Shown here one piece after another: positions 1 to 64,000 of a DNA stretch of 64,000 nt (position 1 is its first letter; each line of letters begins with the position of its first letter). The position numbers and the translations under genes were made by a program. The DNA is from Candidatus Latescibacterota bacterium (GTDB lineage Bacteria; Latescibacterota; UBA2968). The stretch spans positions 768,001-832,000 of the forward strand of contig OZ242311.1 of assembly GCA_965207885.1 (NCBI GenBank), written 5' to 3'. Below the pieces are notes generated by a model. It saw only the letters and a program-made list of their open reading frames with translations, had not been told where the DNA came from and ran no database searches.

Positions 1-73
1 TGCGTTTTGGACGCTTTAAGATACCAAATTTTGGGTGTGAGGATGTAAGAATATTTAGTAGTCAGTAGTCAGT

Positions 74-129
74 GTGGAGGCGAGGCATGCCTCGCCCGTC
101 ATTGCGGCATGCTGTAAGCCGCAATCCAG
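74..129 (+). repeat. Composite REP-like palindromes (GTAG-type followed by CGTC-type)
   Basis: GTGGAGGCGAGGCATGCCTCGCCC hairpin directly followed by GTCATTGCGGC...GCCGCAATCCAG; the second motif recurs 7 more times in the window. Confidence 0.75.
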
Positions 130-202
130 TGGTTTTTTTTATTGTTGTTATACTCCTTGTGGTATAATTTAACGTTTAAACAACGAGACAGGAGGGAAAG
201 CC

Positions 203-1369
203 ATGGCCGAGCGTAAGAAAATTGCAGCGGTGATTACGTCGTATTTCCCGCGGTCACATGCCGATGTGATTGTGACGAAGTTTTTGAAGGGGTTTCCAAC
301 AGATAATGGGTTGCTTTCGCCAGAGGTGGATGTGGTGTCGATGTATCTGGATCAGGTGCATTTCGGACAGGATATCGGGTGCGCGATTGCAGAGGAATTC
401 GATGTGCCGATGTATGGGAGTATTAATCAGGCGTTGACTTTGGGCGGTGATAAGCTGGCGGTGGATGGGGTGTTGCTGATTGGCGAGCACGGCGATTATC
501 CCTGGAATGAGAAGGAGCAACATATGTATCCCCGCAAGTATTTTTTTGAGCAGATTTGCGGGGTGTTCGCTTCGTCGGGGCGGTCTGTGCCGGTGTTTAG
601 CGATAAGCATCTTTCGTATAATTGGCACGATGCAAAGTGGATGTGTGATCGCGCGCGGGAGCTGGAGGTGCCGTTTATGGCGGGGTCGTCTCTGCCGCTT
701 GCATGGCGCAAGCCGTGGCTTGAGTATGAGTTGGATACGGAGATTGAGACGGCGATGTCGGTGGCTTTTGGGGGGCTTGATTCTTATGGTTTTCACGCGT
801 TGGAGACGCTGCAGTGTATGGTTGAGCGCCGCGCGGGTGGAGAGACGGGGATTGTGGCGGTGCAGTGTCTGGAGGGGGATGATGTCTGGGCGTCGGATGC
901 GTGGGATCGCGATTTGTACGCGGCGGCGATAGCGCATATTGAGGCGAAGGAAGATGGCGATGCGCGCGAGCATTGCGAGAATCCGGCTGTTTTTTTGATA
1001 GAGTATGCAGATGGGTTGAGGGCGGCGACGTTTATGTTGAATGGGTACACGCGAGGGTGGGGTTTTGCGGCGCGGCGCAATGGCGCAGTGGATAATATGC
1101 GCGTTTTTTTGCCGGATAATCCGCATGCGCATTTCAGTTATTTGAGTTTGAATATTCAGCAGATGTTTTTGACGGGTAAGTCTCAGTATCCGGTTGAGCG
1201 CACGTTGCTGATTTCCGGTGCGCTGGAGGCGTTGATAGATTCGCGGTATGAGGGGTACAGGCGGATTGAGACGCCGCATCTGGATATATCTTATCGTTCT
1301 TATGAGGAGATGCCGATTCGGCCCACGAATCCCGATCCGATAGGCGCGAGTTTGGTGCCGTTTGATTAA
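203..1369 (+). CDS. Conserved hypothetical protein, probable Gfo/Idh/MocA-like Rossmann oxidoreductase
   Basis: 388 aa ORF with GGAGG RBS; VDGVLLIGEHG, PVFSDKHL, MAGSSLP and YGFHALE segments resemble degenerate Gfo/Idh/MocA motifs. Confidence 0.6.
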   Translation: MAERKKIAAVITSYFPRSHADVIVTKFLKGFPTDNGLLSPEVDVVSMYLDQVHFGQDIGCAIAEEFDVPMYGSINQALTLGGDKLAVDGVLLIGEHGDYPWNEKEQHMYPRKYFFEQICGVFASSGRSVPVFSDKHLSYNWHDAKWMCDRARELEVPFMAGSSLPLAWRKPWLEYELDTEIETAMSVAFGGLDSYGFHALETLQCMVERRAGGETGIVAVQCLEGDDVWASDAWDRDLYAAAIAHIEAKEDGDAREHCENPAVFLIEYADGLRAATFMLNGYTRGWGFAARRNGAVDNMRVFLPDNPHAHFSYLSLNIQQMFLTGKSQYPVERTLLISGALEALIDSRYEGYRRIETPHLDISYRSYEEMPIRPTNPDPIGASLVPFD

Positions 1370-1388
1370 TTTGTGTCTCTGTTCGAAT

Positions 1389-1470
1389 GTCATTGCGGTA
1401 TGGTCCCCTGCTTAAATCATGCAGGGGCATGCTTGAGCCGCCACGCGAAGCATGACGCCAGTAATCCAGT
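1389..1470 (+). repeat. CGTC-type REP-like element with nested palindrome
   Basis: GTCATTGCGG...AATCCAGT enclosing the CCCCTGCTTAAATCATGCAGGGG hairpin. Confidence 0.7.
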
Positions 1471-1486
1471 GTTTTTTGGAAAACCT

Positions 1487-1846
1487 ATGGGCGATTCCTT
1501 ATTGCTAAAGTGTGTTAAAAATCCCGAGCGCGAGCGGGTTTATACGATTGATTTTGAGACGTCGGAGTTTACGGCGCTGTACGCGGTGACAGGGCAGCCG
1601 ATTTTTGCCGCGATTTCGATTTCTTATGTGCCAGGAGAGGTGTGTGTGGAGCAGATGTCGTTGAAGCGGTATTTGGGATCGTTTCGGGATGAGAAGGTGT
1701 TTTACGAGGGAGCGGTTAATAAAATTGTGGATGATTTTGTAGCGGCGTGCGATCCTCTATCGTTAGATGTGACAGGTGATTTTACGGTACGAGGTGGGAT
1801 TGAGACGCGGGTGTCTGTGGCGTATGAGCGCGAGGATGAGGTATGA
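1487..1846 (+). CDS. QueF-like T-fold protein, catalytically degenerate
   Basis: EFTALYAVTGQPIFA / VEQMSLKRYLGSFRD / FYE / RGGI align with type I QueF, but catalytic Cys is Tyr and Asp is Ile; start moved to ATG 1487 because the upstream part is a REP. Confidence 0.8.
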   Translation: MGDSLLLKCVKNPERERVYTIDFETSEFTALYAVTGQPIFAAISISYVPGEVCVEQMSLKRYLGSFRDEKVFYEGAVNKIVDDFVAACDPLSLDVTGDFTVRGGIETRVSVAYEREDEV

Positions 1847-2193
1847 GTGTGTTAGAGGCGTTTGACAATCCGAATCCAGAGCGGCGTTATACGATTGAGT
1901 TTACGTTTCCGGAGTTTACGTCGCTGTGTCCCAAGACGGGGCAGCCGGATTTTGCGACGATTGTGATCTGGTATGTTCCGGGTCCGCGGTGTGTGGAGTT
2001 GCGGTCGCTGAAGCACTATTTCTGGTCGTTCCGAGATCAGGGGATTTATATGGAGCCTGTGACGAATCAGATTTTGAACGATCTGGTAGATCTGTGCGAT
2101 CCGATTGAGATGGAGGTGATCAGCCGTTTCAATATTCGCGGTGGTGTAGATCACGAGATTACGGCGTCGTATCAGCGGGCAGATGAGGGGTAG
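1843..2193 (+). CDS. queF: NADPH-dependent preQ0 nitrile reductase QueF (type I)
   Basis: EFTSLCPKTGQPDFA, VELRSLKHY, RGG motifs; ATGA overlap with the upstream paralogue. Confidence 0.88.
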   Translation: MSVLEAFDNPNPERRYTIEFTFPEFTSLCPKTGQPDFATIVIWYVPGPRCVELRSLKHYFWSFRDQGIYMEPVTNQILNDLVDLCDPIEMEVISRFNIRGGVDHEITASYQRADEG

Positions 2194-4111
2194 AGAAACC
2201 CCGCTCATTCTCACCCACCGCAGGCTTCGACGCACCGAAGATCACATCAACCCCTCTGCCTTGAAGGGCTGGAATGTGCGTGTTGATTGATGTGGCACTT
2301 AGCGGGTTTCCTCTCAAATCAACCCTATCTTCACTGCTCAATCCCGTATTTGCCACTAATGGCGAGATATCCACGATGGTGTTGTAGTTAAGATATAGCC
2401 ATTTCAGACCGGTCAAGCCTGAGAGTACCGATATGTCCGAGATGGTGTTGCGCGAAAGACTTAGCCCCGTCAGATAGTTTAAGCCCGCCAGTGCCGAGAC
2501 ATCCGAGATCGCGTTTTCGCCAAGCGCCAGATATACCAGATTTGTCAAGTTCGCCAGTGCCGAGACATCTGAGATCGCGTTTTCGCCAAGCGCCAGTATT
2601 ATCAGGTTGGTCAAGCCTGCCAGTGCCGACACATCTGAGATCGCGTTGCCGCCAAGCCCCAGCCTTTCCAACCTGGTCAAGCCCGCCAGTGCCGAGACAT
2701 CTGAGATCGCGTTGCCGCCAAGCCCCAGCACTATCAGGTTGGTCAAGCCCGCCAGTGCCGACACGTCCGAGATGTTGTTAGAGCTAAGATCCAGTCCTAT
2801 CAGGTTGGTCAAGCCTGCCAGTGCCGACACGTCCGAGATGTTGTTAGAGATAAAATTCAGCCCTTCCAGATTTGTCAAGTTCGCAAGCGGCGATATATCC
2901 GAGGTAAAGTTGTCTCTAAGATCCAGTCGTTTCAGATTTGTCAAGTTCGCAAGCGGCGATATATCCGAGGTAAAGTTGTCTCTAAGATCCAGTTCTTCCA
3001 GATTTGTTAAGTTCACAAGCGGCGATATATCCGAGATTAAGTTATGCCGTAGCCATAGCGTTGTCAGACTGGTCAAGTGCCCCAGCGCGGATACATCTGT
3101 AAGGCCAGTGAAGGAAAGCTCCAGGCTTGTCAGGTTGGTCAGGCTTGATAATGGCGAGAGGTCGTATATACGGTTACTATTACTCCAACCTGCATCAAAC
3201 ACGTGCTCCATACCAAGATTTAAACTTGTCAGACGAGTTGCAAACTCCAGTCCGGTCAAATCTCTGATGTTCGAGTTCGGCACTTCCAGAACGGTCAAGC
3301 TCGCTATCTCCCTCCTTCTGATCGGCGCACCACTCGCCTTGCCCAGACTGTCCGCAATGACCGCACGCAGGTTTGCATCTGGAATGTCAACGATCAATGT
3401 ACTGCCACCGCCAGAAGAAGGCCCTCCTTTGCCAAAGCTGCTGCTAAAAAGCAGAAAATCGCCAAAGCCAATCGCACCATCGCTGTTCAGATCGTACTTC
3501 GCTTCATATCGCCCATCGCCCTGATGTGCCCCAAACTGACCCGCAAACGCTAAAAAGTCGGAAAAATTAACCATACCATCGCCGTCGAAGTCCGATGTGA
3601 GGGCTTGAAACTGTAACTCAACGCGCGTATTCAGGGTTACAGCCTCAAATTGCCCACCCCGACTGAGTTCTGCACGCACCAACCGAATTGCCGTGCCTGA
3701 AAATCCGGCTGTTGTGCGAAAGCGAACTGTACCCACCAGACCGCTGTTGGCAGTTGCTTGACCACCGAGAGATGCGATGCCAATCTCGACAAAACCTGTA
3801 CCTTGCTCTGGGAGTGCCTGAGCATTGGGCAATACGTCTCCCACGCCAAAGCCCTCGTAAGTCACTTGACTGGCATCGTATTCAAAGCGCACCGCAAGGC
3901 CGTTCGCATTTTGTATATCTTTGCCGAAGATCTGAATGGCGACAACCTGATCAGCAGACACATTGAGGGACGTGACCGCTTGATCACCCGCGGTATCATT
4001 TACATCCAGCGATAGGGAAAAGCTATTTTGTGCCGAAAGAGACGGGGGGTGTATCAGAAGCGCGAGTATTGATAAAATTGATAGAATTAGATTCCGCATC
4101 GGTTTCTGCAT
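2159..4111 (-). CDS. Secreted internalin-like LRR protein with cohesin-like and dockerin/EF-hand domains
   Basis: Signal peptide; beta-rich N-terminal domain (FEYDASQVTYEGF...LVGTVRFRT); DFDGDGMVNFSDF and DLNSDGAIGFGDF; IPDANLRAVI LRR cap and about 13 22-aa repeats (NxISDVSALAGLTNL). Confidence 0.88.
   Translation of the reverse strand: MQKPMRNLILSILSILALLIHPPSLSAQNSFSLSLDVNDTAGDQAVTSLNVSADQVVAIQIFGKDIQNANGLAVRFEYDASQVTYEGFGVGDVLPNAQALPEQGTGFVEIGIASLGGQATANSGLVGTVRFRTTAGFSGTAIRLVRAELSRGGQFEAVTLNTRVELQFQALTSDFDGDGMVNFSDFLAFAGQFGAHQGDGRYEAKYDLNSDGAIGFGDFLLFSSSFGKGGPSSGGGSTLIVDIPDANLRAVIADSLGKASGAPIRRREIASLTVLEVPNSNIRDLTGLEFATRLTSLNLGMEHVFDAGWSNSNRIYDLSPLSSLTNLTSLELSFTGLTDVSALGHLTSLTTLWLRHNLISDISPLVNLTNLEELDLRDNFTSDISPLANLTNLKRLDLRDNFTSDISPLANLTNLEGLNFISNNISDVSALAGLTNLIGLDLSSNNISDVSALAGLTNLIVLGLGGNAISDVSALAGLTRLERLGLGGNAISDVSALAGLTNLIILALGENAISDVSALANLTNLVYLALGENAISDVSALAGLNYLTGLSLSRNTISDISVLSGLTGLKWLYLNYNTIVDISPLVANTGLSSEDRVDLRGNPLSATSINTHIPALQGRGVDVIFGASKPAVGENERGFSTPHLPADTTP
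2400..3160. repeat. 66-bp tandem repeats encoding the LRR units
   Basis: Near-identical neighbouring units, e.g. gatttgtcaagttcgcaagcggcgatatatccgaggtaaagttgtctctaagatccagt at ~2869 and ~2935. Confidence 0.85.
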
Positions 4112-4187
4112 GAGTTACAAATTCCTTTTGATTAAAACTGACTGCTTGTTTTTCTCACGGTTGACCGCTAATCGCTGACAGCTTATT

Positions 4188-4877
4188 TTAGTTATTTATC
4201 GCCAGTCGCGTCGCTTCTAAGAACGTTTCGTAGTTCCAAGAACCATTAAGCTTACGGACAATCACACCCCTGGCGTCCAGAAAGAAAGATGTGGGATAGC
4301 CTGTAACCTCATACGCATTGTTCACTTCTCCCGTCGAGTCGAGAACAAAAGTCCAGGTGTACCCGTATCCTGTGACAAAACGCTGCACCTGGATGCGTGT
4401 TTCTCGTACGTCAATGCCGACGATCTGGATAGAGTCGCCCATGGTATTTTGCAATTTTTGCATGGCGGGCATTTCAATAATACAGGGACTACACCAGGTT
4501 GCCCAGAAGTTGAGGAATACGGGTTTGCCGCGCTGTTCATAGAGGTTGAATGATTCGCCAGTGAGGGTTCTCAGCGTAAAGTCAGGGGCTTGCATCCCAA
4601 CTTGAATACCAACGGGAGCTGTTGGGACAGGTGTGGTTGTTGTTTCCTGCCCGTAGAATTGGGCAAAAATGACAAAGTCCCGAAAATCGACTGCGCCATC
4701 CCCGTTCAGGTCAAACCGGGTCTGGGTTGTCCCATACCCCTGTGAAAATGCGATAAAATCGGCAAAATCCACTTTGCCGCTGTTATTGAAATCGCAATCT
4801 GATGGGGTTGCCGCTGCGTGTACATAGGCAGGTAGGAGCAGTAATATCAATGTGAGGACATACTTAAACATGAGCAT
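4188..4877 (-). CDS. TlpA/ResA-family thiol-disulfide redoxin with N-terminal dockerin/EF-hand pair
   Basis: Signal peptide; DFNNSGKVDFADF and DLNGDGAVDFRDF; APDFTL, NFWATWCSPC; GGAGG RBS before ATG 4877. Confidence 0.9.
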   Translation of the reverse strand: MLMFKYVLTLILLLLPAYVHAAATPSDCDFNNSGKVDFADFIAFSQGYGTTQTRFDLNGDGAVDFRDFVIFAQFYGQETTTTPVPTAPVGIQVGMQAPDFTLRTLTGESFNLYEQRGKPVFLNFWATWCSPCIIEMPAMQKLQNTMGDSIQIVGIDVRETRIQVQRFVTGYGYTWTFVLDSTGEVNNAYEVTGYPTSFFLDARGVIVRKLNGSWNYETFLEATRLAINN

Positions 4878-4916
4878 ACCTCCAGAAAATGCAGGCATAT
4901 TCATTTAAAAGTAGCA

Positions 4917-4932
4917 GGCAACTTTCGTGCCA
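4917..4932 (-). promoter_or_regulatory. Sigma54 (-24/-12) promoter
   Basis: Minus strand reads TGGCACGAAAGTTGCC, matching TGGCAC-N5-TTGC, 40 bp upstream of the redoxin start. Confidence 0.8.
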
Positions 4933-5199
4933 AAAGTATCTTTTCTATTTAATAATATTATGCGAAATAATTTTTAAAAAAATAGCCAATTAAAAACTCG
5001 TTGTCAAGATTAGAGTGCGAAATAATTAGCAGTATTTTTGATGTCCAGAATGAATGCCCACAATCGGACCATCCACAAAATAAAAAGCAAGCGTGAAGCA
5101 TGCCCAAATCATTCAGATGAGAGACGTGAAGGGTAATAAAATTAGTGCAACGACGAAGGGAGTATATGTTTGATGTGCGTTCCCAAGGATAGGATACAT

Positions 5200-6489
5200 G
5201 TGTCAGATCTGGCGCGTGAGATTGAGCGTCTAATTGCACAGGGTGAATTGTGGCCGGGCTTTGATCCGCTCGCGATTCCTCTTGTTTTTTATGACGGTGA
5301 CGATACATACCTTTTTCGGTGTTCGGAGGTTCCCGAGGGTTTCAGGGAGATGCGGGTTGGTGAATGCGATGTGTTCGTGTACGATGGACGCTATCCCGTC
5401 GTGACTGCCAGCAGTGTTGTCGAGATTGAGGGAACGCCGGCAGCCAGTGTTATGTTCGATGGATCGGCAAATCAATCGCCGACAGTTATAGCTTCGTTAG
5501 CAATTCACGAGGCATTTCATGTCTATCAACAGGCTTGTCATCCCACCTGGCAGGGAAACGAAACTGTGCTTTATCTTTATCCGGTGGATGATGCGGATTT
5601 GCTGTCTCTTCGGCGGATGGAGACAGAGGCGTTGCGACGGGCGCTCGCTGCGAATGGGTCCGAGGAGAAGCGATGTTGGACGTTGCGGGCACTCAGGGCG
5701 CGGCAGGATCGATATGCGGGGATGGATCCGGAGTTTTCTACCTATGAACGGGGTACAGAGTTGCTGGAAGGACTTGCCTCTTATGTGGAGGCGATGTCTG
5801 TGGGACAGATGAGTGTGGATTTGCCACGGGAGGGTTATGCCGCGAATGAGGTGCGCGGACGCTGCTACGAGATAGGGCATGCGCTTGCGGTTTTGCTCGA
5901 TGCGTTTGCGCCAATGTGGAAGACGGTGTTTGAAGCGGATGATGAGCAGGCGTTGGATTTATATCTCGCGGAAGTTCTCGAAAAGAGAGATGGGGGGCGT
6001 CAGTGTGGTGACTTTACCGAGGCGGAGATCGCGCATTTTGAAGCTGTTGCGAAAGAAGATGTGCAAGATCTGCTTGCACAGCGGTCTGAGGAAAAGCGGG
6101 CGTTTGATTCACAGGCGGGAATGCGCTTGTCTGTTATAGCACCTGATACAGTTCCTCTGCGGGCGAGCGGTTGGGATCCCAGTAATCTCATGATTGTAGA
6201 GGGGGGTGTTCTTCATACGCGGTTCGTTAATATCCGTCACGAGAGTGGTCAAGTAGAGATGCTGACGGATAGGATGGATGATGTTGTGGCGCTGACTGTG
6301 GCAAAGGGTCCCCATCCGCTGATGAATGGCGTTCTGAGGTTGACGATAGCGGGGCTTGATGCATTAGAGGTGGTGTCTGACGGCGAGGCGGTGAATATTT
6401 CTGGCTCTGGCCTGACCGCCCAATTCACCAATGCAACCGTGGATGAAAATGATGGGCAGGTTACTGTATATCTGGATAAGCAGAACTGA
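5200..6489 (+). CDS. Putative zinc metallopeptidase (gluzincin-like)
   Basis: HEAFH (HExxH) plus downstream EGLASY; GTG start at 5200 inferred from the AGGA RBS. Confidence 0.6.
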   Translation: MSDLAREIERLIAQGELWPGFDPLAIPLVFYDGDDTYLFRCSEVPEGFREMRVGECDVFVYDGRYPVVTASSVVEIEGTPAASVMFDGSANQSPTVIASLAIHEAFHVYQQACHPTWQGNETVLYLYPVDDADLLSLRRMETEALRRALAANGSEEKRCWTLRALRARQDRYAGMDPEFSTYERGTELLEGLASYVEAMSVGQMSVDLPREGYAANEVRGRCYEIGHALAVLLDAFAPMWKTVFEADDEQALDLYLAEVLEKRDGGRQCGDFTEAEIAHFEAVAKEDVQDLLAQRSEEKRAFDSQAGMRLSVIAPDTVPLRASGWDPSNLMIVEGGVLHTRFVNIRHESGQVEMLTDRMDDVVALTVAKGPHPLMNGVLRLTIAGLDALEVVSDGEAVNISGSGLTAQFTNATVDENDGQVTVYLDKQN

Positions 6490-6519
6490 GCATTTTTACG
6501 AAAAAAAAGCCCATAGGAC

Positions 6520-6548
6520 TTGCTTTAGTCTAAAAGGTCTGTTATAAT
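6520..6548 (+). promoter_or_regulatory. Sigma70-type promoter
   Basis: TTGCTT-17 nt-TATAAT upstream of the 6593 ORF. Confidence 0.55.
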
Positions 6549-6592
6549 TCCATAGACGGAGTATAGACCACTACACACGAAGAAAGAAACCC

Positions 6593-6880
6593 ATGCAGAT
6601 TCCGACACCACAAGACAAACTGTCCGAAATGGACGCCCGCCTGGCGCGCGTCGAGGGAATTGCTGAACAAATGAACACGCGCTTAACTAGCCTTGAAACC
6701 CGCGTTGACAACGGCTTTTCCAATATAGACACCCGGTTGACCAACATGGATACCCGGTTGACCAACATGGACACTCGCAATAACAGCAATTTCAGGTGGC
6801 TTATTGGCCTGCTAGTCGTTGTGTTGCTTGCAAATGTCGGTACAGCCGTTTCAATCATCATGACCTTTGCTAAGCCCTGA
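6593..6880 (+). CDS. Small coiled-coil protein with C-terminal TM helix (DUF1640/XhlA-like)
   Basis: Heptad repeats (DTRLTNM), 21-bp DNA repeats, hydrophobic FRWLIGLLVVVLL tail. Confidence 0.7.
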   Translation: MQIPTPQDKLSEMDARLARVEGIAEQMNTRLTSLETRVDNGFSNIDTRLTNMDTRLTNMDTRNNSNFRWLIGLLVVVLLANVGTAVSIIMTFAKP

Positions 6881-6928
6881 ACAGAAAAGGGCTTCTCGAA
6901 TGCGCCACTACAAATATGAAATTTCTCC

Positions 6929-6960
6929 CCCGGTCTCAATTTAAGATCGGGTTTTTTATT
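6929..6960 (+). terminator. Rho-independent terminator
   Basis: cccggtct-caattta-agatcggg hairpin followed by a T run. Confidence 0.6.
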
Positions 6961-7050
6961 TTATCACTTCACTTTATACTTTATTGCCGATACGTAAGTG
7001 CCTATAATTGGATTAGTGCAGTATCAATCGCATAAAAAGAGGAGAGAGTC

Positions 7051-7860
7051 ATGTCTGTGCTTACGGAAGACGAGATCCGTTTTTTCAAACGCGAAGGCTA
7101 TCTGGTGAAGAAGGGTGCTCTGGATCCCGAGTTGTGCGCCCGTGCGCGCGAGCGCCTGTGGGACGATCCGCCGCCGAGTCTGAAGAAAGACGATCCCGAT
7201 TCGTGGGTGGGTCCCATTAAGCCGGAAGAGGAATCAATGGATAGCAGCAATTACAAGCGCGGTTATCGCTGGCAATACCGCAAGGTGGGCAGAGAGCCCT
7301 GGATGGTCGAGTTGTTGGCAAAAAATCCGGTTGTGTGGGGTGCTGCGGAGCAGATGCTGGGTAAGAATAATTTCCCAGAGCCTACAGGTGTGCGCGGTAT
7401 TTATTGCACGTTGCCCTATGGTGATGTGGAGCGCCAACCGCGTCATTTGCATGTGGATGCCCATGCGTTCAATTTTGCAGTGGTGGGTTATATCGATCAC
7501 GTTCCCGAAGATGGCGGCGGTTTTACGGTGTGGCCCAAGAGCCATCGCACGTTTTTCTTCGATTACCAGACGCGCTATCTCAGGGAGCCATTGCCCCGGA
7601 TGGAGAAGCATAGAGAGGCGTTTCAATCTTGTGACGAGAATTCATATCAGACACATGGCGAACCCGGTGATATTGTTTTCTGGCATCACCGCATTGGGCA
7701 TATGGCGTCGGCCAATTATTCGCGGCAGATTCGAAAGGCGGTGTTGTACGATTTCAAGCTGAACGATATGCCCCAGCTTCAGGAAGAACCTCCGGGGGAT
7801 GATATCTGGGTCGATTGGACAGATGATGTACGGGATGTGTCGATTGAGGATGGGGAATGA
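7051..7860 (+). CDS. PhyH-family 2OG/Fe(II) dioxygenase
   Basis: FFKREGYLV, HVD motif, VWPKSH, PGDIVFWH, second His (IGH). Confidence 0.9.
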   Translation: MSVLTEDEIRFFKREGYLVKKGALDPELCARARERLWDDPPPSLKKDDPDSWVGPIKPEEESMDSSNYKRGYRWQYRKVGREPWMVELLAKNPVVWGAAEQMLGKNNFPEPTGVRGIYCTLPYGDVERQPRHLHVDAHAFNFAVVGYIDHVPEDGGGFTVWPKSHRTFFFDYQTRYLREPLPRMEKHREAFQSCDENSYQTHGEPGDIVFWHHRIGHMASANYSRQIRKAVLYDFKLNDMPQLQEEPPGDDIWVDWTDDVRDVSIEDGE

Positions 7861-7875
7861 GGGGAGGGTCATCGA

Positions 7876-7968
7876 ATGGATGTTCAATTTTGGGCATTGA
7901 TCTGGGTGGGGGTTGTGGTTATTGTGCTGGGTGTGCTGTTGTATTATGTGATTAAGTCTTATAAATAA
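7876..7968 (+). CDS. 30-aa single-pass membrane microprotein
   Basis: MDVQFWALIWVGVVVIVLGVLLYYVIKSYK*; GGGGAGG RBS upstream; fills the gap between two co-oriented genes; below the ORF-track cutoff. Confidence 0.6.
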   Translation: MDVQFWALIWVGVVVIVLGVLLYYVIKSYK

Positions 7969-7984
7969 TCAGGGGATTTATCCG

Positions 7985-9556
7985 ATGGTAGAAGTGCAGC
8001 AATATGCAGTGTGCGATTTTGAATTGTATGCGGATGTGGGTGATAAGAATCCATTTGCGGTGGAAGTGACGGCAACTTTTACACACGAACTGGGCGGGGT
8101 GGTTGAAAATCTGCCCGGTTTTTTTGATGGGGATAAGTGGGTTGTCCGTTTTAGTCCGGGTGCAGAAGGTGTTTGGACGGGGTGTTCTCGGTCTGAGCTT
8201 TCGGGTCTGGATGGGGCTGAGTGGCATGTGCAGTGTGTGGCAAATGAGAATCGCGATGTGCATGGTTTGCTGGGTATTGATCCGGAATACCCACAGCGGT
8301 TTGCCTGGTCTGATGGTGCGCCGTTTTTATATCTGGGTTTTGAGTGCGATTGGTTGTTCAGCTATCACCAGGCAGATGCGGCGCGGTGTTATGGTCATGT
8401 CGATCTGGTTGCGAGCCGGGGGTTCAATTGTTTTGTTATGAATTTATATGCCCATACGGGTTTTGGTTCGCGACCGAATGACGATACGCGCCCTGTGTTG
8501 CCCGAGTACCTTTTTGGTCCACCGGAGATGTATTTGTTCGAGGGCACGAATGATGCGCCGGATCACGATCGGATGAATATCGATTTTTTTCGCGATTTTG
8601 ATCGCTTGATGCGCTATTTGCACGGGAAGGGGATTGTGGTTCATCTGATGTTGCAGGTGCAAAATAAGCAGGTGAATTGGCCGGCGCGCGAGACAGACGC
8701 AGACGATCGGTTCTGGCGCTATGCGGTTGCGCGGTACCAGGCTTTTGGGAATGTGATCTGGGATGTGGGCAAGGAGAGCAAGAATCTGTATCGGGAGATG
8801 GGCGATCACGATTATGTTCTGGATCGTATGGATATTATTCGCGGGGCGGATGCGTATGGGCATTTGCTGACGGTACACGATGTTGAACTCCGAAATGCGG
8901 GTACGCTGTCTGAACCGGATCGCCAGTCGGATTTTGTGACGGATCAGGTGCATTTGTCCGATGCGGCGCGCTATAATCGGGAGGCGATTCGCAGGATGCG
9001 GAATTCGGGTACGCCTTATGTGAATGTGGAGTACGGGTATGAGCTTGCCGAGGAACAACTCAAGACTTATCGCGGGCGCACGACTGCCGAATGGGATGAT
9101 ATTTTGAAGTGGACGTGGGCGATTTATGCGGCAGGCGCATATCCGTGTTATTATTACGACAATACGTCGTGGGATTTGATCAAGTTTGAGCCGGTGCCAG
9201 AGAGCTGGATGAGGTATCGGGAGTTGCGGGATTTTTTGGAGGGGCTACCGTTTAATCAGATGGTTGGGGATAATGAATATGTGGAGCGCGGTCTTTGTCT
9301 GGCGCTGGCGGGAGATGCGTATTTGGTGTATCTGCCCGAGGGGGGCGATACGCGTATTGATTTGTCCGATGTGCAGGAGGAGACGCCGATAGCGGTGGAT
9401 TGGATGGCGATTTTGACGGGTGAACGGAGCGGTGGAGAGATGAAAAAGTCGAGTGATTGGGGTGGGTTTAATACCGATTTGGTCAATCCGTTTAGCGATA
9501 AGGATCAGCCGTGTGTTGTGGGTTTATGGGTGGGAGGAAAGGGAGCTATACGGTAG
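7985..9556 (+). CDS. DUF5060/DUF4038 (apiosidase-like) putative glycoside hydrolase
   Basis: N-terminal NPF..V.ATF..GFFDG..W.VRFSP; YAVARYQAFGNVIWD, HLLTVHD, PYVNVEYGYE; YLVYLPEGG C-terminal domain. Confidence 0.75.
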   Translation: MVEVQQYAVCDFELYADVGDKNPFAVEVTATFTHELGGVVENLPGFFDGDKWVVRFSPGAEGVWTGCSRSELSGLDGAEWHVQCVANENRDVHGLLGIDPEYPQRFAWSDGAPFLYLGFECDWLFSYHQADAARCYGHVDLVASRGFNCFVMNLYAHTGFGSRPNDDTRPVLPEYLFGPPEMYLFEGTNDAPDHDRMNIDFFRDFDRLMRYLHGKGIVVHLMLQVQNKQVNWPARETDADDRFWRYAVARYQAFGNVIWDVGKESKNLYREMGDHDYVLDRMDIIRGADAYGHLLTVHDVELRNAGTLSEPDRQSDFVTDQVHLSDAARYNREAIRRMRNSGTPYVNVEYGYELAEEQLKTYRGRTTAEWDDILKWTWAIYAAGAYPCYYYDNTSWDLIKFEPVPESWMRYRELRDFLEGLPFNQMVGDNEYVERGLCLALAGDAYLVYLPEGGDTRIDLSDVQEETPIAVDWMAILTGERSGGEMKKSSDWGGFNTDLVNPFSDKDQPCVVGLWVGGKGAIR

Positions 9557-9791
9557 AAAGTGCCTGTTGGTTTTGTATGAGTATATTCGGGTTGGGATTT
9601 TTATTGGGTACTGGGAGTCCCTGTTCTTTCAAGAGTTCAACATGTTCTTCCATTCCCCATTTTGCTTTGAACAGGCAATCTTCAATGGAATGTCCAACTC
9701 CTGTAAAACCTTCCAGTTCTGGGGAGTAAAAGCCAAAGAAATCCGGCTCTTCTGTGGCTTCAATGACTAATGAGTAGGGTAGATCAAGCAT
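9546..9791 (-). CDS. hicB: HicB-family antitoxin (short, no DNA-binding domain)
   Basis: YSLVIE...YSPELEGFTGVGHSIEDCL...GLPVP. Confidence 0.85.
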   Translation of the reverse strand: MLDLPYSLVIEATEEPDFFGFYSPELEGFTGVGHSIEDCLFKAKWGMEEHVELLKEQGLPVPNKNPNPNILIQNQQALSTV

Positions 9792-9801
9792 TGTTATGTT
9801 C

Positions 9802-9993
9802 CTACGGACGTTTAATTCCTGCGGCTTTCACTATAGCATGATAAGTGCCTGTTGGGACTTCCTTTGATCCGTGATAATCCACGCGAACGAGTTTATCCCA
9901 GCCAGGTTTTCCGTAATATCGAATAGAGCCTTTTTGTTTTACAATTCTAAAGCCATTCTTTGTGAGGAGCCTCACCAGTTCGCTGAATTTCAA
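9802..9993 (-). CDS. hicA: HicA-family toxin
   Basis: KFSELVRLL..NGF.IVKQKGS...HGSKEVPTGT..AI.K.AG; directly upstream of hicB. Confidence 0.85.
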   Translation of the reverse strand: MKFSELVRLLTKNGFRIVKQKGSIRYYGKPGWDKLVRVDYHGSKEVPTGTYHAIVKAAGIKRP

Positions 9994-10086
9994 GAATTAT
10001 TCCTGTGTATCGAATTGGAGAGCGGTCTATTTTATTCAAAATACGGATTATTGAAACAAGAGTCAATAATCCGATTTGGATCTGCC

Positions 10087-10932
10087 ATGAGCATTGATCG
10101 ATATTTTTTGGGCTGTCCGATTTGGGGCAATAAAGAGTGGGTGGGCGAGTTGTTTGCGCCCGATGTTGTGCAAAAAGATTTTTTGCGACAGTACGCCTCT
10201 GTGTTTAATACTGTGGAGGGTAATACCACTTTTTACGGTTTGCCTTCGGATAAAGCCGCGATGCGCTGGCTGGCTGATACGCCGTCGGGTTTTCGCTTTG
10301 CGCTCAAGTTTCCGCGTGCGATTAGCCACGATAAGCGGTTGCGAAATGCCGAGTTGGAGACGGCCGCGTTTATAGATGTTCTCACGGTATTACAGGATCG
10401 GGTGGGTCCGTCATTTTTGCAGTTGCCGCCGTCTTATGGGCCAGCTGACTTGCCGGTGTTGGACAGGTATTTGGATGCGTTGCCCGATACATTTTCTTAT
10501 GCTGTGGAGATTCGGCACCATCTGTTTTTTGCCGAGGCAGAAAATGAGTTGAATGCGGTGCTCAAAAGCCATGGGGTGGATCGCGTGGTGTTTGATACGC
10601 GTGGGGTGCATAGTGCGCAAGTAGCAAGTAACAAGCCAAAGGTCCCCGTTCGGTTTCTTGCGACGGGGCGTTTTCCTTTTGTGAGGTTTGTCGGGCATCC
10701 GGAGGTTGACGAGAATCTGCCGCTTCTGGCGGAGTGGGTGCCGGTGGTTGCCAATTGGATACGCGAGGGGCGAACGCCGTTTGTGTTTATGCATGCGCCC
10801 GATGATTTTTACGCGCCGCAGTTGGCGCGCCATTTTCATCAGATGTTGTCCAGAGATATAGATGTCGGCGAGATGCCGTCCTGGCCCGCAGAACAGGGCG
10901 AAGAGGAGCCTGTGCAGATGGATTTGTTTTGA
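10087..10932 (+). CDS. DUF72 (YecE-like) protein
   Basis: GCPIWGNKEW, FNTVEGNTTFY, FRFALKFP, LQLPP, AVEIRH; ATG at 10087. Confidence 0.9.
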   Translation: MSIDRYFLGCPIWGNKEWVGELFAPDVVQKDFLRQYASVFNTVEGNTTFYGLPSDKAAMRWLADTPSGFRFALKFPRAISHDKRLRNAELETAAFIDVLTVLQDRVGPSFLQLPPSYGPADLPVLDRYLDALPDTFSYAVEIRHHLFFAEAENELNAVLKSHGVDRVVFDTRGVHSAQVASNKPKVPVRFLATGRFPFVRFVGHPEVDENLPLLAEWVPVVANWIREGRTPFVFMHAPDDFYAPQLARHFHQMLSRDIDVGEMPSWPAEQGEEEPVQMDLF

Positions 10933-11044
10933 TAAAAACTGTTTTTCTTTTTTTACCCTGTCGAAAAAAATTGACTTTTGGAAATTTCAGGTTCATTTAT
11001 GTTTGTGTTAAAAAATATTCATCTGTTTCAAAAGGAGAAGCCTT

Positions 11045-11902
11045 ATGGATGCGCGCGAGCGATATTTCTGGGATTTGACGGGATACCTCGTCGTGAAAGG
11101 CGTGTTGTCAAAGGAGGAGGTTGCACGGGCGAATGATATTGTGGATCGCTACTGGGATCGGGTTGAGGTCGGCGGTTCAACGGCGAGGAAGTCGGTTGCT
11201 TTTGCCGGTACGGGACGTCCTATGTTGCCCGGTATTCTCGAGTTTCCAAAACCCGATTGCGATCCTTTCAGGGAGATGCTGGCACATCCGGTGCTGGTGC
11301 AGTATCTCAATGTGATGTGTGGCAAGGGTTTTCGGCTGGATCACGGTCCGATGTTTATTGTGAGTAATAAGGGTACGGCAGGCCATACGATGCACGGGAA
11401 TGGCGAGCCACATCGGCCGTATGTTGCGTATCACCATCAGAATGGCAAGCCGTGGGTGGGTGGTGTGACTGTGGCGTGGCAGTTGCACGATTGCGAGGAG
11501 GGTATGGGGGGATTTGCCTGTGTGCCATCGAGCCATAAGTCGATGTTTCCGATGCCCAAAGGTGTGAGTACAGGAGACGACGATATGGGCTTGATCAAGC
11601 AGCCAGTGGTGGAGGCTGGCGATGTTGTCTTTTTTATGGATAGCGCGCAATCACACGGGGCAACGCCGTGGAAGCTGGATACGACGCGGCGGTCCATTTT
11701 GTTCAAATACACAGCGCGCACATGTGTGCGCAGCGGTCTTGCACGGGAGGTGTCGCCGCCTGAGATTTATTGGGATCGAGAAATTGTCGAGGATATGACG
11801 CCCGAGCAGTTGTCGGTTATGTATGGTCCTTATTCCAATCACAGGGGCCGCGTGCCGTCTCTGGAGGTCTGTGATGATGGGGTCGTGCGGATAGAGGCGT
11901 AG
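11045..11902 (+). CDS. PhyH-family 2OG/Fe(II) enzyme, HGN variant
   Basis: WDLTGYLVV, FRLDH, MHGNG, VPSSHK, AGDVVFF, SHG, RRSILFKY. Confidence 0.88.
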   Translation: MDARERYFWDLTGYLVVKGVLSKEEVARANDIVDRYWDRVEVGGSTARKSVAFAGTGRPMLPGILEFPKPDCDPFREMLAHPVLVQYLNVMCGKGFRLDHGPMFIVSNKGTAGHTMHGNGEPHRPYVAYHHQNGKPWVGGVTVAWQLHDCEEGMGGFACVPSSHKSMFPMPKGVSTGDDDMGLIKQPVVEAGDVVFFMDSAQSHGATPWKLDTTRRSILFKYTARTCVRSGLAREVSPPEIYWDREIVEDMTPEQLSVMYGPYSNHRGRVPSLEVCDDGVVRIEA

Positions 11903-11925
11903 TATAAGAATAGGAGCGTTTTACC

Positions 11926-12795
11926 ATGGGTAATAATCTTTATACAGTGAGCGAAGAGGAGAAGTACTTTTTTGATTTGCGCGGCTATCTGGTCGTGCGG
12001 GGTGCTCTGTCTGCGGATGAGGTCAAGGCGTGTAATGATGCGATTGATCACTATGGGGATGAGATCAGGACGCGGTCTATTGAAGATGGCGGCCTGGCGC
12101 GGGGTTCGTCCGTGCTTACGGGGAAAGAGGGCAGGCGCGAGCTTACGGGTATGTTGGGCTGGCCCGAACCCTATCGCGAGCCGTTTCGGAAGTTGCTGGT
12201 TCATCCGGTTGTGGTGAGTCGTTTGAATGAGTTTAGCGGTAAGGGTTTTCGCCTGGATCACGGACCCCTGTTGATTAGCGCGCACAAAGGAGCAGAAGGT
12301 CATACACTGCACGGCGGTGGCGAGCCGTTTAGCCAGTCGGTGTGGTATCACCAGCAGAATGGGAAGATTTTTTGTCGGGGTATTACAGTGGCGTGGCAAT
12401 TGACGGATGTGAATGAGGGCGATGGTGGTTTTGCCTGTGTGCCAGGGAGCCATAAGACTGCGGAGCCGACACCTGCTGAGGTGCGTTCTGTAGAGGACGA
12501 TATGGGGCTGGTTTATCAACCGGTGATGAAGGCGGGCGATGTGCTATTTTTTGCGGAGACGATGACGCATGGTACGCTGCCGTGGTGCAGCGATGGGGAG
12601 CGGCGTTCTGGGCTTTATAAGTACGCTTCTCGCGCAGCGGCTCGCGCTGTGGGTAAGTATTTTACGCCCGAGGATCGCTATGGCGATTGGGTCAGTGAAT
12701 TGACGCCTGAACAACAAGCGGTTTTGTACGGTCCCGGGGTTCACGGCCAGTTGCCCCTGCTGGAGTCCGATGGCGAAACAACGCGGGTTGTGTAG
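11926..12795 (+). CDS. PhyH-family 2OG/Fe(II) enzyme, HGG variant
   Basis: FDLRGYLVV, FRLDH, LHGGG, VPGSHK, AGDVLFF, THG, RRS. Confidence 0.88.
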   Translation: MGNNLYTVSEEEKYFFDLRGYLVVRGALSADEVKACNDAIDHYGDEIRTRSIEDGGLARGSSVLTGKEGRRELTGMLGWPEPYREPFRKLLVHPVVVSRLNEFSGKGFRLDHGPLLISAHKGAEGHTLHGGGEPFSQSVWYHQQNGKIFCRGITVAWQLTDVNEGDGGFACVPGSHKTAEPTPAEVRSVEDDMGLVYQPVMKAGDVLFFAETMTHGTLPWCSDGERRSGLYKYASRAAARAVGKYFTPEDRYGDWVSELTPEQQAVLYGPGVHGQLPLLESDGETTRVV

Positions 12796-12798
12796 AAG

Positions 12799-12930
12799 TT
12801 ATCAGCAGTCAGCGGTCAGCAGTCAGGAAATCAGAGGTTTTAGAGCCGTCATTGCGGCAGGGTTCAAGCCGCAATCCAGAGGGTGTGGATGGGTGGGGTG
12901 CTGAAAGCTGATGGCTGAAAGCTGATCGCT
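12799..12930. repeat. Heptamer repeats (inverted blocks) flanking a CGTC-type REP
   Basis: atcagcagtcagcggtcagcagtcag ... GTCATTGCGGCAGGGTTCAAGCCGCAATCCAG (12848-12879) ... gctgaaagctgatggctgaaagctgatcgct. Confidence 0.75.
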
Positions 12931-12945
12931 CACAAGGAGCAAACG

Positions 12946-13845
12946 ATGGATGCCAGAGAGCGATACTACTGGGATGTGACGGGACATCTGGTGGTGCGCG
13001 ATGTTCTGTCGCAGGAAGAATTGGATGCGGTGAACAATGTGTTGGATTACGTCATTGGCACTGGTATTGTTCACCAGAGTGAGGATAATCACGGGGCAGC
13101 AGATTCTACGTTTTTGCGGGGGACGGGTTCGCGCTGGGTACACGGTACCAGTTTGCTGGAGTTGCCCCTGCCGTATTGCGATCCTGTTCGCAATTTGCTG
13201 GCTCATCCGGTTGTTGTGAAGTATTTGAATGTGATGTGTGGGAAGGGTTTCAGGCTGGATCACGGTCCCCAGTTCAATAATGCGGTGAAGGGTACGGCGG
13301 GTCTGGTCATGCACGGCGCGGGGGAGCCGCATCGAGAATATGTGGCTTATCACCATCAGAATGGCGAGATGTATTGCGGCGGGGTGACTGTGACGTGGAA
13401 TTTGACGGATTGTCCAGCGGGTAAGGGGGGATTTGCTTCGGTGCCCGGGTCACATAAGTCGAAGTTTCAGATGCCGATTGGGGTTCGCAATTGCGATGAG
13501 GATATGGGTGCGGTTGCCAATCCGGGGATTCGAGCCGGCGATGTGCTGTTTTTTATGGATGGGGCGCAATCCCACGGTACGCATCCGTGGCAAAATGATC
13601 ACGACCGCAGGTCTATTCTTTTTAAGTACGCTTCCCGCACAGCGACGCGACAGGGTCCGTCGAATGCGGTTTGTCATCCCGAGATATTTTGGGATCGGGA
13701 TATTGTAGATGGGATGTCGATGGAGGAGCGCGCGGTGATGTACGGTCCGTGTTCTGCACCGCCGAGCGATGAGATGTTTCTGGTGGTTGAAGATGATGGT
13801 GCGGTTCGGCTGGAGAATACGCGGGATCAACAGGCTGCGGATTGA
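12946..13845 (+). CDS. PhyH-family 2OG/Fe(II) enzyme, HGA variant
   Basis: Close paralogue of 11045 (MDARERY, YLNVMCGKGFRLDHGP); MHGAG, VPGSHK, SHG. Confidence 0.88.
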   Translation: MDARERYYWDVTGHLVVRDVLSQEELDAVNNVLDYVIGTGIVHQSEDNHGAADSTFLRGTGSRWVHGTSLLELPLPYCDPVRNLLAHPVVVKYLNVMCGKGFRLDHGPQFNNAVKGTAGLVMHGAGEPHREYVAYHHQNGEMYCGGVTVTWNLTDCPAGKGGFASVPGSHKSKFQMPIGVRNCDEDMGAVANPGIRAGDVLFFMDGAQSHGTHPWQNDHDRRSILFKYASRTATRQGPSNAVCHPEIFWDRDIVDGMSMEERAVMYGPCSAPPSDEMFLVVEDDGAVRLENTRDQQAAD

Positions 13846-13917
13846 GTAGGGGCGGTGCCCCCGTATAAAGTCACTACGGGGCAGGCTCCCGTTTGTCATC
13901 GCGGCATGATTAAAGCA

Positions 13918-13957
13918 GAGGCTCCTGGAGATGCGATCTTCAGGAGCCTTTTATTTT
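13918..13957 (+). terminator. Terminator hairpin between convergent genes
   Basis: aggctcctggagat-gcg-atcttcaggagcct followed by a T-rich tract; preceded by partial GTAG and CGTC REPs (13846-13915). Confidence 0.7.
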
Positions 13958-15498
13958 TACTCCGCATATTGATTGGCGAAGATGATAAAGTCGGTAAAGT
14001 TGATGTGTCCATCTCCGTTGAGGTCAAAGTGTCGCTGATAGCTGGTGTCGCCCCGGTTCAGGCCAAAGTTCTGGACGAATAGGAGAAAGTCGGCGAAGTC
14101 CCGTTGTCCATTGCCATTGAAGTCTATGCTTATTTCGCCGCCCCTGCCAACGGTGAGGGCGATGTTTTCGTCGCCTATTTGGTAGGGTATGTATTCCATG
14201 ACCGCCAGGAGCATTTCATCGGTGGTTTTGTCGCCCCATGTCAAGTTGCGGGGGGGATAATTGGGGTTGAGTGGGTTGTTTGTGGTGTTGTCGTAGGTGG
14301 TGATGGCGTGGATTTGGGATCCCGCAGCTATTTTTTGATATTGGGTGAAGGTGTAATTGCCCTGCCAGTTAAAATCCCAGTCCTGGATACGGATGAGGTT
14401 GGTGCGGTTGCCCTGTGGGTCCGTGGCATAGATTTCCCAGGATTTGCCCAATAAGTGCATGTGGGGATAGATGGACAGGAGGCTGATGTCCCGATTGATG
14501 AAGAGTGTTGTGCGAAATGTTTTGATTTGATCTTTCGGGATGACAAAGAGGTCGTCGATTTTGATTTTTTCTACGGGGGTGCCGCCGTGTCGCTCCTCCC
14601 CGAGCAGGACTCTGAATATTCTGCTCAGTGTTTTACCGTCGGTGGTGAGCGGTGCAAAGCTGATAAAGCCCACTTCTCTTTCGATGGGTTCTTTTTTGAA
14701 GAATATGTTGATGCTGGATTGATCGGATTCTGCAAGGGGCCAGGGTGCGTAGTGTACCTGGATCAGTAAGTCGGAGTTTTTGGGCAGTATGTGTCCAACG
14801 CCTTTGGGATATATCGGGGGTTTTGCGCCGGGTGTATATCCGGGGAGGACAACAGCGGTTGGCGCGCCGAATGCACCAAAGGATTCGTAACCGTATTCTT
14901 CCGGGGTTTCGAGGTCTCTTTGGCGGGCAGTGCCCGTGATGTCGGCGCCGATGAGGGCGTGGTGAACGATTCTGCTGTTGCCGGGGCGAAATTCAACGGC
15001 TTCGACTTCCCGGTCTTCTGTGAGGTGGGTTGGGATGACAAAGACCTGGTACTGGTCCTCGTTGTCGCCGCGGATTGTAAAGGGTTCTGCCATTGTGAGT
15101 ACGAGGTCGGGGGTGCCGAGTACAGAGCCTGTTGGAAATTCCGGCATGGGTGCTTCAAGGGCGATATCGCCCTGGGGAAAGCCGGCGTTGACCCAATTTG
15201 AGATGGTGTTGATTTCTGTTTTGGTGAGTGTTCTCGCGCCGATGTGCTGGCTGTAGTTGTAATCGGGTTTCCACGGGGGCATGTACTGGGTTTCTGTGAC
15301 GTATTTGATCATGTCTGCATATGCCGCGATTTCGCTGTAATTTGTGAGGGGCATAGGCCCTATTTCACCGTTGCGATGACACGATGTGCAGTTGTTGTAT
15401 ATGATTGACGAGACGTGTTCGCTAAAGGTGGGGGCTTTCGCGTGCGGCGAGGCAACGGCGAGGAGGATCGCGAGTATGGAGAGGGTAAGTGGTCGCAT
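13957..15498 (-). CDS. Secreted heme c + copper type II monooxygenase (PHM/DBH-like) with C-terminal dockerin/EF-hand pair
   Basis: Signal peptide; CTSCH; MPPW; IVHH; PHMH; WDFNWQ; DEM; DFNGNGQRDFADF and DLNGDGHINFTDF. Confidence 0.8.
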   Translation of the reverse strand: MRPLTLSILAILLAVASPHAKAPTFSEHVSSIIYNNCTSCHRNGEIGPMPLTNYSEIAAYADMIKYVTETQYMPPWKPDYNYSQHIGARTLTKTEINTISNWVNAGFPQGDIALEAPMPEFPTGSVLGTPDLVLTMAEPFTIRGDNEDQYQVFVIPTHLTEDREVEAVEFRPGNSRIVHHALIGADITGTARQRDLETPEEYGYESFGAFGAPTAVVLPGYTPGAKPPIYPKGVGHILPKNSDLLIQVHYAPWPLAESDQSSINIFFKKEPIEREVGFISFAPLTTDGKTLSRIFRVLLGEERHGGTPVEKIKIDDLFVIPKDQIKTFRTTLFINRDISLLSIYPHMHLLGKSWEIYATDPQGNRTNLIRIQDWDFNWQGNYTFTQYQKIAAGSQIHAITTYDNTTNNPLNPNYPPRNLTWGDKTTDEMLLAVMEYIPYQIGDENIALTVGRGGEISIDFNGNGQRDFADFLLFVQNFGLNRGDTSYQRHFDLNGDGHINFTDFIIFANQYAE

Positions 15499-15502
15499 GG
15501 CT

Positions 15503-16030
15503 TTATTCCTTTGTATTTTGCCATGAGGTTATGATGCAGCCAATGGCCCGGGTCTGGCGAAATGCCGGGGGTTTTTCGTCCTTTAGAGAATTCAGTACAT
15601 CTGTGAGGTCGTGTTCGGTGACGATGCGGCGTCTTTTGCCCAGGCTCGCAAAGGTGTTGTCAATGCGCCCTCGATAGATGGCGGTGTGCGATGTGTCGGC
15701 AACGACGACTTCTGGCGTGATGGTTGCTCCCAGTCGGTTCACCCATGTGTGGGTGGCGTCCCCGATACAGGTGAATGGCAAGGCGTATTTTTCTTTGAAC
15801 GCGGCAATTGTGGCTGGCGTGGAGAGTCGATTGGGGAATACGCCGATGAATTCGAGTTTTTCAGATGCGTACTGCGCGTGCAATTTTTTGAGTGTTAAGG
15901 TGTAATGCCGCGAGACCGGACAGGTTTCTCCCATAAAGATATAAATTTTATACGGCGCACACAACCCCGTTCCGGATGAGAGGAGGAGGGCGACCGCAAT
16001 ACAGAAGATTTTAGTTGTTATCTTATGCAT
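15503..16030 (-). CDS. Redoxin (AhpC/TSA-like) domain protein
   Basis: TCPVS, GATITPEVVV, YRGRIDN, AIGCII; start uncertain (16030 or 16057). Confidence 0.8.
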   Translation of the reverse strand: MHKITTKIFCIAVALLLSSGTGLCAPYKIYIFMGETCPVSRHYTLTLKKLHAQYASEKLEFIGVFPNRLSTPATIAAFKEKYALPFTCIGDATHTWVNRLGATITPEVVVADTSHTAIYRGRIDNTFASLGKRRRIVTEHDLTDVLNSLKDEKPPAFRQTRAIGCIITSWQNTKE

Positions 16031-16052
16031 CAATAATCCTATGAATAGTGCT

Positions 16053-16085
16053 GTCATCGCGTCAGGAGTAAAGCCGCGATCCAGT
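16053..16085 (+). repeat. CGTC-type REP-like element
   Basis: GTCATCGCGTCAGGAGTAAAGCCGCGATCCAGT. Confidence 0.7.
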
Positions 16086-16099
16086 GGTTTTGGTTGTTA

Positions 16100-17338
16100 T
16101 TAGTCCAGTAATTTGCCGCCGCCAAACATGGTGGCGATGTCGCGCTGGATGTCCGCCGGGGTGAGGGGCCAGCCCGCAGCGCGAAGCGATTCGTATTTGT
16201 CGATGAAGACGGGGGCGATGACGCCGATGGAGTGGGTCCATTTGTAGAGGAGTTGGTCCAGGATGCGGGCGTCGGAGTGCTGGGGTACAAAGCTGGTGCC
16301 GAGGAGTTCGAGGCGTTCGGCTGTGATTTCCCGGATGATGCTGGGGTTGTTCAAGAACCACCAGCAGCCAAAGGGGTGTACGTTGGGGAATTTGCGGCCC
16401 GTGACGCAGAGTTCGTGCTGGTTTTCGCGCGAGAGGAGTGTGATGAGGAAGTTGACGTCGGGCCAATCGCGTGCGATGCGTTCGAGGTTGGCGATGTCCC
16501 ATTTGCCCAGGCTGTCGCCGCCGTCTTTGAGGGTTGGGTTGACCTGTCGGGTGACGCCGATCATCATTGCCGAGGGGATTTGCAGTTCCCGGGCTGTGGG
16601 ATATACGACGTTGCCCATCATTTGGGAGATGCTGTCTTCAGAGGGGTAGGCAAAGTCCGGGGGGAGCGATATGGCCATGTATCGGGCGTTCATTTTTTGT
16701 GCCCAGTCGGTGAGGTAGCGACGCAGTTCCGAGAAGGTTTTGTCGGTTAGGTGGTCTTCGACGTCGTATCCCAGGCCGCGGAGTTTGCCGGCGGGGGCGG
16801 GCCAGTTCATGAGCGCGCTGTCCAGGCGCAGGACAGCCCTGAAGCGCGAGTCGATGTCTATGCCCTGTTGCCACATGGGTCCTTCGGTGTCGTCGAGGGG
16901 GTCGTTGGTCATATAGACGCAGGCGACGCCGGCGCTTTCAAAGACCATGTCGGTGTATTCTTCAGGTGTTTTTGAGTTGTGGAATGCGCGAAATTCGGAC
17001 AGGTCTTTTGCGCGGGGGTTCAGTCCCAGGCGGTTCATGACGGTGACGATGCCGAGTTGGGCTTCGGATATTGGGGAGCTGTTGCCGACGAAGAGTTGTT
17101 GCCAGATGATGTCGGCCTGTTCTGTGGTGGGCATGTTGTTGAATGTGTCAACTGCGATGCCTTCGGGCAACATGCGCGAGCATTCGGCTTTGAGATAGTG
17201 ATAGGTCAATAGTTCGTCGGGTCCCGCCAGGTAGAGTTCGCCCATGGAGGCGGGGTAGAGGTGGGTGTGTATATCGACGATGGCGTGGTTTTGAAATGCG
17301 TTGTGTACGGCTTCTGCGATTGAAAAATCGGACATCAT
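16100..17338 (-). CDS. uxaC: Uronate (glucuronate) isomerase, amidohydrolase fold
   Basis: DIHTH, ELLTYHY, MTNDP, GCWWFLNNP, QHSDARILDQL.YKW. Confidence 0.85.
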   Translation of the reverse strand: MMSDFSIAEAVHNAFQNHAIVDIHTHLYPASMGELYLAGPDELLTYHYLKAECSRMLPEGIAVDTFNNMPTTEQADIIWQQLFVGNSSPISEAQLGIVTVMNRLGLNPRAKDLSEFRAFHNSKTPEEYTDMVFESAGVACVYMTNDPLDDTEGPMWQQGIDIDSRFRAVLRLDSALMNWPAPAGKLRGLGYDVEDHLTDKTFSELRRYLTDWAQKMNARYMAISLPPDFAYPSEDSISQMMGNVVYPTARELQIPSAMMIGVTRQVNPTLKDGGDSLGKWDIANLERIARDWPDVNFLITLLSRENQHELCVTGRKFPNVHPFGCWWFLNNPSIIREITAERLELLGTSFVPQHSDARILDQLLYKWTHSIGVIAPVFIDKYESLRAAGWPLTPADIQRDIATMFGGGKLLD

Positions 17339-17581
17339 AGTTCTCCCTTATCTTACAGCCCGTAAGCCCCAACAGCTTTAGCGTTGGGTCGCATGGCGAA
17401 GGGCTTCCGAATCCCTGCTTTCGCAGGGACATGCTTATGGTGCGGTGCTTCCGTGTAAAATCATCACGGAACATGCTTAGCATGGTGGCACATTGCTCAA
17501 GGCAATGTGGGCGGTGGAGCGGTGTACAAGTGCGCCAGCACTTCATCGACCAAAATCATCCGTTCACTGACTACATAAAAC

Positions 17582-17610
17582 TTGCATAAACCACTGTTTT
17601 TGTGTATATT
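17582..17610 (+). promoter_or_regulatory. Sigma70 promoter for a probably leaderless tnpB transcript
   Basis: TTGCAT-17 nt-TATATT, ATG 6 nt downstream, no SD. Confidence 0.65.
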
Positions 17611-17616
17611 TACATT

Positions 17617-18723
17617 ATGGAATACTTAACATACAAATACAAAATGTATAGTCTCTGTGATCGCAATATGTATATCCATAGGGATATAGATTCTTTTGCT
17701 GAGGTGTATAATCATTTCATTGCCTTGCACAAGCGATACTATCGGCGTTTTGGCAAATATCCGAGTAAGTTCACAATGATTAACCATTTGGCAAAGCTGA
17801 AAAGAACAACACGCTTTGCACATTGGCGTTTGTTGCCGTCACAGGCATTGCAAAATGTGGTTGAGCGTATAGACTTTGGCTATCAGAAATTCTTTGCCAG
17901 AGATAATAAGCGTCCGCCCACATTCAGGTCTCGCTTTCGGTATCAGTCCTATACGCTGAAGCAAGCAGGATACAAATTCCTCGAGCGTAACAAGGTGCGT
18001 ATTGGCAAGCGTATATTCAGATACCATAAGAGCAGAAAGTTCGATGTAGAGCGTATCAAGACGGTCACAATCAAACGTGACCGCGTAGGCGATTTGTGGC
18101 TATGTGTTGTTGCAAAAGCTGGGGGTATCAAGTCATTCATTATCAAGAACGGTAAAACCGCAGGTTTTGATTTTGGCTTGCAAATATATCTAACAGCCTC
18201 AGACAGCACAAGGACACAATCGCCATTGTTCTTCAATCGTAATTCGAGGAAAGTCAAAAAGGCTCATCGCAATCTTTCTCGTAAGAAGAAAGGTAGCAAC
18301 AATCGTCACAGGGCAAGAGTAAATCATGCCAGAGTGCATAGGCGCGTTGCTAATCAGCGCAGAGACTATCACTGGCAACTTGCCTATCAACTGTGTAAAG
18401 ACTATGACGTAATGTATTTTGAAACGCTGAATATCGACGCCATGAAAGCGTTGTGGGGCAGAAAGATTAGCGATTTGGGCTTCTCAGACTTTTTGAACAT
18501 TCTCAAGTATGTTGCCAAAAAGACGGGCAAGGTTGTCAAACAAATCGACAAATGGCTACCCACGTCAAAGACATGCTCTGCTTGTGATACAGTGAAAGAG
18601 AATCTTGAATTGCGAGAGAGAACATTCCATTGTTGCGCATGTGGCCTTGAGATGGATAGAGACCTCAACGCGGCGATAAACATTCACAGGTGGGGGCGTC
18701 CACCTATGGCGGAGGTAGCGTAA
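17617..18723 (+). CDS. tnpB: RNA-guided endonuclease TnpB
   Basis: RuvC residues GFDFG, YFETL, DRDLNAAINI; TSKTCSAC...CCAC zinc ribbon; SQALQ; ATG at 17617. Confidence 0.95.
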   Translation: MEYLTYKYKMYSLCDRNMYIHRDIDSFAEVYNHFIALHKRYYRRFGKYPSKFTMINHLAKLKRTTRFAHWRLLPSQALQNVVERIDFGYQKFFARDNKRPPTFRSRFRYQSYTLKQAGYKFLERNKVRIGKRIFRYHKSRKFDVERIKTVTIKRDRVGDLWLCVVAKAGGIKSFIIKNGKTAGFDFGLQIYLTASDSTRTQSPLFFNRNSRKVKKAHRNLSRKKKGSNNRHRARVNHARVHRRVANQRRDYHWQLAYQLCKDYDVMYFETLNIDAMKALWGRKISDLGFSDFLNILKYVAKKTGKVVKQIDKWLPTSKTCSACDTVKENLELRERTFHCCACGLEMDRDLNAAINIHRWGRPPMAEVA

Positions 18724-18846
18724 GACTTGCCGAACTTCGGGGAAGCAAGCAACTACTGTTGATCCCACAATCCCTGCTGAAGCAACAAGATTCTATAATC
18801 CCAATGCTTTAGATTTGGGAGTACGTCAAATTTTTAAATAAAAGCC
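18690..18846 (+). ncRNA. Putative TnpB omegaRNA (reRNA) scaffold plus flanking guide
   Basis: Overlaps the tnpB 3' end and right end (GTAAGAC..., right-end hairpin, TCAA); by the established TnpB model the guide is the flank atttttaaataaaagcc; 5' boundary approximate. Confidence 0.6.
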
Positions 18847-20044
18847 CATAGTACACGACAAAAAATAAAAGACCTGTGAAAAAAGCTAAAAAGAGTTAGG
18901 TTTGAATGTCCCAAGACAAACCTTTCTCATCTTAACAAGGCACAGGTCTATGTCTCCTGAAACTATTGAACTTCAAACGATTATGCAAGGATATTTTCAC
19001 TGGCATAAAGCCCGAATAACGTTTACCGCTGCGTTCATATTGTCGCTGATAAAATTGCGTAGCGTCAATTTTATGAAACTGGCAAACGCACTCAATGGAA
19101 CCGTCAAGCAGAAATCTAATTATCGTCGTATCCAACGCTTCTTTGCCCACTTTGCCTTACCCTATGCGTGTGTGAGACAATTGATCTTGCACTTATTACC
19201 TATAAAGTCGGATTTTATAGTCTCAATAGATCGCACCAATTGGAAGTTGGGAAAATTCAATATCAACATCCTAACCGCAGGCATTATCTATGAAGGGGTC
19301 GCCTTTCCTATCTGTTGGCACTTGTTAAAAAAACGGGGCAATTCCAATAGTGATGAGCGTATCCATTTGATGCAAGAAATGCTCAACTGCATCTGCAAAT
19401 CGCATATCCGCGTTGTCGTCGCAGACAGAGAATTTATTGGAAGAGAATGGTTTAGGTGGTTAGACACACAAAATATACCCTTTGTTATTCGCATCAAGGA
19501 AAACGCTCTTGTCTCATCAGGCGGTAGAGAGATCCCCATAAGAAAACGGTTTGAAAATCTTAATATCCATCAGCAGGTCAACTTGTGCAAACGCCACCGC
19601 GTTTATGACCTGCCTGTATATCTGTCTGCACTAAGATTGAAGGACCAATACCTCATTCTTGCCAGCAACCAAAAAGGTCAAGCCGCATTGGATACCTATA
19701 AAAAACGATGGGGCATTGAAGTCCTTTTTGCCAATCTTAAAAGTCGAGGATTTAATCTGGAAGAGACCCATCTTATACATCAAGACCGCATTGAGAAACT
19801 CATCGCGCTTTTGGCCATTGCCTGCATCTGGGCGCATATCATCGGCGAATGGATAGCAAAAACAAATCCTTTGACGATCAAAAATCACGGGCGGATGGAG
19901 AAAAGTCTCTTCCGATATGGGTTGGACTATTTGCAGTATGTCCTGCTCAATATAAACCAACAAACCCAACAGTTCCTCATATGCATTCGTTTACTGAGTA
20001 ATCCGCCACTGTTTAAAACAATTTAAGTTTTGTCGTGTACCATG
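18847..20044 (+). mobile_element. IS4-family insertion sequence
   Basis: 17-bp TIRs CATAGTACACGACAAAA / TTTTGTCGTGTACCATG (1 mismatch); 9-bp target duplication ATAAAAGCC at 18838-18846 and 20045-20053. Confidence 0.95.
18950..20026 (+). CDS. IS4-family DDE transposase
   Basis: YRRIQRFF, IDRTNW, ADREFIG, YKKRWGIE(x6)K (YREK motif), KSLFRYGLD. Confidence 0.93.
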   Translation: MSPETIELQTIMQGYFHWHKARITFTAAFILSLIKLRSVNFMKLANALNGTVKQKSNYRRIQRFFAHFALPYACVRQLILHLLPIKSDFIVSIDRTNWKLGKFNINILTAGIIYEGVAFPICWHLLKKRGNSNSDERIHLMQEMLNCICKSHIRVVVADREFIGREWFRWLDTQNIPFVIRIKENALVSSGGREIPIRKRFENLNIHQQVNLCKRHRVYDLPVYLSALRLKDQYLILASNQKGQAALDTYKKRWGIEVLFANLKSRGFNLEETHLIHQDRIEKLIALLAIACIWAHIIGEWIAKTNPLTIKNHGRMEKSLFRYGLDYLQYVLLNINQQTQQFLICIRLLSNPPLFKTI

Positions 20045-20884
20045 ATAAAAGCCTTCAACTAATTCTAAAAATTCGCGCCAGCTTTTGATTTCGACATGGG
20101 GGTCGGGTCCATCGAGTGGGGCGTCCAAACGGTTGTACCATACGGCGCCCATGCCGGCGTTGTGCGCGGCTGCGATATCGTATTGTGGTGAGTTGCCCAC
20201 ATACCATACGTCTGCGGGTTTGAATCCGAGTTTGGCGGCGGCGGTTTCCAACAAGAGGGGATGGGGTTTGCGTACCCAGTAGTCGGCGCTGGACATGAGA
20301 AAGCGGAAGTAGTCCGCGATTCCCTGTTGTTCGATTTCCCATATCAATGTGTTGCCGCAAAATGCGGCGTTGCTGACGATGCCCATTGGTATGTTTTTGT
20401 TTCGCAATATTTCGAGGACGTATTCTACGCCCGGTTCGGGTTGCCACGATGTTGCCGCACGCCAGAATACGCGTTCGACTTCTTCAGGTGTGCGGTCAAA
20501 GGTGATGTGCAGGGCTTCATAGACGTGGCGCTGGATGATGTGGGGATGAAATTCTACTTGTGCTTTTTCCCTGCGGGGTATGAGGTCGCGGTTGAGTCTT
20601 TTTATTTGGTTGTCAATGTCTGCGACTGTGTAACCCAATGGGTTGTTGGCGATGTTAAGTGTGGCCGCATGCCCGGCTTCTGGGTCGAATTTGAGGTATG
20701 TCAAGAGGGTGTCGCCCAGGTCAAATAAGATGCCGAGCGGTTTTCGCAAGGTGAGCCGTTCTTCGAGCAGGGGGTGTGGTTCTTCAAGGGTTTCTTCCTC
20801 GATGATCTGCTCTTCTTCGGTTTCTTCACCGCGTGTGGTCTCAGGTGTGCGTTCACGCATGTTTTTTGGGTTTTGTCGTTCCAT
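19991..20884 (-). CDS. HAD-family hydrolase; C-terminus replaced by IS4 sequence
   Basis: FDLGDTL, IVSN, RKPHP, YVGNSPQYDIAAA; residues after EGFY are read from the IS4 end. Confidence 0.85.
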   Translation of the reverse strand: MERQNPKNMRERTPETTRGEETEEEQIIEEETLEEPHPLLEERLTLRKPLGILFDLGDTLLTYLKFDPEAGHAATLNIANNPLGYTVADIDNQIKRLNRDLIPRREKAQVEFHPHIIQRHVYEALHITFDRTPEEVERVFWRAATSWQPEPGVEYVLEILRNKNIPMGIVSNAAFCGNTLIWEIEQQGIADYFRFLMSSADYWVRKPHPLLLETAAAKLGFKPADVWYVGNSPQYDIAAAHNAGMGAVWYNRLDAPLDGPDPHVEIKSWREFLELVEGFYHGTRQNLNCFKQWRITQ

Positions 20885-20962
20885 GTTTGTATGTCCATTT
20901 CACTGTGTTTCCAAATTATATAATGAGAAGGGGAATGAGGCAAGAAAGAATGTTGCGTTGTT

Positions 20963-20988
20963 GTAGGGGCGACCCCCTGTGGTCGCCC
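20963..20988 (+). repeat. GTAG-type REP
   Basis: GTAGGGGCGACCCCCTGTGGTCGCCC, identical to 54359-54384. Confidence 0.8.
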
Positions 20989-21073
20989 GCCAAAAATGAT
21001 ATGGCTTTTCAGGGTGTAAGGAATTATCATAACTTGCGATGTGACATAGCTACTATTGACAAGGAGTACGACA

Positions 21074-21913
21074 ATGGTTCCAGATCTCGATGTTTATTTG
21101 TTTGATTTGCGCGGGTACTTGCATTTGGAGGGGGCGCTGACGGATGATGAGGTTCAGGTGTTGAACGATTGTTTGGATGAGATTCCCGCGCTGAAGCCGG
21201 GGGAGTGGTACGGGTATGTTCAAGGCCATTCGTATGGCGATGTGACGTCGGGGATCAATTATCAGCAGATTTACGAGGCGGGCGAGCCGTTTGAAGATCT
21301 GATTGATCATCCGTCGTGGTTCGAGCATGTGAAGCTTTTTATCGGTGCGGAGGGGACGTTTGATCACCATCACGGTCCGATGTTTATCGATGAGTGTTTG
21401 GCAAATTTTCGCGAGCCGGGCGAGGCGATTGGCTTGCATTCGGGTGGGTTTCCGCCGATTGCGAGGAATCAGTTCCGGTATCACGGGGGGCGGTTTATGT
21501 GCGGGCAGGTCAATGTGCTGATGGCGCTGACGGATATCGGTCCGGGCGATGGGGGGACGATGTTGATTCCGGGGAGTCACAAGTCGAATTTCAGGCATCC
21601 GTATTACGATAAGCAGAGGATGGGAGAGGACAGGTCTGTGGATGGGACGGTGGGCGCGATTGAGGTGTTTATGAAGGCGGGCGATGCGCTCGTTTTTGTG
21701 GATGGAATTTCACACGGGTCGGCGAAGCGGGTGAATGCGGGGACGCGGCGCATTGTGGTGTATCGATACGGGCCTTCGTGGGGGAATTTCCGGCACGGGT
21801 ACCAGCCTTCGCCAGAGTTGCTGGAACGCCTCACGCCTCAACGCCGCCGTATTGTGCAACCGCAAGTGCTGCTCCCAAGGGAACCGCAGGTGAAAGATAA
21901 GAGTGAGCTGTAA
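21074..21913 (+). CDS. PhyH-family 2OG/Fe(II) enzyme, HSG variant
   Basis: AAGGAG RBS; FDLRGYL, GLHSGG, IPGSHK, AGDALVF, SHG, RRIVVYRY. Confidence 0.88.
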   Translation: MVPDLDVYLFDLRGYLHLEGALTDDEVQVLNDCLDEIPALKPGEWYGYVQGHSYGDVTSGINYQQIYEAGEPFEDLIDHPSWFEHVKLFIGAEGTFDHHHGPMFIDECLANFREPGEAIGLHSGGFPPIARNQFRYHGGRFMCGQVNVLMALTDIGPGDGGTMLIPGSHKSNFRHPYYDKQRMGEDRSVDGTVGAIEVFMKAGDALVFVDGISHGSAKRVNAGTRRIVVYRYGPSWGNFRHGYQPSPELLERLTPQRRRIVQPQVLLPREPQVKDKSEL

Positions 21914-21922
21914 ATAAGTGGT

Positions 21923-22765
21923 TCAGCACGTCACCCCGAGTTCGTCGCCGCCGAAGATGGCGAGGCGTTCTTTTGCGGTCATTTCCTCGGTGCTTTCGGG
22001 GCGGTAGTGGTATTGCAGTGCCCTGCGCCGGTGAGAGGATCGGTTGGTTGGGCTGCCGTGATGGGTCATGCCGTGCCAGAAGAGGCATCCGCCGGGGTCG
22101 AGGGGGACGGTGATGTTTCTGGGGACGGCGACGTCTGTGTCGCATATTTGCCAGTCGCGTCGCCTGAAATGCGGGATGGGTCCTTCGCGATGGGAGCCGG
22201 GGATGATGTGCAAGCACCCGTTTGCTTCTGTGGCGGCGTCGATGGCGATCCATACGCCGACGACGGTGGTGCCAACGGGATAGTTGAAATAGGCGCAGTC
22301 CTGATGCCAGGGTTTTTCGCGGCCGATGTGCGGGGGTTTGATCAGTCCCATGTCCTGAAAGAGTACGGGTGTGTCGTCCATCATGCGGGAGAGGACGGAG
22401 AGGATGTTGGGGGCGTGGGCGAGGTCGTTGAGCCGCGTGTCATGATCGACGAATTTCCAGATTTTACGCACGCTGTCGCGGCGCGCTTTGCCTGTGAGTT
22501 CGGAAAATTGTCCGCGTTTGGCGGCTTCGGCCATTATGCCTTTGAAGTCCTGGCTCTTGCCGTCGATGAGGTCCCACATGGCCTGGCCCGCGGATTTGGT
22601 TTGTTGTGGCGTGAATGCCCGTTGAATGGCGAGGTATCCCTGTTCGTGGAATCGGGCGATTTGACGGTCGTCGATGTCGGCGAGGGTGTCGAGGTAGTCT
22701 GCCCGTCTGGTCGTTTCATAGAGGGATGGGTCGTGCATCGCGATGGGTGTTTCGGCGGTTGCCAT
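21923..22765 (-). CDS. PhyH-family dioxygenase (canonical HQD)
   Basis: FHEQGYL, KPWHQD, WIAID, GCLHIIPGSH, HHGS, RRA; start at MATAET after AGGAG. Confidence 0.92.
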   Translation of the reverse strand: MATAETPIAMHDPSLYETTRRADYLDTLADIDDRQIARFHEQGYLAIQRAFTPQQTKSAGQAMWDLIDGKSQDFKGIMAEAAKRGQFSELTGKARRDSVRKIWKFVDHDTRLNDLAHAPNILSVLSRMMDDTPVLFQDMGLIKPPHIGREKPWHQDCAYFNYPVGTTVVGVWIAIDAATEANGCLHIIPGSHREGPIPHFRRRDWQICDTDVAVPRNITVPLDPGGCLFWHGMTHHGSPTNRSSHRRRALQYHYRPESTEEMTAKERLAIFGGDELGVTC

Positions 22766-22776
22766 GGGAGGCTCCT

Positions 22777-22830
22777 GTGAAGTAGGAAGTGTGAAGTAAG
22801 AAGTGTGAAGTAAGAAGTGTGAAGTGTGAA
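22777..22830. repeat. Heptamer tandem repeat (AAGTGTG/AAGTAAG)
   Basis: gtgaagtaggaagtgtgaagtaagaagtgtgaagtaagaagtgtgaagtgtgaa; also at ~55776 and ~56685. Confidence 0.8.
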
Positions 22831-22842
22831 TTTCAGGGATTG

Positions 22843-24555
22843 TCAATTGCCAAAACTCTGAACAAAAATTAGAAAATCTTCAAGGTCGATGGAACCACTA
22901 CTGTCTAAGTCTGCTGTCGCGTTAAATGCAGGATCGCCAATTTTTTTTCCAAAACTCTGAACAAAAATCAGAAAGTCCGCAAGATCTACCTTGCCGTTGC
23001 CGTCTAAATCTGGATTTGGAATAGTGGTAGATACCCACTCGGGGGCGTCAACCATAACGCTGGCATAGATTTCGTCTATTTGCTTTTTAAGCCGGGCAAC
23101 GATGTCTGGATGTTGGCTTGCGATATTTGTCTGCTGCCCGATATCGACAGATAAATCGTACAGCTCCACCCGACCGATGCCTCCGGCTTTGATTGCAGGG
23201 ATTGAAGCCTCCGGAAATTGGTTCAGTTTTATATATTGCATGCGCAGCTTCTCCGCCTCCGGGTTGTCAAACCTTCTGTTGATCATCTGAGTCCGATCGA
23301 TATTTTCCTCGCCCATTATTTCTCCGATCTGCTCCAGTATGGCATTCATAGCATCCCGATTATTTGGCAAGCTAAAGTTGCGAAATCCAATCAGCGTATA
23401 ATTGCCCTTTCTGAGCGACATAGCGGGCCATCCTTCTGGCCTCAGCCAGAACAGCGGTTTATGGCGTTGGAATTGATTCGCATTTCCAGTTAGCAATGGC
23501 GTAAGGTCAGAACCATCCAGATAAACGCCCTCGGGTTTGTCGATACCGAGCAATCCGCAAATCGTCGGTAGTAGATCGACCATGCCAGCAGGTTCATGCG
23601 CAACGCGTCCTTGCGTAATCCGACCAGGGGCATAGAAAATACCCGGTACGCGGTGGCCGCCTTCAAAGTTAGAGCCTTTCTGGCCGCGCAAATTGCCGAC
23701 GCGGTCTGAGCGATAGCTGCCGTTGTCAGATGAGTAAACAATGATCGTGTTTTCCAGCGAGTTGATCTGCCGCAGTTTGGATAACAAACGGGCAATTGCC
23801 CGGTCGGTATTGTCAACCGTGGCGGTATAAATCGCCGCGGGATCATTCAAGCGGCCGTATTGCGAGACAATTTCGTCTGGCGCGGCAAGCTGAGCATGCG
23901 GTTCGTGAAACCATATATTGAGAAAAAAGGGCGCATTGGAATCGCGCTCATTGTCCAACCACGAGATCGCTTCATCGACGACAATCTGGCAGGCATACCC
24001 TTCAATTTTTCCGACCCGCTCGCCGTTGCGAATAAAGTTCACGGGATTTCTGTGGCTTGGGTTGGCATTGTTTTCTGTGGCAAACCAGTAGTCAAAGCCG
24101 TGCATGTCCGGCGTGGGTTTGTTCTTGCCCCTATACGGCAGACCCAGATGCCATTTGCCAAAGTGCGCTGTGGCATAGTTGTGTTCCTTCAGAACCTCGG
24201 CCAACGTTGTCTCGCGCTCCAGCAAATGCATGTTGTGATGAATGTCGCTAATTGCATTGTAAACACCTGCGCGTATGTGATGCCGCCCGGTCAGTGCCAC
24301 GGCACGCGAGGGTGAGCAGATCGCACACCCGGCATGAAAGTCCGTGAAGCGCACACCTTTTGCCGCCATCTCATCCAGCGTTGGCGTCATGGCGGGTCCG
24401 CCGTAACAGCCAATATCCTTCCACCCCAGATCATCGACAAATAGAACCACCACATTGGGCGACATACCCGCGGCACACGCGCGCGAGTTCATTGATGCCA
24501 ATAGAAACCACAGGACAAATGATAAAATAGAGAGAGCAAGTGATCTGATATTTAT
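22843..24555 (-). CDS. Secreted Cys-type sulfatase with C-terminal dockerin/EF-hand pair
   Basis: PNVVVLFVDDLG, CSPSR, LTGR, GKWHLG, SDNG, ELYDL; DLDGNGKVDLADF and DLDSSGSIDLEDF; signal peptide extends upstream of TTG 24501 to an ATA codon at 24555. Confidence 0.9.
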   Translation of the reverse strand: MNIRSLALSILSFVLWFLLASMNSRACAAGMSPNVVVLFVDDLGWKDIGCYGGPAMTPTLDEMAAKGVRFTDFHAGCAICSPSRAVALTGRHHIRAGVYNAISDIHHNMHLLERETTLAEVLKEHNYATAHFGKWHLGLPYRGKNKPTPDMHGFDYWFATENNANPSHRNPVNFIRNGERVGKIEGYACQIVVDEAISWLDNERDSNAPFFLNIWFHEPHAQLAAPDEIVSQYGRLNDPAAIYTATVDNTDRAIARLLSKLRQINSLENTIIVYSSDNGSYRSDRVGNLRGQKGSNFEGGHRVPGIFYAPGRITQGRVAHEPAGMVDLLPTICGLLGIDKPEGVYLDGSDLTPLLTGNANQFQRHKPLFWLRPEGWPAMSLRKGNYTLIGFRNFSLPNNRDAMNAILEQIGEIMGEENIDRTQMINRRFDNPEAEKLRMQYIKLNQFPEASIPAIKAGGIGRVELYDLSVDIGQQTNIASQHPDIVARLKKQIDEIYASVMVDAPEWVSTTIPNPDLDGNGKVDLADFLIFVQSFGKKIGDPAFNATADLDSSGSIDLEDFLIFVQSFGN

Positions 24556-24557
24556 GG

Positions 24558-25805
24558 CTAATGTCCCCTGTTCTGAAGTGCTTCGATAAATCCATCGTAA
24601 GCCGGTTTGGGCTGCAGGTGATCATCGAATAAGAGCGGCCATTCGGGACGGCCCTGACTTCGGCCAGCCTGTATGAGCCAGGTGTCCGGGTCCGCTATTC
24701 CCCATATCGTGATGCCAAATCGCTGCGCTTCCGGTACCTGGTGGAAAGCTGTCACGATTTCTATGACGCGTTTTTTTTGCAATTCGAGCCGCTCTTGAGT
24801 CGGTGCGGACAGGTCGCCATCGGGATTGATGCGGATGTCCATCTCGGAGATGTGTAGTTTGAGTCCCCGTCGCACGATTTCGTCAATGGTTTCTCGTATT
24901 GCCGAGATGTCTGGGGATTTGTAGGAAATATGCATTTGCAAACCGACCCCGTCTATGGGAATGCCGCGTGTCTGAAAATCGTCCAGCATGTTTAGCATGC
25001 CAGCGCGTTTGGCGCGGGCCCAGGGCTGCGATGTGCCGTAATCGTTGTAAAATAGCAATACATCGGGGTCTGCTTCACGGGCATACTGAAACAGGCGGGC
25101 GATGTAGTCATTCCCCATACGCTGGCTGAACAAGTTGTCGCGCACCTTTCCAGTGCCGTCAATGCCTTCGTTGACTACGTCCCAACTGACGACCCGCCCG
25201 CGATACCGCTGCACCACTGTTGTGATATATTCCTTTATGGCTGCTTCAAAGGCCGCATCGTCCCCCGAGAAGTTTTCCATCCAGGTAGGCACGGCATTGT
25301 GCCACAGCAACGTATGACCATGGACCTGCATGTTGTTGGCTTCCGCAAAATCCACGAGCGCGTCTGCTCTGCGCCAGTCATAGGTGCCGGGTCCCGTTGA
25401 AATCGGCTTCGGCTTCATTTCCCATCCGCCGGTTATGCTGCTGAACGTCCTTTTGACGATAGACACCCGGGTATCATCGGTCAAATACTTCGTCTGGAGG
25501 GACACCCCTACCGGATAATCGGCCAGATCTTTTAGTTCAACAGATTGACCGAAAACCGCGACAAACGCGAGAAAGTCCTGGATATTAACGGTGTTGTCGC
25601 CATTAAAATCCATTTTGCTATCAAAACCTTCCTCCGATGAAGTCTTTCCGAAAGCCGCGGCAAATGCGAGAAAGTCTTGAATATCAACCTTCCGATTGCC
25701 ATCAAAATCTGCGCGTGCCAGGTCGGTTTGTGCATGGGCAAGACTGGTCAGAATAGGTGTTAATCCCAGTGCGAGACATAAAAGGATTTTTGTGTGTTTT
25801 TGCAT
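24558..25805 (-). CDS. GH10 endo-1,4-beta-xylanase with N-terminal dockerin/EF-hand pair
   Basis: GHTLLWH, WDVVNE, FYNDY, IDGVGLQMH, ISEMDI, TIWG, PLLFD; DFDGNRKVDIQDF and DFNGDNTVNIQDF. Confidence 0.93.
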   Translation of the reverse strand: MQKHTKILLCLALGLTPILTSLAHAQTDLARADFDGNRKVDIQDFLAFAAAFGKTSSEEGFDSKMDFNGDNTVNIQDFLAFVAVFGQSVELKDLADYPVGVSLQTKYLTDDTRVSIVKRTFSSITGGWEMKPKPISTGPGTYDWRRADALVDFAEANNMQVHGHTLLWHNAVPTWMENFSGDDAAFEAAIKEYITTVVQRYRGRVVSWDVVNEGIDGTGKVRDNLFSQRMGNDYIARLFQYAREADPDVLLFYNDYGTSQPWARAKRAGMLNMLDDFQTRGIPIDGVGLQMHISYKSPDISAIRETIDEIVRRGLKLHISEMDIRINPDGDLSAPTQERLELQKKRVIEIVTAFHQVPEAQRFGITIWGIADPDTWLIQAGRSQGRPEWPLLFDDHLQPKPAYDGFIEALQNRGH

Positions 25806-25945
25806 GATGCCAGATAAGTAGAGGGTGAATACTTGTTTATCGCTATACGAATGAGTTTGTCTTGCGAGGCCATCGCGTTCTGGCTACTTTGGGTATCGCA
25901 TTTTACACATCTTTCAATGAAGTGTCAATAATATCGGAGTTCATT

Positions 25946-28003
25946 ATGTCCAGAATTCAACCCCTACCTCTTCCTCAGTATTTTAATCCCGAGACTTTTA
26001 TGCTATCTCGCTGGGAAGAGGGCAAGATGTACCATGCGCCGCGTCAGGCGGCTGAGTTTGCCAATGATCTTCTGGCGAATGGCGCGCGCGAGGATATCGA
26101 TTTGGCTGAAAAGGTTCTCGATGCGATGCTGGCGTGTCAGGAGACCCGTGAAGGCGATCCTCATTTGGGGAATTTTCTCTGGGAGCGCGAGGACGAGGTG
26201 GTGGAAGATTTGAATGCGGTCCAGTTTTGTCTTTTTCAGCTTATTCCTTTGATGATTAATTATGGGGATGTGCTTTCTGAGGATTTGCAAGACCGCGTCC
26301 GGCAGAGTATTCGCCTGGGGCTGGAAGAGGTTCGCCGGATTGATGTTCATTTTCGCTATACGAATATTGTGGTTAAGGATATTACCAATACGTGTTTGGG
26401 CGGGGAGTTGCTTGGGGATGAGGCGTTCAAGAGTCGGGGGTATGAGAAGTTCCGGGCGTGGATGGATTTTATGACTCGAAATGGCTGTGCGTACGAGTTT
26501 AATAGTCCGAATTACGCGAATGTGGCGATGCGCGTTTTGCACAGGCTGGGCGAGCTGGTCCAGCACGTGCCCACGCGCATTGGTGCCAGGGCGATGTGCG
26601 CGCGTATTGGCCTTTCCGCAGCCCTGCATATTCATCCGCCTACGGGGCGCTGGGCAGGTCCTTTTAGCCGGGCGTACCGTCACGCGCTTTTTTGCCAGTC
26701 GCCGCCGGAGATTGGTGATTTTCGAGAATATATTGAGATGGGTATTCTTCCCGATTGGCTGTCCGATGCGGTCGATTACCGTCCGGAGACGTTTTTTCTT
26801 TCGGAGACGGCTGATTCGGAAAATGGCGTGGGGATTTCTACGTATCACAGTCCTTCGTTTGCGCTGGGGGTTTCGTCTCAGGAGCTTCGCAGTCAGACGA
26901 ATCGCTTTATTACCGGGCAGTCGAGTGTTTTTATCGCGCATCACAAGACGGGTACAGATCAGACGGGTATTATTTATTCCCGGTATGTGCTGGATGACCA
27001 CTGGCTCGGGTCGTTTCGGTCAACGCCCGCGCGGTCCAATGATCAGATTCTTTTTGAGGAGGGGCAGTGTCACAATGTTCAGGATGGTTCCCGGGCGATT
27101 GTGCTTTATTCGCCGAAGGATCTGGGCGCGATGGCGCCACGGAGCAGTGCCAAAGCCGTTGTGTGCTGGCACGATCGCAGTCTGGTTGATGAGATTTGGG
27201 TTGGTGATGAGAAGGTGGAGTCCCTGCCGTTCGATGTTCCGGAAGGTGCTACGGTTGGTGTTGCGCTCGGTCCCGTTCTTTCCGCGATTCGTCCGCTTGC
27301 GCGTACGGATCTGGGGCGGAATGCGCCTCTTCGTCTGGTGGCATACGATACGCATCTTTTTTTCGAGCTATATAATTATCTGGGTCCGTCCAAGACGTTC
27401 TGGGAGCAGGGACATCCGGGTTCTTTTTATCAGGGCAAACCCCGGTGCGGTTTTTATGCGGAGATGGCTGAGCGGTCGGATTATGCCGATGTGCAATCTT
27501 TTGTGCGGGCGGTTGCTGGCGGTGCTCTGATAGATGATGCTGCGCTTCCTGTGACTTATGAAGCGGGGAAGACGCGGCCGTGGTCTGTGGAATATACCCG
27601 GGATGGGGAGCGTCTCGGTATTGAGATCGATTTGCTGGCGTGGGTTCTGCAGAAGCGCTGGACGCAGGAGGGTGTCCTGGGCTGGCCTCCGCTTGAGTCG
27701 CCGTTCGCCCGTCAGAGTTGTACGGGTGAAATCTCGGTTGGTGACGCTACGTTGATCTGCGGAAGACAGCCCGCATGGCTTTTTGCATGTTCGGAGACCG
27801 AGCGCTATGTGGCTGCTTTTTACGGGGTGGAGCCTGAACCGCTGACGCTTACGGTGCCCGAGGGTGAGGTTCATGTCGAGGCGATGGGGACGGGTATTGT
27901 TGTTTGGGATAAGGGTAACGTTACCGTCGAAGCTGTCCAGTGCGCGGGTGTTGAGATTGCGGGTGGGCGTATGGTTTCTTGTATTACAGCGGAGGGCGCG
28001 TGA
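25946..28003 (+). CDS. Hypothetical protein, possibly heparinase II/III-like lyase fold
   Basis: Long ORF, GGAG RBS before ATG 25946; helical N-half with YTN and EFNSPNY motifs, beta-rich C-half; function tentative. Confidence 0.55.
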   Translation: MSRIQPLPLPQYFNPETFMLSRWEEGKMYHAPRQAAEFANDLLANGAREDIDLAEKVLDAMLACQETREGDPHLGNFLWEREDEVVEDLNAVQFCLFQLIPLMINYGDVLSEDLQDRVRQSIRLGLEEVRRIDVHFRYTNIVVKDITNTCLGGELLGDEAFKSRGYEKFRAWMDFMTRNGCAYEFNSPNYANVAMRVLHRLGELVQHVPTRIGARAMCARIGLSAALHIHPPTGRWAGPFSRAYRHALFCQSPPEIGDFREYIEMGILPDWLSDAVDYRPETFFLSETADSENGVGISTYHSPSFALGVSSQELRSQTNRFITGQSSVFIAHHKTGTDQTGIIYSRYVLDDHWLGSFRSTPARSNDQILFEEGQCHNVQDGSRAIVLYSPKDLGAMAPRSSAKAVVCWHDRSLVDEIWVGDEKVESLPFDVPEGATVGVALGPVLSAIRPLARTDLGRNAPLRLVAYDTHLFFELYNYLGPSKTFWEQGHPGSFYQGKPRCGFYAEMAERSDYADVQSFVRAVAGGALIDDAALPVTYEAGKTRPWSVEYTRDGERLGIEIDLLAWVLQKRWTQEGVLGWPPLESPFARQSCTGEISVGDATLICGRQPAWLFACSETERYVAAFYGVEPEPLTLTVPEGEVHVEAMGTGIVVWDKGNVTVEAVQCAGVEIAGGRMVSCITAEGA

Positions 28004-28599
28004 AGATTTTACTGACGGGTTTTGAACCCTGGGCAGAGTGGTCGTCCAATCCATCGGGTGTTGTGGCTGAGTCTCTGGACGGGTCTTCGATTGGTGGATG
28101 CGAGGTTGTTTCGGCTGTGTTGCCGGTTGTTCACGGGGCGGATATTGATCGGGTTGCTCCGCTGATTGCAGAGCACGAGCCGGTGGCGGTGGTGTGTTTG
28201 GGGTTGCACGGTTCTGCGTCTGCGCTCCATGTCGAGCGCGTTGGGATTAATTTGAAGGTGGTAGATGGGGTCGATTATCCCATTGTTGAAGGAGGTCCGG
28301 ATGCCTATTTTGCAACTGTGCCGACCCGGGCTATGGTTCAGCGGATGGTGGATGCCGGGGTGCCGGCGAGGCTGACGTATTCGGCGGGTACGTTTTTGTG
28401 CAATCACATTATGTATTCTGTGTTGCATCTGGTCGCTGAGGATGATCTGCCTGCGGGGTTTATTCACATGCCGCCTACGCCAGAGCTTGTTACGGAGTTG
28501 GGCAGGTCGCAGCCGAGTATGGCGTTGGAGACGATTCGCACAGGTGTGGTTGCCGGGGTTACGGCTGTGGTGGAAAATATAAAGGTCAGGAGGGTGTGA
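28000..28599 (+). CDS. pcp: Pyroglutamyl-peptidase I
   Basis: ILLTGFEP, NPS, VERVGIN, GPDAYFATVP, SAGTFLCN, GFIH; GTGA overlap start. Confidence 0.93.
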   Translation: MKILLTGFEPWAEWSSNPSGVVAESLDGSSIGGCEVVSAVLPVVHGADIDRVAPLIAEHEPVAVVCLGLHGSASALHVERVGINLKVVDGVDYPIVEGGPDAYFATVPTRAMVQRMVDAGVPARLTYSAGTFLCNHIMYSVLHLVAEDDLPAGFIHMPPTPELVTELGRSQPSMALETIRTGVVAGVTAVVENIKVRRV

Positions 28600-29684
28600 T
28601 GTCGAAGATCAAAATGGGGATTATTGGTTGCGGCGCGATTGCACAGGTGCAGCATATGCCCAATCTGGGTGTTTTGCACGCGCTTTATGAGGTGACGTGG
28701 GTGTGCGATATTTCGCCGGGGTTGGCGCGGTGGCTGGCAGAGGTTTTTGGCGTGCCGAATTTTACGACGGATCCGCATGAGTTGTTACAGGCGCGGGATG
28801 TGGATGCGGTGATTTTGTGCCATGCGGATCCGAAGACGGAACTGGCGGTGGCGGCTTTTGAGGCGGGTAAGCATGTGTTTATTGAGAAGCCGATGTGTTA
28901 TTCGCTTGAGGAAGTGGATGCGATATGTGCCGCGAAGGAGCGAGCGGGTACGGTGGGGCAGGTGGGCTATATGAAGGTCTATGATCCGGCGTATGAGTTG
29001 GCACGGGAGGAGGTGGGGGATGCGGGCGATGTGCGTTTTGTGCAGGTGAATCATTTGCATCCGAATAATAATTTGCATTTGAAGCAGTTTGAGTTGACCT
29101 ATTTTGACGATTTGCCGCCCGAAGCGGCAGTTGAGAGAAACAAAGCGCGGCAGGCGGCTTTGAAGCAGGCGGTGGGCGATGTGTCAGGTGATGTTGCGCG
29201 GGCGTTTTTTACGCTGTCGGGGAGTATGATTCACGATTTGTACGGGTTGCGTCTGATGCTGGGCAATCCGACTGATGTGGTGGGTACCGAGGTGTGGCAA
29301 GGCGGGCGGGCGATGACGACGATTCTGCAATATGCATCGGGGGCGCGGTGCGTGGCTACGTGGATCGATTTGCCCGATCTGTGGCATTTTAAGGAGACGC
29401 TCGAGGTTCACAAGGACGATAAGCGCGTTATTTTGTCGTATCCCACGGGTTTTGCACGGGGGATTTTGTCAACGCTGGATGTGCTGGAGATTCACGCCAA
29501 TGGGTCCCACGGTACGCGCAGTCCCGAAATTGATTGGGAGAGTCCGTTTGTGAGAGAGCTTCGGCATTTTCACGCGTGTATTACAGATGGCGAGCCGTGC
29601 CGCACACCCGTGGAAGATGCGCGGTACGATATTGGGTTGATTATTGATATTACACGGGGGTATGTGGATGGGGGGGACAAATAA
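28599..29684 (+). CDS. Gfo/Idh/MocA oxidoreductase
   Basis: GIIGCGAIA, AGKHVFIEKP, VGYM, IHDL. Confidence 0.92.
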   Translation: MSKIKMGIIGCGAIAQVQHMPNLGVLHALYEVTWVCDISPGLARWLAEVFGVPNFTTDPHELLQARDVDAVILCHADPKTELAVAAFEAGKHVFIEKPMCYSLEEVDAICAAKERAGTVGQVGYMKVYDPAYELAREEVGDAGDVRFVQVNHLHPNNNLHLKQFELTYFDDLPPEAAVERNKARQAALKQAVGDVSGDVARAFFTLSGSMIHDLYGLRLMLGNPTDVVGTEVWQGGRAMTTILQYASGARCVATWIDLPDLWHFKETLEVHKDDKRVILSYPTGFARGILSTLDVLEIHANGSHGTRSPEIDWESPFVRELRHFHACITDGEPCRTPVEDARYDIGLIIDITRGYVDGGDK

Positions 29685-29720
29685 ACAATGGTTTGGTAAA
29701 GGGGAGTTTAACCAAAAGGA

Positions 29721-29749
29721 TTGACATAATATAACTAATTAGCTATAAT
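29721..29749 (+). promoter_or_regulatory. Consensus sigma70 promoter with overlapping palindromic operator
   Basis: TTGACA-17 nt-TATAAT; near-palindrome TATAACTAATTAGCTATA at 29730-29747. Confidence 0.85.
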
Positions 29750-29778
29750 TAGAGCATGGAACGTGAAGGAGGAAGACC

Positions 29779-30105
29779 ATGGGTGAGGATATCAAAGTTG
29801 AAGAGAGCAGTGGCAATATTTTTTTAGATTTGGGCTTTGGTGAAGAGGAAGCAAAAGAGGAGTTGCTCAAAGCCCAACTCGGTGCGGAAATTTTTCGAAT
29901 TCTCGAATACCGCAAGCTGACTCAGACAAAGGCCGCGAGGATTCTGGAAGTTAAGCAGCCAGAAATTTCCCGGCTTAAAAGCGGTAAGTTTTCCTATTAC
30001 AGCGTTGAACGGCTGATGCGGTTTCTCAATCGCCTCAATTGCGAGGTCAGCATTCATATTGCATGGCCGGAGAGTGAAGGGGCCAAAAGGGTTATTGCGG
30101 TATAG
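29779..30105 (+). CDS. XRE/HTH_37 regulator (HigA-like antitoxin), orphan
   Basis: SSGNIFLDLG, KAQL, LTQTKAARIL.V.QPEISRL, SVERL. Confidence 0.88.
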   Translation: MGEDIKVEESSGNIFLDLGFGEEEAKEELLKAQLGAEIFRILEYRKLTQTKAARILEVKQPEISRLKSGKFSYYSVERLMRFLNRLNCEVSIHIAWPESEGAKRVIAV

Positions 30106-30126
30106 TTTATCAAGTTGAATCTGATT

Positions 30127-30170
30127 AAAAGAAGCACCCGATCAATCTCATCTGATCAGGTGCTTTTTTA
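30127..30170. terminator. Bidirectional terminator
   Basis: aaaagaagcacccgatca-atctcatc-tgatcaggtgctttttt between convergent genes. Confidence 0.75.
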
Positions 30171-30186
30171 GTTAATTCAGTTCAAC

Positions 30187-32715
30187 CTACGCCGCACTCC
30201 GTCCCTGTCTCGCTTTTGCCTCCCGGCGGTTGTGCCATTCGACCACGATGGGCGATGCGACAAATGCCGAGGAGTAGGTTCCCACGATGACGCCGATGAG
30301 CAGGGCGAATGCAAAGTCGCGGATTACTTCTCCGCCCAGGAAGATGAGAGAGAGGACGACGAGCATGGTGGTGCCCGAGGTGAGTACCGTGCGGTTGAGA
30401 CACTCGTTGATGGCGCGGTTGATTACGCTGCTAAAGGTGTCGCGGCGATACAATTTGATGTCTTCGCGGATGCGGTCATAAACCACGATTGTATCGTTGA
30501 GGGAGTATCCCACAATGGTGAGCAGGGCCGCCACAATGGCCAGGGAGATCTCCCAATTTAGAACTGAAAAGATCCCGAGGGTGATCATGACGTCGTGGAA
30601 TAGGGCGATGACGGCTGCAATCCCAAATTCGATCTGTCTGAAGCGCCACCACACGTAAATGATAATGAGAATCATTGCGACGAGGATGGCATATACGGCA
30701 TTGGTCTTGAGTTCTTCGCCAATTTTGGGTCCGACGGCTTCCTGCCGCCGCAACCACTCGGTCTCGTCTTGAATATTGCCGGCAAAATCGGATTTGAGTC
30801 TGGTTTTTATGGCATCTGCAATGGCTGTGCCTTCGGCTTCTTCTTCAACGCGAATGAGGATGTCGTTGACCGAGCCGAATTCTTTGATTTCGCTGTTGCG
30901 CAGGTCCATGCTCTGGTCCTCAACGCGGACGTCGCCCAGAGACTGGCGGATGTCGCCGATAGAGGCCGGGGGATCAAAGTGCAATTCGAGCAATGTGCCC
31001 CCGGCAAAGTCGATGCCCAGGTTATAACCACCTTTGGTGATGGTGGATCCCAGGCCGAACAGGATGAGAACAGCCGATAGGATGAACGCGCCCCGTCGAA
31101 CACCGAGAAAGTTGATGCTGGTGTCGCCAAATACGCGCAGCCTGCCGATGCTGAGGCGGGGATTGACCTGGCGCGAGACAATGGTGTCGTAAATGGTGCG
31201 CGTGACAAAGATGGCGGTGAACATTGAGGAGATGATACCGATCATCAGGGTGAGTGCAAATCCCTTGATGGGACCGGTGCCGTATTGGTAGAGCACGATG
31301 GCGGTGATGATGGTGGTTACGTTGGCATCTACGATGGTCTGAACGGCGCGCGCATAACCATTTTCAATGGCTACCCGCAGGGTTTTTTCCGCGCGCAATT
31401 CCTCGCGGATGCGTTCGAGGATCAGCACGTTGGCATCCACTGCCATACCTATGGTTAAGATAATACCCGCTATGCCGGGCAGGGTGAGTGTGCCTTGAAA
31501 TGCCGCGAGTATGGCCATGACAAAGACGAGGTTGAGCACGAGGGCGAGGTCGGCGACGAGGCCCGAGAAACCGTAGTAGATGACCATGAAGACGATGACG
31601 ATGGCCAGGCCAATGAGGGCTGCATTTCTGCCCTGTTCTATGGAGTCGCGCCCAAGCGATGGTCCCACGGTGCGGTCTTCGACGATGTTGACATCGGCGG
31701 GTAGCGCACCCGCGCGCAGGACTATTGCGAGGTCTTTGGCTTCATCAACCGTGCCCGTGCCTTCGATTATGCCCGAGCCCTGGCTGATTTTGGAGCGGAT
31801 TGTGGGTGCGGAATAGACCTGATCGTCGAGGATGATGGCCATGCGTTCGCCCACATTGGCGCCTGTGACCCGTCCAAAGAGGCGCACGCCCTGGCTGGTG
31901 GTGGTAAAGTTGACGATGGGTTGACCGGCGTTTTCAAAGGATTGCCCGGTTGTGACAGAGGCATCGGAGAGGATTTCGCCCGTCATTTCTACGCGCCTTT
32001 TGAGATAATAGAGCGCGCGATAGCGTTGCCCATCGCCCATTTCTTCGTCTTTGGAGTTCCACAGGAATTGTGCGTCGGGTGGCAGGAGCCTTTGTATGTC
32101 CGGGCGGTTCAGAAGTTCCCGCACGGTCAGGATGTTGTCTTCCATGACCACGAGGTCTGGCCCATAAGCGCGCACATAGCGTGCGAGGGATGGGGTGTCT
32201 TCGTCTATTTGTCCGAGGAGCGGGTCTGCGGCTTGCGCGCTGTCAACAGGTGCCTGGGCGGCAAGGTGTCGGTCAATTTTTTCGATTATGCCAACGCGGT
32301 CGGCGTCGGATTTGAGGATTTTGAATTCGAGACGCGCGGTTTTGCCGATCAGGCCCTTGGCGCGTTCGATGTCTTGCACACCCGGCAATTCGACCACGAT
32401 GCGCCAATCGCCTTCGCGGTGAATGATGGGTTCAGAGACGCCAAATTGGTCGATGCGATTGCGGATAATTTCGAGGGCGCGCGCGACCACGTCTGTTTTT
32501 TCATCGTCTGAGAGATTGGTTTGATCCACTTCGAGAACGAGGTGGATGCCCCCTTGTAAGTCTAATCCGAGGTTGATGGCTTGCTGCTTTACGCGCTCTC
32601 GCTCGTCTAAATTTTCCTGAGTTGTGTAGTAAAATTGGTAGGTGGGATAGAGATAAAAGAGTGCGAGCGCTATGGTCGCACCTATGATTAACAAACGCCA
32701 GTATTCTCGGGTCAT
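30187..32715 (-). CDS. secDF: Protein translocase subunit SecDF (fused)
   Basis: LGLDLQGG, RIDQFGVSEP, GALP, VGPSLG, GMAVDANV, GIDFAGG, GYSLNDTIV, GTYSS. Confidence 0.97.
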   Translation of the reverse strand: MTREYWRLLIIGATIALALFYLYPTYQFYYTTQENLDERERVKQQAINLGLDLQGGIHLVLEVDQTNLSDDEKTDVVARALEIIRNRIDQFGVSEPIIHREGDWRIVVELPGVQDIERAKGLIGKTARLEFKILKSDADRVGIIEKIDRHLAAQAPVDSAQAADPLLGQIDEDTPSLARYVRAYGPDLVVMEDNILTVRELLNRPDIQRLLPPDAQFLWNSKDEEMGDGQRYRALYYLKRRVEMTGEILSDASVTTGQSFENAGQPIVNFTTTSQGVRLFGRVTGANVGERMAIILDDQVYSAPTIRSKISQGSGIIEGTGTVDEAKDLAIVLRAGALPADVNIVEDRTVGPSLGRDSIEQGRNAALIGLAIVIVFMVIYYGFSGLVADLALVLNLVFVMAILAAFQGTLTLPGIAGIILTIGMAVDANVLILERIREELRAEKTLRVAIENGYARAVQTIVDANVTTIITAIVLYQYGTGPIKGFALTLMIGIISSMFTAIFVTRTIYDTIVSRQVNPRLSIGRLRVFGDTSINFLGVRRGAFILSAVLILFGLGSTITKGGYNLGIDFAGGTLLELHFDPPASIGDIRQSLGDVRVEDQSMDLRNSEIKEFGSVNDILIRVEEEAEGTAIADAIKTRLKSDFAGNIQDETEWLRRQEAVGPKIGEELKTNAVYAILVAMILIIIYVWWRFRQIEFGIAAVIALFHDVMITLGIFSVLNWEISLAIVAALLTIVGYSLNDTIVVYDRIREDIKLYRRDTFSSVINRAINECLNRTVLTSGTTMLVVLSLIFLGGEVIRDFAFALLIGVIVGTYSSAFVASPIVVEWHNRREAKARQGRSAA

Positions 32716-32745
32716 CGCAGGGAGTTACTCCGTTTATAGTGTGAT

Positions 32746-33714
32746 TTATTGGTCGCGTTCAACCACGTGTTGAACCGCCAATACGAGCGCGTCGCGCGCG
32801 CGGGAGGTGTGTAGTGCGTTCAGGTTTTTGAGAGCGGATTGGGCATAAGAACGCGCTTCTTCTCGCGCGGCTTCTACGCCCCGATAGCGCTGGACAAAGC
32901 GAATGACTTCTCGCCAGTCGCTGTCGGTTTCCACGCCGTTGAGCACTTTGTTGCGAATATGGGCAGCCTCGCCATTTTTGCAATTTGACAGTGCCCGAAT
33001 TAAGGGCAAGGTCAATTTTTTTTCTCGAAGGTCATTTCCCGTAGGCTTGCCCATGTTATTTGCACTGCCCATCAGGTCGAGGACGTCGTCGGTAATCTGG
33101 AAGGCGACGCCTATTTCGCTGCCGAAAGACGCCATGCGAGCGATCTGGTTGGGCGATCCTTTTCCCAAAATAGCACCCAATTCGCAAGCTAGCGCGAGCA
33201 GAGATGCCGTTTTTTGGTTGATCATGCGGAAATAGAGCGAGGCCTCACCTGCAGAAGATATTTCGCCTTCGAGGATTTCTCCTTCAACGACGCGCTGAAT
33301 CGCGTGGGTCGTGGCGTTCATGACCGGTAGAGAGTTGAGGCCAACGAGCACTTGCATTGATTTGGCAAAGAGAAAATCGCCCATCAAAATGGCTGCGCGG
33401 TTGCCCCATTGCAGATGCAGGACGTCGGCTCCCCGGCGCGTTTCTGCGTTGTCGATTACGTCATCGTGAATGAGCGATGCCGTTTGTATAATTTCAACGC
33501 CTACAGCAGCATCGATTACCGCGTCTGAACACTCGCCTACGGCCTGCGCTGTTAAGAATGCAAGGGCAGGTCGAAAACGCCTGCCCCTGTTTTTGACAAC
33601 GTGATAGGCCATCTCTTGTATGCCTCCGACATCAGAGGCTGTCATAATTTCTTCGAGACGGGTTTCAAAGCGTGCGATCTGATATTGGATAGGCGCGAAA
33701 ATTTGGTCTAACAT
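32746..33714 (-). CDS. Polyprenyl diphosphate synthase (IspB/HepT-like)
   Basis: GRRFRP, LIHDDVID..RRG, GDFL, KTA, FQITDDVLD. Confidence 0.93.
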   Translation of the reverse strand: MLDQIFAPIQYQIARFETRLEEIMTASDVGGIQEMAYHVVKNRGRRFRPALAFLTAQAVGECSDAVIDAAVGVEIIQTASLIHDDVIDNAETRRGADVLHLQWGNRAAILMGDFLFAKSMQVLVGLNSLPVMNATTHAIQRVVEGEILEGEISSAGEASLYFRMINQKTASLLALACELGAILGKGSPNQIARMASFGSEIGVAFQITDDVLDLMGSANNMGKPTGNDLREKKLTLPLIRALSNCKNGEAAHIRNKVLNGVETDSDWREVIRFVQRYRGVEAAREEARSYAQSALKNLNALHTSRARDALVLAVQHVVERDQ

Positions 33715-33791
33715 GGCGCGTTTATAAAGGGGTGAGACAAACGAATATTAAGGCGTGAGAAATTAACAAAAAAGGTCGTAAAAGTCAATGA

Positions 33792-34658
33792 TTAGCAATT
33801 GGCGGTTGCTCGTGCGAGTACCGCGCGGGGATATCCACTCAGGTCAGTGTGGGTAATGATGTGGGTGAGGCCAATTTGACGGCTGAGCAGTTGGGTGACG
33901 GCGCGAGCCTGGTCGTGGCCGATTTCCAAACCCAATAGCCCGCCCCGCGCGAGCAAGGGGACGCTTGTGGGTATGATTTTGCGATAGAAGTCGAGGCCGT
34001 CTCTGCCTCCGTCCAGGGCGAGGCGAGGATCACAGTTGCGGACTTCGGGTTGTAGCGCGTCGATTGCGTTGCTGGGAATATAGGGGGGGTTGGAGAGGAT
34101 GGCGTGGAAGCTTTCTGGTTTTGCAAAGGGTGTGAGGAGGTCGGTTAGAAGAAAGGAAATGCGGTCGGACACGCGGTTGAGATGGGCGTTTTGTCTGGCG
34201 AGGCAGAGTGCTTTGCGCGATATATCTGTGGCGATTACATGCGATTTGGGGAGTGCTTTGCCCAGGGTGATGGCGATGATTCCCGATCCCGTGCCAATAT
34301 CGAGGATGCGGGGATTTGTGCAGGTGTTTAATTGTTTGAGGACTACTTCGACAAGGGTCTCTGTTTCTGGCCGGGGGATCAGAGCATCGGGCGAGGTGTG
34401 AAATGGGAGGCCGTAAAATTCGGTGTTGCCCAAAAGGTGTTGCAGGGGAATGCGACCGGCGCGGCGGTGAATCAGGGTGCGAAAGGTCGCGCTTTGTGCA
34501 GGTGTGAGTGGTTGGTGCGCCCGCATAAGCAGTTCTGAACGCGCGCATTCAAGCACATGGGCGAGTGTCCATTCGGCATCTGCCTGTGGACTGGGTACAC
34601 CCGCTTTGATGAGGATGTCTCTGGCCCAGGCCAGAAGGTGGGGAATGGCGGTCGGCAT
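33792..34658 (-). CDS. prmC: Release factor glutamine methyltransferase
   Basis: LIPRPETE, LDIGTGSG, SNPPYI, ALDGG; downstream of prfA. Confidence 0.96.
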   Translation of the reverse strand: MPTAIPHLLAWARDILIKAGVPSPQADAEWTLAHVLECARSELLMRAHQPLTPAQSATFRTLIHRRAGRIPLQHLLGNTEFYGLPFHTSPDALIPRPETETLVEVVLKQLNTCTNPRILDIGTGSGIIAITLGKALPKSHVIATDISRKALCLARQNAHLNRVSDRISFLLTDLLTPFAKPESFHAILSNPPYIPSNAIDALQPEVRNCDPRLALDGGRDGLDFYRKIIPTSVPLLARGGLLGLEIGHDQARAVTQLLSRQIGLTHIITHTDLSGYPRAVLARATANC

Positions 34659-34663
34659 GGGGG

Positions 34664-35740
34664 TTAGAGGATGTGTTCCTGTTGTTTGAGTTTTTCCGTT
34701 TGGTCAGAGAGACGAAGGGCTTCGATGAGTTCTGCGATGTTGCCGTCCAGAATGTCTTCGAGTCTGTGCAGGGTGAGTTTGATACGGTGGTCGGTTACAC
34801 GCCCCTGTGGGAAATTGTAGGTGCGAATTTTCGCGCTTCGGTCGCCGCTGCCAATTTGTGAGCGGCGGTCTGCGGCGGTTTTGGCCTGTTGTTCGCGGAT
34901 GGCCTGATCCAGCAGGCGCGAGCGCAAGACTTTGAGTGCTTTGGCTCTGTTTTTGTGTTGGGATTTTTCGTCCTGACACGTAACGACGAGTCCCGATGGC
35001 AGGTGGGTGATGCGCACTGCCGAGTCGGTGGTGTTGACGCTTTGGCCTCCGGGACCTGATGAGCGAAAGACATCTATTTTGAGGTCGTTGAGGTCGATGT
35101 CTATATCGACTTCTTCTGCATCGGGAAGAACGGCTACGGTAGCTGTCGAGGTGTGGATGCGGCCGCTGGATTCGGTTTCGGGTATGCGCTGGACCCGGTG
35201 TACGCCGCTTTCGTATTTTAACCTGCCGTAGATGCCGTTGCCAACGACTAAGAAGATGATCTCTTTGTATCCACCAATTCCCGTGGGGTTTGAACTGAGG
35301 ATTTCACAGCGTCCACCGGTGTGTTCTGCATAGCGCGAATACATGCGGTAGAGATCGGCGGCAAAGAGGGCGGCTTCTTCTCCTCCTGCGCCTGCGCGTA
35401 TTTCGACGACGGTGTCTTTGTCGTCGTTGGGGTCTTTGGGGATTAAGAGCATTTTGAGCGTGTTGGACAGATCCGATTCCCGTTGATCGAGGTCCTCTTT
35501 TTCCATTTGAGCCATATCGACGAGTTCGGCATCATCTGAGGAACTGATGATGTCATTTATATCGCCCAGTTCTTCGCGCACGTTGTTGTAGTCGCGATAA
35601 GTTGTGACGATTTCTTCGAGGTCGCGGTATTCTTTGCCGAGTTTGCGAAGGCGGTTGGGGTTTGAGGCGACTTCGGGCCTGGCCATTTCTTCGCCGAGTT
35701 TGAAATAGCGGGTTTCAATGGTTTTGAGTTGTTCAAACAT
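34664..35740 (-). CDS. prfA: Peptide chain release factor 1
   Basis: [14 protein letters not shown] (PxT), [16 protein letters not shown]. Confidence 0.97.
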
Positions 35741-35766
35741 GGTGGTTCTTTCGGTTTTTATCACAC

Positions 35767-35811
35767 AAAAAGGGCGAAACAGTCGCGGCATGCGGCCGTT
35801 TCACCCTTTTC
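35767..35811. other. Long intergenic hairpin between rpmE2 and prfA
   Basis: aaaagggcgaaac-agtcgc-ggcat-gcggcc-gtttcaccctttt; possible terminator or processing stem. Confidence 0.55.
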
Positions 35812-35827
35812 CATGTGGATCGCGTTG

Positions 35828-36118
35828 CTAACTGTCCGTTTTTTCTTCTTCCTTTTCTTCTTCCCCGTCTTCAATACCATACCGGCGGCGATAGCGCTCG
35901 ACCATACCGGCGGTGTCAACGAGCATCATCTTGCCCGTGAAGAACGGATGGGTAGCCGAACTGATTTCCATTTTGATCAGTGGATAGGTGTTGCCGTCTT
36001 CCCATTCGATGGTTTCTTCAGAAGTGTGCGTCGATCGCGTTTTGACCCGAAATGGTGGGTTGGCACTGACGTCTTCAAAGATCACGTCGCGGTATTCTGG
36101 ATGAATATCGGGTTTCAT
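35828..36118 (-). CDS. rpmE2: 50S ribosomal protein L31 type B (no zinc Cys)
   Basis: [35 protein letters not shown]. Confidence 0.95.
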
Positions 36119-36232
36119 GAGATTGTCCTCAAGTTGTTCAATTTCAGTATGTTGAAAAAGTAAAACAGGTTGCGAGACTTCTGCGGGCCAAAGAATATAC
36201 CAAAATGCCCAAAAATAATCAAGTTGCAGTGC

Positions 36233-37516
36233 TCAGAAGGCGTGAACCGGTTCACTCATGGCATTGAGAAAGTCTTCGTTGGTTTTGTTTTCTTTGGTGC
36301 GTTCTGTGAAAAATTCCATGGCTTCCAGAGGTTGCATCTGGTTGAGTAGTTTTCGCAAGATCCAAACGCGGTTGAGTTCTTTTTCTTTGAGCAGGAGTTC
36401 TTCTTTGCGCGTGCTGGACATGGATACGTCAATGGCGGGAAAGATGCGGCGGTTGGAGAGCCGACGGTCCAGTTTGAGTTCCATGTTGCCCGTGCCCTTA
36501 AATTCTTCGAAGATGACTTCGTCCATACGGCTTCCGGTTTCGACGAGGGCGGTTGCCAGGATGGTCAGGCTGCCGCCTTCTTCGATGTTGCGCGCTGCGC
36601 CAAAAAATCGCTTGGGCCACTGCATGGCCGTCGAGTCGAGACCCCCGGAGAGAACGCGTCCACTGTGGGGGGCAACGGTGTTGTAGGCTCGGGCTAAGCG
36701 GGTGATGCTGTCGAGCAAGATGACGACATCCTGCTGGTGTTCGACCAACCGCTTGGCTTTTTCTATGACCATGTCGGCTACCTGGACATGTCGGGTTGGG
36801 GGTTCGTCAAAGGTGGAACTGACGACTTCGCCCTCGACCGAACGGAGCATGTCTGTGACTTCTTCGGGGCGCTCGTCAATGAGGAGAACAATGAGCGTGA
36901 TTTCGGGATGGTTTTTGGTAATGGCGTTGGCAATTTTTTGCAAGAGCATGGTTTTGCCCGTAAACGGGGGTGCGACAATCATGCCGCGTTGACCTTTGCC
37001 TATTGGGGTGAGGAGATTCATGATGCGAGTAGAGATGTCCTGGGAGTCGTACTCGAGATCGATGCGTTCGTCCGGGTGTAGTGGTGTGAGATTGTCAAAT
37101 AGGATTTTTTGTTTTGCGACTTCAGGATCTTCAAAATTGACGGCTTCAACGCGAATGAGTGCGAAGTATTTTTCGTCGCCTCTCGGTGGACGAATATGTC
37201 CCGATATGGTGTCTCCAGTTCGCAGGTTGAAGCGTTTGATTTGCGAGTGGCCCACATAAATGTCGTCGGGACCGGGCAAATAATTGTACTTTGGTGATCT
37301 GAGGAAGCCAAATCCGTCTTCGAGGATGTCGAGAACACCCTGTGCGAAGATACGCCCACTTTTGGCGGTTTGGCTCTGGAGAATAGCGAAGATAAGCTCT
37401 TGTCTTCGCAGACTGCTATAGCCTTGAATATTGAGTGCTTGTGCGTGTTTGTTGAGTTCGGGAATGCTGCATTCCTGTAACTCAAACATGTTCAATTTTT
37501 CTTCGGTAATTGCCAT
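36233..37516 (-). CDS. rho: Transcription termination factor Rho
   Basis: [39 protein letters not shown]. Confidence 0.98.
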
Positions 37517-37735
37517 TTTTGGGGTTTCCTGATGGGTTGGAAGGGGAGAAGCGATACATGCCCGGACGACACCATGCAGTGTGGGGCGCAAAACAGACGC
37601 TGTGCGAAATCATTGGATTACTGCGAAGCCTACAGAGAACAATGTTTTGGAAGATTGTGGGGCAGGATGCGGAGCATTAGTGCGAGGGAATGCATTTTGA
37701 AGTTGACCTAAACCTAAAACAAACAATGTGGCTTG

Positions 37736-40405
37736 TCAAGGATTTTCAATCGCGTGCGTCAGTTCATGGGTAATGTGTTCGAGCAGTGCGGTATCTGTGA
37801 TTTTATCGCCGTTTTTACGCACGTAAAAGGCATCCACAGCGCGGTCTGCCTGTGTGCCGATGCGAGCGGTGTAGATGTCGAGGCCAAGGTCTGATAAGGT
37901 GCGCGTGATGCGATACAGGAGGCCCGTTGCATCTTGTGCAGTGATATCGATGACGGTGGAGCGCATAGAAACATTGTTGTCGTATGTGATTTTGGGAGAA
38001 ATGGGAACGGTGGGCTGCCGCCTCAGGGACCACCTTTGACTGTAGCTGGCAAACAGGTCTGATACGCGCTCTTTTTTTTGAAAGACATCGGTCAGGGTTT
38101 GTTGAATTTTTTCTCGTAATGCAGCGTCATCATCCATATCGGAAGTGACCTGAAAGATGTCGATGACTGTGCCGTCGTTGCGCGTATAAGCATGGGCGCT
38201 GAAGATGTTGATGTCGTGGGTTGCCAGTACACCACAGATTTCAGATAGGCGAAAGGACTGGTCGTGCGTGCAGATGGTGATTTCCAGAAAGAGTTCGCCG
38301 GGTTGTACGCTAACGGCAACCAGCGAGGCTCCCATTGCGTCGATGAGTTGCAGGTGTTGTGCGATTTCTTCCGGGCTGTTTTGTTCGGGATAGCGCGGGG
38401 GCATGTTGTTGAGGTGTTCGATAAGGGTCTGATATGGGATGCGCGATTCCAGAGCAGCGAGGATTTTTTGAATGTCTTGTAGTTCGGGTTGCTCGCGTTG
38501 GGATTGGGCGCTTTGTGTGAGGAGGTGGAAGGTGTTTTCGTAGAGTTCTCGCAAGAGGTGACCTTTCCAGGAAGTCCAGGCAGTTTGTGTGACGGCAGAC
38601 AGGTCGGCATAAGTGAGGACATAGAGCATGCGCAAAGTATCGGGGTGTGAAAATGTGCTGGCAAATTCGGCGATCATGCGCTGATCCGACAGGTCGCGGC
38701 GCTGGGCAATGGCGGACATTGAGAGGTGGTGTCGCACGAGAAAAACAACGGTTTCTATCTGGTCATCGGGCAATTGAAGGCGTTTGAGAAAGTCCCGTGT
38801 CATTTCTGCGCCGACAATGCTGTGGTCTTTGTCGCGAACAGATTTTCCCACGTCGTGCATCATCAGCGCGAGATAGAGAAGCTCTTTTCTCGGGATTTCG
38901 TTGTACACGCGTCTGAGGTGCTGCAAATCGTGGGGTAAAGAAGGAGATCGCGCGAGATGGTCGAGGCGCTCCACAGCGACCAGGGTGTGTTCGTCTGCTG
39001 TGTAGATGTGATAGCGATTGTATTGTACCAAACAGGTCAGACTGCCGAATTCGGGTACGTAAGTGCCCAAAACGTCGAGTTCGTGCATGGTGCGAAGGGT
39101 GGTGCCAATGCCGACGGGTGCGCGGAAGAGGTCGAGAAAAATGCGACTGACGCGCTCAGAAGACCTGAAGCTGTCGTCGATGAGATGGATGTGGTCTTTT
39201 ATTCCCTGTTTGGCCGCTTCGTTGAGGGGAACGCCGAATCGCTGTGAATTGAGGAAAAGGGAGAGGAGGCGATGGGGCGTGTTGTCAAAAAAATGGCGTC
39301 GCTTTTGGGGCAGGGCAATGTGCGTGTGGTGTAGCACGGTGCCGTCATCGAGTTGACGGCGCGTGAGCAATCCCACAGCCCGACCGGTGGAAGATTGGCC
39401 TTTGAGGCGTTCACATATCAGGTCGCTGAGGTGTTTGATTGCACGCGCATGGGTGTAGTAGTCTCGCATAAAGTGTTCCACACCCAGTTCATTGTCCCGG
39501 TCTTTGTAGCCCAGATTTTTGGCAATAGCAGGTTGAAGGTCGTGCTCGAGCACGTCAAAGTGTTTGCCCGTGTGAAAGTGCAGTTCGCTGCGCGTGCGCA
39601 GCATGAAATCAAAGGCTTTGATATAGATCTGATAATTTCTGCGCGTGAGCACATGGCCTTCTACCAAACCCTCGGGCGCGCGAAGGCCGCGGCGCGCCAT
39701 CAAAAACCAGCCCGCTGTGTGAATATCTCGCAATCCCCCCGGGCTTTCTTTGACATTGGGTTCGAGGAGTTGGACCGAAAATTTGGATCTGCTGTGTCGC
39801 TGGATGCGTTCCTGATATTTTTTTTCCACAAAACCGCGCGCGCGTCTGCCAAAAAATCGCCGCGCAAGGGCGTCTTGCAGTTTGGTCTTCAGGGTGGGAT
39901 CACCCACGAGATGGCGTGTTTCGAGCATTGCAGTCATGGAATCGGTGTCGTCTTGTGCTGCAGTGATGCAATCGGAAAGGGTGCGTGTGCCGTATCCCAC
40001 GTCAAATCGCAGATCCCACAGGGTGTGGAGAATCGCGCGCGTTATGGGGTCGCCTTCACGGACTTTTTTTTGAAAGAGAAATAACAGGTCGATATCCGAG
40101 TGGGGATTGAGCGCACCCCGGCCATATCCCCCTTGCGCGATTACGGCAAAACCGGTTGGCTCACCGTGTTCTTCTTTTGCTTCGGCGTACAGTGCCTGGA
40201 TGAGTATATCGACGCGCTGTGTGAGTGCTGCAACTATCGTGTTGCCCGATGCGCCGTCCCGGTGCTGTGTATGAATCGTTTCCCAGGAGGTGTCGAGATA
40301 GGTTCGCAGGTACGACAGGCGTTCGGTGGGCCAGGCGTCTGATGTTTTTTTTGCGTTGAGCAGGTCGCGTGGGAGGGTATCGCATATGGAGATTTGTTTA
40401 TTCAA
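37736..40405 (-). CDS. glnD: PII uridylyltransferase/uridylyl-removing enzyme
   Basis: GGYGRG..SDIDL, PNVKESPGGLRD, YHIYTADEH, HDVGK, two ACT domains. Confidence 0.96.
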   Translation of the reverse strand: MNKQISICDTLPRDLLNAKKTSDAWPTERLSYLRTYLDTSWETIHTQHRDGASGNTIVAALTQRVDILIQALYAEAKEEHGEPTGFAVIAQGGYGRGALNPHSDIDLLFLFQKKVREGDPITRAILHTLWDLRFDVGYGTRTLSDCITAAQDDTDSMTAMLETRHLVGDPTLKTKLQDALARRFFGRRARGFVEKKYQERIQRHSRSKFSVQLLEPNVKESPGGLRDIHTAGWFLMARRGLRAPEGLVEGHVLTRRNYQIYIKAFDFMLRTRSELHFHTGKHFDVLEHDLQPAIAKNLGYKDRDNELGVEHFMRDYYTHARAIKHLSDLICERLKGQSSTGRAVGLLTRRQLDDGTVLHHTHIALPQKRRHFFDNTPHRLLSLFLNSQRFGVPLNEAAKQGIKDHIHLIDDSFRSSERVSRIFLDLFRAPVGIGTTLRTMHELDVLGTYVPEFGSLTCLVQYNRYHIYTADEHTLVAVERLDHLARSPSLPHDLQHLRRVYNEIPRKELLYLALMMHDVGKSVRDKDHSIVGAEMTRDFLKRLQLPDDQIETVVFLVRHHLSMSAIAQRRDLSDQRMIAEFASTFSHPDTLRMLYVLTYADLSAVTQTAWTSWKGHLLRELYENTFHLLTQSAQSQREQPELQDIQKILAALESRIPYQTLIEHLNNMPPRYPEQNSPEEIAQHLQLIDAMGASLVAVSVQPGELFLEITICTHDQSFRLSEICGVLATHDINIFSAHAYTRNDGTVIDIFQVTSDMDDDAALREKIQQTLTDVFQKKERVSDLFASYSQRWSLRRQPTVPISPKITYDNNVSMRSTVIDITAQDATGLLYRITRTLSDLGLDIYTARIGTQADRAVDAFYVRKNGDKITDTALLEHITHELTHAIENP

Positions 40406-41606
40406 TGGGCAGTCCTTTGGAAATGGCTATGACGCCACCATCTGTTACAGTGAAACGCCGGCGGTCGTCTTCGCGGTTAATCCCGATTTGTATACCGGAC
40501 GGAATGACGACGCCTTCGTCGGCTATGACGCGGTGGAGTTGGGCATTGGCACCGACTTTGACGCCTTCCATGAGCACCGAATCGGTAATTTGTGCGCCGG
40601 AGTCTATGTGAACCCCTGCAGAGATGACTGAGCACTCGACCCGTGCATTGGCAATCACACATCCCTGGGCGACTACGAGAAGAGAACTGTTTTGCGGTCG
40701 AATGTGCAGGCGCGAAGGTGGATACGGGTGTGCGTGTGTGCGGATGGGCCAGTTCGGATCGTGCAGGTCAAATTCGGGGGTTTCAGAAACGAGATCCATG
40801 TTGGCTTCCCAGTACGCGTCGAGAAGGCCGATGTCGCGCCAGTACACGGTCGAATTGCGATTGCCGTGCTTGAAGTTGTACGCAAAGACGCGCCCTGAAT
40901 CGACCATTGATGGGATGATGTTTTGCCCAAAGTCGTGGGCTGTGTCGCGTTTGGCATCTTCGGAGAGTTGGCGCACGAGAACTTCTGTGCTGAAGATGTA
41001 GATGCCCATTGAGGCCAGGGCGAGATTGGGGTTGTGTGGTGTGGGTTTGGGGTGGTCGGATTTTTCCTCAAAGCCGACAATGCGAGATTCATCGTCGATT
41101 GCCATGACGCCCAATTCGGTGGCATTTTTGATGGGTACTTCAATGCAGGCTACCGTGAGGTCGGCATTTGCGTTGTTGTGAAAGGCGAGCATTTTGCTGT
41201 AATCCATTTTGTACACGTGGTCGCCGCCCAGGATGAGGACGCGGTCGGGACGCTCGCGTTCGAGGATGTCGATATTTTGAAAGATGGCATCGGCTGTGCC
41301 GCGATACCAGTTGCCGGCAAGGCGAAATTGGGGCGGGACTTCAAAGATAAATTCGTCGAGTTCGGGATTGAAAATGGACCAACCGCGTTGCAAATGCCGG
41401 TCGAGAGATGTTGACATGTATTGCGTGAGAACATATATCCGGCGCAAGTTGGAGTTGAGGCAGTTGGAGAGGGTAAAGTCAATGATGCGGTACATGCCGC
41501 CGAAGGGCACGGCGGGTTTGGCCTTATTGCGCGTGAGGGGATAAAGCCGAGATCCCTGGCCTCCGGCGAGGATCATGGTTAGCGTATTTTGCAGTTCATC
41601 GGGCAT
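40398..41606 (-). CDS. glgC: Glucose-1-phosphate adenylyltransferase
   Basis: LAGGQGSRL, KPAVPFGG, YRGTADA, GDHVYKMDY, ASMGIY, HDFG, YWRDIG. Confidence 0.96.
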   Translation of the reverse strand: MPDELQNTLTMILAGGQGSRLYPLTRNKAKPAVPFGGMYRIIDFTLSNCLNSNLRRIYVLTQYMSTSLDRHLQRGWSIFNPELDEFIFEVPPQFRLAGNWYRGTADAIFQNIDILERERPDRVLILGGDHVYKMDYSKMLAFHNNANADLTVACIEVPIKNATELGVMAIDDESRIVGFEEKSDHPKPTPHNPNLALASMGIYIFSTEVLVRQLSEDAKRDTAHDFGQNIIPSMVDSGRVFAYNFKHGNRNSTVYWRDIGLLDAYWEANMDLVSETPEFDLHDPNWPIRTHAHPYPPSRLHIRPQNSSLLVVAQGCVIANARVECSVISAGVHIDSGAQITDSVLMEGVKVGANAQLHRVIADEGVVIPSGIQIGINREDDRRRFTVTDGGVIAISKGLPIE

Positions 41607-41607
41607 G

Positions 41608-41970
41608 TCAAGACCTTTCACCGGTCAGTACATCGCTTATGGCGGTTTTGAGTTTAGACAGGTCCGATGATTTGACCACATACGCATTGGCCGACCAGGT
41701 GAGATAGTTGTCTTTGTGATTGCTATAGGCGGTGTTGAGAATAACGGGTAACTGGTTGTTTATGCCCAGGATGTGGTTGAGGGCTTCAATGCCGTCCATG
41801 CCGGGCATTCGAATGTCGAGTATTAAGAGGTCCGGCGGATTGTCTTTGACGCGCTCGATCGCGGTTTGCGCGTCGTGAACCACATCGACGCGATACCCTT
41901 CATCGGTGAGTTCTTGCTCGTAGAGCAGTGCCAGATTTTGGTCGTCGTCGGCAATGAGGATGTTTTTCAT
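41608..41970 (-). CDS. Single-domain response regulator
   Basis: ILIADDD, LLILDIRMPGMDG, TAY, VVKS. Confidence 0.93.
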   Translation of the reverse strand: MKNILIADDDQNLALLYEQELTDEGYRVDVVHDAQTAIERVKDNPPDLLILDIRMPGMDGIEALNHILGINNQLPVILNTAYSNHKDNYLTWSANAYVVKSSDLSKLKTAISDVLTGERS

Positions 41971-43634
41971 AATGATTTCCTTGAGGAGAGATCGGGGAGA
42001 TGGATGAAAAGGGTGGTGCCAGAGCCGCTGTGGCTCGTGAATGAGAGGGTTCCTCCGTGGCGTTCGACGATTTGTTTGCTGATGACCAATCCGAGACCTG
42101 TACCCTTGGTTTTGGTGGTGAAATAGGGCTTGAAAATTTCGTCCTGAATTTCGGTGGGAATCCCCGGTCCCGTATCTCGTATTTCTATTTCGATATGTGG
42201 CTGATCCTCTTTTTTTCGGATATGAACGTGCAATTTGCCGCCATTGGGCATTGCTTGAAATGCGTTTTTGAAGATGTTGATGAGTACCTGCTTAAATTGT
42301 GCGGGATCTAAGGGTATTTCGGGCAGGTCAGATGGTGCGTTTTGTCGATAGGTGATGCCCCGGTCCTCAAGGCCCTCGCTAACCTGATGATAAATGTCGG
42401 TGATAAGGTCCGGGAGATTGACGGGTTCGAGTTCGAGCTTGCGCGGTCGCGTGTAGTTGAGTATGTCGGTCAGTAGTTCTTCCAGGCGCGTGACTTCACG
42501 AGATATGATGTGCGATGCCGTGTCGATGCGATCGGGGGTTGGGGCGCGCTGAAGAGCGCGCGCAAAGCCGCCAATTGTCGCCAGTGGATTGCGAATCTCG
42601 TGTGCTATGCGCGCAGACATTTCGCCGATTACAGCCAGGCGTTCCGATTGTACGAGTTCGTCCTGGAGTTCTCGCGTTTCCTGAAAGAGATGTGCGTTGT
42701 GGATGACCCATGCCAGTTGATCGGTCAAGACCATTAGCGATTGTACATCGGTCCAATTAAAGCCATTTTTTTTGCGACTGAGCACATCGAGTGCGCCCAA
42801 TACGCGGTCTGCTGTTTTGATTGGCACACAGAGTTCTGAGCGCGTGTTTTTTTCCTGAGGAAAAGCAATGATGCGCCTGGGATCATTGGCCACGTCATTG
42901 GCCATGATGGGATTGCCAGATGCGACGACATGGCCTACGATGCCTTCGCCCACATTTTGGCGATATCCCTCGGGGAAGTGCTTTTCGTAAACACCGGCTC
43001 TGGCTTTCATGATCATCTGGTTGGCATGCGTTTCGAGAAAATAAAGTGAGACGTGCTGGTAATTGAAACTCTGTTGTACTTCGTGTACAATGCGTCTGAA
43101 AATTTCAGATGGGTCGAGGGTTGATAGGGCCATTTGTGCAATGCGATTGTTGGTGGTCAGGTGCGCGGCGCGCTGTTTTTCCACTGCGAGGAGGCGGGCG
43201 ATTTCGATGTTGCGCTGGCGCAGATTTTGAGATTGTCTTTGCGCCAGATTTCGATAACGCATTTCGTGGTAGTACGCCGATATGCGCAACAAGATTTCGT
43301 CAAATATGGCTTCGGCATTGTGCGTAAAATTTTTCAGGCGTTCTAAGATGGTTTTCTTCAAGGCAATGAGCAATCGACAAGCCGCATCAGGGGTAAAAGC
43401 ATTGATTTCGCCTGAAAAGATGCGCTGGCGGAGCAAGTGATAATCCTGTTTGGTGGTGATCTGTTTGACTATGAGATCAAAGAACTCTTCGAGCACATTG
43501 TCGGGCGTGTGACCGTCAAAATCTTCGCGCAGTTGCAAGACAGATGTGCGGCGAACGCGTTTTTGCCATTCAGATAGCAGGCTTGCGCGCTGGGTGGTGA
43601 GTATGTGATGCAGGTTTTGTTCTGTGTTTTTCAT
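41967..43634 (-). CDS. GAF-domain sensor histidine kinase
   Basis: GEGIVG / SELCVPI (GAF), AHEIRNPL, N box, DTGPGI, GTGLGL; helical N-terminal domain. Confidence 0.93.
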   Translation of the reverse strand: MKNTEQNLHHILTTQRASLLSEWQKRVRRTSVLQLREDFDGHTPDNVLEEFFDLIVKQITTKQDYHLLRQRIFSGEINAFTPDAACRLLIALKKTILERLKNFTHNAEAIFDEILLRISAYYHEMRYRNLAQRQSQNLRQRNIEIARLLAVEKQRAAHLTTNNRIAQMALSTLDPSEIFRRIVHEVQQSFNYQHVSLYFLETHANQMIMKARAGVYEKHFPEGYRQNVGEGIVGHVVASGNPIMANDVANDPRRIIAFPQEKNTRSELCVPIKTADRVLGALDVLSRKKNGFNWTDVQSLMVLTDQLAWVIHNAHLFQETRELQDELVQSERLAVIGEMSARIAHEIRNPLATIGGFARALQRAPTPDRIDTASHIISREVTRLEELLTDILNYTRPRKLELEPVNLPDLITDIYHQVSEGLEDRGITYRQNAPSDLPEIPLDPAQFKQVLINIFKNAFQAMPNGGKLHVHIRKKEDQPHIEIEIRDTGPGIPTEIQDEIFKPYFTTKTKGTGLGLVISKQIVERHGGTLSFTSHSGSGTTLFIHLPDLSSRKSL

Positions 43635-43786
43635 GAGATAAAAGGAGGGTTGTTAACCTATAACCGTTAATAATATCACGCCAAATGTATAAGTGTCAAG
43701 ATATTTGGGCTTGCGCTTTGGATATAAATCCCCAAATTAAGGTTGATGTGCGAATCAACGAAGCAGGTAATGTATACATGAAAGCC

Positions 43787-43818
43787 GTCATTGCGGCATG
43801 GTTTTAGCCGCAATCCAG
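43787..43818 (+). repeat. CGTC-type REP-like element
   Basis: GTCATTGCGGCATGGTTTTAGCCGCAATCCAG. Confidence 0.75.
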
Positions 43819-43877
43819 AGGTTTTGGGTGGTTGGGCGGGGTTCGTCTATTCGTCTATTCGTCTTTGGAGAATGCGC

Positions 43878-44927
43878 ATGGCTACGGATTATAGTGCTTC
43901 GATTCTGGAGGGTCTGGGGGAGGGCATCGTGGCTTTTGATAAAACACATCGGGCCGTGATGGCCAATGCACATTTGATTGCGTTGATGGGGTGGGACAAA
44001 CAGGCCGTTTGTGGCGCTTCGCCAGAGGAGCTATTTGCCCAACGCCCTGAGTTGTTGCGGATTTTGAACGAGGGTATGAAAAACAAGGTGCTGGTGTCAG
44101 ATACGGATCTGGTACACCACAATGCCGATGGTGGGTTGCAACATCTGCGCGTGAGTACTTCGTTTTTGAATACGCAGGGCGGTCTGGTGCTGGCAGTGCG
44201 CGATGTGTCTGAGATAAAGCGGATGGAGTGGGAGATTTTTCAGGTTGAAAAGATGACGGCGTTGGGGCGGTTGGCCGCTTCTGTTGCCCATGAAGTGCGC
44301 AATCCTCTGGGGGCGATTGATATTCAATTGCAATTGTTGGAGGAAGATCTCAGCGCGTTGTCAAGTGCGTTAAAAGAACGCCTTGTGGGGCGGCTCAATA
44401 TCGCGCAGACAGAGATGAAACGGCTCGACCGCCTTGTGTATAATTTTTTGCGTTTTTCGCGTACGCCCAAACTTCATTTGCGGCAGGTGTCTCTCAATGA
44501 TGTGGTTCGCCGCGTTTTTGAGCTGGTCTCGCCCGAAGCACGCGAGCGCGGCATTGTGTTGCGTCTGGAACTTTCCGAGGATCTGCCCGCGATTAATGGA
44601 GATGAAGACCAACTCGGCCAAGCTGTGCTCAATATTGTGGTGAATGCCTTTCAGTCTATGGTCGCCGGTGGGGATTTGGTTGCCCAAACACAAACCGAGT
44701 CGGGGCAGGTGTGTTTGATGCTTACAGATACGGGTTGCGGGATTCCAGAAGAAGAGGTGGATCGCATTTTCGAGTTTTATTATACGACAAAAGATGAGGG
44801 TACCGGGTTGGGGCTGTCTATTGCCCAGCGCATCATTTATCAGCACGGAGGGCATATTGATGTCGAGAGCTTTCCCGAACGGGGAACGACCTTCCGGGTG
44901 TATTTGCCCGAGCATGAGATACGATAG
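43878..44927 (+). CDS. PAS-domain sensor histidine kinase (NtrB/AtoS-like)
   Basis: PAS-like N-terminus, AHEVRNPL, DTGCGI, GTGLGL; start after GGAG RBS. Confidence 0.93.
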   Translation: MATDYSASILEGLGEGIVAFDKTHRAVMANAHLIALMGWDKQAVCGASPEELFAQRPELLRILNEGMKNKVLVSDTDLVHHNADGGLQHLRVSTSFLNTQGGLVLAVRDVSEIKRMEWEIFQVEKMTALGRLAASVAHEVRNPLGAIDIQLQLLEEDLSALSSALKERLVGRLNIAQTEMKRLDRLVYNFLRFSRTPKLHLRQVSLNDVVRRVFELVSPEARERGIVLRLELSEDLPAINGDEDQLGQAVLNIVVNAFQSMVAGGDLVAQTQTESGQVCLMLTDTGCGIPEEEVDRIFEFYYTTKDEGTGLGLSIAQRIIYQHGGHIDVESFPERGTTFRVYLPEHEIR

Positions 44928-44936
44928 AGGTAACTT

Positions 44937-46295
44937 ATGGACGCGAGTGAGATTCGGCTTTTGATTGCAGATGATGAGTACTATATCTGCGAGGGTCTGC
45001 GGGAGGCGATGGCCAAAGACGGTTATCGGGTTGATGTGGCTTATGATGGGAATCAGGCAAAGGCGCTTATGGAAGCCCATGAGTATGATGCCGCAATTTT
45101 TGATCTCAAGATGCCGGGGCAGGATGGTCTATCACTTTTGAAGTGGGTGCGCGGTGCAAATCGCGAGATTGGCGTTATTGTGATTACGGCTTATGGCGAG
45201 GTGGAGACGGCTGTTGAAGCCATGCGGCGAGGGGCTTATGATTATTTGACCAAGCCCGTAGATCTGAAGCGGTTGCGTCTGTCTTTGGAGCGTTTGCTGG
45301 ATCACCAGGCACTGGTCGCGGAGAATCGCGTATTGCGGGCGCGTCTGGATTCCAATGGCGAAAATGGAGAGATTGTGCATCGAAGTGCTGCCATGGAACA
45401 GGTCTGTGATACTGTAGCGCAGGCGGCAATGACCGATGTGCCGGTTTTGATTACCGGGGAAACGGGGACGGGGAAAGAACTCGTGGCGCGTGCGATTCAT
45501 CAGGCGAGTGCGCGGCGGAATGCGCCTCTGGTGGCGATGAATTGCGGGGCGTTTGCCGAGACGTTATTTGGCAGCGAGTTGTTCGGTTATGTAAAGGGCG
45601 CGTTTACGGGCGCAACAGCGGATAAGGCGGGGTTTTTTGCCGCGGCTGAAGGGGGGACGCTTTTTTTTGATGAGGTGGGTGAGATCCCATTGCCCAATCA
45701 AGTCGATTTGCTCCGGGTATTAGAAGAAAAAGCCTATCGCCCGGTGGGGAGTACCAGAGCGGTGTCCGCAGATGTGCGAACCATTTTTGTCACCAATCGC
45801 GATCTCGAGCGAGAAGTGGCAGAAGGACGGTTTAGAGAAGATTTGTATTACCGCATCAATGTGGTGCCCATTCGCCTGCCACCGCTTCGCGAGCGCGTCG
45901 AAGATATTCCGCTTTTGATCGATGTGTTTTTTGACAATCTGTGTGCGTTGTACCACAAAGCGCGCAAGGAATTGACTCCGGATGCAATGGACAGGGTTCT
46001 GGCTTATTTGTGGCCCGGCAATGTGCGCGAGTTAAAAAATGCCATTGAGCGCATTGTAGTGACCTGCGCAGATCAAAAGGTGGATGTCGATCATTTGCCT
46101 TCTCGGATACGCGATGCCCAGAATGAGACAGATACGATAACGGTTGAACTCGGTTCATCGCTTGCAGACGTGGAACGCGCGCTGATCGAAAAAACACTGG
46201 CACATGTGACGGCAAATCGGAAGGAGGCCGCGGCGCTATTGGGGATCAGTGTTCGCGCGTTGCAATACAAAATTAAGGCGTATAATCTGCGCTAA
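44937..46295 (+). CDS. Sigma54-dependent response regulator (NtrC/AtoC family)
   Basis: Receiver domain, GETGTGKE, GAFTGA, FREDLYYR, WPGNVREL, C-terminal Fis-type HTH. Confidence 0.96.
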   Translation: MDASEIRLLIADDEYYICEGLREAMAKDGYRVDVAYDGNQAKALMEAHEYDAAIFDLKMPGQDGLSLLKWVRGANREIGVIVITAYGEVETAVEAMRRGAYDYLTKPVDLKRLRLSLERLLDHQALVAENRVLRARLDSNGENGEIVHRSAAMEQVCDTVAQAAMTDVPVLITGETGTGKELVARAIHQASARRNAPLVAMNCGAFAETLFGSELFGYVKGAFTGATADKAGFFAAAEGGTLFFDEVGEIPLPNQVDLLRVLEEKAYRPVGSTRAVSADVRTIFVTNRDLEREVAEGRFREDLYYRINVVPIRLPPLRERVEDIPLLIDVFFDNLCALYHKARKELTPDAMDRVLAYLWPGNVRELKNAIERIVVTCADQKVDVDHLPSRIRDAQNETDTITVELGSSLADVERALIEKTLAHVTANRKEAAALLGISVRALQYKIKAYNLR

Positions 46296-46305
46296 TTTTC
46301 AGAAA

Positions 46306-46350
46306 CGCAATTTTTGCATTTTGGTTATAAAATAGGGTGCAATTTTTGCA
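46306..46350. promoter_or_regulatory. Tandem enhancer (UAS) sites
   Basis: CGCAATTTTTGCA (46306-46318) and TGCAATTTTTGCA (46338-46350), 32 bp apart; third copy TGCAAATTCTGCA at 46566-46578. Confidence 0.7.
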
Positions 46351-46437
46351 TGTTTTTTTTAAAAAAAAGAGTGTGTAGATACGACTTCACGATTTTTTTT
46401 TAATATAAACAATAGGTTATGACTATAGGCACATTTT

Positions 46438-46453
46438 TGGCACGGATATTGCT
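46438..46453 (+). promoter_or_regulatory. Sigma54 (-24/-12) promoter
   Basis: TGGCACGGATATTGCT, matching TGGCACG-N4-TTGCW. Confidence 0.88.
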
Positions 46454-46600
46454 GTTATATGGCGTGGATTTCTGATGTTGGTGGGGTGTTTGGAGATTAA
46501 CCTTTGTTTTTATTGATGTTAATGCGTTTTTCTCCATTTCTAATAAATGTCTTATAGTTTGAAGGTGCAAATTCTGCATTTTGTTGCGTGTGGGGGCCAG

Positions 46601-47113
46601 GTGACTCAAACGACAATTTTATCTGAAGACGATGTTTTTCATTTTGACGTTTCGCTTCTTGTACCCGAGTTGCAATCACAAGATCGCCTGGGGGCGATCA
46701 AAGAACTGGTCGATCGGCTCTATGGGCGCAGGAAGGTGGTCGATAGTCTGAAGTTTTTGCAAACTATTTTGGATCGAGAAGATCAGATGAGTACTGTTTT
46801 GGGCAGGGGTGTTGCACTGCCCCATGCGCGATGCCGCTCCGTTGCTCAGCCCGGTGTGGCGTTGGGCATTTCTCAGACGGGTATTGCTTTTCCCCCAGAT
46901 GCAGAACCCGTTCACGTGATATGCATGGTTGCGGTACCCGATGCGGCTCCTGTGCCTTATCTATCGGTTTTGAGCAATTTGGCTCTGTTGTTTAAAAATT
47001 CAGATGTGCGAGCGGGTTTGATGGCTTGCGACACATCGATGAGTATGTATCAATTTATGACGAAACATCTGGCGCAAATTCGCAAGATGTCGGCTCCCCA
47101 TTCTGTTTTATAG
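46601..47113 (+). CDS. PTS EIIA (Ntr/fructose-mannitol type) domain protein
   Basis: REDQMSTVLGRGVALPHAR phospho-His motif, GIAF, PVHVI; GTG start inferred. Confidence 0.88.
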   Translation: MTQTTILSEDDVFHFDVSLLVPELQSQDRLGAIKELVDRLYGRRKVVDSLKFLQTILDREDQMSTVLGRGVALPHARCRSVAQPGVALGISQTGIAFPPDAEPVHVICMVAVPDAAPVPYLSVLSNLALLFKNSDVRAGLMACDTSMSMYQFMTKHLAQIRKMSAPHSVL

Positions 47114-47146
47114 TGGTTCTCCCCCATCTTTTACAGGAGGTTCCCC

Positions 47147-47998
47147 TTGCCTGGAATTATGATACAAGATAGTGAGTCTCTGGATTTGTATCTGCGAGAC
47201 ATTGCCTCGTCTGAACCCCTTTCGAGTGCAGAAGAAATTGAACTGGCAAAGAAGATCCACAAAGGTTGTCAGAGATCCAGAGATAAACTGGTTGCGGCCA
47301 ATCTCCGTTTTGTGGTGAGTGTGGCGCGCGAATATCAAAATCACGGGGTGCCTCTGGCCGATTTGATCAGCGCGGGCAATATGGGCCTGATGACGGCTGC
47401 CGAGCGCTTTGATGGCACGCGGGGCTTTAAGTTTATTTCTTATGCGGTATGGTGGATCCGCCAGGCGATTCACCAGAGTCTGGCACAGGATTCACGGGTT
47501 GTGCGTTTGCCTATTAACCGCATTGATTTGTTGCACAATATTTCAAAGGTGTCGCGCGAACTGAGGCAGTCAAGCGAGACCGAACCCGAACCCGAAACTG
47601 TGGCAAAAGAACTCGGTGTGTCGGTGGAGATGGTTCAGGATACGCTGATGCGCGCGCGCGATGTCTGGTCTCTGGATGCGTCTTTCCGCGAGGAGGATGA
47701 CCACAGTTTGCTGCATGTGTTGCCCGATAAGACGCAAAAGGCACCGGATGAGGAAGTTGTAGAGGATTCAGTGCGCGAACAGGTAAAAGATGTGCTCACG
47801 TCTCTGGATGATCGGGAGACCGAGGTTTTGCGCCTGTATTTTGGTCTGGGCGGTGAAGAGCCGCTTACGCTTGAAGAGATCGGCGTTCGGTTCAATTTGA
47901 CCCGAGAGCGCGTGCGGCAAATTAAGGAGAAAGCACTTCGCAGATTGCGCCATCCGCGTCGTCGCTCGCGGCTTGAGCCACTGCTGGAAGTGACCTGA
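47147..47998 (+). CDS. Alternative sigma70-family factor (group 2-like, no region 1.1)
   Basis: LDLYL, ANLRFVVSVA, FKFISYAVWWIRQ, TLEEIG, TRERVRQI; AGGAGG RBS before TTG. Confidence 0.94.
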   Translation: MPGIMIQDSESLDLYLRDIASSEPLSSAEEIELAKKIHKGCQRSRDKLVAANLRFVVSVAREYQNHGVPLADLISAGNMGLMTAAERFDGTRGFKFISYAVWWIRQAIHQSLAQDSRVVRLPINRIDLLHNISKVSRELRQSSETEPEPETVAKELGVSVEMVQDTLMRARDVWSLDASFREEDDHSLLHVLPDKTQKAPDEEVVEDSVREQVKDVLTSLDDRETEVLRLYFGLGGEEPLTLEEIGVRFNLTRERVRQIKEKALRRLRHPRRRSRLEPLLEVT

Positions 47999-48004
47999 TT
48001 TTTT

Positions 48005-48035
48005 AAGAGCACCTTTTGGTGCTCTTTTTTTTGCG
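48005..48035 (+). terminator. Rho-independent terminator
   Basis: aagagcacc-tttt-ggtgctctt followed by a T run. Confidence 0.85.
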
Positions 48036-48045
48036 TTTTTTTGGC

Positions 48046-48074
48046 TTGACAGCGCGCAAATCGAAAAATATACT
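48046..48074 (+). promoter_or_regulatory. Sigma70 promoter
   Basis: TTGACA-17 nt-TATACT. Confidence 0.75.
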
Positions 48075-48117
48075 GTAGCTGTTCATTTTTCGGATGATAA
48101 CTTGCAGGGAGATTGAG

Positions 48118-48624
48118 ATGAAACGCCTGATGATATGTATTCTTTCCGCGTTCGCGCTGCAGGGCTGTAGTGATCGTTTGTCAGATATGCAAACACAACT
48201 GGCAGGTACCTGGGTTTTGCAAACGCGTCAATTGCAAGATGGTACTGTGTTGCGTGCCCCGCATATAAAAGGGTCGCTTTTTTGGGAGCCGATCAGTTCT
48301 CGAAAAGCACATATTACGCTCAATCTTCTGGAGGACACAAAAGACGGTACGCCCCGGCGATTTAATTATGCTGCCAGTACGTATGAAATTTCTACATCGG
48401 CGATTACGCGAGCCAGGCATGTGCTGGTTCGCCAGGGGTATCGCTCTTCTGCCGAAGCACCGATGTCGATCTATCCCAAAGGCAAGAGTGTGAAGGGGAA
48501 AATTACGGTTGAGGGCGATAAAATTGAGATTGCACACGATGAGCAGCAGTGGGTTTTTGAAGGCAATACGATGACGGCATCTTATGAGGGGGCATGGGTC
48601 GATACATGGGCGCGGGTTCAGTAG
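48118..48624 (+). CDS. Lipoprotein with lipocalin-like domain
   Basis: MKRL...ALQGC lipobox; LAGTWVL N-terminal and TWARV C-terminal lipocalin-like motifs. Confidence 0.75.
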   Translation: MKRLMICILSAFALQGCSDRLSDMQTQLAGTWVLQTRQLQDGTVLRAPHIKGSLFWEPISSRKAHITLNLLEDTKDGTPRRFNYAASTYEISTSAITRARHVLVRQGYRSSAEAPMSIYPKGKSVKGKITVEGDKIEIAHDEQQWVFEGNTMTASYEGAWVDTWARVQ

Positions 48625-48669
48625 GATGGGTTAACGCGAACGGCTCCGGTTTCCTGATAAGCAAAAAAG

Positions 48670-48708
48670 CAAAGCCCGTTGATCGGTATGATCAGCGGGC
48701 TTTTTTTG
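48670..48708. terminator. Bidirectional terminator
   Basis: aaagcccgttgatc-ggtat-gatcagcgggctttttttt. Confidence 0.8.
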
Positions 48709-48721
48709 TGCGTTCGGCGCG

Positions 48722-50556
48722 CTACTTGAGGTAGAGGAGCCGTTGCGTCTGCATCCCACCGGGATAGCTCAGGCGTGCGATGTAGATCCCCGTCGATAGC
48801 GAGACGCCCCGCTGGTCGAGGACATCCCACCGTATCTGGTAGGAGCCAGCGGCCTGGGATTGATCCACCAGCGTGCGTACGGGCTGACCCAGCACATTGT
48901 AGATTACCAGTTGTACCGGACCGGGGCTGGACAGGTGGTAGGTAATCAGGGTGGCACTGTTGAATGGGTTGGGAAAGTTGGGCGCCAGACCACTAACTTC
49001 CGGTACTGTCTCGGATACTGCCAGTGGCTCGGATACGACCACGGGCTTGGACGCGGTTAGTGGTGCGACGCTTACGACCTTCATGCCGCCGCTTAGGGTC
49101 AGTTCCAGGACCTGGCGTTGGTTCTGGTTGAGAGGAATGCTGTGCCACTGGCCAACGGTTTCGCCATCTGCGTTGCGGGCGCGTGCCTGATAGTAACCAC
49201 TCACGCCATCTGCGCTGGAGATGGTCAGGGACAAAGAGCCATTGGCATCGGTGACGGCGTTATGGGTGTAGTCGGGCTGTTGGCCGGCGATGGATCGCGC
49301 AAATTCGATGGTCAAGCCCTCGATGGCGTCGCCTGAGACCGTGGCTTCCACTTTCGTATAGGGTTCAGTCGGGACAACGTCGGGTGCGCGCCCATAAAAG
49401 CCCGACCCAATGATGAAGTTGTACGGGATTACCCTTCCACCTATCTCGGTTTTAGTTTTGAACTCGCGTGCGTATCCCACCTTGGGGATATCGGCGCTGT
49501 CTGTGTCGTCATTGGGATCGTCAAAGTAATACTCCACGAAGCCGCCTTCCGGGTTACTTTTCGCCGCTTCGATGACCTGCGGTAATATGAGTTTTCCGGT
49601 GACCGCGTCTCGGACGGTCGCTATCAGAGGTCGAAGCTCGTATCTGTTCGGAAATGCAGCGTGTATTTGGATTACGTTGCTGGTAGTATCCAGTACATAG
49701 AGGTACACGGAACCGTGTCTCCAGGGCCCGTCCGGATCCCGAAGTGCGCTCCTGGCGATCCCACCGGGGAAATTGCCGGTTTTCCGAAGTTCGAGACAGT
49801 ACTCCCCTGCTTCCGTGACGAAGGTTTTCAGGGTTTCTCGATCTACCACGTCCCTGGCGGTAACGGTCGGGGTAATGTGATCGATCTCTTCTTCAACTAC
49901 GTGAGTTTCATTGAGCTCGAAACCGGCTATCATCACAAGCGGGCCTCTAAAAAAGTCCGACCAATATGCGGCGGCATAGCCGGAGGCATCCGGTATGCCT
50001 GGTCGCAGGCCTGGTATAGGGGTGGTCGCATCGAATGCGCCATCCGGTTCTTGCGACAATATATTAACCACTTCGGCATTAGCCTGGGCGGCAATTTCAG
50101 AATCGGGAGATGCCAGGTTGGCCAGAACGGTTGAGGGTACTCCCAGCGAAGAAAGGATCTCTGCATAAATAAGGGGGTTGAGTCGCCTGCTCGACAATGC
50201 CATGTTCTTCGCGTGAATCAAAATACTGCCATCGGCCTTCAGAACCACGAGGTAGGTGGAACCGGAATACCAATAGCTCCCCTCTTGCCGGAAGAGACAT
50301 CCTATACCACTTGTCCCAGATTCTCAGCCGTCTGGAGCTGCATAACAAATCGTTCTCTCGAGGCCAGCGCGAAGTCCTTCAGGGTAGCGCTGCCGTCTTC
50401 CACCTGTTGCGCCGTCACACTCGGTTCCTCGGGGAGTGTCACGCCGGGCGGGGGTGGACAATCTGCCAGGGCAGGAGGCGCATTGGAGAAGGCGCCGGCC
50501 AGCACGAGCAGTCCGACAATGGGAATCAGGTATGTGGGTAATGTTCGAAGGTTCAT
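48722..50556 (-). pseudogene. Frameshifted secreted Cache-like protein with C-terminal FlgD/T9SS-type sorting domain
   Basis: Signal-peptide ORF from 50556 stops at 50302; the downstream frame is already open there (IGCLFRQEGSYWYSGSTYLV) and ends with NFPNPFN...IYNVLGQPVRTL...GIYIARL. Confidence 0.8.
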
Positions 50557-50768
50557 AACGATGGTCCTCCCTTTTGGGAATGGGTGGTAAGGAATAAGCG
50601 CAGGAAGAATAATATGAAGACGCCCTGGTAAGCAAATAGATTTTCTATGCATAGATCTCATTGCTTTTAATATTGGCGAAACACTTATGAAACCTGCTGG
50701 AAATATAATCAGCGTAAGTTTGACTATTATTTCGATGCTGTTTCACAGTTAAAATACAGGTCAGGACT

Positions 50769-52103
50769 ATGAATGAAGGAAGCCGCGAATACGTGCTGAA
50801 TGCCGCGTCAGAACACGGGGTCAAATTTGTCAGGCTCTGGTTTACGGATATTTTGGGTTTTCTAAAGAGTGTCGCCATTCCCGTTGAGCAACTCGATGGC
50901 GCTTTGACAGAGGGGATCGGTTTTGATGGGTCGTCCGTAGAGGGTTTTGCGCGCATCGACGAGAGCGATATGATCGCTATGCCCGATCCCAATACTTTTC
51001 AGGTGCTGCCTTTTCGTCCGCAAGAAGGCGGTACGGTTGCGCGTATGTTTTGCGATATTCTCCAGCCGGGGGGAAATCCATATCGAGGAGATCCGCGCTG
51101 GGTGCTGAAAAAGAATTTGAGACGTGCAGGCGATATGGGTTTTGCGTTTTACGTCAGTCCAGAGATGGAGTTTTTCTATTTTGAAAAACCCGAGGTTCCT
51201 CTCAAGGGTTTGGATGAGGGTGGATATTTTGATCAGACGTCTCTGGATGTGGCGAGTGATCTGCGCCGGGATACGGTGTTGACGCTGGAGAAGATGGGGA
51301 TTGAGGTGGCGTCCAGCCATCACGAGGATGCGCCGAGCCAGCACGAGATCGATTTGCTTTATACCGATGCGCTGACGATGGCGGACAATGCAATGACCTA
51401 CCGTTTGGTTGTGAAGGAGATTGCCGTGAAGCACGGCGTTTGGGCGACGTTTATGCCCAAACCCATTTTTGGCGTCAATGGCAATGGTATGCATACGAAT
51501 ATGTCGCTGTTTAAGGGAGAGGCTAACGCGTTTTACGACGCTGAAGGCGAATACCATCTGTCGGATACGGCGCGGTATTTTATCGCGGGTTTGCTCAAAC
51601 ACGCGTGTGAGATAACGCTGGTGACCAATCAGTGGGTCAATTCTTATAAGCGGTTGGTGCCGGGCTATGAAGCGCCTTTGTACACGACGTGGTCGGTGGT
51701 TAACCGATCGGATCTGGTGCGCGTGCCGGCCTATTCTCTGGATAAGGAGAGTACAACGCGCATCGAATACCGGTCGCCCGATCCGGCCTGCAATCCCTAT
51801 CTGGCATTTGCAATTATGTTGGCTGCGGGGTTGGAGGGTGTTGAAAAACAGTATGAGGTGCCGCCGCCTATGGAAAAAAATGTGGCTGAGATGTCCAGTG
51901 CCGAGCGGGAGAACGCGGGTATTAAGAATCTGCCTCTGGATCTGTCACAGGCTATTGATCTGGCCGAGGGTAGCGACTTGCTTCGCAATGCCCTGGGCGA
52001 TCATATTTTTGAGAAGTTTATTGCGAATAAGAAGATCGAATGGGCCAATTACAGGGCGCAGGTGACGGGTTACGAACTGGATCAACATCTTAAAATTTTG
52101 TGA
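50769..52103 (+). CDS. glnA: Glutamine synthetase type I (GSI-alpha-like)
   Basis: FDGSS, EMEF, HHEDAPSQHEI, TFMPKP, GNGMH, NSYKRLVPGYEAP, RIEYRSPDP.CNPYL. Confidence 0.96.
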   Translation: MNEGSREYVLNAASEHGVKFVRLWFTDILGFLKSVAIPVEQLDGALTEGIGFDGSSVEGFARIDESDMIAMPDPNTFQVLPFRPQEGGTVARMFCDILQPGGNPYRGDPRWVLKKNLRRAGDMGFAFYVSPEMEFFYFEKPEVPLKGLDEGGYFDQTSLDVASDLRRDTVLTLEKMGIEVASSHHEDAPSQHEIDLLYTDALTMADNAMTYRLVVKEIAVKHGVWATFMPKPIFGVNGNGMHTNMSLFKGEANAFYDAEGEYHLSDTARYFIAGLLKHACEITLVTNQWVNSYKRLVPGYEAPLYTTWSVVNRSDLVRVPAYSLDKESTTRIEYRSPDPACNPYLAFAIMLAAGLEGVEKQYEVPPPMEKNVAEMSSAERENAGIKNLPLDLSQAIDLAEGSDLLRNALGDHIFEKFIANKKIEWANYRAQVTGYELDQHLKIL

Positions 52104-52112
52104 GGTATAAGG

Positions 52113-52358
52113 ATGGGGAAAAAACGCAGGCCGTGTCCCCGCGGGCTTTACGACGGGTGCCCGATTCCACGAGAATTGTGTAGCGAAGATTACGCGCGTA
52201 CAGGTGAGTGGCATTGTTTGAAGTTTTTGCGCGAGTTTGAGTGGTTTGTGTTTGGAACCTCTGGGGAAGATGCCGCGCCAGAGGCTCTCAGAACGGGCGA
52301 AGAAATTGTGTCGCTGGAGGATTTGATGCGGGTGCTGGAGGGGATGGATGATGCGTGA
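52113..52358 (+). CDS. Small Cys-rich hypothetical protein
   Basis: 81 aa, AGGA RBS, C-x7-C-x6-C-x11-C; overlaps the hemE start. Confidence 0.55.
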   Translation: MGKKRRPCPRGLYDGCPIPRELCSEDYARTGEWHCLKFLREFEWFVFGTSGEDAAPEALRTGEEIVSLEDLMRVLEGMDDA

Positions 52359-53391
52359 GGGTTCAGATCGTTTTTTAAAGGCGTGTCGTCGCGAATGTGT
52401 GGATGCGACGCCTGTTTGGTTCATGCGTCAGGCCGGGCGGTATATGAAGGCTTATTGGACGTATCGCGATCGCTACAGTTTTCTCGATATGGTGAAGACG
52501 CCCGAGATTTCCACGGCGATTACGATGCAACCCGTGAACGCATATCCTGTGGATGCTGCGATTATTTTTCAGGATTTGCTGCCGATTCTCGAGTCGATGG
52601 GTTTGGATCTGGATTATGTAAAAGGCGAAGGTCCGGTTATTCACAATCCGATTCGCACGGTGGCAGATATCGATGCGTTGACCGTGAGTCCCGCCGAAGA
52701 GGCGATGCCTTATGTGGGCGATGCCATTCGGATGGCTGTCGCAGAACTCAATGGTCGCGTTCCGTTGATTGGTTTTGCAGGTGCGCCTTTTACGCTGGTT
52801 TGTTATGCGGTGGAAGGCGGTTCGTCGCGCAATTACGAGATTGCCAAGGGGTTGATGTACGGCGAGCCAGCGCAATGGCATCGTTTGATGGATATGATGG
52901 CGACAGCTATTGGGGATTATCTCATCGCTCAGGCCCGGGCGGGTGCGAGGGTGTTGCAGGTGTTTGATAGCTGGGTCGGGGCGTTGAGTCCGGCTGATTA
53001 TCGCGAGTACGTGTTGCCGCATTCGCAAAAGGCGATTGCGATTGCGAAAGAAGAGGTGGATGTGCCGCTTATTCATTTTGGCACGAGTACGGCGGGTATT
53101 CTCGAGTTGTTGAAAGAGGCGGGGGGCGATGTTATTGGCGTTGATTGGCGCATTGATATAGATGTGGCGTGGCGCCGTTTGGGCGATGATGTGGGTGTGC
53201 AGGGCAATCTGGATCCCGTTGTGTTGTTCGCGCCTTTTGAGGAGATAACGCGGCAGACGAGGCGCATATTGGATTCGGTGAGGGGAAGGCCGGGACATAT
53301 TTTTAATTTGGGTCATGGGATTTTACAGCGCACACCTGTGGAAAATGTGCGGAAATTGGTTGATTTTGTGCATGAATATACGGCGCGATGA
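52351..53391 (+). CDS. hemE: Uroporphyrinogen decarboxylase
   Basis: PVWFMRQAGRY, DAAIIF.D, LIGFAGAPFT, QGNLDP, FNLGHG. Confidence 0.97.
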   Translation: MREGSDRFLKACRRECVDATPVWFMRQAGRYMKAYWTYRDRYSFLDMVKTPEISTAITMQPVNAYPVDAAIIFQDLLPILESMGLDLDYVKGEGPVIHNPIRTVADIDALTVSPAEEAMPYVGDAIRMAVAELNGRVPLIGFAGAPFTLVCYAVEGGSSRNYEIAKGLMYGEPAQWHRLMDMMATAIGDYLIAQARAGARVLQVFDSWVGALSPADYREYVLPHSQKAIAIAKEEVDVPLIHFGTSTAGILELLKEAGGDVIGVDWRIDIDVAWRRLGDDVGVQGNLDPVVLFAPFEEITRQTRRILDSVRGRPGHIFNLGHGILQRTPVENVRKLVDFVHEYTAR

Positions 53392-54304
53392 GATAATAAT
53401 TGGCGTGCTTTTAATGGCTTATGGCAGCCCCGATTCGCTGGATGATATGGCGGCTTATTTGAGCGATATTCGGGGTGGGCGGCCGATGTCGCCAGAGTTT
53501 GTGGCGGAGTTTCGCAGTCGCTACGCGCAGATCGGTGGCAGGTCGCCGCTGAATGAACGCACGTTTGAGCAGGCAGGGCATGTCGAGGCGGTGTTGAAGA
53601 AACGCGGGCGGGATGTGAAGGCATATACGGGGATGCGTCACTGGAAGCCGCGGATCGTGGAGGCGGTGGCGAAGATGCAGGGGGATGGTGTTGAAAAGGC
53701 TGTGGGCATTGTGATGGCGCCGCATTATTCGCGGATGAGTACCCGGCTCTATCAGCAGAAGGTTGAGGATGCATTAAAAGAGGTGGGGAGTGATATTGAG
53801 TTTGCCTATGTCAATTCGTGGTGCGATCAGCCCCGGTTGATTGAGGCGCAGGCGGCAAAGGTACGGGCGGGGTTGGAGAGGTTTCCGGAGGATGCGAGGC
53901 GGAAGGCAAAGGTGGTTTTTTCGGCGCATAGTTTGCCGGCCCGGTTGCTGAAGATGGGCGATCCCTATGACGATGAATTAAAGCGCAATGCTCAGGCGAT
54001 TGTGGATCGATTGGGTCCGGTGGATTGGATGTTTTCATATCAGAGCGCCGCACATACGGGCGAGCCATGGTTGGGTCCGCAGATTGAGGATGTGATTCCC
54101 GCTCTGGCTTCTGGCAATTATCGCGATGTTCTGGTCTCGCCTATTGGTTTTGTGTGCGATCACGTGGAGGTGCTTTACGATATTGATATCGGTTGCCAGG
54201 AGATTGCACAAAGATGCGGGATGCGTCTGGAACGCACAGAGATGATGAATAGCGATTCCGTGTTTATCGAGGCGGTTGCCGATGCGGTGGAAGAGGTGAT
54301 TTGA
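53372..54304 (+). CDS. hemH: Ferrochelatase (coproporphyrin/protoporphyrin)
   Basis: GVLLMAYGSP, IGGRSPL, FSAHSLP, GDPY, WLGP, GFVCDHVEVLYDID; start uncertain. Confidence 0.95.
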   Translation: MNIRRDEIIIGVLLMAYGSPDSLDDMAAYLSDIRGGRPMSPEFVAEFRSRYAQIGGRSPLNERTFEQAGHVEAVLKKRGRDVKAYTGMRHWKPRIVEAVAKMQGDGVEKAVGIVMAPHYSRMSTRLYQQKVEDALKEVGSDIEFAYVNSWCDQPRLIEAQAAKVRAGLERFPEDARRKAKVVFSAHSLPARLLKMGDPYDDELKRNAQAIVDRLGPVDWMFSYQSAAHTGEPWLGPQIEDVIPALASGNYRDVLVSPIGFVCDHVEVLYDIDIGCQEIAQRCGMRLERTEMMNSDSVFIEAVADAVEEVI

Positions 54305-54311
54305 GGAGATC

Positions 54312-54384
54312 GGGACGGCACAGGGGCCGTCCCCTACGGTGATATTTTAATCCGATTTGTAGGGGCGACCCCCTGTGGTCGCCC
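54312..54384. repeat. Inverted pair of GTAG-type REPs (REPIN/BIME-like)
   Basis: GGGACGGCACAGGGGCCGTCCCCTAC (54312-54337) and GTAGGGGCGACCCCCTGTGGTCGCCC (54359-54384). Confidence 0.8.
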
Positions 54385-54396
54385 GTTGATAGCGAT

Positions 54397-55791
54397 ATGC
54401 ATATAACTATTATTGGCGGTGGCATAGCGGGTCTTGCGACCGCTTTTTATTTGGAAAAAAGAGCGCGGGAGCAAGGTCGGGACATTCAGTATTCCTTGCT
54501 GGAGCGCAGTGACCGATGGGGGGGGATGATTGCGACGGAGTCCGTGGATGGTTTTTTGATTGAGGGCGGTCCGGATTTGCTGCTGACGCAAAAGCCCGCG
54601 GGTATTCAGTTGTGTGAGGATCTGGGGTTGGCGGATCGGTTGATTTCGACGAATAATGATCGGAAGCGGACGTTTTTGGTGCGGGATGGGAAGTTGGTGG
54701 CTTTTCCGGAGGATTTTTCTCTGGTGCCCGCGAGATTTTGGCCCCTTGCGACGTCACCTCTGTATTCGTTTTGGGGAAAGGTGCGGATGGGGCTGGAGGT
54801 GTTTGTGCCGCGGCGGAGAGACGAGGGCGATGAGAGTCTGGCGAGTTTTATTCGGCGGCGTTTGGGCGTGGAGGCTGTGAATATTGGCGGGGCGATGCTG
54901 GCGGGTATCCACAGTGCAGATGCAGAGCGTTTGAGTATGCAATGCGCGTTTCCGATGTATGTGGCGATGGAGCAGCGCTATGGGAGTTTGATCAAGGGGG
55001 TGCGGGCGATGAGGAAGGCGCGCGCATCTACGGGGACCGCGATGTTTCAGACGCTGATTGGCGGGATGGGTGAGTTGGTCGATACTTTGATTGCGGGTTT
55101 GGATGGGGATTTGCGCCGGGGTGTTGCGGTTGGGTCTGTTAGAAAGGTGGGTGGGGGATTTGAGGTGGTCGCTGGTGAGGAGGTGATCGAGACAGATGCC
55201 GTGGTGATGGCGACGCCGGCTTATGTGTCCGCTGATCTGGTGGCTGATTTTGCGCCGGATTTGAGTCTTTTGTTGCGCGGTATTCGCTATGTTTCAACGG
55301 CGACGGTTTCGCTGGCGTATCGGAAGAGAGATGTTGAGGGACAACACGATTTTGAGGGGTTTGGTTTTTTGTCGCCAAAACACGAGGGGCGCCGGATTAC
55401 GGCGTGTACATGGGTTTCGACGAAGTTGAATTTTCGCGCGCCGGACGATGGTGTTCTGGTGCGTACTTTTGTGGGGGGAGCAGGGCAGGAAGATATGGTG
55501 GATCTGGATGATGAGGCGCTGATTGCACTGTCGCGCGAGGAGTTGGAAGATTTGATGGGGTTGACGGGTGATCCTCTGTTTGCGCGCATTTTTCGCTGGA
55601 GAAGAGGGCGCCCCCAATTCGATGTGGGGCATCTGGAGCGCGTGGCTGAGATGGAGCGTCTCGCCGCGCAGGTGGGCGGGCTGTTTTTGACGGGGAGTGC
55701 GTATCGCGGGTCGGCGATTCCCGATTGTATTGTGCAGGCGGTGGATACAGTGGATCGGATTTTAAAAGCAGGTGAGAAGTGTGAAGTGTGA
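54397..55791 (+). CDS. hemY: HemY-type (copro/protoporphyrinogen) oxidase
   Basis: IIGGGIAGL, EGGPD, DESLASF, GFGFL, PQFDVGH, IPDCI. Confidence 0.94.
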   Translation: MHITIIGGGIAGLATAFYLEKRAREQGRDIQYSLLERSDRWGGMIATESVDGFLIEGGPDLLLTQKPAGIQLCEDLGLADRLISTNNDRKRTFLVRDGKLVAFPEDFSLVPARFWPLATSPLYSFWGKVRMGLEVFVPRRRDEGDESLASFIRRRLGVEAVNIGGAMLAGIHSADAERLSMQCAFPMYVAMEQRYGSLIKGVRAMRKARASTGTAMFQTLIGGMGELVDTLIAGLDGDLRRGVAVGSVRKVGGGFEVVAGEEVIETDAVVMATPAYVSADLVADFAPDLSLLLRGIRYVSTATVSLAYRKRDVEGQHDFEGFGFLSPKHEGRRITACTWVSTKLNFRAPDDGVLVRTFVGGAGQEDMVDLDDEALIALSREELEDLMGLTGDPLFARIFRWRRGRPQFDVGHLERVAEMERLAAQVGGLFLTGSAYRGSAIPDCIVQAVDTVDRILKAGEKCEV

Positions 55792-55867
55792 AGGGAGGAC
55801 CATCGTCATCGCGGCCCCTGCTTAAAGCATGCAGGGGCAGGCTATGATGTTGAGCCGCGATCCAGTG
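55776..55867 (+). repeat. Composite heptamer + CGTC REP with nested palindrome
   Basis: gaagtgtgaagtgtgaagg..ggaccatcGTCATCGCGG-CCCCTGCTTAAAGCATGCAGGGG-...GCCGCGATCCAGTG. Confidence 0.75.
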
Positions 55868-55888
55868 TTTTTCATTATTGATGAATCC

Positions 55889-56683
55889 ATGTTCATTACA
55901 ACTCATAAACATTTTAAGACGATTATCATGGTTGCCACCCGGTCGCTGGATGACAAGGGGTGGGTTCTTGTCGGTGGCTCTGTTTTGCGTCTGTTGCGCG
56001 TGGTGTTTCTGCTTTCTTTGTGGCGGATGTTGTTGCCCGAGTCCGGAGAGGTTTCTGGTATGACGCGCAATGCGGTGCTTACTTATACTCTGATTGCCGA
56101 GGTTTTTGCCGGGCAGATTTCTGTGCGTACAGGTCTGGACGGGGCGCTCTGGCGCGGGGATATTGCCAATCGCTTTTTGCGCCCGGTGGGGATTTACGGC
56201 CAGTTTATTGCGGAGATGTTTGGTTCGGGTTTGCCCAATCTCATTTTGTTTTCACTGCCGCTTTTTTGTCTGGCGCCCCTTCTGGGGGTCGATCCTTTGC
56301 CGGAAAGCGCGTTTGCCGGTGTTTTGTTTTTGTGTAGTCTGGTGCTGGGCATTGCCATCGGCGCGGCGTTTGATTTCATTTTTGCGAGTTTTATGGTTTT
56401 GCTGGAGCAACATGTCTATGCTTTGACGCAGATTCGAGATGCGGTTAGCGTTTTGTTGTCGGGCGCGATTATTCCACTTGCGCTGATGCCATGGGGGATT
56501 GGGGATTTTCTGACTTTTTTGCCTTTTGCCTCGCTGGCGTCCGCGCCGCTGCGCATTTATACGGGTACGGGGGATCCCCTTTTTCTCATCGGTCTTCAAG
56601 CTTTCTGGGCTGTTGTGCTCTGGCCCGTCGCTCACTTGCTCTGGAATGCCAATCGCGAACGTCTGGTTTCGCATGGGGGATAA
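55889..56683 (+). CDS. ABC-2 family permease (DUF990-like)
   Basis: LTYTL, GDIANRFLRP, LSGAIIPL, LPF; several TM segments. Confidence 0.88.
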   Translation: MFITTHKHFKTIIMVATRSLDDKGWVLVGGSVLRLLRVVFLLSLWRMLLPESGEVSGMTRNAVLTYTLIAEVFAGQISVRTGLDGALWRGDIANRFLRPVGIYGQFIAEMFGSGLPNLILFSLPLFCLAPLLGVDPLPESAFAGVLFLCSLVLGIAIGAAFDFIFASFMVLLEQHVYALTQIRDAVSVLLSGAIIPLALMPWGIGDFLTFLPFASLASAPLRIYTGTGDPLFLIGLQAFWAVVLWPVAHLLWNANRERLVSHGG

Positions 56684-56684
56684 A

Positions 56685-56766
56685 GAAGTGTGAAGTGTGA
56701 AGGATGAAGTGTGAAGAGTAAAGGGCGGACCATCGTCATCGCGGCATGCTTAAAGCCGCGATCCAG
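56685..56766 (+). repeat. Composite heptamer + CGTC REP
   Basis: gaagtgtgaagtgtgaagg...ggaccatcGTCATCGCGGCATGCTTAAAGCCGCGATCCAG. Confidence 0.75.
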
Positions 56767-56780
56767 GAGGTTTAATTTTT

Positions 56781-57614
56781 GTGAAGACTTTGACAAAACT
56801 CTTCGCCCGCTGGCGGGTGCAGGCTTATCTGGATTTTATGTGGATGACGCGGGATTTTCGGTTTTTTTTTATTAATATTGTCTCCGATATCATTCTCAAT
56901 CTCGCGGGTGTTACAGCGGTTTTTCTGCTGGCTGAGCGGTTTGAGGGTATTGGCCTGTGGTCGCGGGATCAAATTGTTTTTATGCTGGGGTATGCCGCGC
57001 TTGTTCGCGGGTTTTTAGATATGGGGTTTAGCTATAATGTGCTCCAGATCAGCCGCCGCATTGGGCGCGGTCAGATGGATCATACGCTCGTGCAACCCCA
57101 GCCGGTGTGGATGGGTCTATTAACCGAGGGTTTTATGCCTTTTTCCGGGTCGTGGTCTTTGTTCACGGGGATTGGTATTTGGACATGGGCTATTTTTCAG
57201 CTCGATGCGGTGCTTACCATGTACTGGTGGTTGATGTTTTTTTGCAATCTCGCGTCTTCCTGCGCGATTGTGCTGGCTTTTTCTTTTGTGTGGGGAAGTC
57301 TGGCTTTTTGGGCGCCGGTTGCCGCGGAGGAAATTAGCAGTCGCGCGGTCAATTTTATGTTCCAGCTCAAGTCTTTTCCGCTGGATGGGCTGAGCAGCTA
57401 TGTGCTTGTCAGTATGCTTACTGTTTTGCCCGTGGGTTTTGTCGCGTGGTATCCCTGCCGCCAGTTGCTGGGTATTGCGCCGTCGAGCCTGTGGCATACG
57501 CCGCTTGTGGCGGCGGTTCTGTCTCTGATCGCATGGATTTTATTTAAAAAAGGAATGCAGCACTATGCACAGACCGGGTCACAGCGCTACCTCGGTTTCG
57601 GACATCGCGGTTGA
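56781..57614 (+). CDS. ABC-2 family permease (DUF990-like)
   Basis: GLWS, GQMDHTLVQP, FPL, LPVGFVAWYP, Y..TG tail. Confidence 0.88.
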   Translation: MKTLTKLFARWRVQAYLDFMWMTRDFRFFFINIVSDIILNLAGVTAVFLLAERFEGIGLWSRDQIVFMLGYAALVRGFLDMGFSYNVLQISRRIGRGQMDHTLVQPQPVWMGLLTEGFMPFSGSWSLFTGIGIWTWAIFQLDAVLTMYWWLMFFCNLASSCAIVLAFSFVWGSLAFWAPVAAEEISSRAVNFMFQLKSFPLDGLSSYVLVSMLTVLPVGFVAWYPCRQLLGIAPSSLWHTPLVAAVLSLIAWILFKKGMQHYAQTGSQRYLGFGHRG

Positions 57615-58587
57615 ACTGACCGAGGTCGATAAGATTTTTTACCAGCGCCAGCGTTCGGAGAAGGTTCGGGATGTTTTCAAGAATTTGTTTCGGCCCAATA
57701 TCCGGGAGATTCGCGCATTGCAGAAGGTGAATCTCGAGATTCGCCGCGGCGAGATTGTCGCCTATGCAGGTCCCAATGGTGCGGGAAAATCCACGACTGT
57801 TAAGCTGCTTTCCAGTGTTCTTGCACCTACTTCTGGGACGGTTCGCTGTCTGGGTATGGATCCGATGAAGGATCGCGTGCATTATGTCGAGCGCATTGGC
57901 GTGGTTTTTGGTCAGCGGACAGAGTTGTGGTGGGATCAGCCCGTTGCGGCGAGTTTTGAGTGGAAGCGGGTGGTCTGGGATATTCCCCGGGATCGGTATG
58001 ATGCTATGCTCGATTTTGTGAAGGATCTTCTGGGGATCGACGAATTTTTCAATAGTCTCGCGCGTCAACTCAGTCTGGGGCAAAAGATGCGGGCGGATCT
58101 CGCGCTTATGCTTATGCACGAGCCTGAGATTCTCTTTTTGGACGAGCCTACCATTGGGGTTGATGTGCTTGCCAAACGCAATATGCTGGAGTTTATCAAG
58201 AGTCTCAATCGGGAAAAGGGCGTTACGGTTATGATCACGAGTCACGATATGGATGAGCTGGAGCAGCTCGCGGGGCGCATTGTGATAATCGATAAGGGCA
58301 ATATCGCGTTTGATGGGGATTTTCGAGAATTGCGCGGTCAATTTGGGGACCGCAGGCATCTTATTATTGAGACTGCCGATACGTTTCCACCGCAACTTTC
58401 AGGCGTTCAGTTTATTGAGAGCGAAGGCAATCGCCATCACTTTACGTTCGATGCGGCACAGATATCGATACCGACATTGCTCGATGAAGCGGCAGAGCAA
58501 GCGACTATTCGCGATGTGGAAACCCACCGCGCTCCGATTGACGATGTGATTGCGGATATGTATGAATATTGGGATGGGGTTAATTGA
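57565..58587 (+). CDS. ABC transporter ATP-binding protein
   Basis: GPNGAGKST, VFGQRTELWWD, LSLGQ, LDEPT, SH. Confidence 0.95.
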   Translation: MHRPGHSATSVSDIAVELTEVDKIFYQRQRSEKVRDVFKNLFRPNIREIRALQKVNLEIRRGEIVAYAGPNGAGKSTTVKLLSSVLAPTSGTVRCLGMDPMKDRVHYVERIGVVFGQRTELWWDQPVAASFEWKRVVWDIPRDRYDAMLDFVKDLLGIDEFFNSLARQLSLGQKMRADLALMLMHEPEILFLDEPTIGVDVLAKRNMLEFIKSLNREKGVTVMITSHDMDELEQLAGRIVIIDKGNIAFDGDFRELRGQFGDRRHLIIETADTFPPQLSGVQFIESEGNRHHFTFDAAQISIPTLLDEAAEQATIRDVETHRAPIDDVIADMYEYWDGVN

Positions 58588-59035
58588 CGGCTTTGACGAT
58601 TTCGATTTTGACTCTGGCAACGCCTTCATTGACCATGTCCAGCTTTTTGGCTGCGCCGAGGGAGAGGTCGAGGATGCGTCCTTCAATGAAGGGTCCGCGG
58701 TCATTTACTTTGACGACGACGGATTTGCCGTTGCCGAGGTGGGTGACGCGGATGATGGTGCCGAGGGGCAGTTCGCGGTGTGCGGCGGATAGGCCGTTCA
58801 TGTCGTAGATTTCACCGCTGGCTGTTGGCCGTCCGTGAAATTTGTGCGCGTAGTAGGATGTGTAGCCTATTTGAGATGATCGGTATTTTGGAGACGGGGA
58901 CACGGTCTTAGAGGGTTTGGAGGGTTTGGGTTTTTCTGTGATGGGTTTGCCGCGATAGCGGGGATGCGAGGCACATCCCATGATAGAGACGCAGAGGAGG
59001 ATGCAGAGCAGGTGGGAGATTTTAATGCGCCGCAG
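58580..59035 (-). CDS. rlpA: RlpA-family lytic transglycosylase lipoprotein
   Basis: IMGC lipobox; SYY..FHGRPTASGE.YDM, AAHRELP, VNDRGPF, RILDLS; start codon uncertain. Confidence 0.9.
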   Translation of the reverse strand: MRRIKISHLLCILLCVSIMGCASHPRYRGKPITEKPKPSKPSKTVSPSPKYRSSQIGYTSYYAHKFHGRPTASGEIYDMNGLSAAHRELPLGTIIRVTHLGNGKSVVVKVNDRGPFIEGRILDLSLGAAKKLDMVNEGVARVKIEIVKAVN

Positions 59036-59960
59036 GTGGTTGCATGCTGCCGACGAGGTCGGATATGTGGTCGATTTTGTGTGCTTTGCAATAGTCTGCA
59101 ATGCCATTGAGTATCTCCAGGGCCGCAAGGGGGCGAACAAAGGTCGTGGTTCCGACCTGTATGGCGGATGCGCCAATGATGAGAAATTCAATGGCGTCGC
59201 GCGCTGTGGCTATGCCGCCCATGCCGATGACCGGGACAGAGACCCGTTCGACGACTTTCCAGAGCAGGGCGAGGGCGACGGGTTTGATCGCGGGGCCTGA
59301 TAAGCCGCCTGTGATATTTCCCAGGATGGGACGGCGGGTGTCTATGTCTATTGCCATGCCCAGCAGGGTGTTGATGAGGGCGATGCCGTCTGCTCCGCCT
59401 TCTTCGACTGCGCCGGCTATGGCGGCGATGTCGGTTACGTTTGGGGTGAGTTTGACGATGATGGGTAATTGCGATACGGCTTTGACGGCTCGGGTTACGT
59501 TGTGGGCGGCGCGTTCGGAACAGCCAAAGAGCATGCCGCCGTCTTTCATGTTGGGCGATGAGATGTTGAGTTCGAGGGCGTCTATGCCTTCGAGGTCGTT
59601 GAATCGGGCGGCCATGTCGGCAAATTCCCGGTCCGATGTTCCCGCTATGCTGACGATGCGCCCCGTGTTGAGCGCGGCGAGGGGTGGGACTTTTTCGGCT
59701 ATGAATGCGTCTATGCCCGGGTTAGTCAGTCCAATGGCGTTGAGCATGCCGGATGGGGTTTCGGCTGTGCGCGGCGGTGGGTTGCCCGCCCGGGGGTGAT
59801 AGGTGATGGTTTTTGTGACGATGCCGCCGATTTTGCTCAGGTCAAAGAGGGACGCGTATTCGGCGCCGTGTCCAAAAGTGCCCGATGCCATGATGACGGG
59901 GTTTTTAAGCGTGAGCCTTTTGGCGATTTTTGTCGAGAGATCTAATTGAGAGTTGGACAT
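59022..59960 (-). CDS. pyrD: Dihydroorotate dehydrogenase class 1B catalytic subunit
   Basis: NPVIMASGT, GNPPPR, NAIGL.NPG, ELNISSPN, KLTPN, GGLSG.AIKP. Confidence 0.95.
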   Translation of the reverse strand: MSNSQLDLSTKIAKRLTLKNPVIMASGTFGHGAEYASLFDLSKIGGIVTKTITYHPRAGNPPPRTAETPSGMLNAIGLTNPGIDAFIAEKVPPLAALNTGRIVSIAGTSDREFADMAARFNDLEGIDALELNISSPNMKDGGMLFGCSERAAHNVTRAVKAVSQLPIIVKLTPNVTDIAAIAGAVEEGGADGIALINTLLGMAIDIDTRRPILGNITGGLSGPAIKPVALALLWKVVERVSVPVIGMGGIATARDAIEFLIIGASAIQVGTTTFVRPLAALEILNGIADYCKAHKIDHISDLVGSMQPPAAH

Positions 59961-60060
59961 TTGACCGTGATTGGGGCATTCGTTCTTGAATCGTGCGGTG
60001 CTTAATATTATTTTCGGATTGAAACTTCGTCAAGGAAAATCACGAAACAGGGGTTGAACA

Positions 60061-60936
60061 ATGATTATTGACGCGCACAATCACATTTATTATCACGGTT
60101 TGAATGCCGAGGGTGTGTTGAATGAGATGGATCAGTTCGGGTATGATGTGGCGTGGTTGCTTACGTGGTATTTGCCGCCGGGTGAGCATGTCGCGAGCAG
60201 CCACCGGGTGTTTAATCCGGTCAATGCGCGGCCCGATGGCACGCATGCGGGAACGACGTTGAATGATCTTTCGCGGGCGTGTGAGAAGTATCCGGATCGG
60301 TTTGTGGCGGGATATTGTCCCTGCCCGTCGGAGGGCGATGCCGCAGGGCTTTTTGAGGCGGCGTATTATTCGCATGGCGTTCGGGTGTGTGGGGAGTGGA
60401 GCTATCGGATGTTGCTGAACGATCCCCGTGCGATTCTGTTGTTTCGCAAGGCGGGTGCGTTGGGCGCGCCAGTGGTTTTGCATATTGATACGCCATTTTT
60501 GAATGGGGTGTATCAGGAGGCCTGGTATGGTGGGGAGATTGGCGCGCTGGAGCAGGCGTTGCAGGCGTGTCCAGATACGACGTTTGTCGGTCACGCGCCT
60601 GGGTTCTGGCGGCATGTGAGTGGGGATGAGGCGACTGATGCGGAGGTATATCCTTCGGGCCCGATTGTGCCGGGGGGGCGTTTGTTCGATTTGTTTGCAC
60701 ACTATGCGAATCTCTGGGCGGATTTGTCGGCGGGGTCTGGGCTGAATGCGTTGCAGAGGATGGATGATGAGGGGCGAGATTTTTTGATTGAATATCAGGA
60801 TCGTTTGTTGTTTGGGCGCGATGCTCCGGGGAATGCGTTGCAGGTGCATCTGGCGAAGTTGGATTTGCCGCGGGATGTCAGACGGAAGATTTATTGCGAG
60901 AATGCACTGCGGCTGGTTCCTGTGGAGAGGTCATAA
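60061..60936 (+). CDS. Amidohydrolase family 2 protein
   Basis: IIDAHNH, GE, PVVLH, FVGH, DLSAGSG, RLLFGRD, ENA. Confidence 0.88.
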   Translation: MIIDAHNHIYYHGLNAEGVLNEMDQFGYDVAWLLTWYLPPGEHVASSHRVFNPVNARPDGTHAGTTLNDLSRACEKYPDRFVAGYCPCPSEGDAAGLFEAAYYSHGVRVCGEWSYRMLLNDPRAILLFRKAGALGAPVVLHIDTPFLNGVYQEAWYGGEIGALEQALQACPDTTFVGHAPGFWRHVSGDEATDAEVYPSGPIVPGGRLFDLFAHYANLWADLSAGSGLNALQRMDDEGRDFLIEYQDRLLFGRDAPGNALQVHLAKLDLPRDVRRKIYCENALRLVPVERS

Positions 60937-60951
60937 TACAAGGGAGGCGTT

Positions 60952-61977
60952 ATGAAGACACATGTATATACCAGTGGACAGGATGGGTATCACACGTATC
61001 GCATTCCGGCATTGCTGGTGACAAAGGCGGGGACTCTGCTGGCGTTTTGCGAGGGGCGGCGCACCGGGCGCGGGGATCACGGGGATCTCGATTTGCTGGT
61101 GAAGCGGTCAGAGGACGGTGGAGAGACGTGGTCTGAACAGTTGTTGATTTACGGGGAGCCTGGGGAGGTGACGATTGGCAATCCGTGTCCTGTAGTGGAT
61201 GGTGATACGGGTGTGATCTGGCTACCGTTTTGTCGAGAGAATGACGATGTGTTTATTACGCATAGTGGGGATGATGGGAAGACGTGGGCAGATCCCACGG
61301 AGATTACTGCGGTTGCGAAGAGGCCTTCGTGGAATTGGTATGCGACTGGTCCGGGCGTTGGTATTCAGTTGCAGCGAGGGGTGCACAGGGGACGGCTGGT
61401 GATTCCGTGCGATCATCGGGAGGATGAGACTTATGGGAATGGTTCGCATACAATTTACAGCGATGATCATGGGGCAACGTGGCAGATGAGCGCGTTGATC
61501 ACGCCGGGTGCGAATGAATGTCAGGTTGTGGAACTGTCGGATGGGTCATTGAAGATGAATATTCGGATGCAGACGTTTAGCGAAGGGTTGCGGGGGATTT
61601 CGGTGAGTGGGGATGGTGGACACAGTTGGTCGGAGGTTGTACACGATGCGAATTTGCCGTGTCCAAAATGTCAGGCGAGTTTGGTAGGCGAAGGCGACCG
61701 ATTGTTTTTTTCAAATCCGGTGTCGCTCACGCCGGTAGAAAGTCCCGAAGCTGGAGATCGGTTTTATCCGGGGAAGGGACGAGGGGAGCGCGAGAATATG
61801 ACTGTGCGTTTGAGCGAGGATGGTGGAGAGACGTGGTCCCGGGAAAAGTTGTTGCACGAGGGTCCAGCAGCGTATTCCTGCCTAACTCTGTTACCCGATG
61901 GAGATGTTGGGTGTTTGTATGAGGGGGGCGAAGAACATTCGTATCAGTATCTAATTTTTGAGCGGTTTAGGATATGA
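60952..61977 (+). CDS. Sialidase-family (GH33-like) BNR protein
   Basis: YRIP, FCEGR, several SxDxGxTW Asp-boxes, ANEC, AYS, LYE. Confidence 0.9.
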   Translation: MKTHVYTSGQDGYHTYRIPALLVTKAGTLLAFCEGRRTGRGDHGDLDLLVKRSEDGGETWSEQLLIYGEPGEVTIGNPCPVVDGDTGVIWLPFCRENDDVFITHSGDDGKTWADPTEITAVAKRPSWNWYATGPGVGIQLQRGVHRGRLVIPCDHREDETYGNGSHTIYSDDHGATWQMSALITPGANECQVVELSDGSLKMNIRMQTFSEGLRGISVSGDGGHSWSEVVHDANLPCPKCQASLVGEGDRLFFSNPVSLTPVESPEAGDRFYPGKGRGERENMTVRLSEDGGETWSREKLLHEGPAAYSCLTLLPDGDVGCLYEGGEEHSYQYLIFERFRI

Positions 61978-63266
61978 TGCACTCGAGGGAGTTCAATGTG
62001 ACCAGATTAATTTCTCAAATTGGCAGTGAGCGCGCGACTTCTGGCGCGGGGAATAAGGTTGTTACGTACGAGGGTAGGACGCATGTGGTCTGGCAGGATG
62101 TTACGCGTGAGGGCTATTTTAACAGGGTTTGCACTTTTGATCGCGATACTGGCGAATGTTTGGGACCGTTTACGCTTAATCAGGGACGCGATAATCACGC
62201 GCGTCCGGTTATGACTATTGACCATCAGGGCTATTTGCAGGCTATTATGAGTGGTCATAATTCGCCGGTGACGTATCGGCGGTCGGTGCGGCCCAATGAT
62301 GCGAGTGAGTGGACAGAGGGAGAGCCAGCCGGGTCGGGGACCTATCCGGTTGTTGTGTGCGGTTTGGACGATGCGCTTTATTTGACGGTGCGTTCATCCA
62401 ATCGCTGGGATGGTGTGGATTTTTATTCTAAAGATAAGGGTGGAGTCTGGGAAGCGCGCGGGAAATTGGTCAAACGGCGTGAGGATTATACGGGTTATGG
62501 TGCTTTCCAGACTGGTATGGCTGTCGGTGCAGATGGCGTTATTCACCTTGTAGTGGATTTTTACGAGGGTATAGGAATCCACGATCACCGCGGGCTACAT
62601 CAGGCTGTGTGTTATATGTGTAGTCGAGATGGTGGCGAGACGTGGGAGAGGGCCGATGGCGCGCGCGTCGAGTTGCCAGCGCGGCCCGAGCAGCTCGATG
62701 TTCTTGCGCGTTCTGAGGAAGATGAGCGGCATGAACCTATGCCCCGTCCCGAGGTGCTCGCACAGGGTTGTATTGTGGTTTCTTCTGAGGGACCACATAT
62801 TCTCTATGTTTCGCATCTGGATGAGCCGGGTGAGATCGTTCACGCCTATCTCAATGCAGAGGATGTCTGGCAGCGGGAGTCCATTGATGCAGGTTTTCCA
62901 GGTCACCGTCCGACGGGGTGCCGCGGTGCGTTTAGTGTGGATGAAGCGGGTACGCTTTATGCTTTGCTGGAGTTCCAGCCTCTTGGGAGGGGCTGGAATG
63001 AGGGCAAGCCCACGCGTGGATTGAACTGGGAGACAGAGGATAAGCGTCTGGTGTGGTTGACTTTGCAGGATAGGGATTGGAATACGCGGCTCGCTTTGCC
63101 GCAGGATGCGATTTTTAATGAGGCGAATCTGGAACGTCCCGCTGGTGCCAATACCATTCCCGCAGGGCAGTACCCGCCTTTTGTTTTTTTTGATGGGGAA
63201 TCCCGTTATCCGGATAAAGAAATAGGCGAGGTGATCAATAATCGGGTGTTTTTTTGTGGTGGGTAA
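61974..63266 (+). CDS. BNR-4 repeat beta-propeller protein
   Basis: DNH..P..ID..G, GHNS, GTYP, SRDGGETW. Confidence 0.75.
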   Translation: MMHSREFNVTRLISQIGSERATSGAGNKVVTYEGRTHVVWQDVTREGYFNRVCTFDRDTGECLGPFTLNQGRDNHARPVMTIDHQGYLQAIMSGHNSPVTYRRSVRPNDASEWTEGEPAGSGTYPVVVCGLDDALYLTVRSSNRWDGVDFYSKDKGGVWEARGKLVKRREDYTGYGAFQTGMAVGADGVIHLVVDFYEGIGIHDHRGLHQAVCYMCSRDGGETWERADGARVELPARPEQLDVLARSEEDERHEPMPRPEVLAQGCIVVSSEGPHILYVSHLDEPGEIVHAYLNAEDVWQRESIDAGFPGHRPTGCRGAFSVDEAGTLYALLEFQPLGRGWNEGKPTRGLNWETEDKRLVWLTLQDRDWNTRLALPQDAIFNEANLERPAGANTIPAGQYPPFVFFDGESRYPDKEIGEVINNRVFFCGG

Positions 63267-63334
63267 GGTATTAAAAAAGAAATGATTCGCAGATAAGGTC
63301 CATGTGAGCTTCTCTTTGTAAAGGATTTTTATAA

Positions 63335-63766
63335 TCACTGACCATTTGTTGTACTCCCATTTTGATCTTCTAAGGCAGCGCGTATGGCTTCTATGTCAAT
63401 ATCCGGATGCATTTTTTTTACTATGGCAATGGTTTCCTCATGTCCTTTTCTTTGCCCATCTTGGAAGCGTTTTTCAAGATATCTTTCAGTCTCAGCACGG
63501 ATTTTTTGAACTGGGACGATCATGAGATTTACCCCCTCTATAATGAAGAATGCTAAAGTGATAGCAGAGAGACCTATGGATCCTATAATACTGATTACCG
63601 TAATAATTGCATCGTAATCAGGTTTAGTAATTTTGTACCAATTGTACCAAAGAACCAGTGATAGAGAAGAGACAAAGAACAGTACTGCTAAAGCTATCAG
63701 CCATGTTCTTTCTGTGTCTCCCGTGCTCCAAATTGACACCCTTTCTTCGTCTGTTTTCTCCGCCAT
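63335..63766 (-). CDS. Hypothetical membrane protein (2 TM + charged tail), low GC
   Basis: Two hydrophobic helices then EKRFQDGQRKGHEE; start at ATG 63766 or GTG 63784. Confidence 0.65.
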   Translation of the reverse strand: MAEKTDEERVSIWSTGDTERTWLIALAVLFFVSSLSLVLWYNWYKITKPDYDAIITVISIIGSIGLSAITLAFFIIEGVNLMIVPVQKIRAETERYLEKRFQDGQRKGHEETIAIVKKMHPDIDIEAIRAALEDQNGSTTNGQ

Positions 63767-64000
63767 TCTGTTGTGCCTTTTCACTTTTCTAATATAAGTA
63801 TAGAGAAAATAGATTTCTAATGCAATTTCGGCCTGGATATGGTTTCAATGTCTGCCCTGTGATATGCTTGGTCTGGGATTTGGTCGTATTTTGGACAAAC
63901 GCAACAGTCAGAATCCAAAGCAAATATCGAGCCAAAAAATGCAAATATCACAAAATTGCACGATAAAAAGGCTCCAAAGAAGTTCAGGTACCTTATTATG

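Follow-up and report, generated by a model that had tools for sequence, protein, structure and literature searches.

Canonical members of the PhyH superfamily of Fe(II)/2OG oxygenases, such as human PhyH (2a1x) and EctD (3emr and 4mhr), carry an HxD motif. The halogenases SyrB2, WelO5, and BesD have no acid at the HxD position, and halogenases of the SyrB2/CytC3 type (2fct and 3gja; TIGR01762), also of the PhyH superfamily, act on carrier-tethered substrates in NRPS clusters. TlxI and TlxJ (7vbq) are two PhyH-type paralogous chains that are encoded together in a fungal meroterpenoid pathway. The described system closest to the genes analyzed here is HygX of Streptomyces hygroscopicus (PDB 4xc9, 4xca, 4xcb, and 4zpi), an Fe/2OG oxidative cyclase responsible for orthoester formation in hygromycin B. 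In the passage of a review that covers this enzyme (PMC13374393), its triad is H-X-G...E-X3-H, with the acid relocated and Gly left at the old position.

The initial annotation of the window, the whole stretch of 64,000 nucleotides analyzed here, had read three tandem PhyH genes as a candidate radical halogenase cluster, based on the loss of the iron-binding carboxylate. Our analysis points to a different reading. The three genes (P0001 to P0003) and a fourth (P0126) likely encode cytoplasmic Fe(II)/2OG oxygenases of the PhyH superfamily with a HygX-type permuted 2-His-1-carboxylate triad. Fold, family, motif pattern, conservation, and gene order are direct observations, whereas iron binding by the relocated acid, the chemistry, and the kind of substrate are inferred.

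PhyH-family genes in the window

The three tandem ORFs with H-G-N, H-G-G, and H-G-A were confirmed in coordinates, strand, motifs, and Pfam scores. Translations are free of stops on the forward strand, and matches to Pfam PhyH (PF05721) scored 42.2 bits for P0001, 54.3 for P0002, and 44.2 for P0003, compared to a gathering cut-off of 22. Retention of the distal His and the downstream Arg was also borne out by the translations, which have SHG in P0001 and P0003, THG in P0002, and RRS in all three. Both canonical comparators in the window were as described, with HVD in the gene at 7051-7860 and HQD in the gene at 21923-22846 (minus strand). The three paralogues are real, but a fourth clade member with H-S-G had been overlooked. 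This gene, P0126, lies 7 kb downstream of the tandem three, and scores 65.3 bits against PF05721 and 258 bits against the family profile. The relevant features are as follows.

11045..11902, + strand: P0001, D-x4-H-clade oxygenase of the PhyH family (285 aa); H117-G-N119, D199, distal H204, R215-R216
11393..11407, + strand: HGNGE of P0001, proximal His with Asn at the canonical Asp site (H117-G-N119 is nt 11393-11401)
11639..11659, + strand: DSAQSHG of P0001, with D199 as candidate relocated acid and H204 as distal His
11926..12795, + strand: P0002, E-x3-H-clade oxygenase of the PhyH family (289 aa); H129-G-G131, E211, distal H215, R226-R227
12310..12324, + strand: HGGGE of P0002, aligned to LHGGN of HygX (H129-G-G131 is nt 12310-12318)
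12556..12573, + strand: ETMTHG of P0002, with E211 as candidate relocated acid and H215 as distal His
12946..13845, + strand: P0003, D-x4-H-clade oxygenase of the PhyH family (299 aa); H123-G-A125, D205, distal H210, R221-R222
13312..13326, + strand: HGAGE of P0003 (H123-G-A125 is nt 13312-13320)
13558..13578, + strand: DGAQSHG of P0003, with D205 as candidate relocated acid and H210 as distal His
13917..13951, no strand given: terminator-like hairpin, 16 pairs and then a T run, between the end of P0003 and a convergent gene at 13957-15498
21056..21913, + strand: P0126, fourth family member, 285 aa, D-x3-H clade; H128-S-G130, D216, distal H220, R231-R232
21701..21718, + strand: DGISHG of P0126, with D216 as candidate relocated acid and H220 as distal His

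Shine-Dalgarno-like GGAG precedes the ATG of P0001, and AAGGAG precedes that of P0003. The hairpin comes from a consensus-only terminator scan, which returned 14 terminator-like sites in the region compared to 4.9 +/- 2.4 in shuffled sequence. No signal-peptide-like stretch was seen at the N termini of P0001 to P0003 when the translations were read directly.

Neighboring genes encode a DUF72 protein, an apiosidase-like hydrolase, a dockerin protein, peroxiredoxin-like proteins, transposases, a sulfatase, and a GH10 protein, and the remaining genes of the window are housekeeping. Many sulfatases are expected in these genomes. A functional link to the sulfatase was rejected; 43 of 81 sources had a sulfatase cluster no more than 10 kb away, but that cluster was built by single linkage.

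An acid ahead of the distal histidine

Profile alignment to human PhyH placed the His of LHGG on the His of LHQ-D, the distal HG on HG, and one Arg of RRS on the PhyH Arg that binds the C5 carboxylate of 2OG, and it left the canonical acid position without an acid. Either Arg of the RR pair may be the one that binds 2OG. All four window proteins keep both His residues but do not have the HxD/E...H facial triad at the canonical position, where P0001 has N, P0002 G, P0003 A, and P0126 G. Neither D nor E was present there in any of 92 diverse family sequences (74 G, 6 A, 5 S, 3 P, 2 Q, 1 N, and 1 L) or in any of 213 aligned rows from related loci and the window (101 A, 54 G, 20 S, 20 N, 17 Q, and one gap). 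Absence of the canonical acid is a character of the clade, not chance. P0001 falls within a 20-leaf sub-clade (support of 1.0) that is all Asn, and another sub-clade of 16 has Gln. The initial annotation had suggested diversification at exactly this position, and this holds weakly, as small or polar residues swap there even among orthologues (52 A, 20 G, 8 S, and 1 Q in the P0002 clade). A MAFFT alignment of P0001 to P0003 with the two canonical PhyH proteins of the window was set aside, since it misplaced the HxD region, with PWHQD on PHRPY, and the ligand question was addressed with profile alignments to solved chains.

Loss of the iron-binding carboxylate was therefore correct for the canonical position only; an acid is kept elsewhere, before the distal His. 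The 213 rows, tallied with profile anchoring, are family members from the window and from 80 related loci found by a search with an 11-row alignment. An Asp or Glu lay 3 to 4 residues ahead of the distal His, as E-x3-H, D-x4-H, or D-x3-H, in 212 of these rows (121 D and 91 E), and the same column held an acid in 81 of the 92 diverse sequences (67 E and 14 D). The proximal and distal His were each found in 212 of 213 rows, the two Arg in 212 and 205, and the SHK motif likewise in at least 205. Among canonical PhyH ORFs from these loci, none of the 59 rows that aligned over the distal His had an acid in this column, versus 211 of 212 family rows. In the AF2 models, D199 of P0001 directly follows the strand at 194-198 and H204 starts the strand at 204-207, while E211 of P0002 directly follows the strand at 206-210 and H215 starts the strand at 215-218.

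Searches with the family profile (111 sequences) against the PDB gave HygX as the best match, with an E-value of 6e-30 over nearly the full length, followed by EctD (9e-16), human PhyH (5e-13), SyrB2 (2.2e-6), and CytC3 (2.3e-6). HygX was also the best single-sequence PDB match for each of P0001, P0002, and P0126 (E-value of 4.5e-15 for P0126). The models of P0002 (pLDDT 94.6, pTM 0.93) and P0001 (pLDDT 91.9) both had HygX chains at Foldseek ranks 1 to 10, with an E-value of 3e-17 for P0002 and TM scores of 0.65 to 0.73 (normalized by target length), and all Foldseek matches listed were Fe/2OG oxygenases with a double-stranded beta-helix fold. In the profile alignment, LHggg of the family lies on LHGGN of HygX and FtEaltHGt on LNEALMHGT. 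A phmmer alignment of P0002 alone, which put the HygX LHGG on AHKG, was rejected because the His of AHKG is not conserved in P0001 or P0003; the deeper profile further contradicts it, with LHGG on LHGGG.

By the profile alignment, E211 of P0002, D199 of P0001, and D205 of P0003 are candidate iron ligands. In the proposed site, the proximal His would stay at the iron, Gly, Ala, Ser, Asn, or Gln would stand where the canonical Asp lies two residues past it, and the carboxylate ligand would be supplied by the Asp or Glu that ends the strand before the distal His. Such a triad would be complete, and hence no free halide site would be left on the iron. Expected chemistry would be oxygen transfer or oxidative C-O or C-C reactions (hydroxylation, dealkylation, or HygX-like cyclization) on a free polar small molecule. 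The initial annotation had also offered "other non-hydroxylating chemistry," which is possible by analogy, HygX being an oxidative cyclase.

Related loci and alternative readings

A phylogeny, which the initial annotation had proposed, was built with FastTree, and the type of acid defines its clades: E-x3-H with 82 leaves (support of 0.89), D-x4-H with 95 (0.99), and D-x3-H with 25 (0.995). Orthologues of P0002 (69 to 98% identity) occurred at 80 loci in genome bins of Latescibacterota, Poribacteria, and Gemmatimonadota. At least two family members lay within 10 kb of each other in 76 of the 80 loci and in the window, mostly adjacent and on the same strand. In 12 to 15 loci, the three clades shared one same-strand string with gaps of 10 to 61 bp, in the order aminotransferase, 3-hydroxyacyl-CoA-dehydrogenase-like protein, PhyH, PhyH, O-methyltransferase, PhyH, and RraA-like aldolase. 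Because these old paralogues stand side by side in several phyla, they probably serve one pathway. Overall, 293 clusters (50% identity) belong to the family at an E-value of 1e-30 or below. A protein atlas search gave only generic PhyH names for clusters.

One alternative is that the tandem paralogues form hetero-oligomers, like TlxI and TlxJ, and divide subunit roles instead of acting as independent enzymes. Adjacency of E-x3-H and D-x4-H genes in 76 of 80 loci from several phyla fits this arrangement, and a PhyH-type heterodimer has been solved (7vbq). Complex prediction for P0002 with P0001 gave weak backing, with a score of 0.56 (runs of 0.56, 0.46, and 0.70) whereas none of 3 controls exceeded 0.00; the runs shared at least 88% of contacts, and the partner pLDDT was at least 85. 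In calibration, 116 of 157 solved complexes passed the mark used for this score, as did 2 of 215 mismatched pairs, and scores of 0.60 or below included only 18 of the 157 solved complexes plus both passing mismatches; these counts are rough here because our own alignments were used. A pass of this kind is rated more often wrong than right unless the complex was likely beforehand; it may reflect memory of the similar complex already solved, and paralogues from a homodimeric family would score alike. The full set of catalytic residues in all paralogues also fits independent enzymes acting in sequence, and we consider division of roles within a hetero-oligomer unlikely.

The halogenase proposal fares worse. 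It would make the proteins carrier-independent Fe/2OG halogenases in which His-x-small leaves a halide site and the Asp or Glu near the distal His belongs to the second sphere only. In its favor, none of the 92 or 213 members has an acid at the HxD position, like SyrB2, WelO5, and BesD, and the absence of NRPS or PKS domains from the window ORFs scanned, which had been reported correctly, makes a free substrate plausible. The HygX section of the review cited above calls the motif reminiscent of halogenases (PMC13374393), and related genomes come from groups described as marine sponge symbionts, for Poribacteria in an excerpt of PMC3909097; the sponge habitat is halide rich and might tie these genes to halide. 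On the other side, the nearly invariant acid (212 of 213 and 81 of 92) aligns with the metal-binding Glu of HygX, which is the top match in both sequence and fold, whereas SyrB2/CytC3 matched the family profile at 2e-6 versus 6e-30, 24 orders of magnitude worse. TIGR01762 gave 16.4 bits for P0002 against a cut-off of 226.3 and no match to P0001 or P0003 at an E-value of 0.01 or below. No halogenase was among the Foldseek matches listed for the P0001 and P0002 models. Judged by eye on molecule names, neither WelO5 nor BesD was among the best 60 of 70 PDB sequence matches at an E-value of 1 or below or among the Foldseek matches listed, to about rank 49. The Asn of P0001 and its 20-member sub-clade and the Gln of the 16-member sub-clade are also neither Ala nor Gly. 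Halogenation by these proteins is thus very unlikely, and the window enzymes are probably an unusual subtype of otherwise ordinary oxygenases.

As an exception to its own proposal, the initial annotation had allowed that the iron might be held by another carboxylate, either the Glu of HGxGE, four positions past the proximal His, or the Asp or His of FRLDH. Another carboxylate probably is on the iron, but the candidate residue is neither of these. Most P0002 orthologues do keep E133 (161 E and 13 D in this column of the 213 rows), and D111 and H112 of FRLDH are D in 81 and H in 65 of the 92 diverse sequences. The E133 column of the diverse family, though, holds 18 T, only 15 E, 10 I, 8 A, and others, Phe or Tyr takes its place in the P0126 clade, including P0126 itself, and HygX, metal-bound according to its PDB titles, has L and E instead of the Asp-His of FRLDH. 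Since the acid before the distal His is much better conserved, ligation by HGxGE or FRLDH is highly improbable. Finally, the broken triad at HxD could indicate catalytically dead or non-oxidative binding proteins, a suggestion that is barely credible, as the retained His pair, relocated acid, Arg pair, and SHK, together with confident models, imply purifying selection on an active site.

Significance and comparison with described systems

A PhyH-type protein with HxG or HxA is commonly flagged as a radical halogenase. This flag fails for the whole clade described here, in which the carboxylate appears to have moved rather than been lost, and genome mining for halogenases should also inspect the position 3 to 4 residues before the distal His. 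According to the part of PMC3909097 that covers them, over 1.9% of the genes in Poribacteria encode a PhyH domain, and most of these have no function assigned. Some of these expanded genes seem to have both the HygX-type site and a tandem order that is conserved. In the portions of the literature surveyed, the clade and its triad are nowhere described; the nearest papers concern general PhyH abundance and a demethylase, PHYHD1, with PHYHD1-type enzymes of the PhyH family. The four genes and the string of aminotransferase, dehydrogenase, O-methyltransferase, and aldolase genes in related genomes offer a handle on the oxidation targets of the symbionts.

A bolder proposal, possible but doubtful, is that the permuted triad is the hallmark of a large unrecognized clade of 2OG oxygenases, whose sub-clades may form hetero-oligomers and carry out non-hydroxylating radical chemistry on a free polar metabolite of host origin. 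If so, the HygX triad would be no one-off of an antibiotic pathway, and the clade would have expanded in Latescibacterota, Poribacteria, and Gemmatimonadota. The three sub-clades (E-x3-H, D-x4-H, and D-x3-H) would be ancient and retained together, and the vacated HxD space would bind substrate or an anion, steering cyclization, C-O formation, or, least likely, halogenation.

Compared to described enzymes, the family shares PF05721 and the fold with canonical PhyH and EctD, and both His and the 2OG Arg align. The canonical enzymes differ in carrying HxD, in having Pro at the relocated-acid column (human PhyH), and in profile E-values of 9e-16 to 5e-13 versus 6e-30 for HygX. TlxI and TlxJ were both among the PDB matches, with weak similarity to the family profile (7e-12 and 5e-9). 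Like the SyrB2/CytC3 halogenases, the family has a small residue for the HxD Asp, and the Ala or Gly typical of those enzymes is found in P0002 (G), P0003 (A), and P0126 (G), while P0001 has Asn. Unlike them, it retains a carboxylate that aligns with the HygX metal ligand and has no NRPS cluster here.

Differences from HygX are also clear. Identity is only 18 to 22%, HygX has one Arg where the window proteins have RR, and HygX lacks FRLDH. Conservation of FRLDH (D in 81 and H in 65 of 92) and of the local HGxGE Glu (161 E and 13 D of 213) is an observation that the permuted-triad model leaves without explanation. Lys137 of HygX (YVKAL), said to fill the space vacated by Gly, corresponds to T154 in P0002, Thr in P0001 and P0003, and Asn in P0126, as counted on alignments that assume that the 4xc9 chain index equals the residue number. 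Orthosomycin or aminoglycoside genes are not found near P0001 to P0003 or P0126, nor does an antibiotic gene cluster surround them, so nothing points to a HygX-like substrate.

In the motifs themselves, H-X-G of HygX recurs as HGG in P0002 and HSG in P0126, and HGA of P0003 and HGN of P0001 are variants of it. The spacing of E-X3-H is identical in P0002 (E211-x3-H215) and is D-x3-H in P0126, where D216 aligns to the HygX Glu. D-x4-H of P0001 and P0003 has one residue more than HygX, and in the profile alignment its acid follows FFx in the shared column, although the pairwise alignment of P0001 is ambiguous by one position and sets Ser, not Asp, opposite the Glu. Common to the family and HygX are LHGG in place of HxD, the acid ahead of the distal His, GSHK, and an N-terminal YxFDxxGYL helix-strand.

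PhyH-family genes of the locus

Three PhyH-family genes, P0001 to P0003, lie head to tail in the window with intergenic spacers of 23 and 150 bp, and Shine-Dalgarno-like sequences are found upstream of P0001 and P0003. P0001 shares 50% identity with P0002 and 58% with P0003. Their translations carry the H-G-N, H-G-G and H-G-A motifs, the distal S/T-H-G and the R-R-S described in the initial annotation, and HVD and HQD are indeed present in the two canonical PhyH genes with which it contrasted them. The observation that the triplet lacks the carboxylate of the HxD motif is thus confirmed, and it also holds for a fourth clade member, P0126, which that annotation did not include.

Features of the window discussed in the text
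2159-4111, minus strand: leucine-rich-repeat protein, 650 aa
11045-11902, plus strand: P0001, 285 aa, passes the PhyH Pfam threshold; H-G-N, D-x4-H
11926-12795, plus strand: P0002, 289 aa, passes the PhyH Pfam threshold; H-G-G, E211-x3-H215
12946-13845, plus strand: P0003, 299 aa, passes the PhyH Pfam threshold; H-G-A, D-x4-H
13917-13951: terminator-like hairpin of 16 pairs, 3' of P0003
17602-18723, plus strand: TnpB/OrfB_IS605-type gene
18902-20026, plus strand: DDE transposase, with 23-nt inverted repeats at 18847-18869 and 20022-20044
21056-21913, plus strand: P0126, same clade as the triplet; H-S-G, D-x3-H

The first 23 kb of the window hold six PhyH-domain genes, including the canonical pair (7051-7860, plus strand; 21923-22846, minus strand), and the remaining 41 kb hold none. 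The HQD gene (21923-22846) is convergent with P0126 at a distance of 9 bp and adjoins a dockerin-bearing sulfatase (22843-24501, minus strand) and a GH10 xylanase-like gene (24558-25805, minus strand). Dockerin or EF-hand-like segments occur on these two neighbors and on a function-unknown protein (13957-15498, minus strand). A poribacterial genome paper (PMC3909097), whose title also announces eukaryote-like repeat proteins as a topic, already reports the general abundance of PhyH genes in Poribacteria. A 2025 report (PMC12709175) describes PHYHD1-type PhyH enzymes, one of them from Poribacteria, with demethylase activity on 2'-O-methyl-nucleosides.

Position of the putative metal-site acid

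In a profile alignment to human PhyH, the His of LHGG coincides with the HQD His, and the downstream HG and Arg coincide with the distal His and the Arg of that enzyme; therefore, the canonical carboxylate position is truly nonacidic in these proteins. A profile of the four window proteins, searched against 1.84 billion representatives (clusters at 50% identity), retrieved 4,145 clusters at an E value of ≤1e-3, 1,567 at ≤1e-10, and 293 at ≤1e-30. Conservation was scored in a diverse set of 92 sequences, consisting of the window proteins and 88 of 150 listed representatives, the other 62 falling outside the range of 240 to 345 aa. Several of the best database representatives, including P0127, P0128, P0129, and P0131 (490 to 580 aa, with three matched stretches), were excluded from the alignments by length; each could be a fusion of two HygX-like domains or the product of tandem genes that were merged. 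A genome scan added 80 loci with P0002 orthologues (69 to 98% identity), labeled Latescibacterota/Latescibacteria (48), Poribacteria (21), Gemmatimonadota or related (7), Dehalococcoidia (1), or unlabeled (3), with Latescibacterota bins as the nearest relatives of the window. Together, the window and the 80 loci supplied 212 family ORFs, which gave a profile-anchored alignment of 213 rows.

In neither alignment was the HxD acid position occupied by Asp or Glu (diverse set, G74 A6 S5 P3 Q2 N1 L1; 213 rows, A101 G54 S20 N20 Q17), and its nonacidic state is a character of the clade rather than chance. An acid is found instead shortly before the distal His. The column of E211 (P0002 numbering) is acidic in 81 of the 92 diverse sequences (67 Glu, 14 Asp), and in the 213 rows it holds 121 Asp and 91 Glu. 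In P0001 and P0003, whose motif is D-x4-H, the Asp occupies this column too, following the FFx strand and with one residue inserted. The proximal and distal His are each kept in 212 of 213 rows, and in 91 and 88 of the 92 diverse sequences, alongside SHK (90 to 91), two Arg (85 and 84), and the Asp (81) and His (65) of FRLDH. The Glu of HGxGE, a candidate ligand in the initial annotation, is Glu in only 15 of 92.

Canonical PhyH ORFs of the same loci had no acid before the distal His in any of the 59 rows that align over that residue (two of them duplicate window ORFs); three further rows that carry it proved to be family members, either fragmentary or divergent. The acid is therefore distributed reciprocally: it is found at HxD or before the distal His, never at both and almost never at neither. 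A further PhyH-like group in related loci, with 70 to 76 bits to the family profile, shows another variant of the metal-site motif (L068 5782-6732, L050 325-1230, L054 3741-4646, and L064 6057-6962), with WRTALYHC at the distal motif in all four rows and H-E-L at the proximal motif in three, the stretch being unaligned in L064.

Clades, gene neighborhoods, and possible pairing of paralogues

A midpoint-rooted FastTree tree of the local family (211 rows) splits into three clades that coincide with acid type.

Clades of the local family tree
E-x3-H: 82 leaves, support 0.89, window member P0002
D-x4-H: 95 leaves, support 0.99, window members P0001 and P0003
D-x3-H: 25 leaves, support 0.995, window member P0126

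Inside these clades, different residues occupy the former Asp position; the initial annotation had proposed that the three paralogues diversify at exactly this position. The variation fits a spacer needing only a small or polar residue, not adaptive diversification.

At least two family members, usually adjacent, lie within 10 kb of each other in 76 of the 80 loci and in the window, and of the four loci with a single member, three are truncated by a contig end. Flanking genes vary by lineage: the window and the loci closely related to it have a DUF72 gene, an apiosidase-like hydrolase, and a dockerin protein, and 16 loci mostly labeled Poribacteria have a PRK/uridine-kinase-family gene with housekeeping genes. 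In 12 to 15 loci, family genes are embedded in a same-strand string with gaps of 10 to 61 bp, encoding a class-III aminotransferase, a 3-hydroxyacyl-CoA-dehydrogenase-like protein, an E-x3-H PhyH, a D-x4-H PhyH, an O-methyltransferase (Methyltransf_2), a D-x3-H PhyH, and an RraA-like aldolase. This operon-like order, exemplified by locus L037 (7372-14466, plus strand) and 11 to 14 similar loci, points to a single pathway with a small polar molecule as its substrate. Strings of the L037 type have a divergent sulfatase upstream and a heparinase II/III-like gene downstream. A sulfatase cluster is no more than 10 kb away in 43 of 81 sources, which is weak evidence for a functional link.

The TnpB-type gene and the DDE transposase, located between the triplet and P0126, occupy a region of low GC content (0.426 over 18001-20000). 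Counterparts of both are missing from all 80 related loci, where orthologues of the genes on either side (16100-17338 and 19991-20884) are direct neighbors. The two appear to have been inserted recently in this lineage.

P0002 was folded together with P0001 on account of the constancy of this pair and the precedent of a PhyH-type heterodimer (TlxI/J, 7vbq). The co-fold score of 0.56 (runs of 0.56, 0.46, and 0.70) compared with 0.00 for the best of three controls, at least 88% of contacts agreed between runs, and partner pLDDT was at least 85. Of 157 solved complexes, 116 attain the pass mark, as do 2 of 215 mismatches (rough counts, own alignments used); scores of ≤0.60 were given by only 18 of the 157 solved complexes, plus both passing mismatches. 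A similar complex has already been solved, and any paralogues from a homodimeric family could be expected to give this result, so the prediction weakly suggests a heteromer and shows likeness at most.

Comparison with halogenases and HygX

The best solved relative of a 111-sequence family profile was the Fe/2OG oxygenase HygX (E value of 6e-30, residues 6 to 234 of 261), followed by EctD (9e-16), human PhyH (5e-13), and SyrB2 and CytC3 (about 2e-6). HygX was also the sole PDB match of P0001 alone. AF2 models were confident (P0002, pLDDT 94.6 and pTM 0.93; P0001, 91.9 and 0.91), and Foldseek searches of the PDB ranked HygX chains 1 to 10 for both (E values of 3e-17 and 3e-16, respectively; TM of 0.65 to 0.73 by target), ahead of SptF, SnoK/SnoN, AndA, TlxJ, OkaE, KanJ, and EasH. 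In both models, a strand (206-210 in P0002, 194-198 in P0001) ends just before the acid, and the following one begins with the distal His (215 and 204).

Halogenases have Ala or Gly at the HxD acid position, and the initial annotation read the triplet as candidate carrier-independent Fe/2OG halogenases. This is improbable, as the acid column is conserved, HygX is the closest solved relative with no halogenase among the Foldseek matches listed, the chlorinating-enzyme model TIGR01762 gave P0002 only 16.4 bits against a cutoff of 226.3 and left P0001 and P0003 unmatched, and Asn or Gln fills the position in sub-clades of 20 leaves (including P0001) and 16 leaves, respectively. The absence of nearby NRPS or PKS genes stated there was borne out, with no NRPS, PKS, or carrier protein among the window ORFs scanned (≥150 aa up to 30 kb, ≥200 aa beyond).

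The family probably represents a large, uncharacterized PhyH clade with a putative HygX-type permuted 2-His-1-carboxylate site; no published description of the clade or its triad was found in the literature searched. Oxygenation or oxidative cyclization of a free polar metabolite is the most likely function. A review (PMC13374393) assigns HygX an H-X-G…E-X3-H iron triad in which the acid is relocated, and states that this enzyme forms hygromycin B from hygromycin C through oxidative cyclization. In the profile alignment, the family's LHggg, GSHKsnfp, and FtEaltHGt fall on LHGGN, GSHKANFP, and LNEALMHGT of HygX; when P0126 and P0001 are searched individually, D216 of P0126 aligns with the Glu of the HygX E-x3-H, and the acid of P0001 is shifted by one because of the inserted residue. 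Unlike HygX, the family shows low identity, lacks the Lys137 equivalent, has the FRLDH motif and a D-x4-H variant, and is accompanied by no antibiotic cluster, differences that leave room for distinct chemistry.
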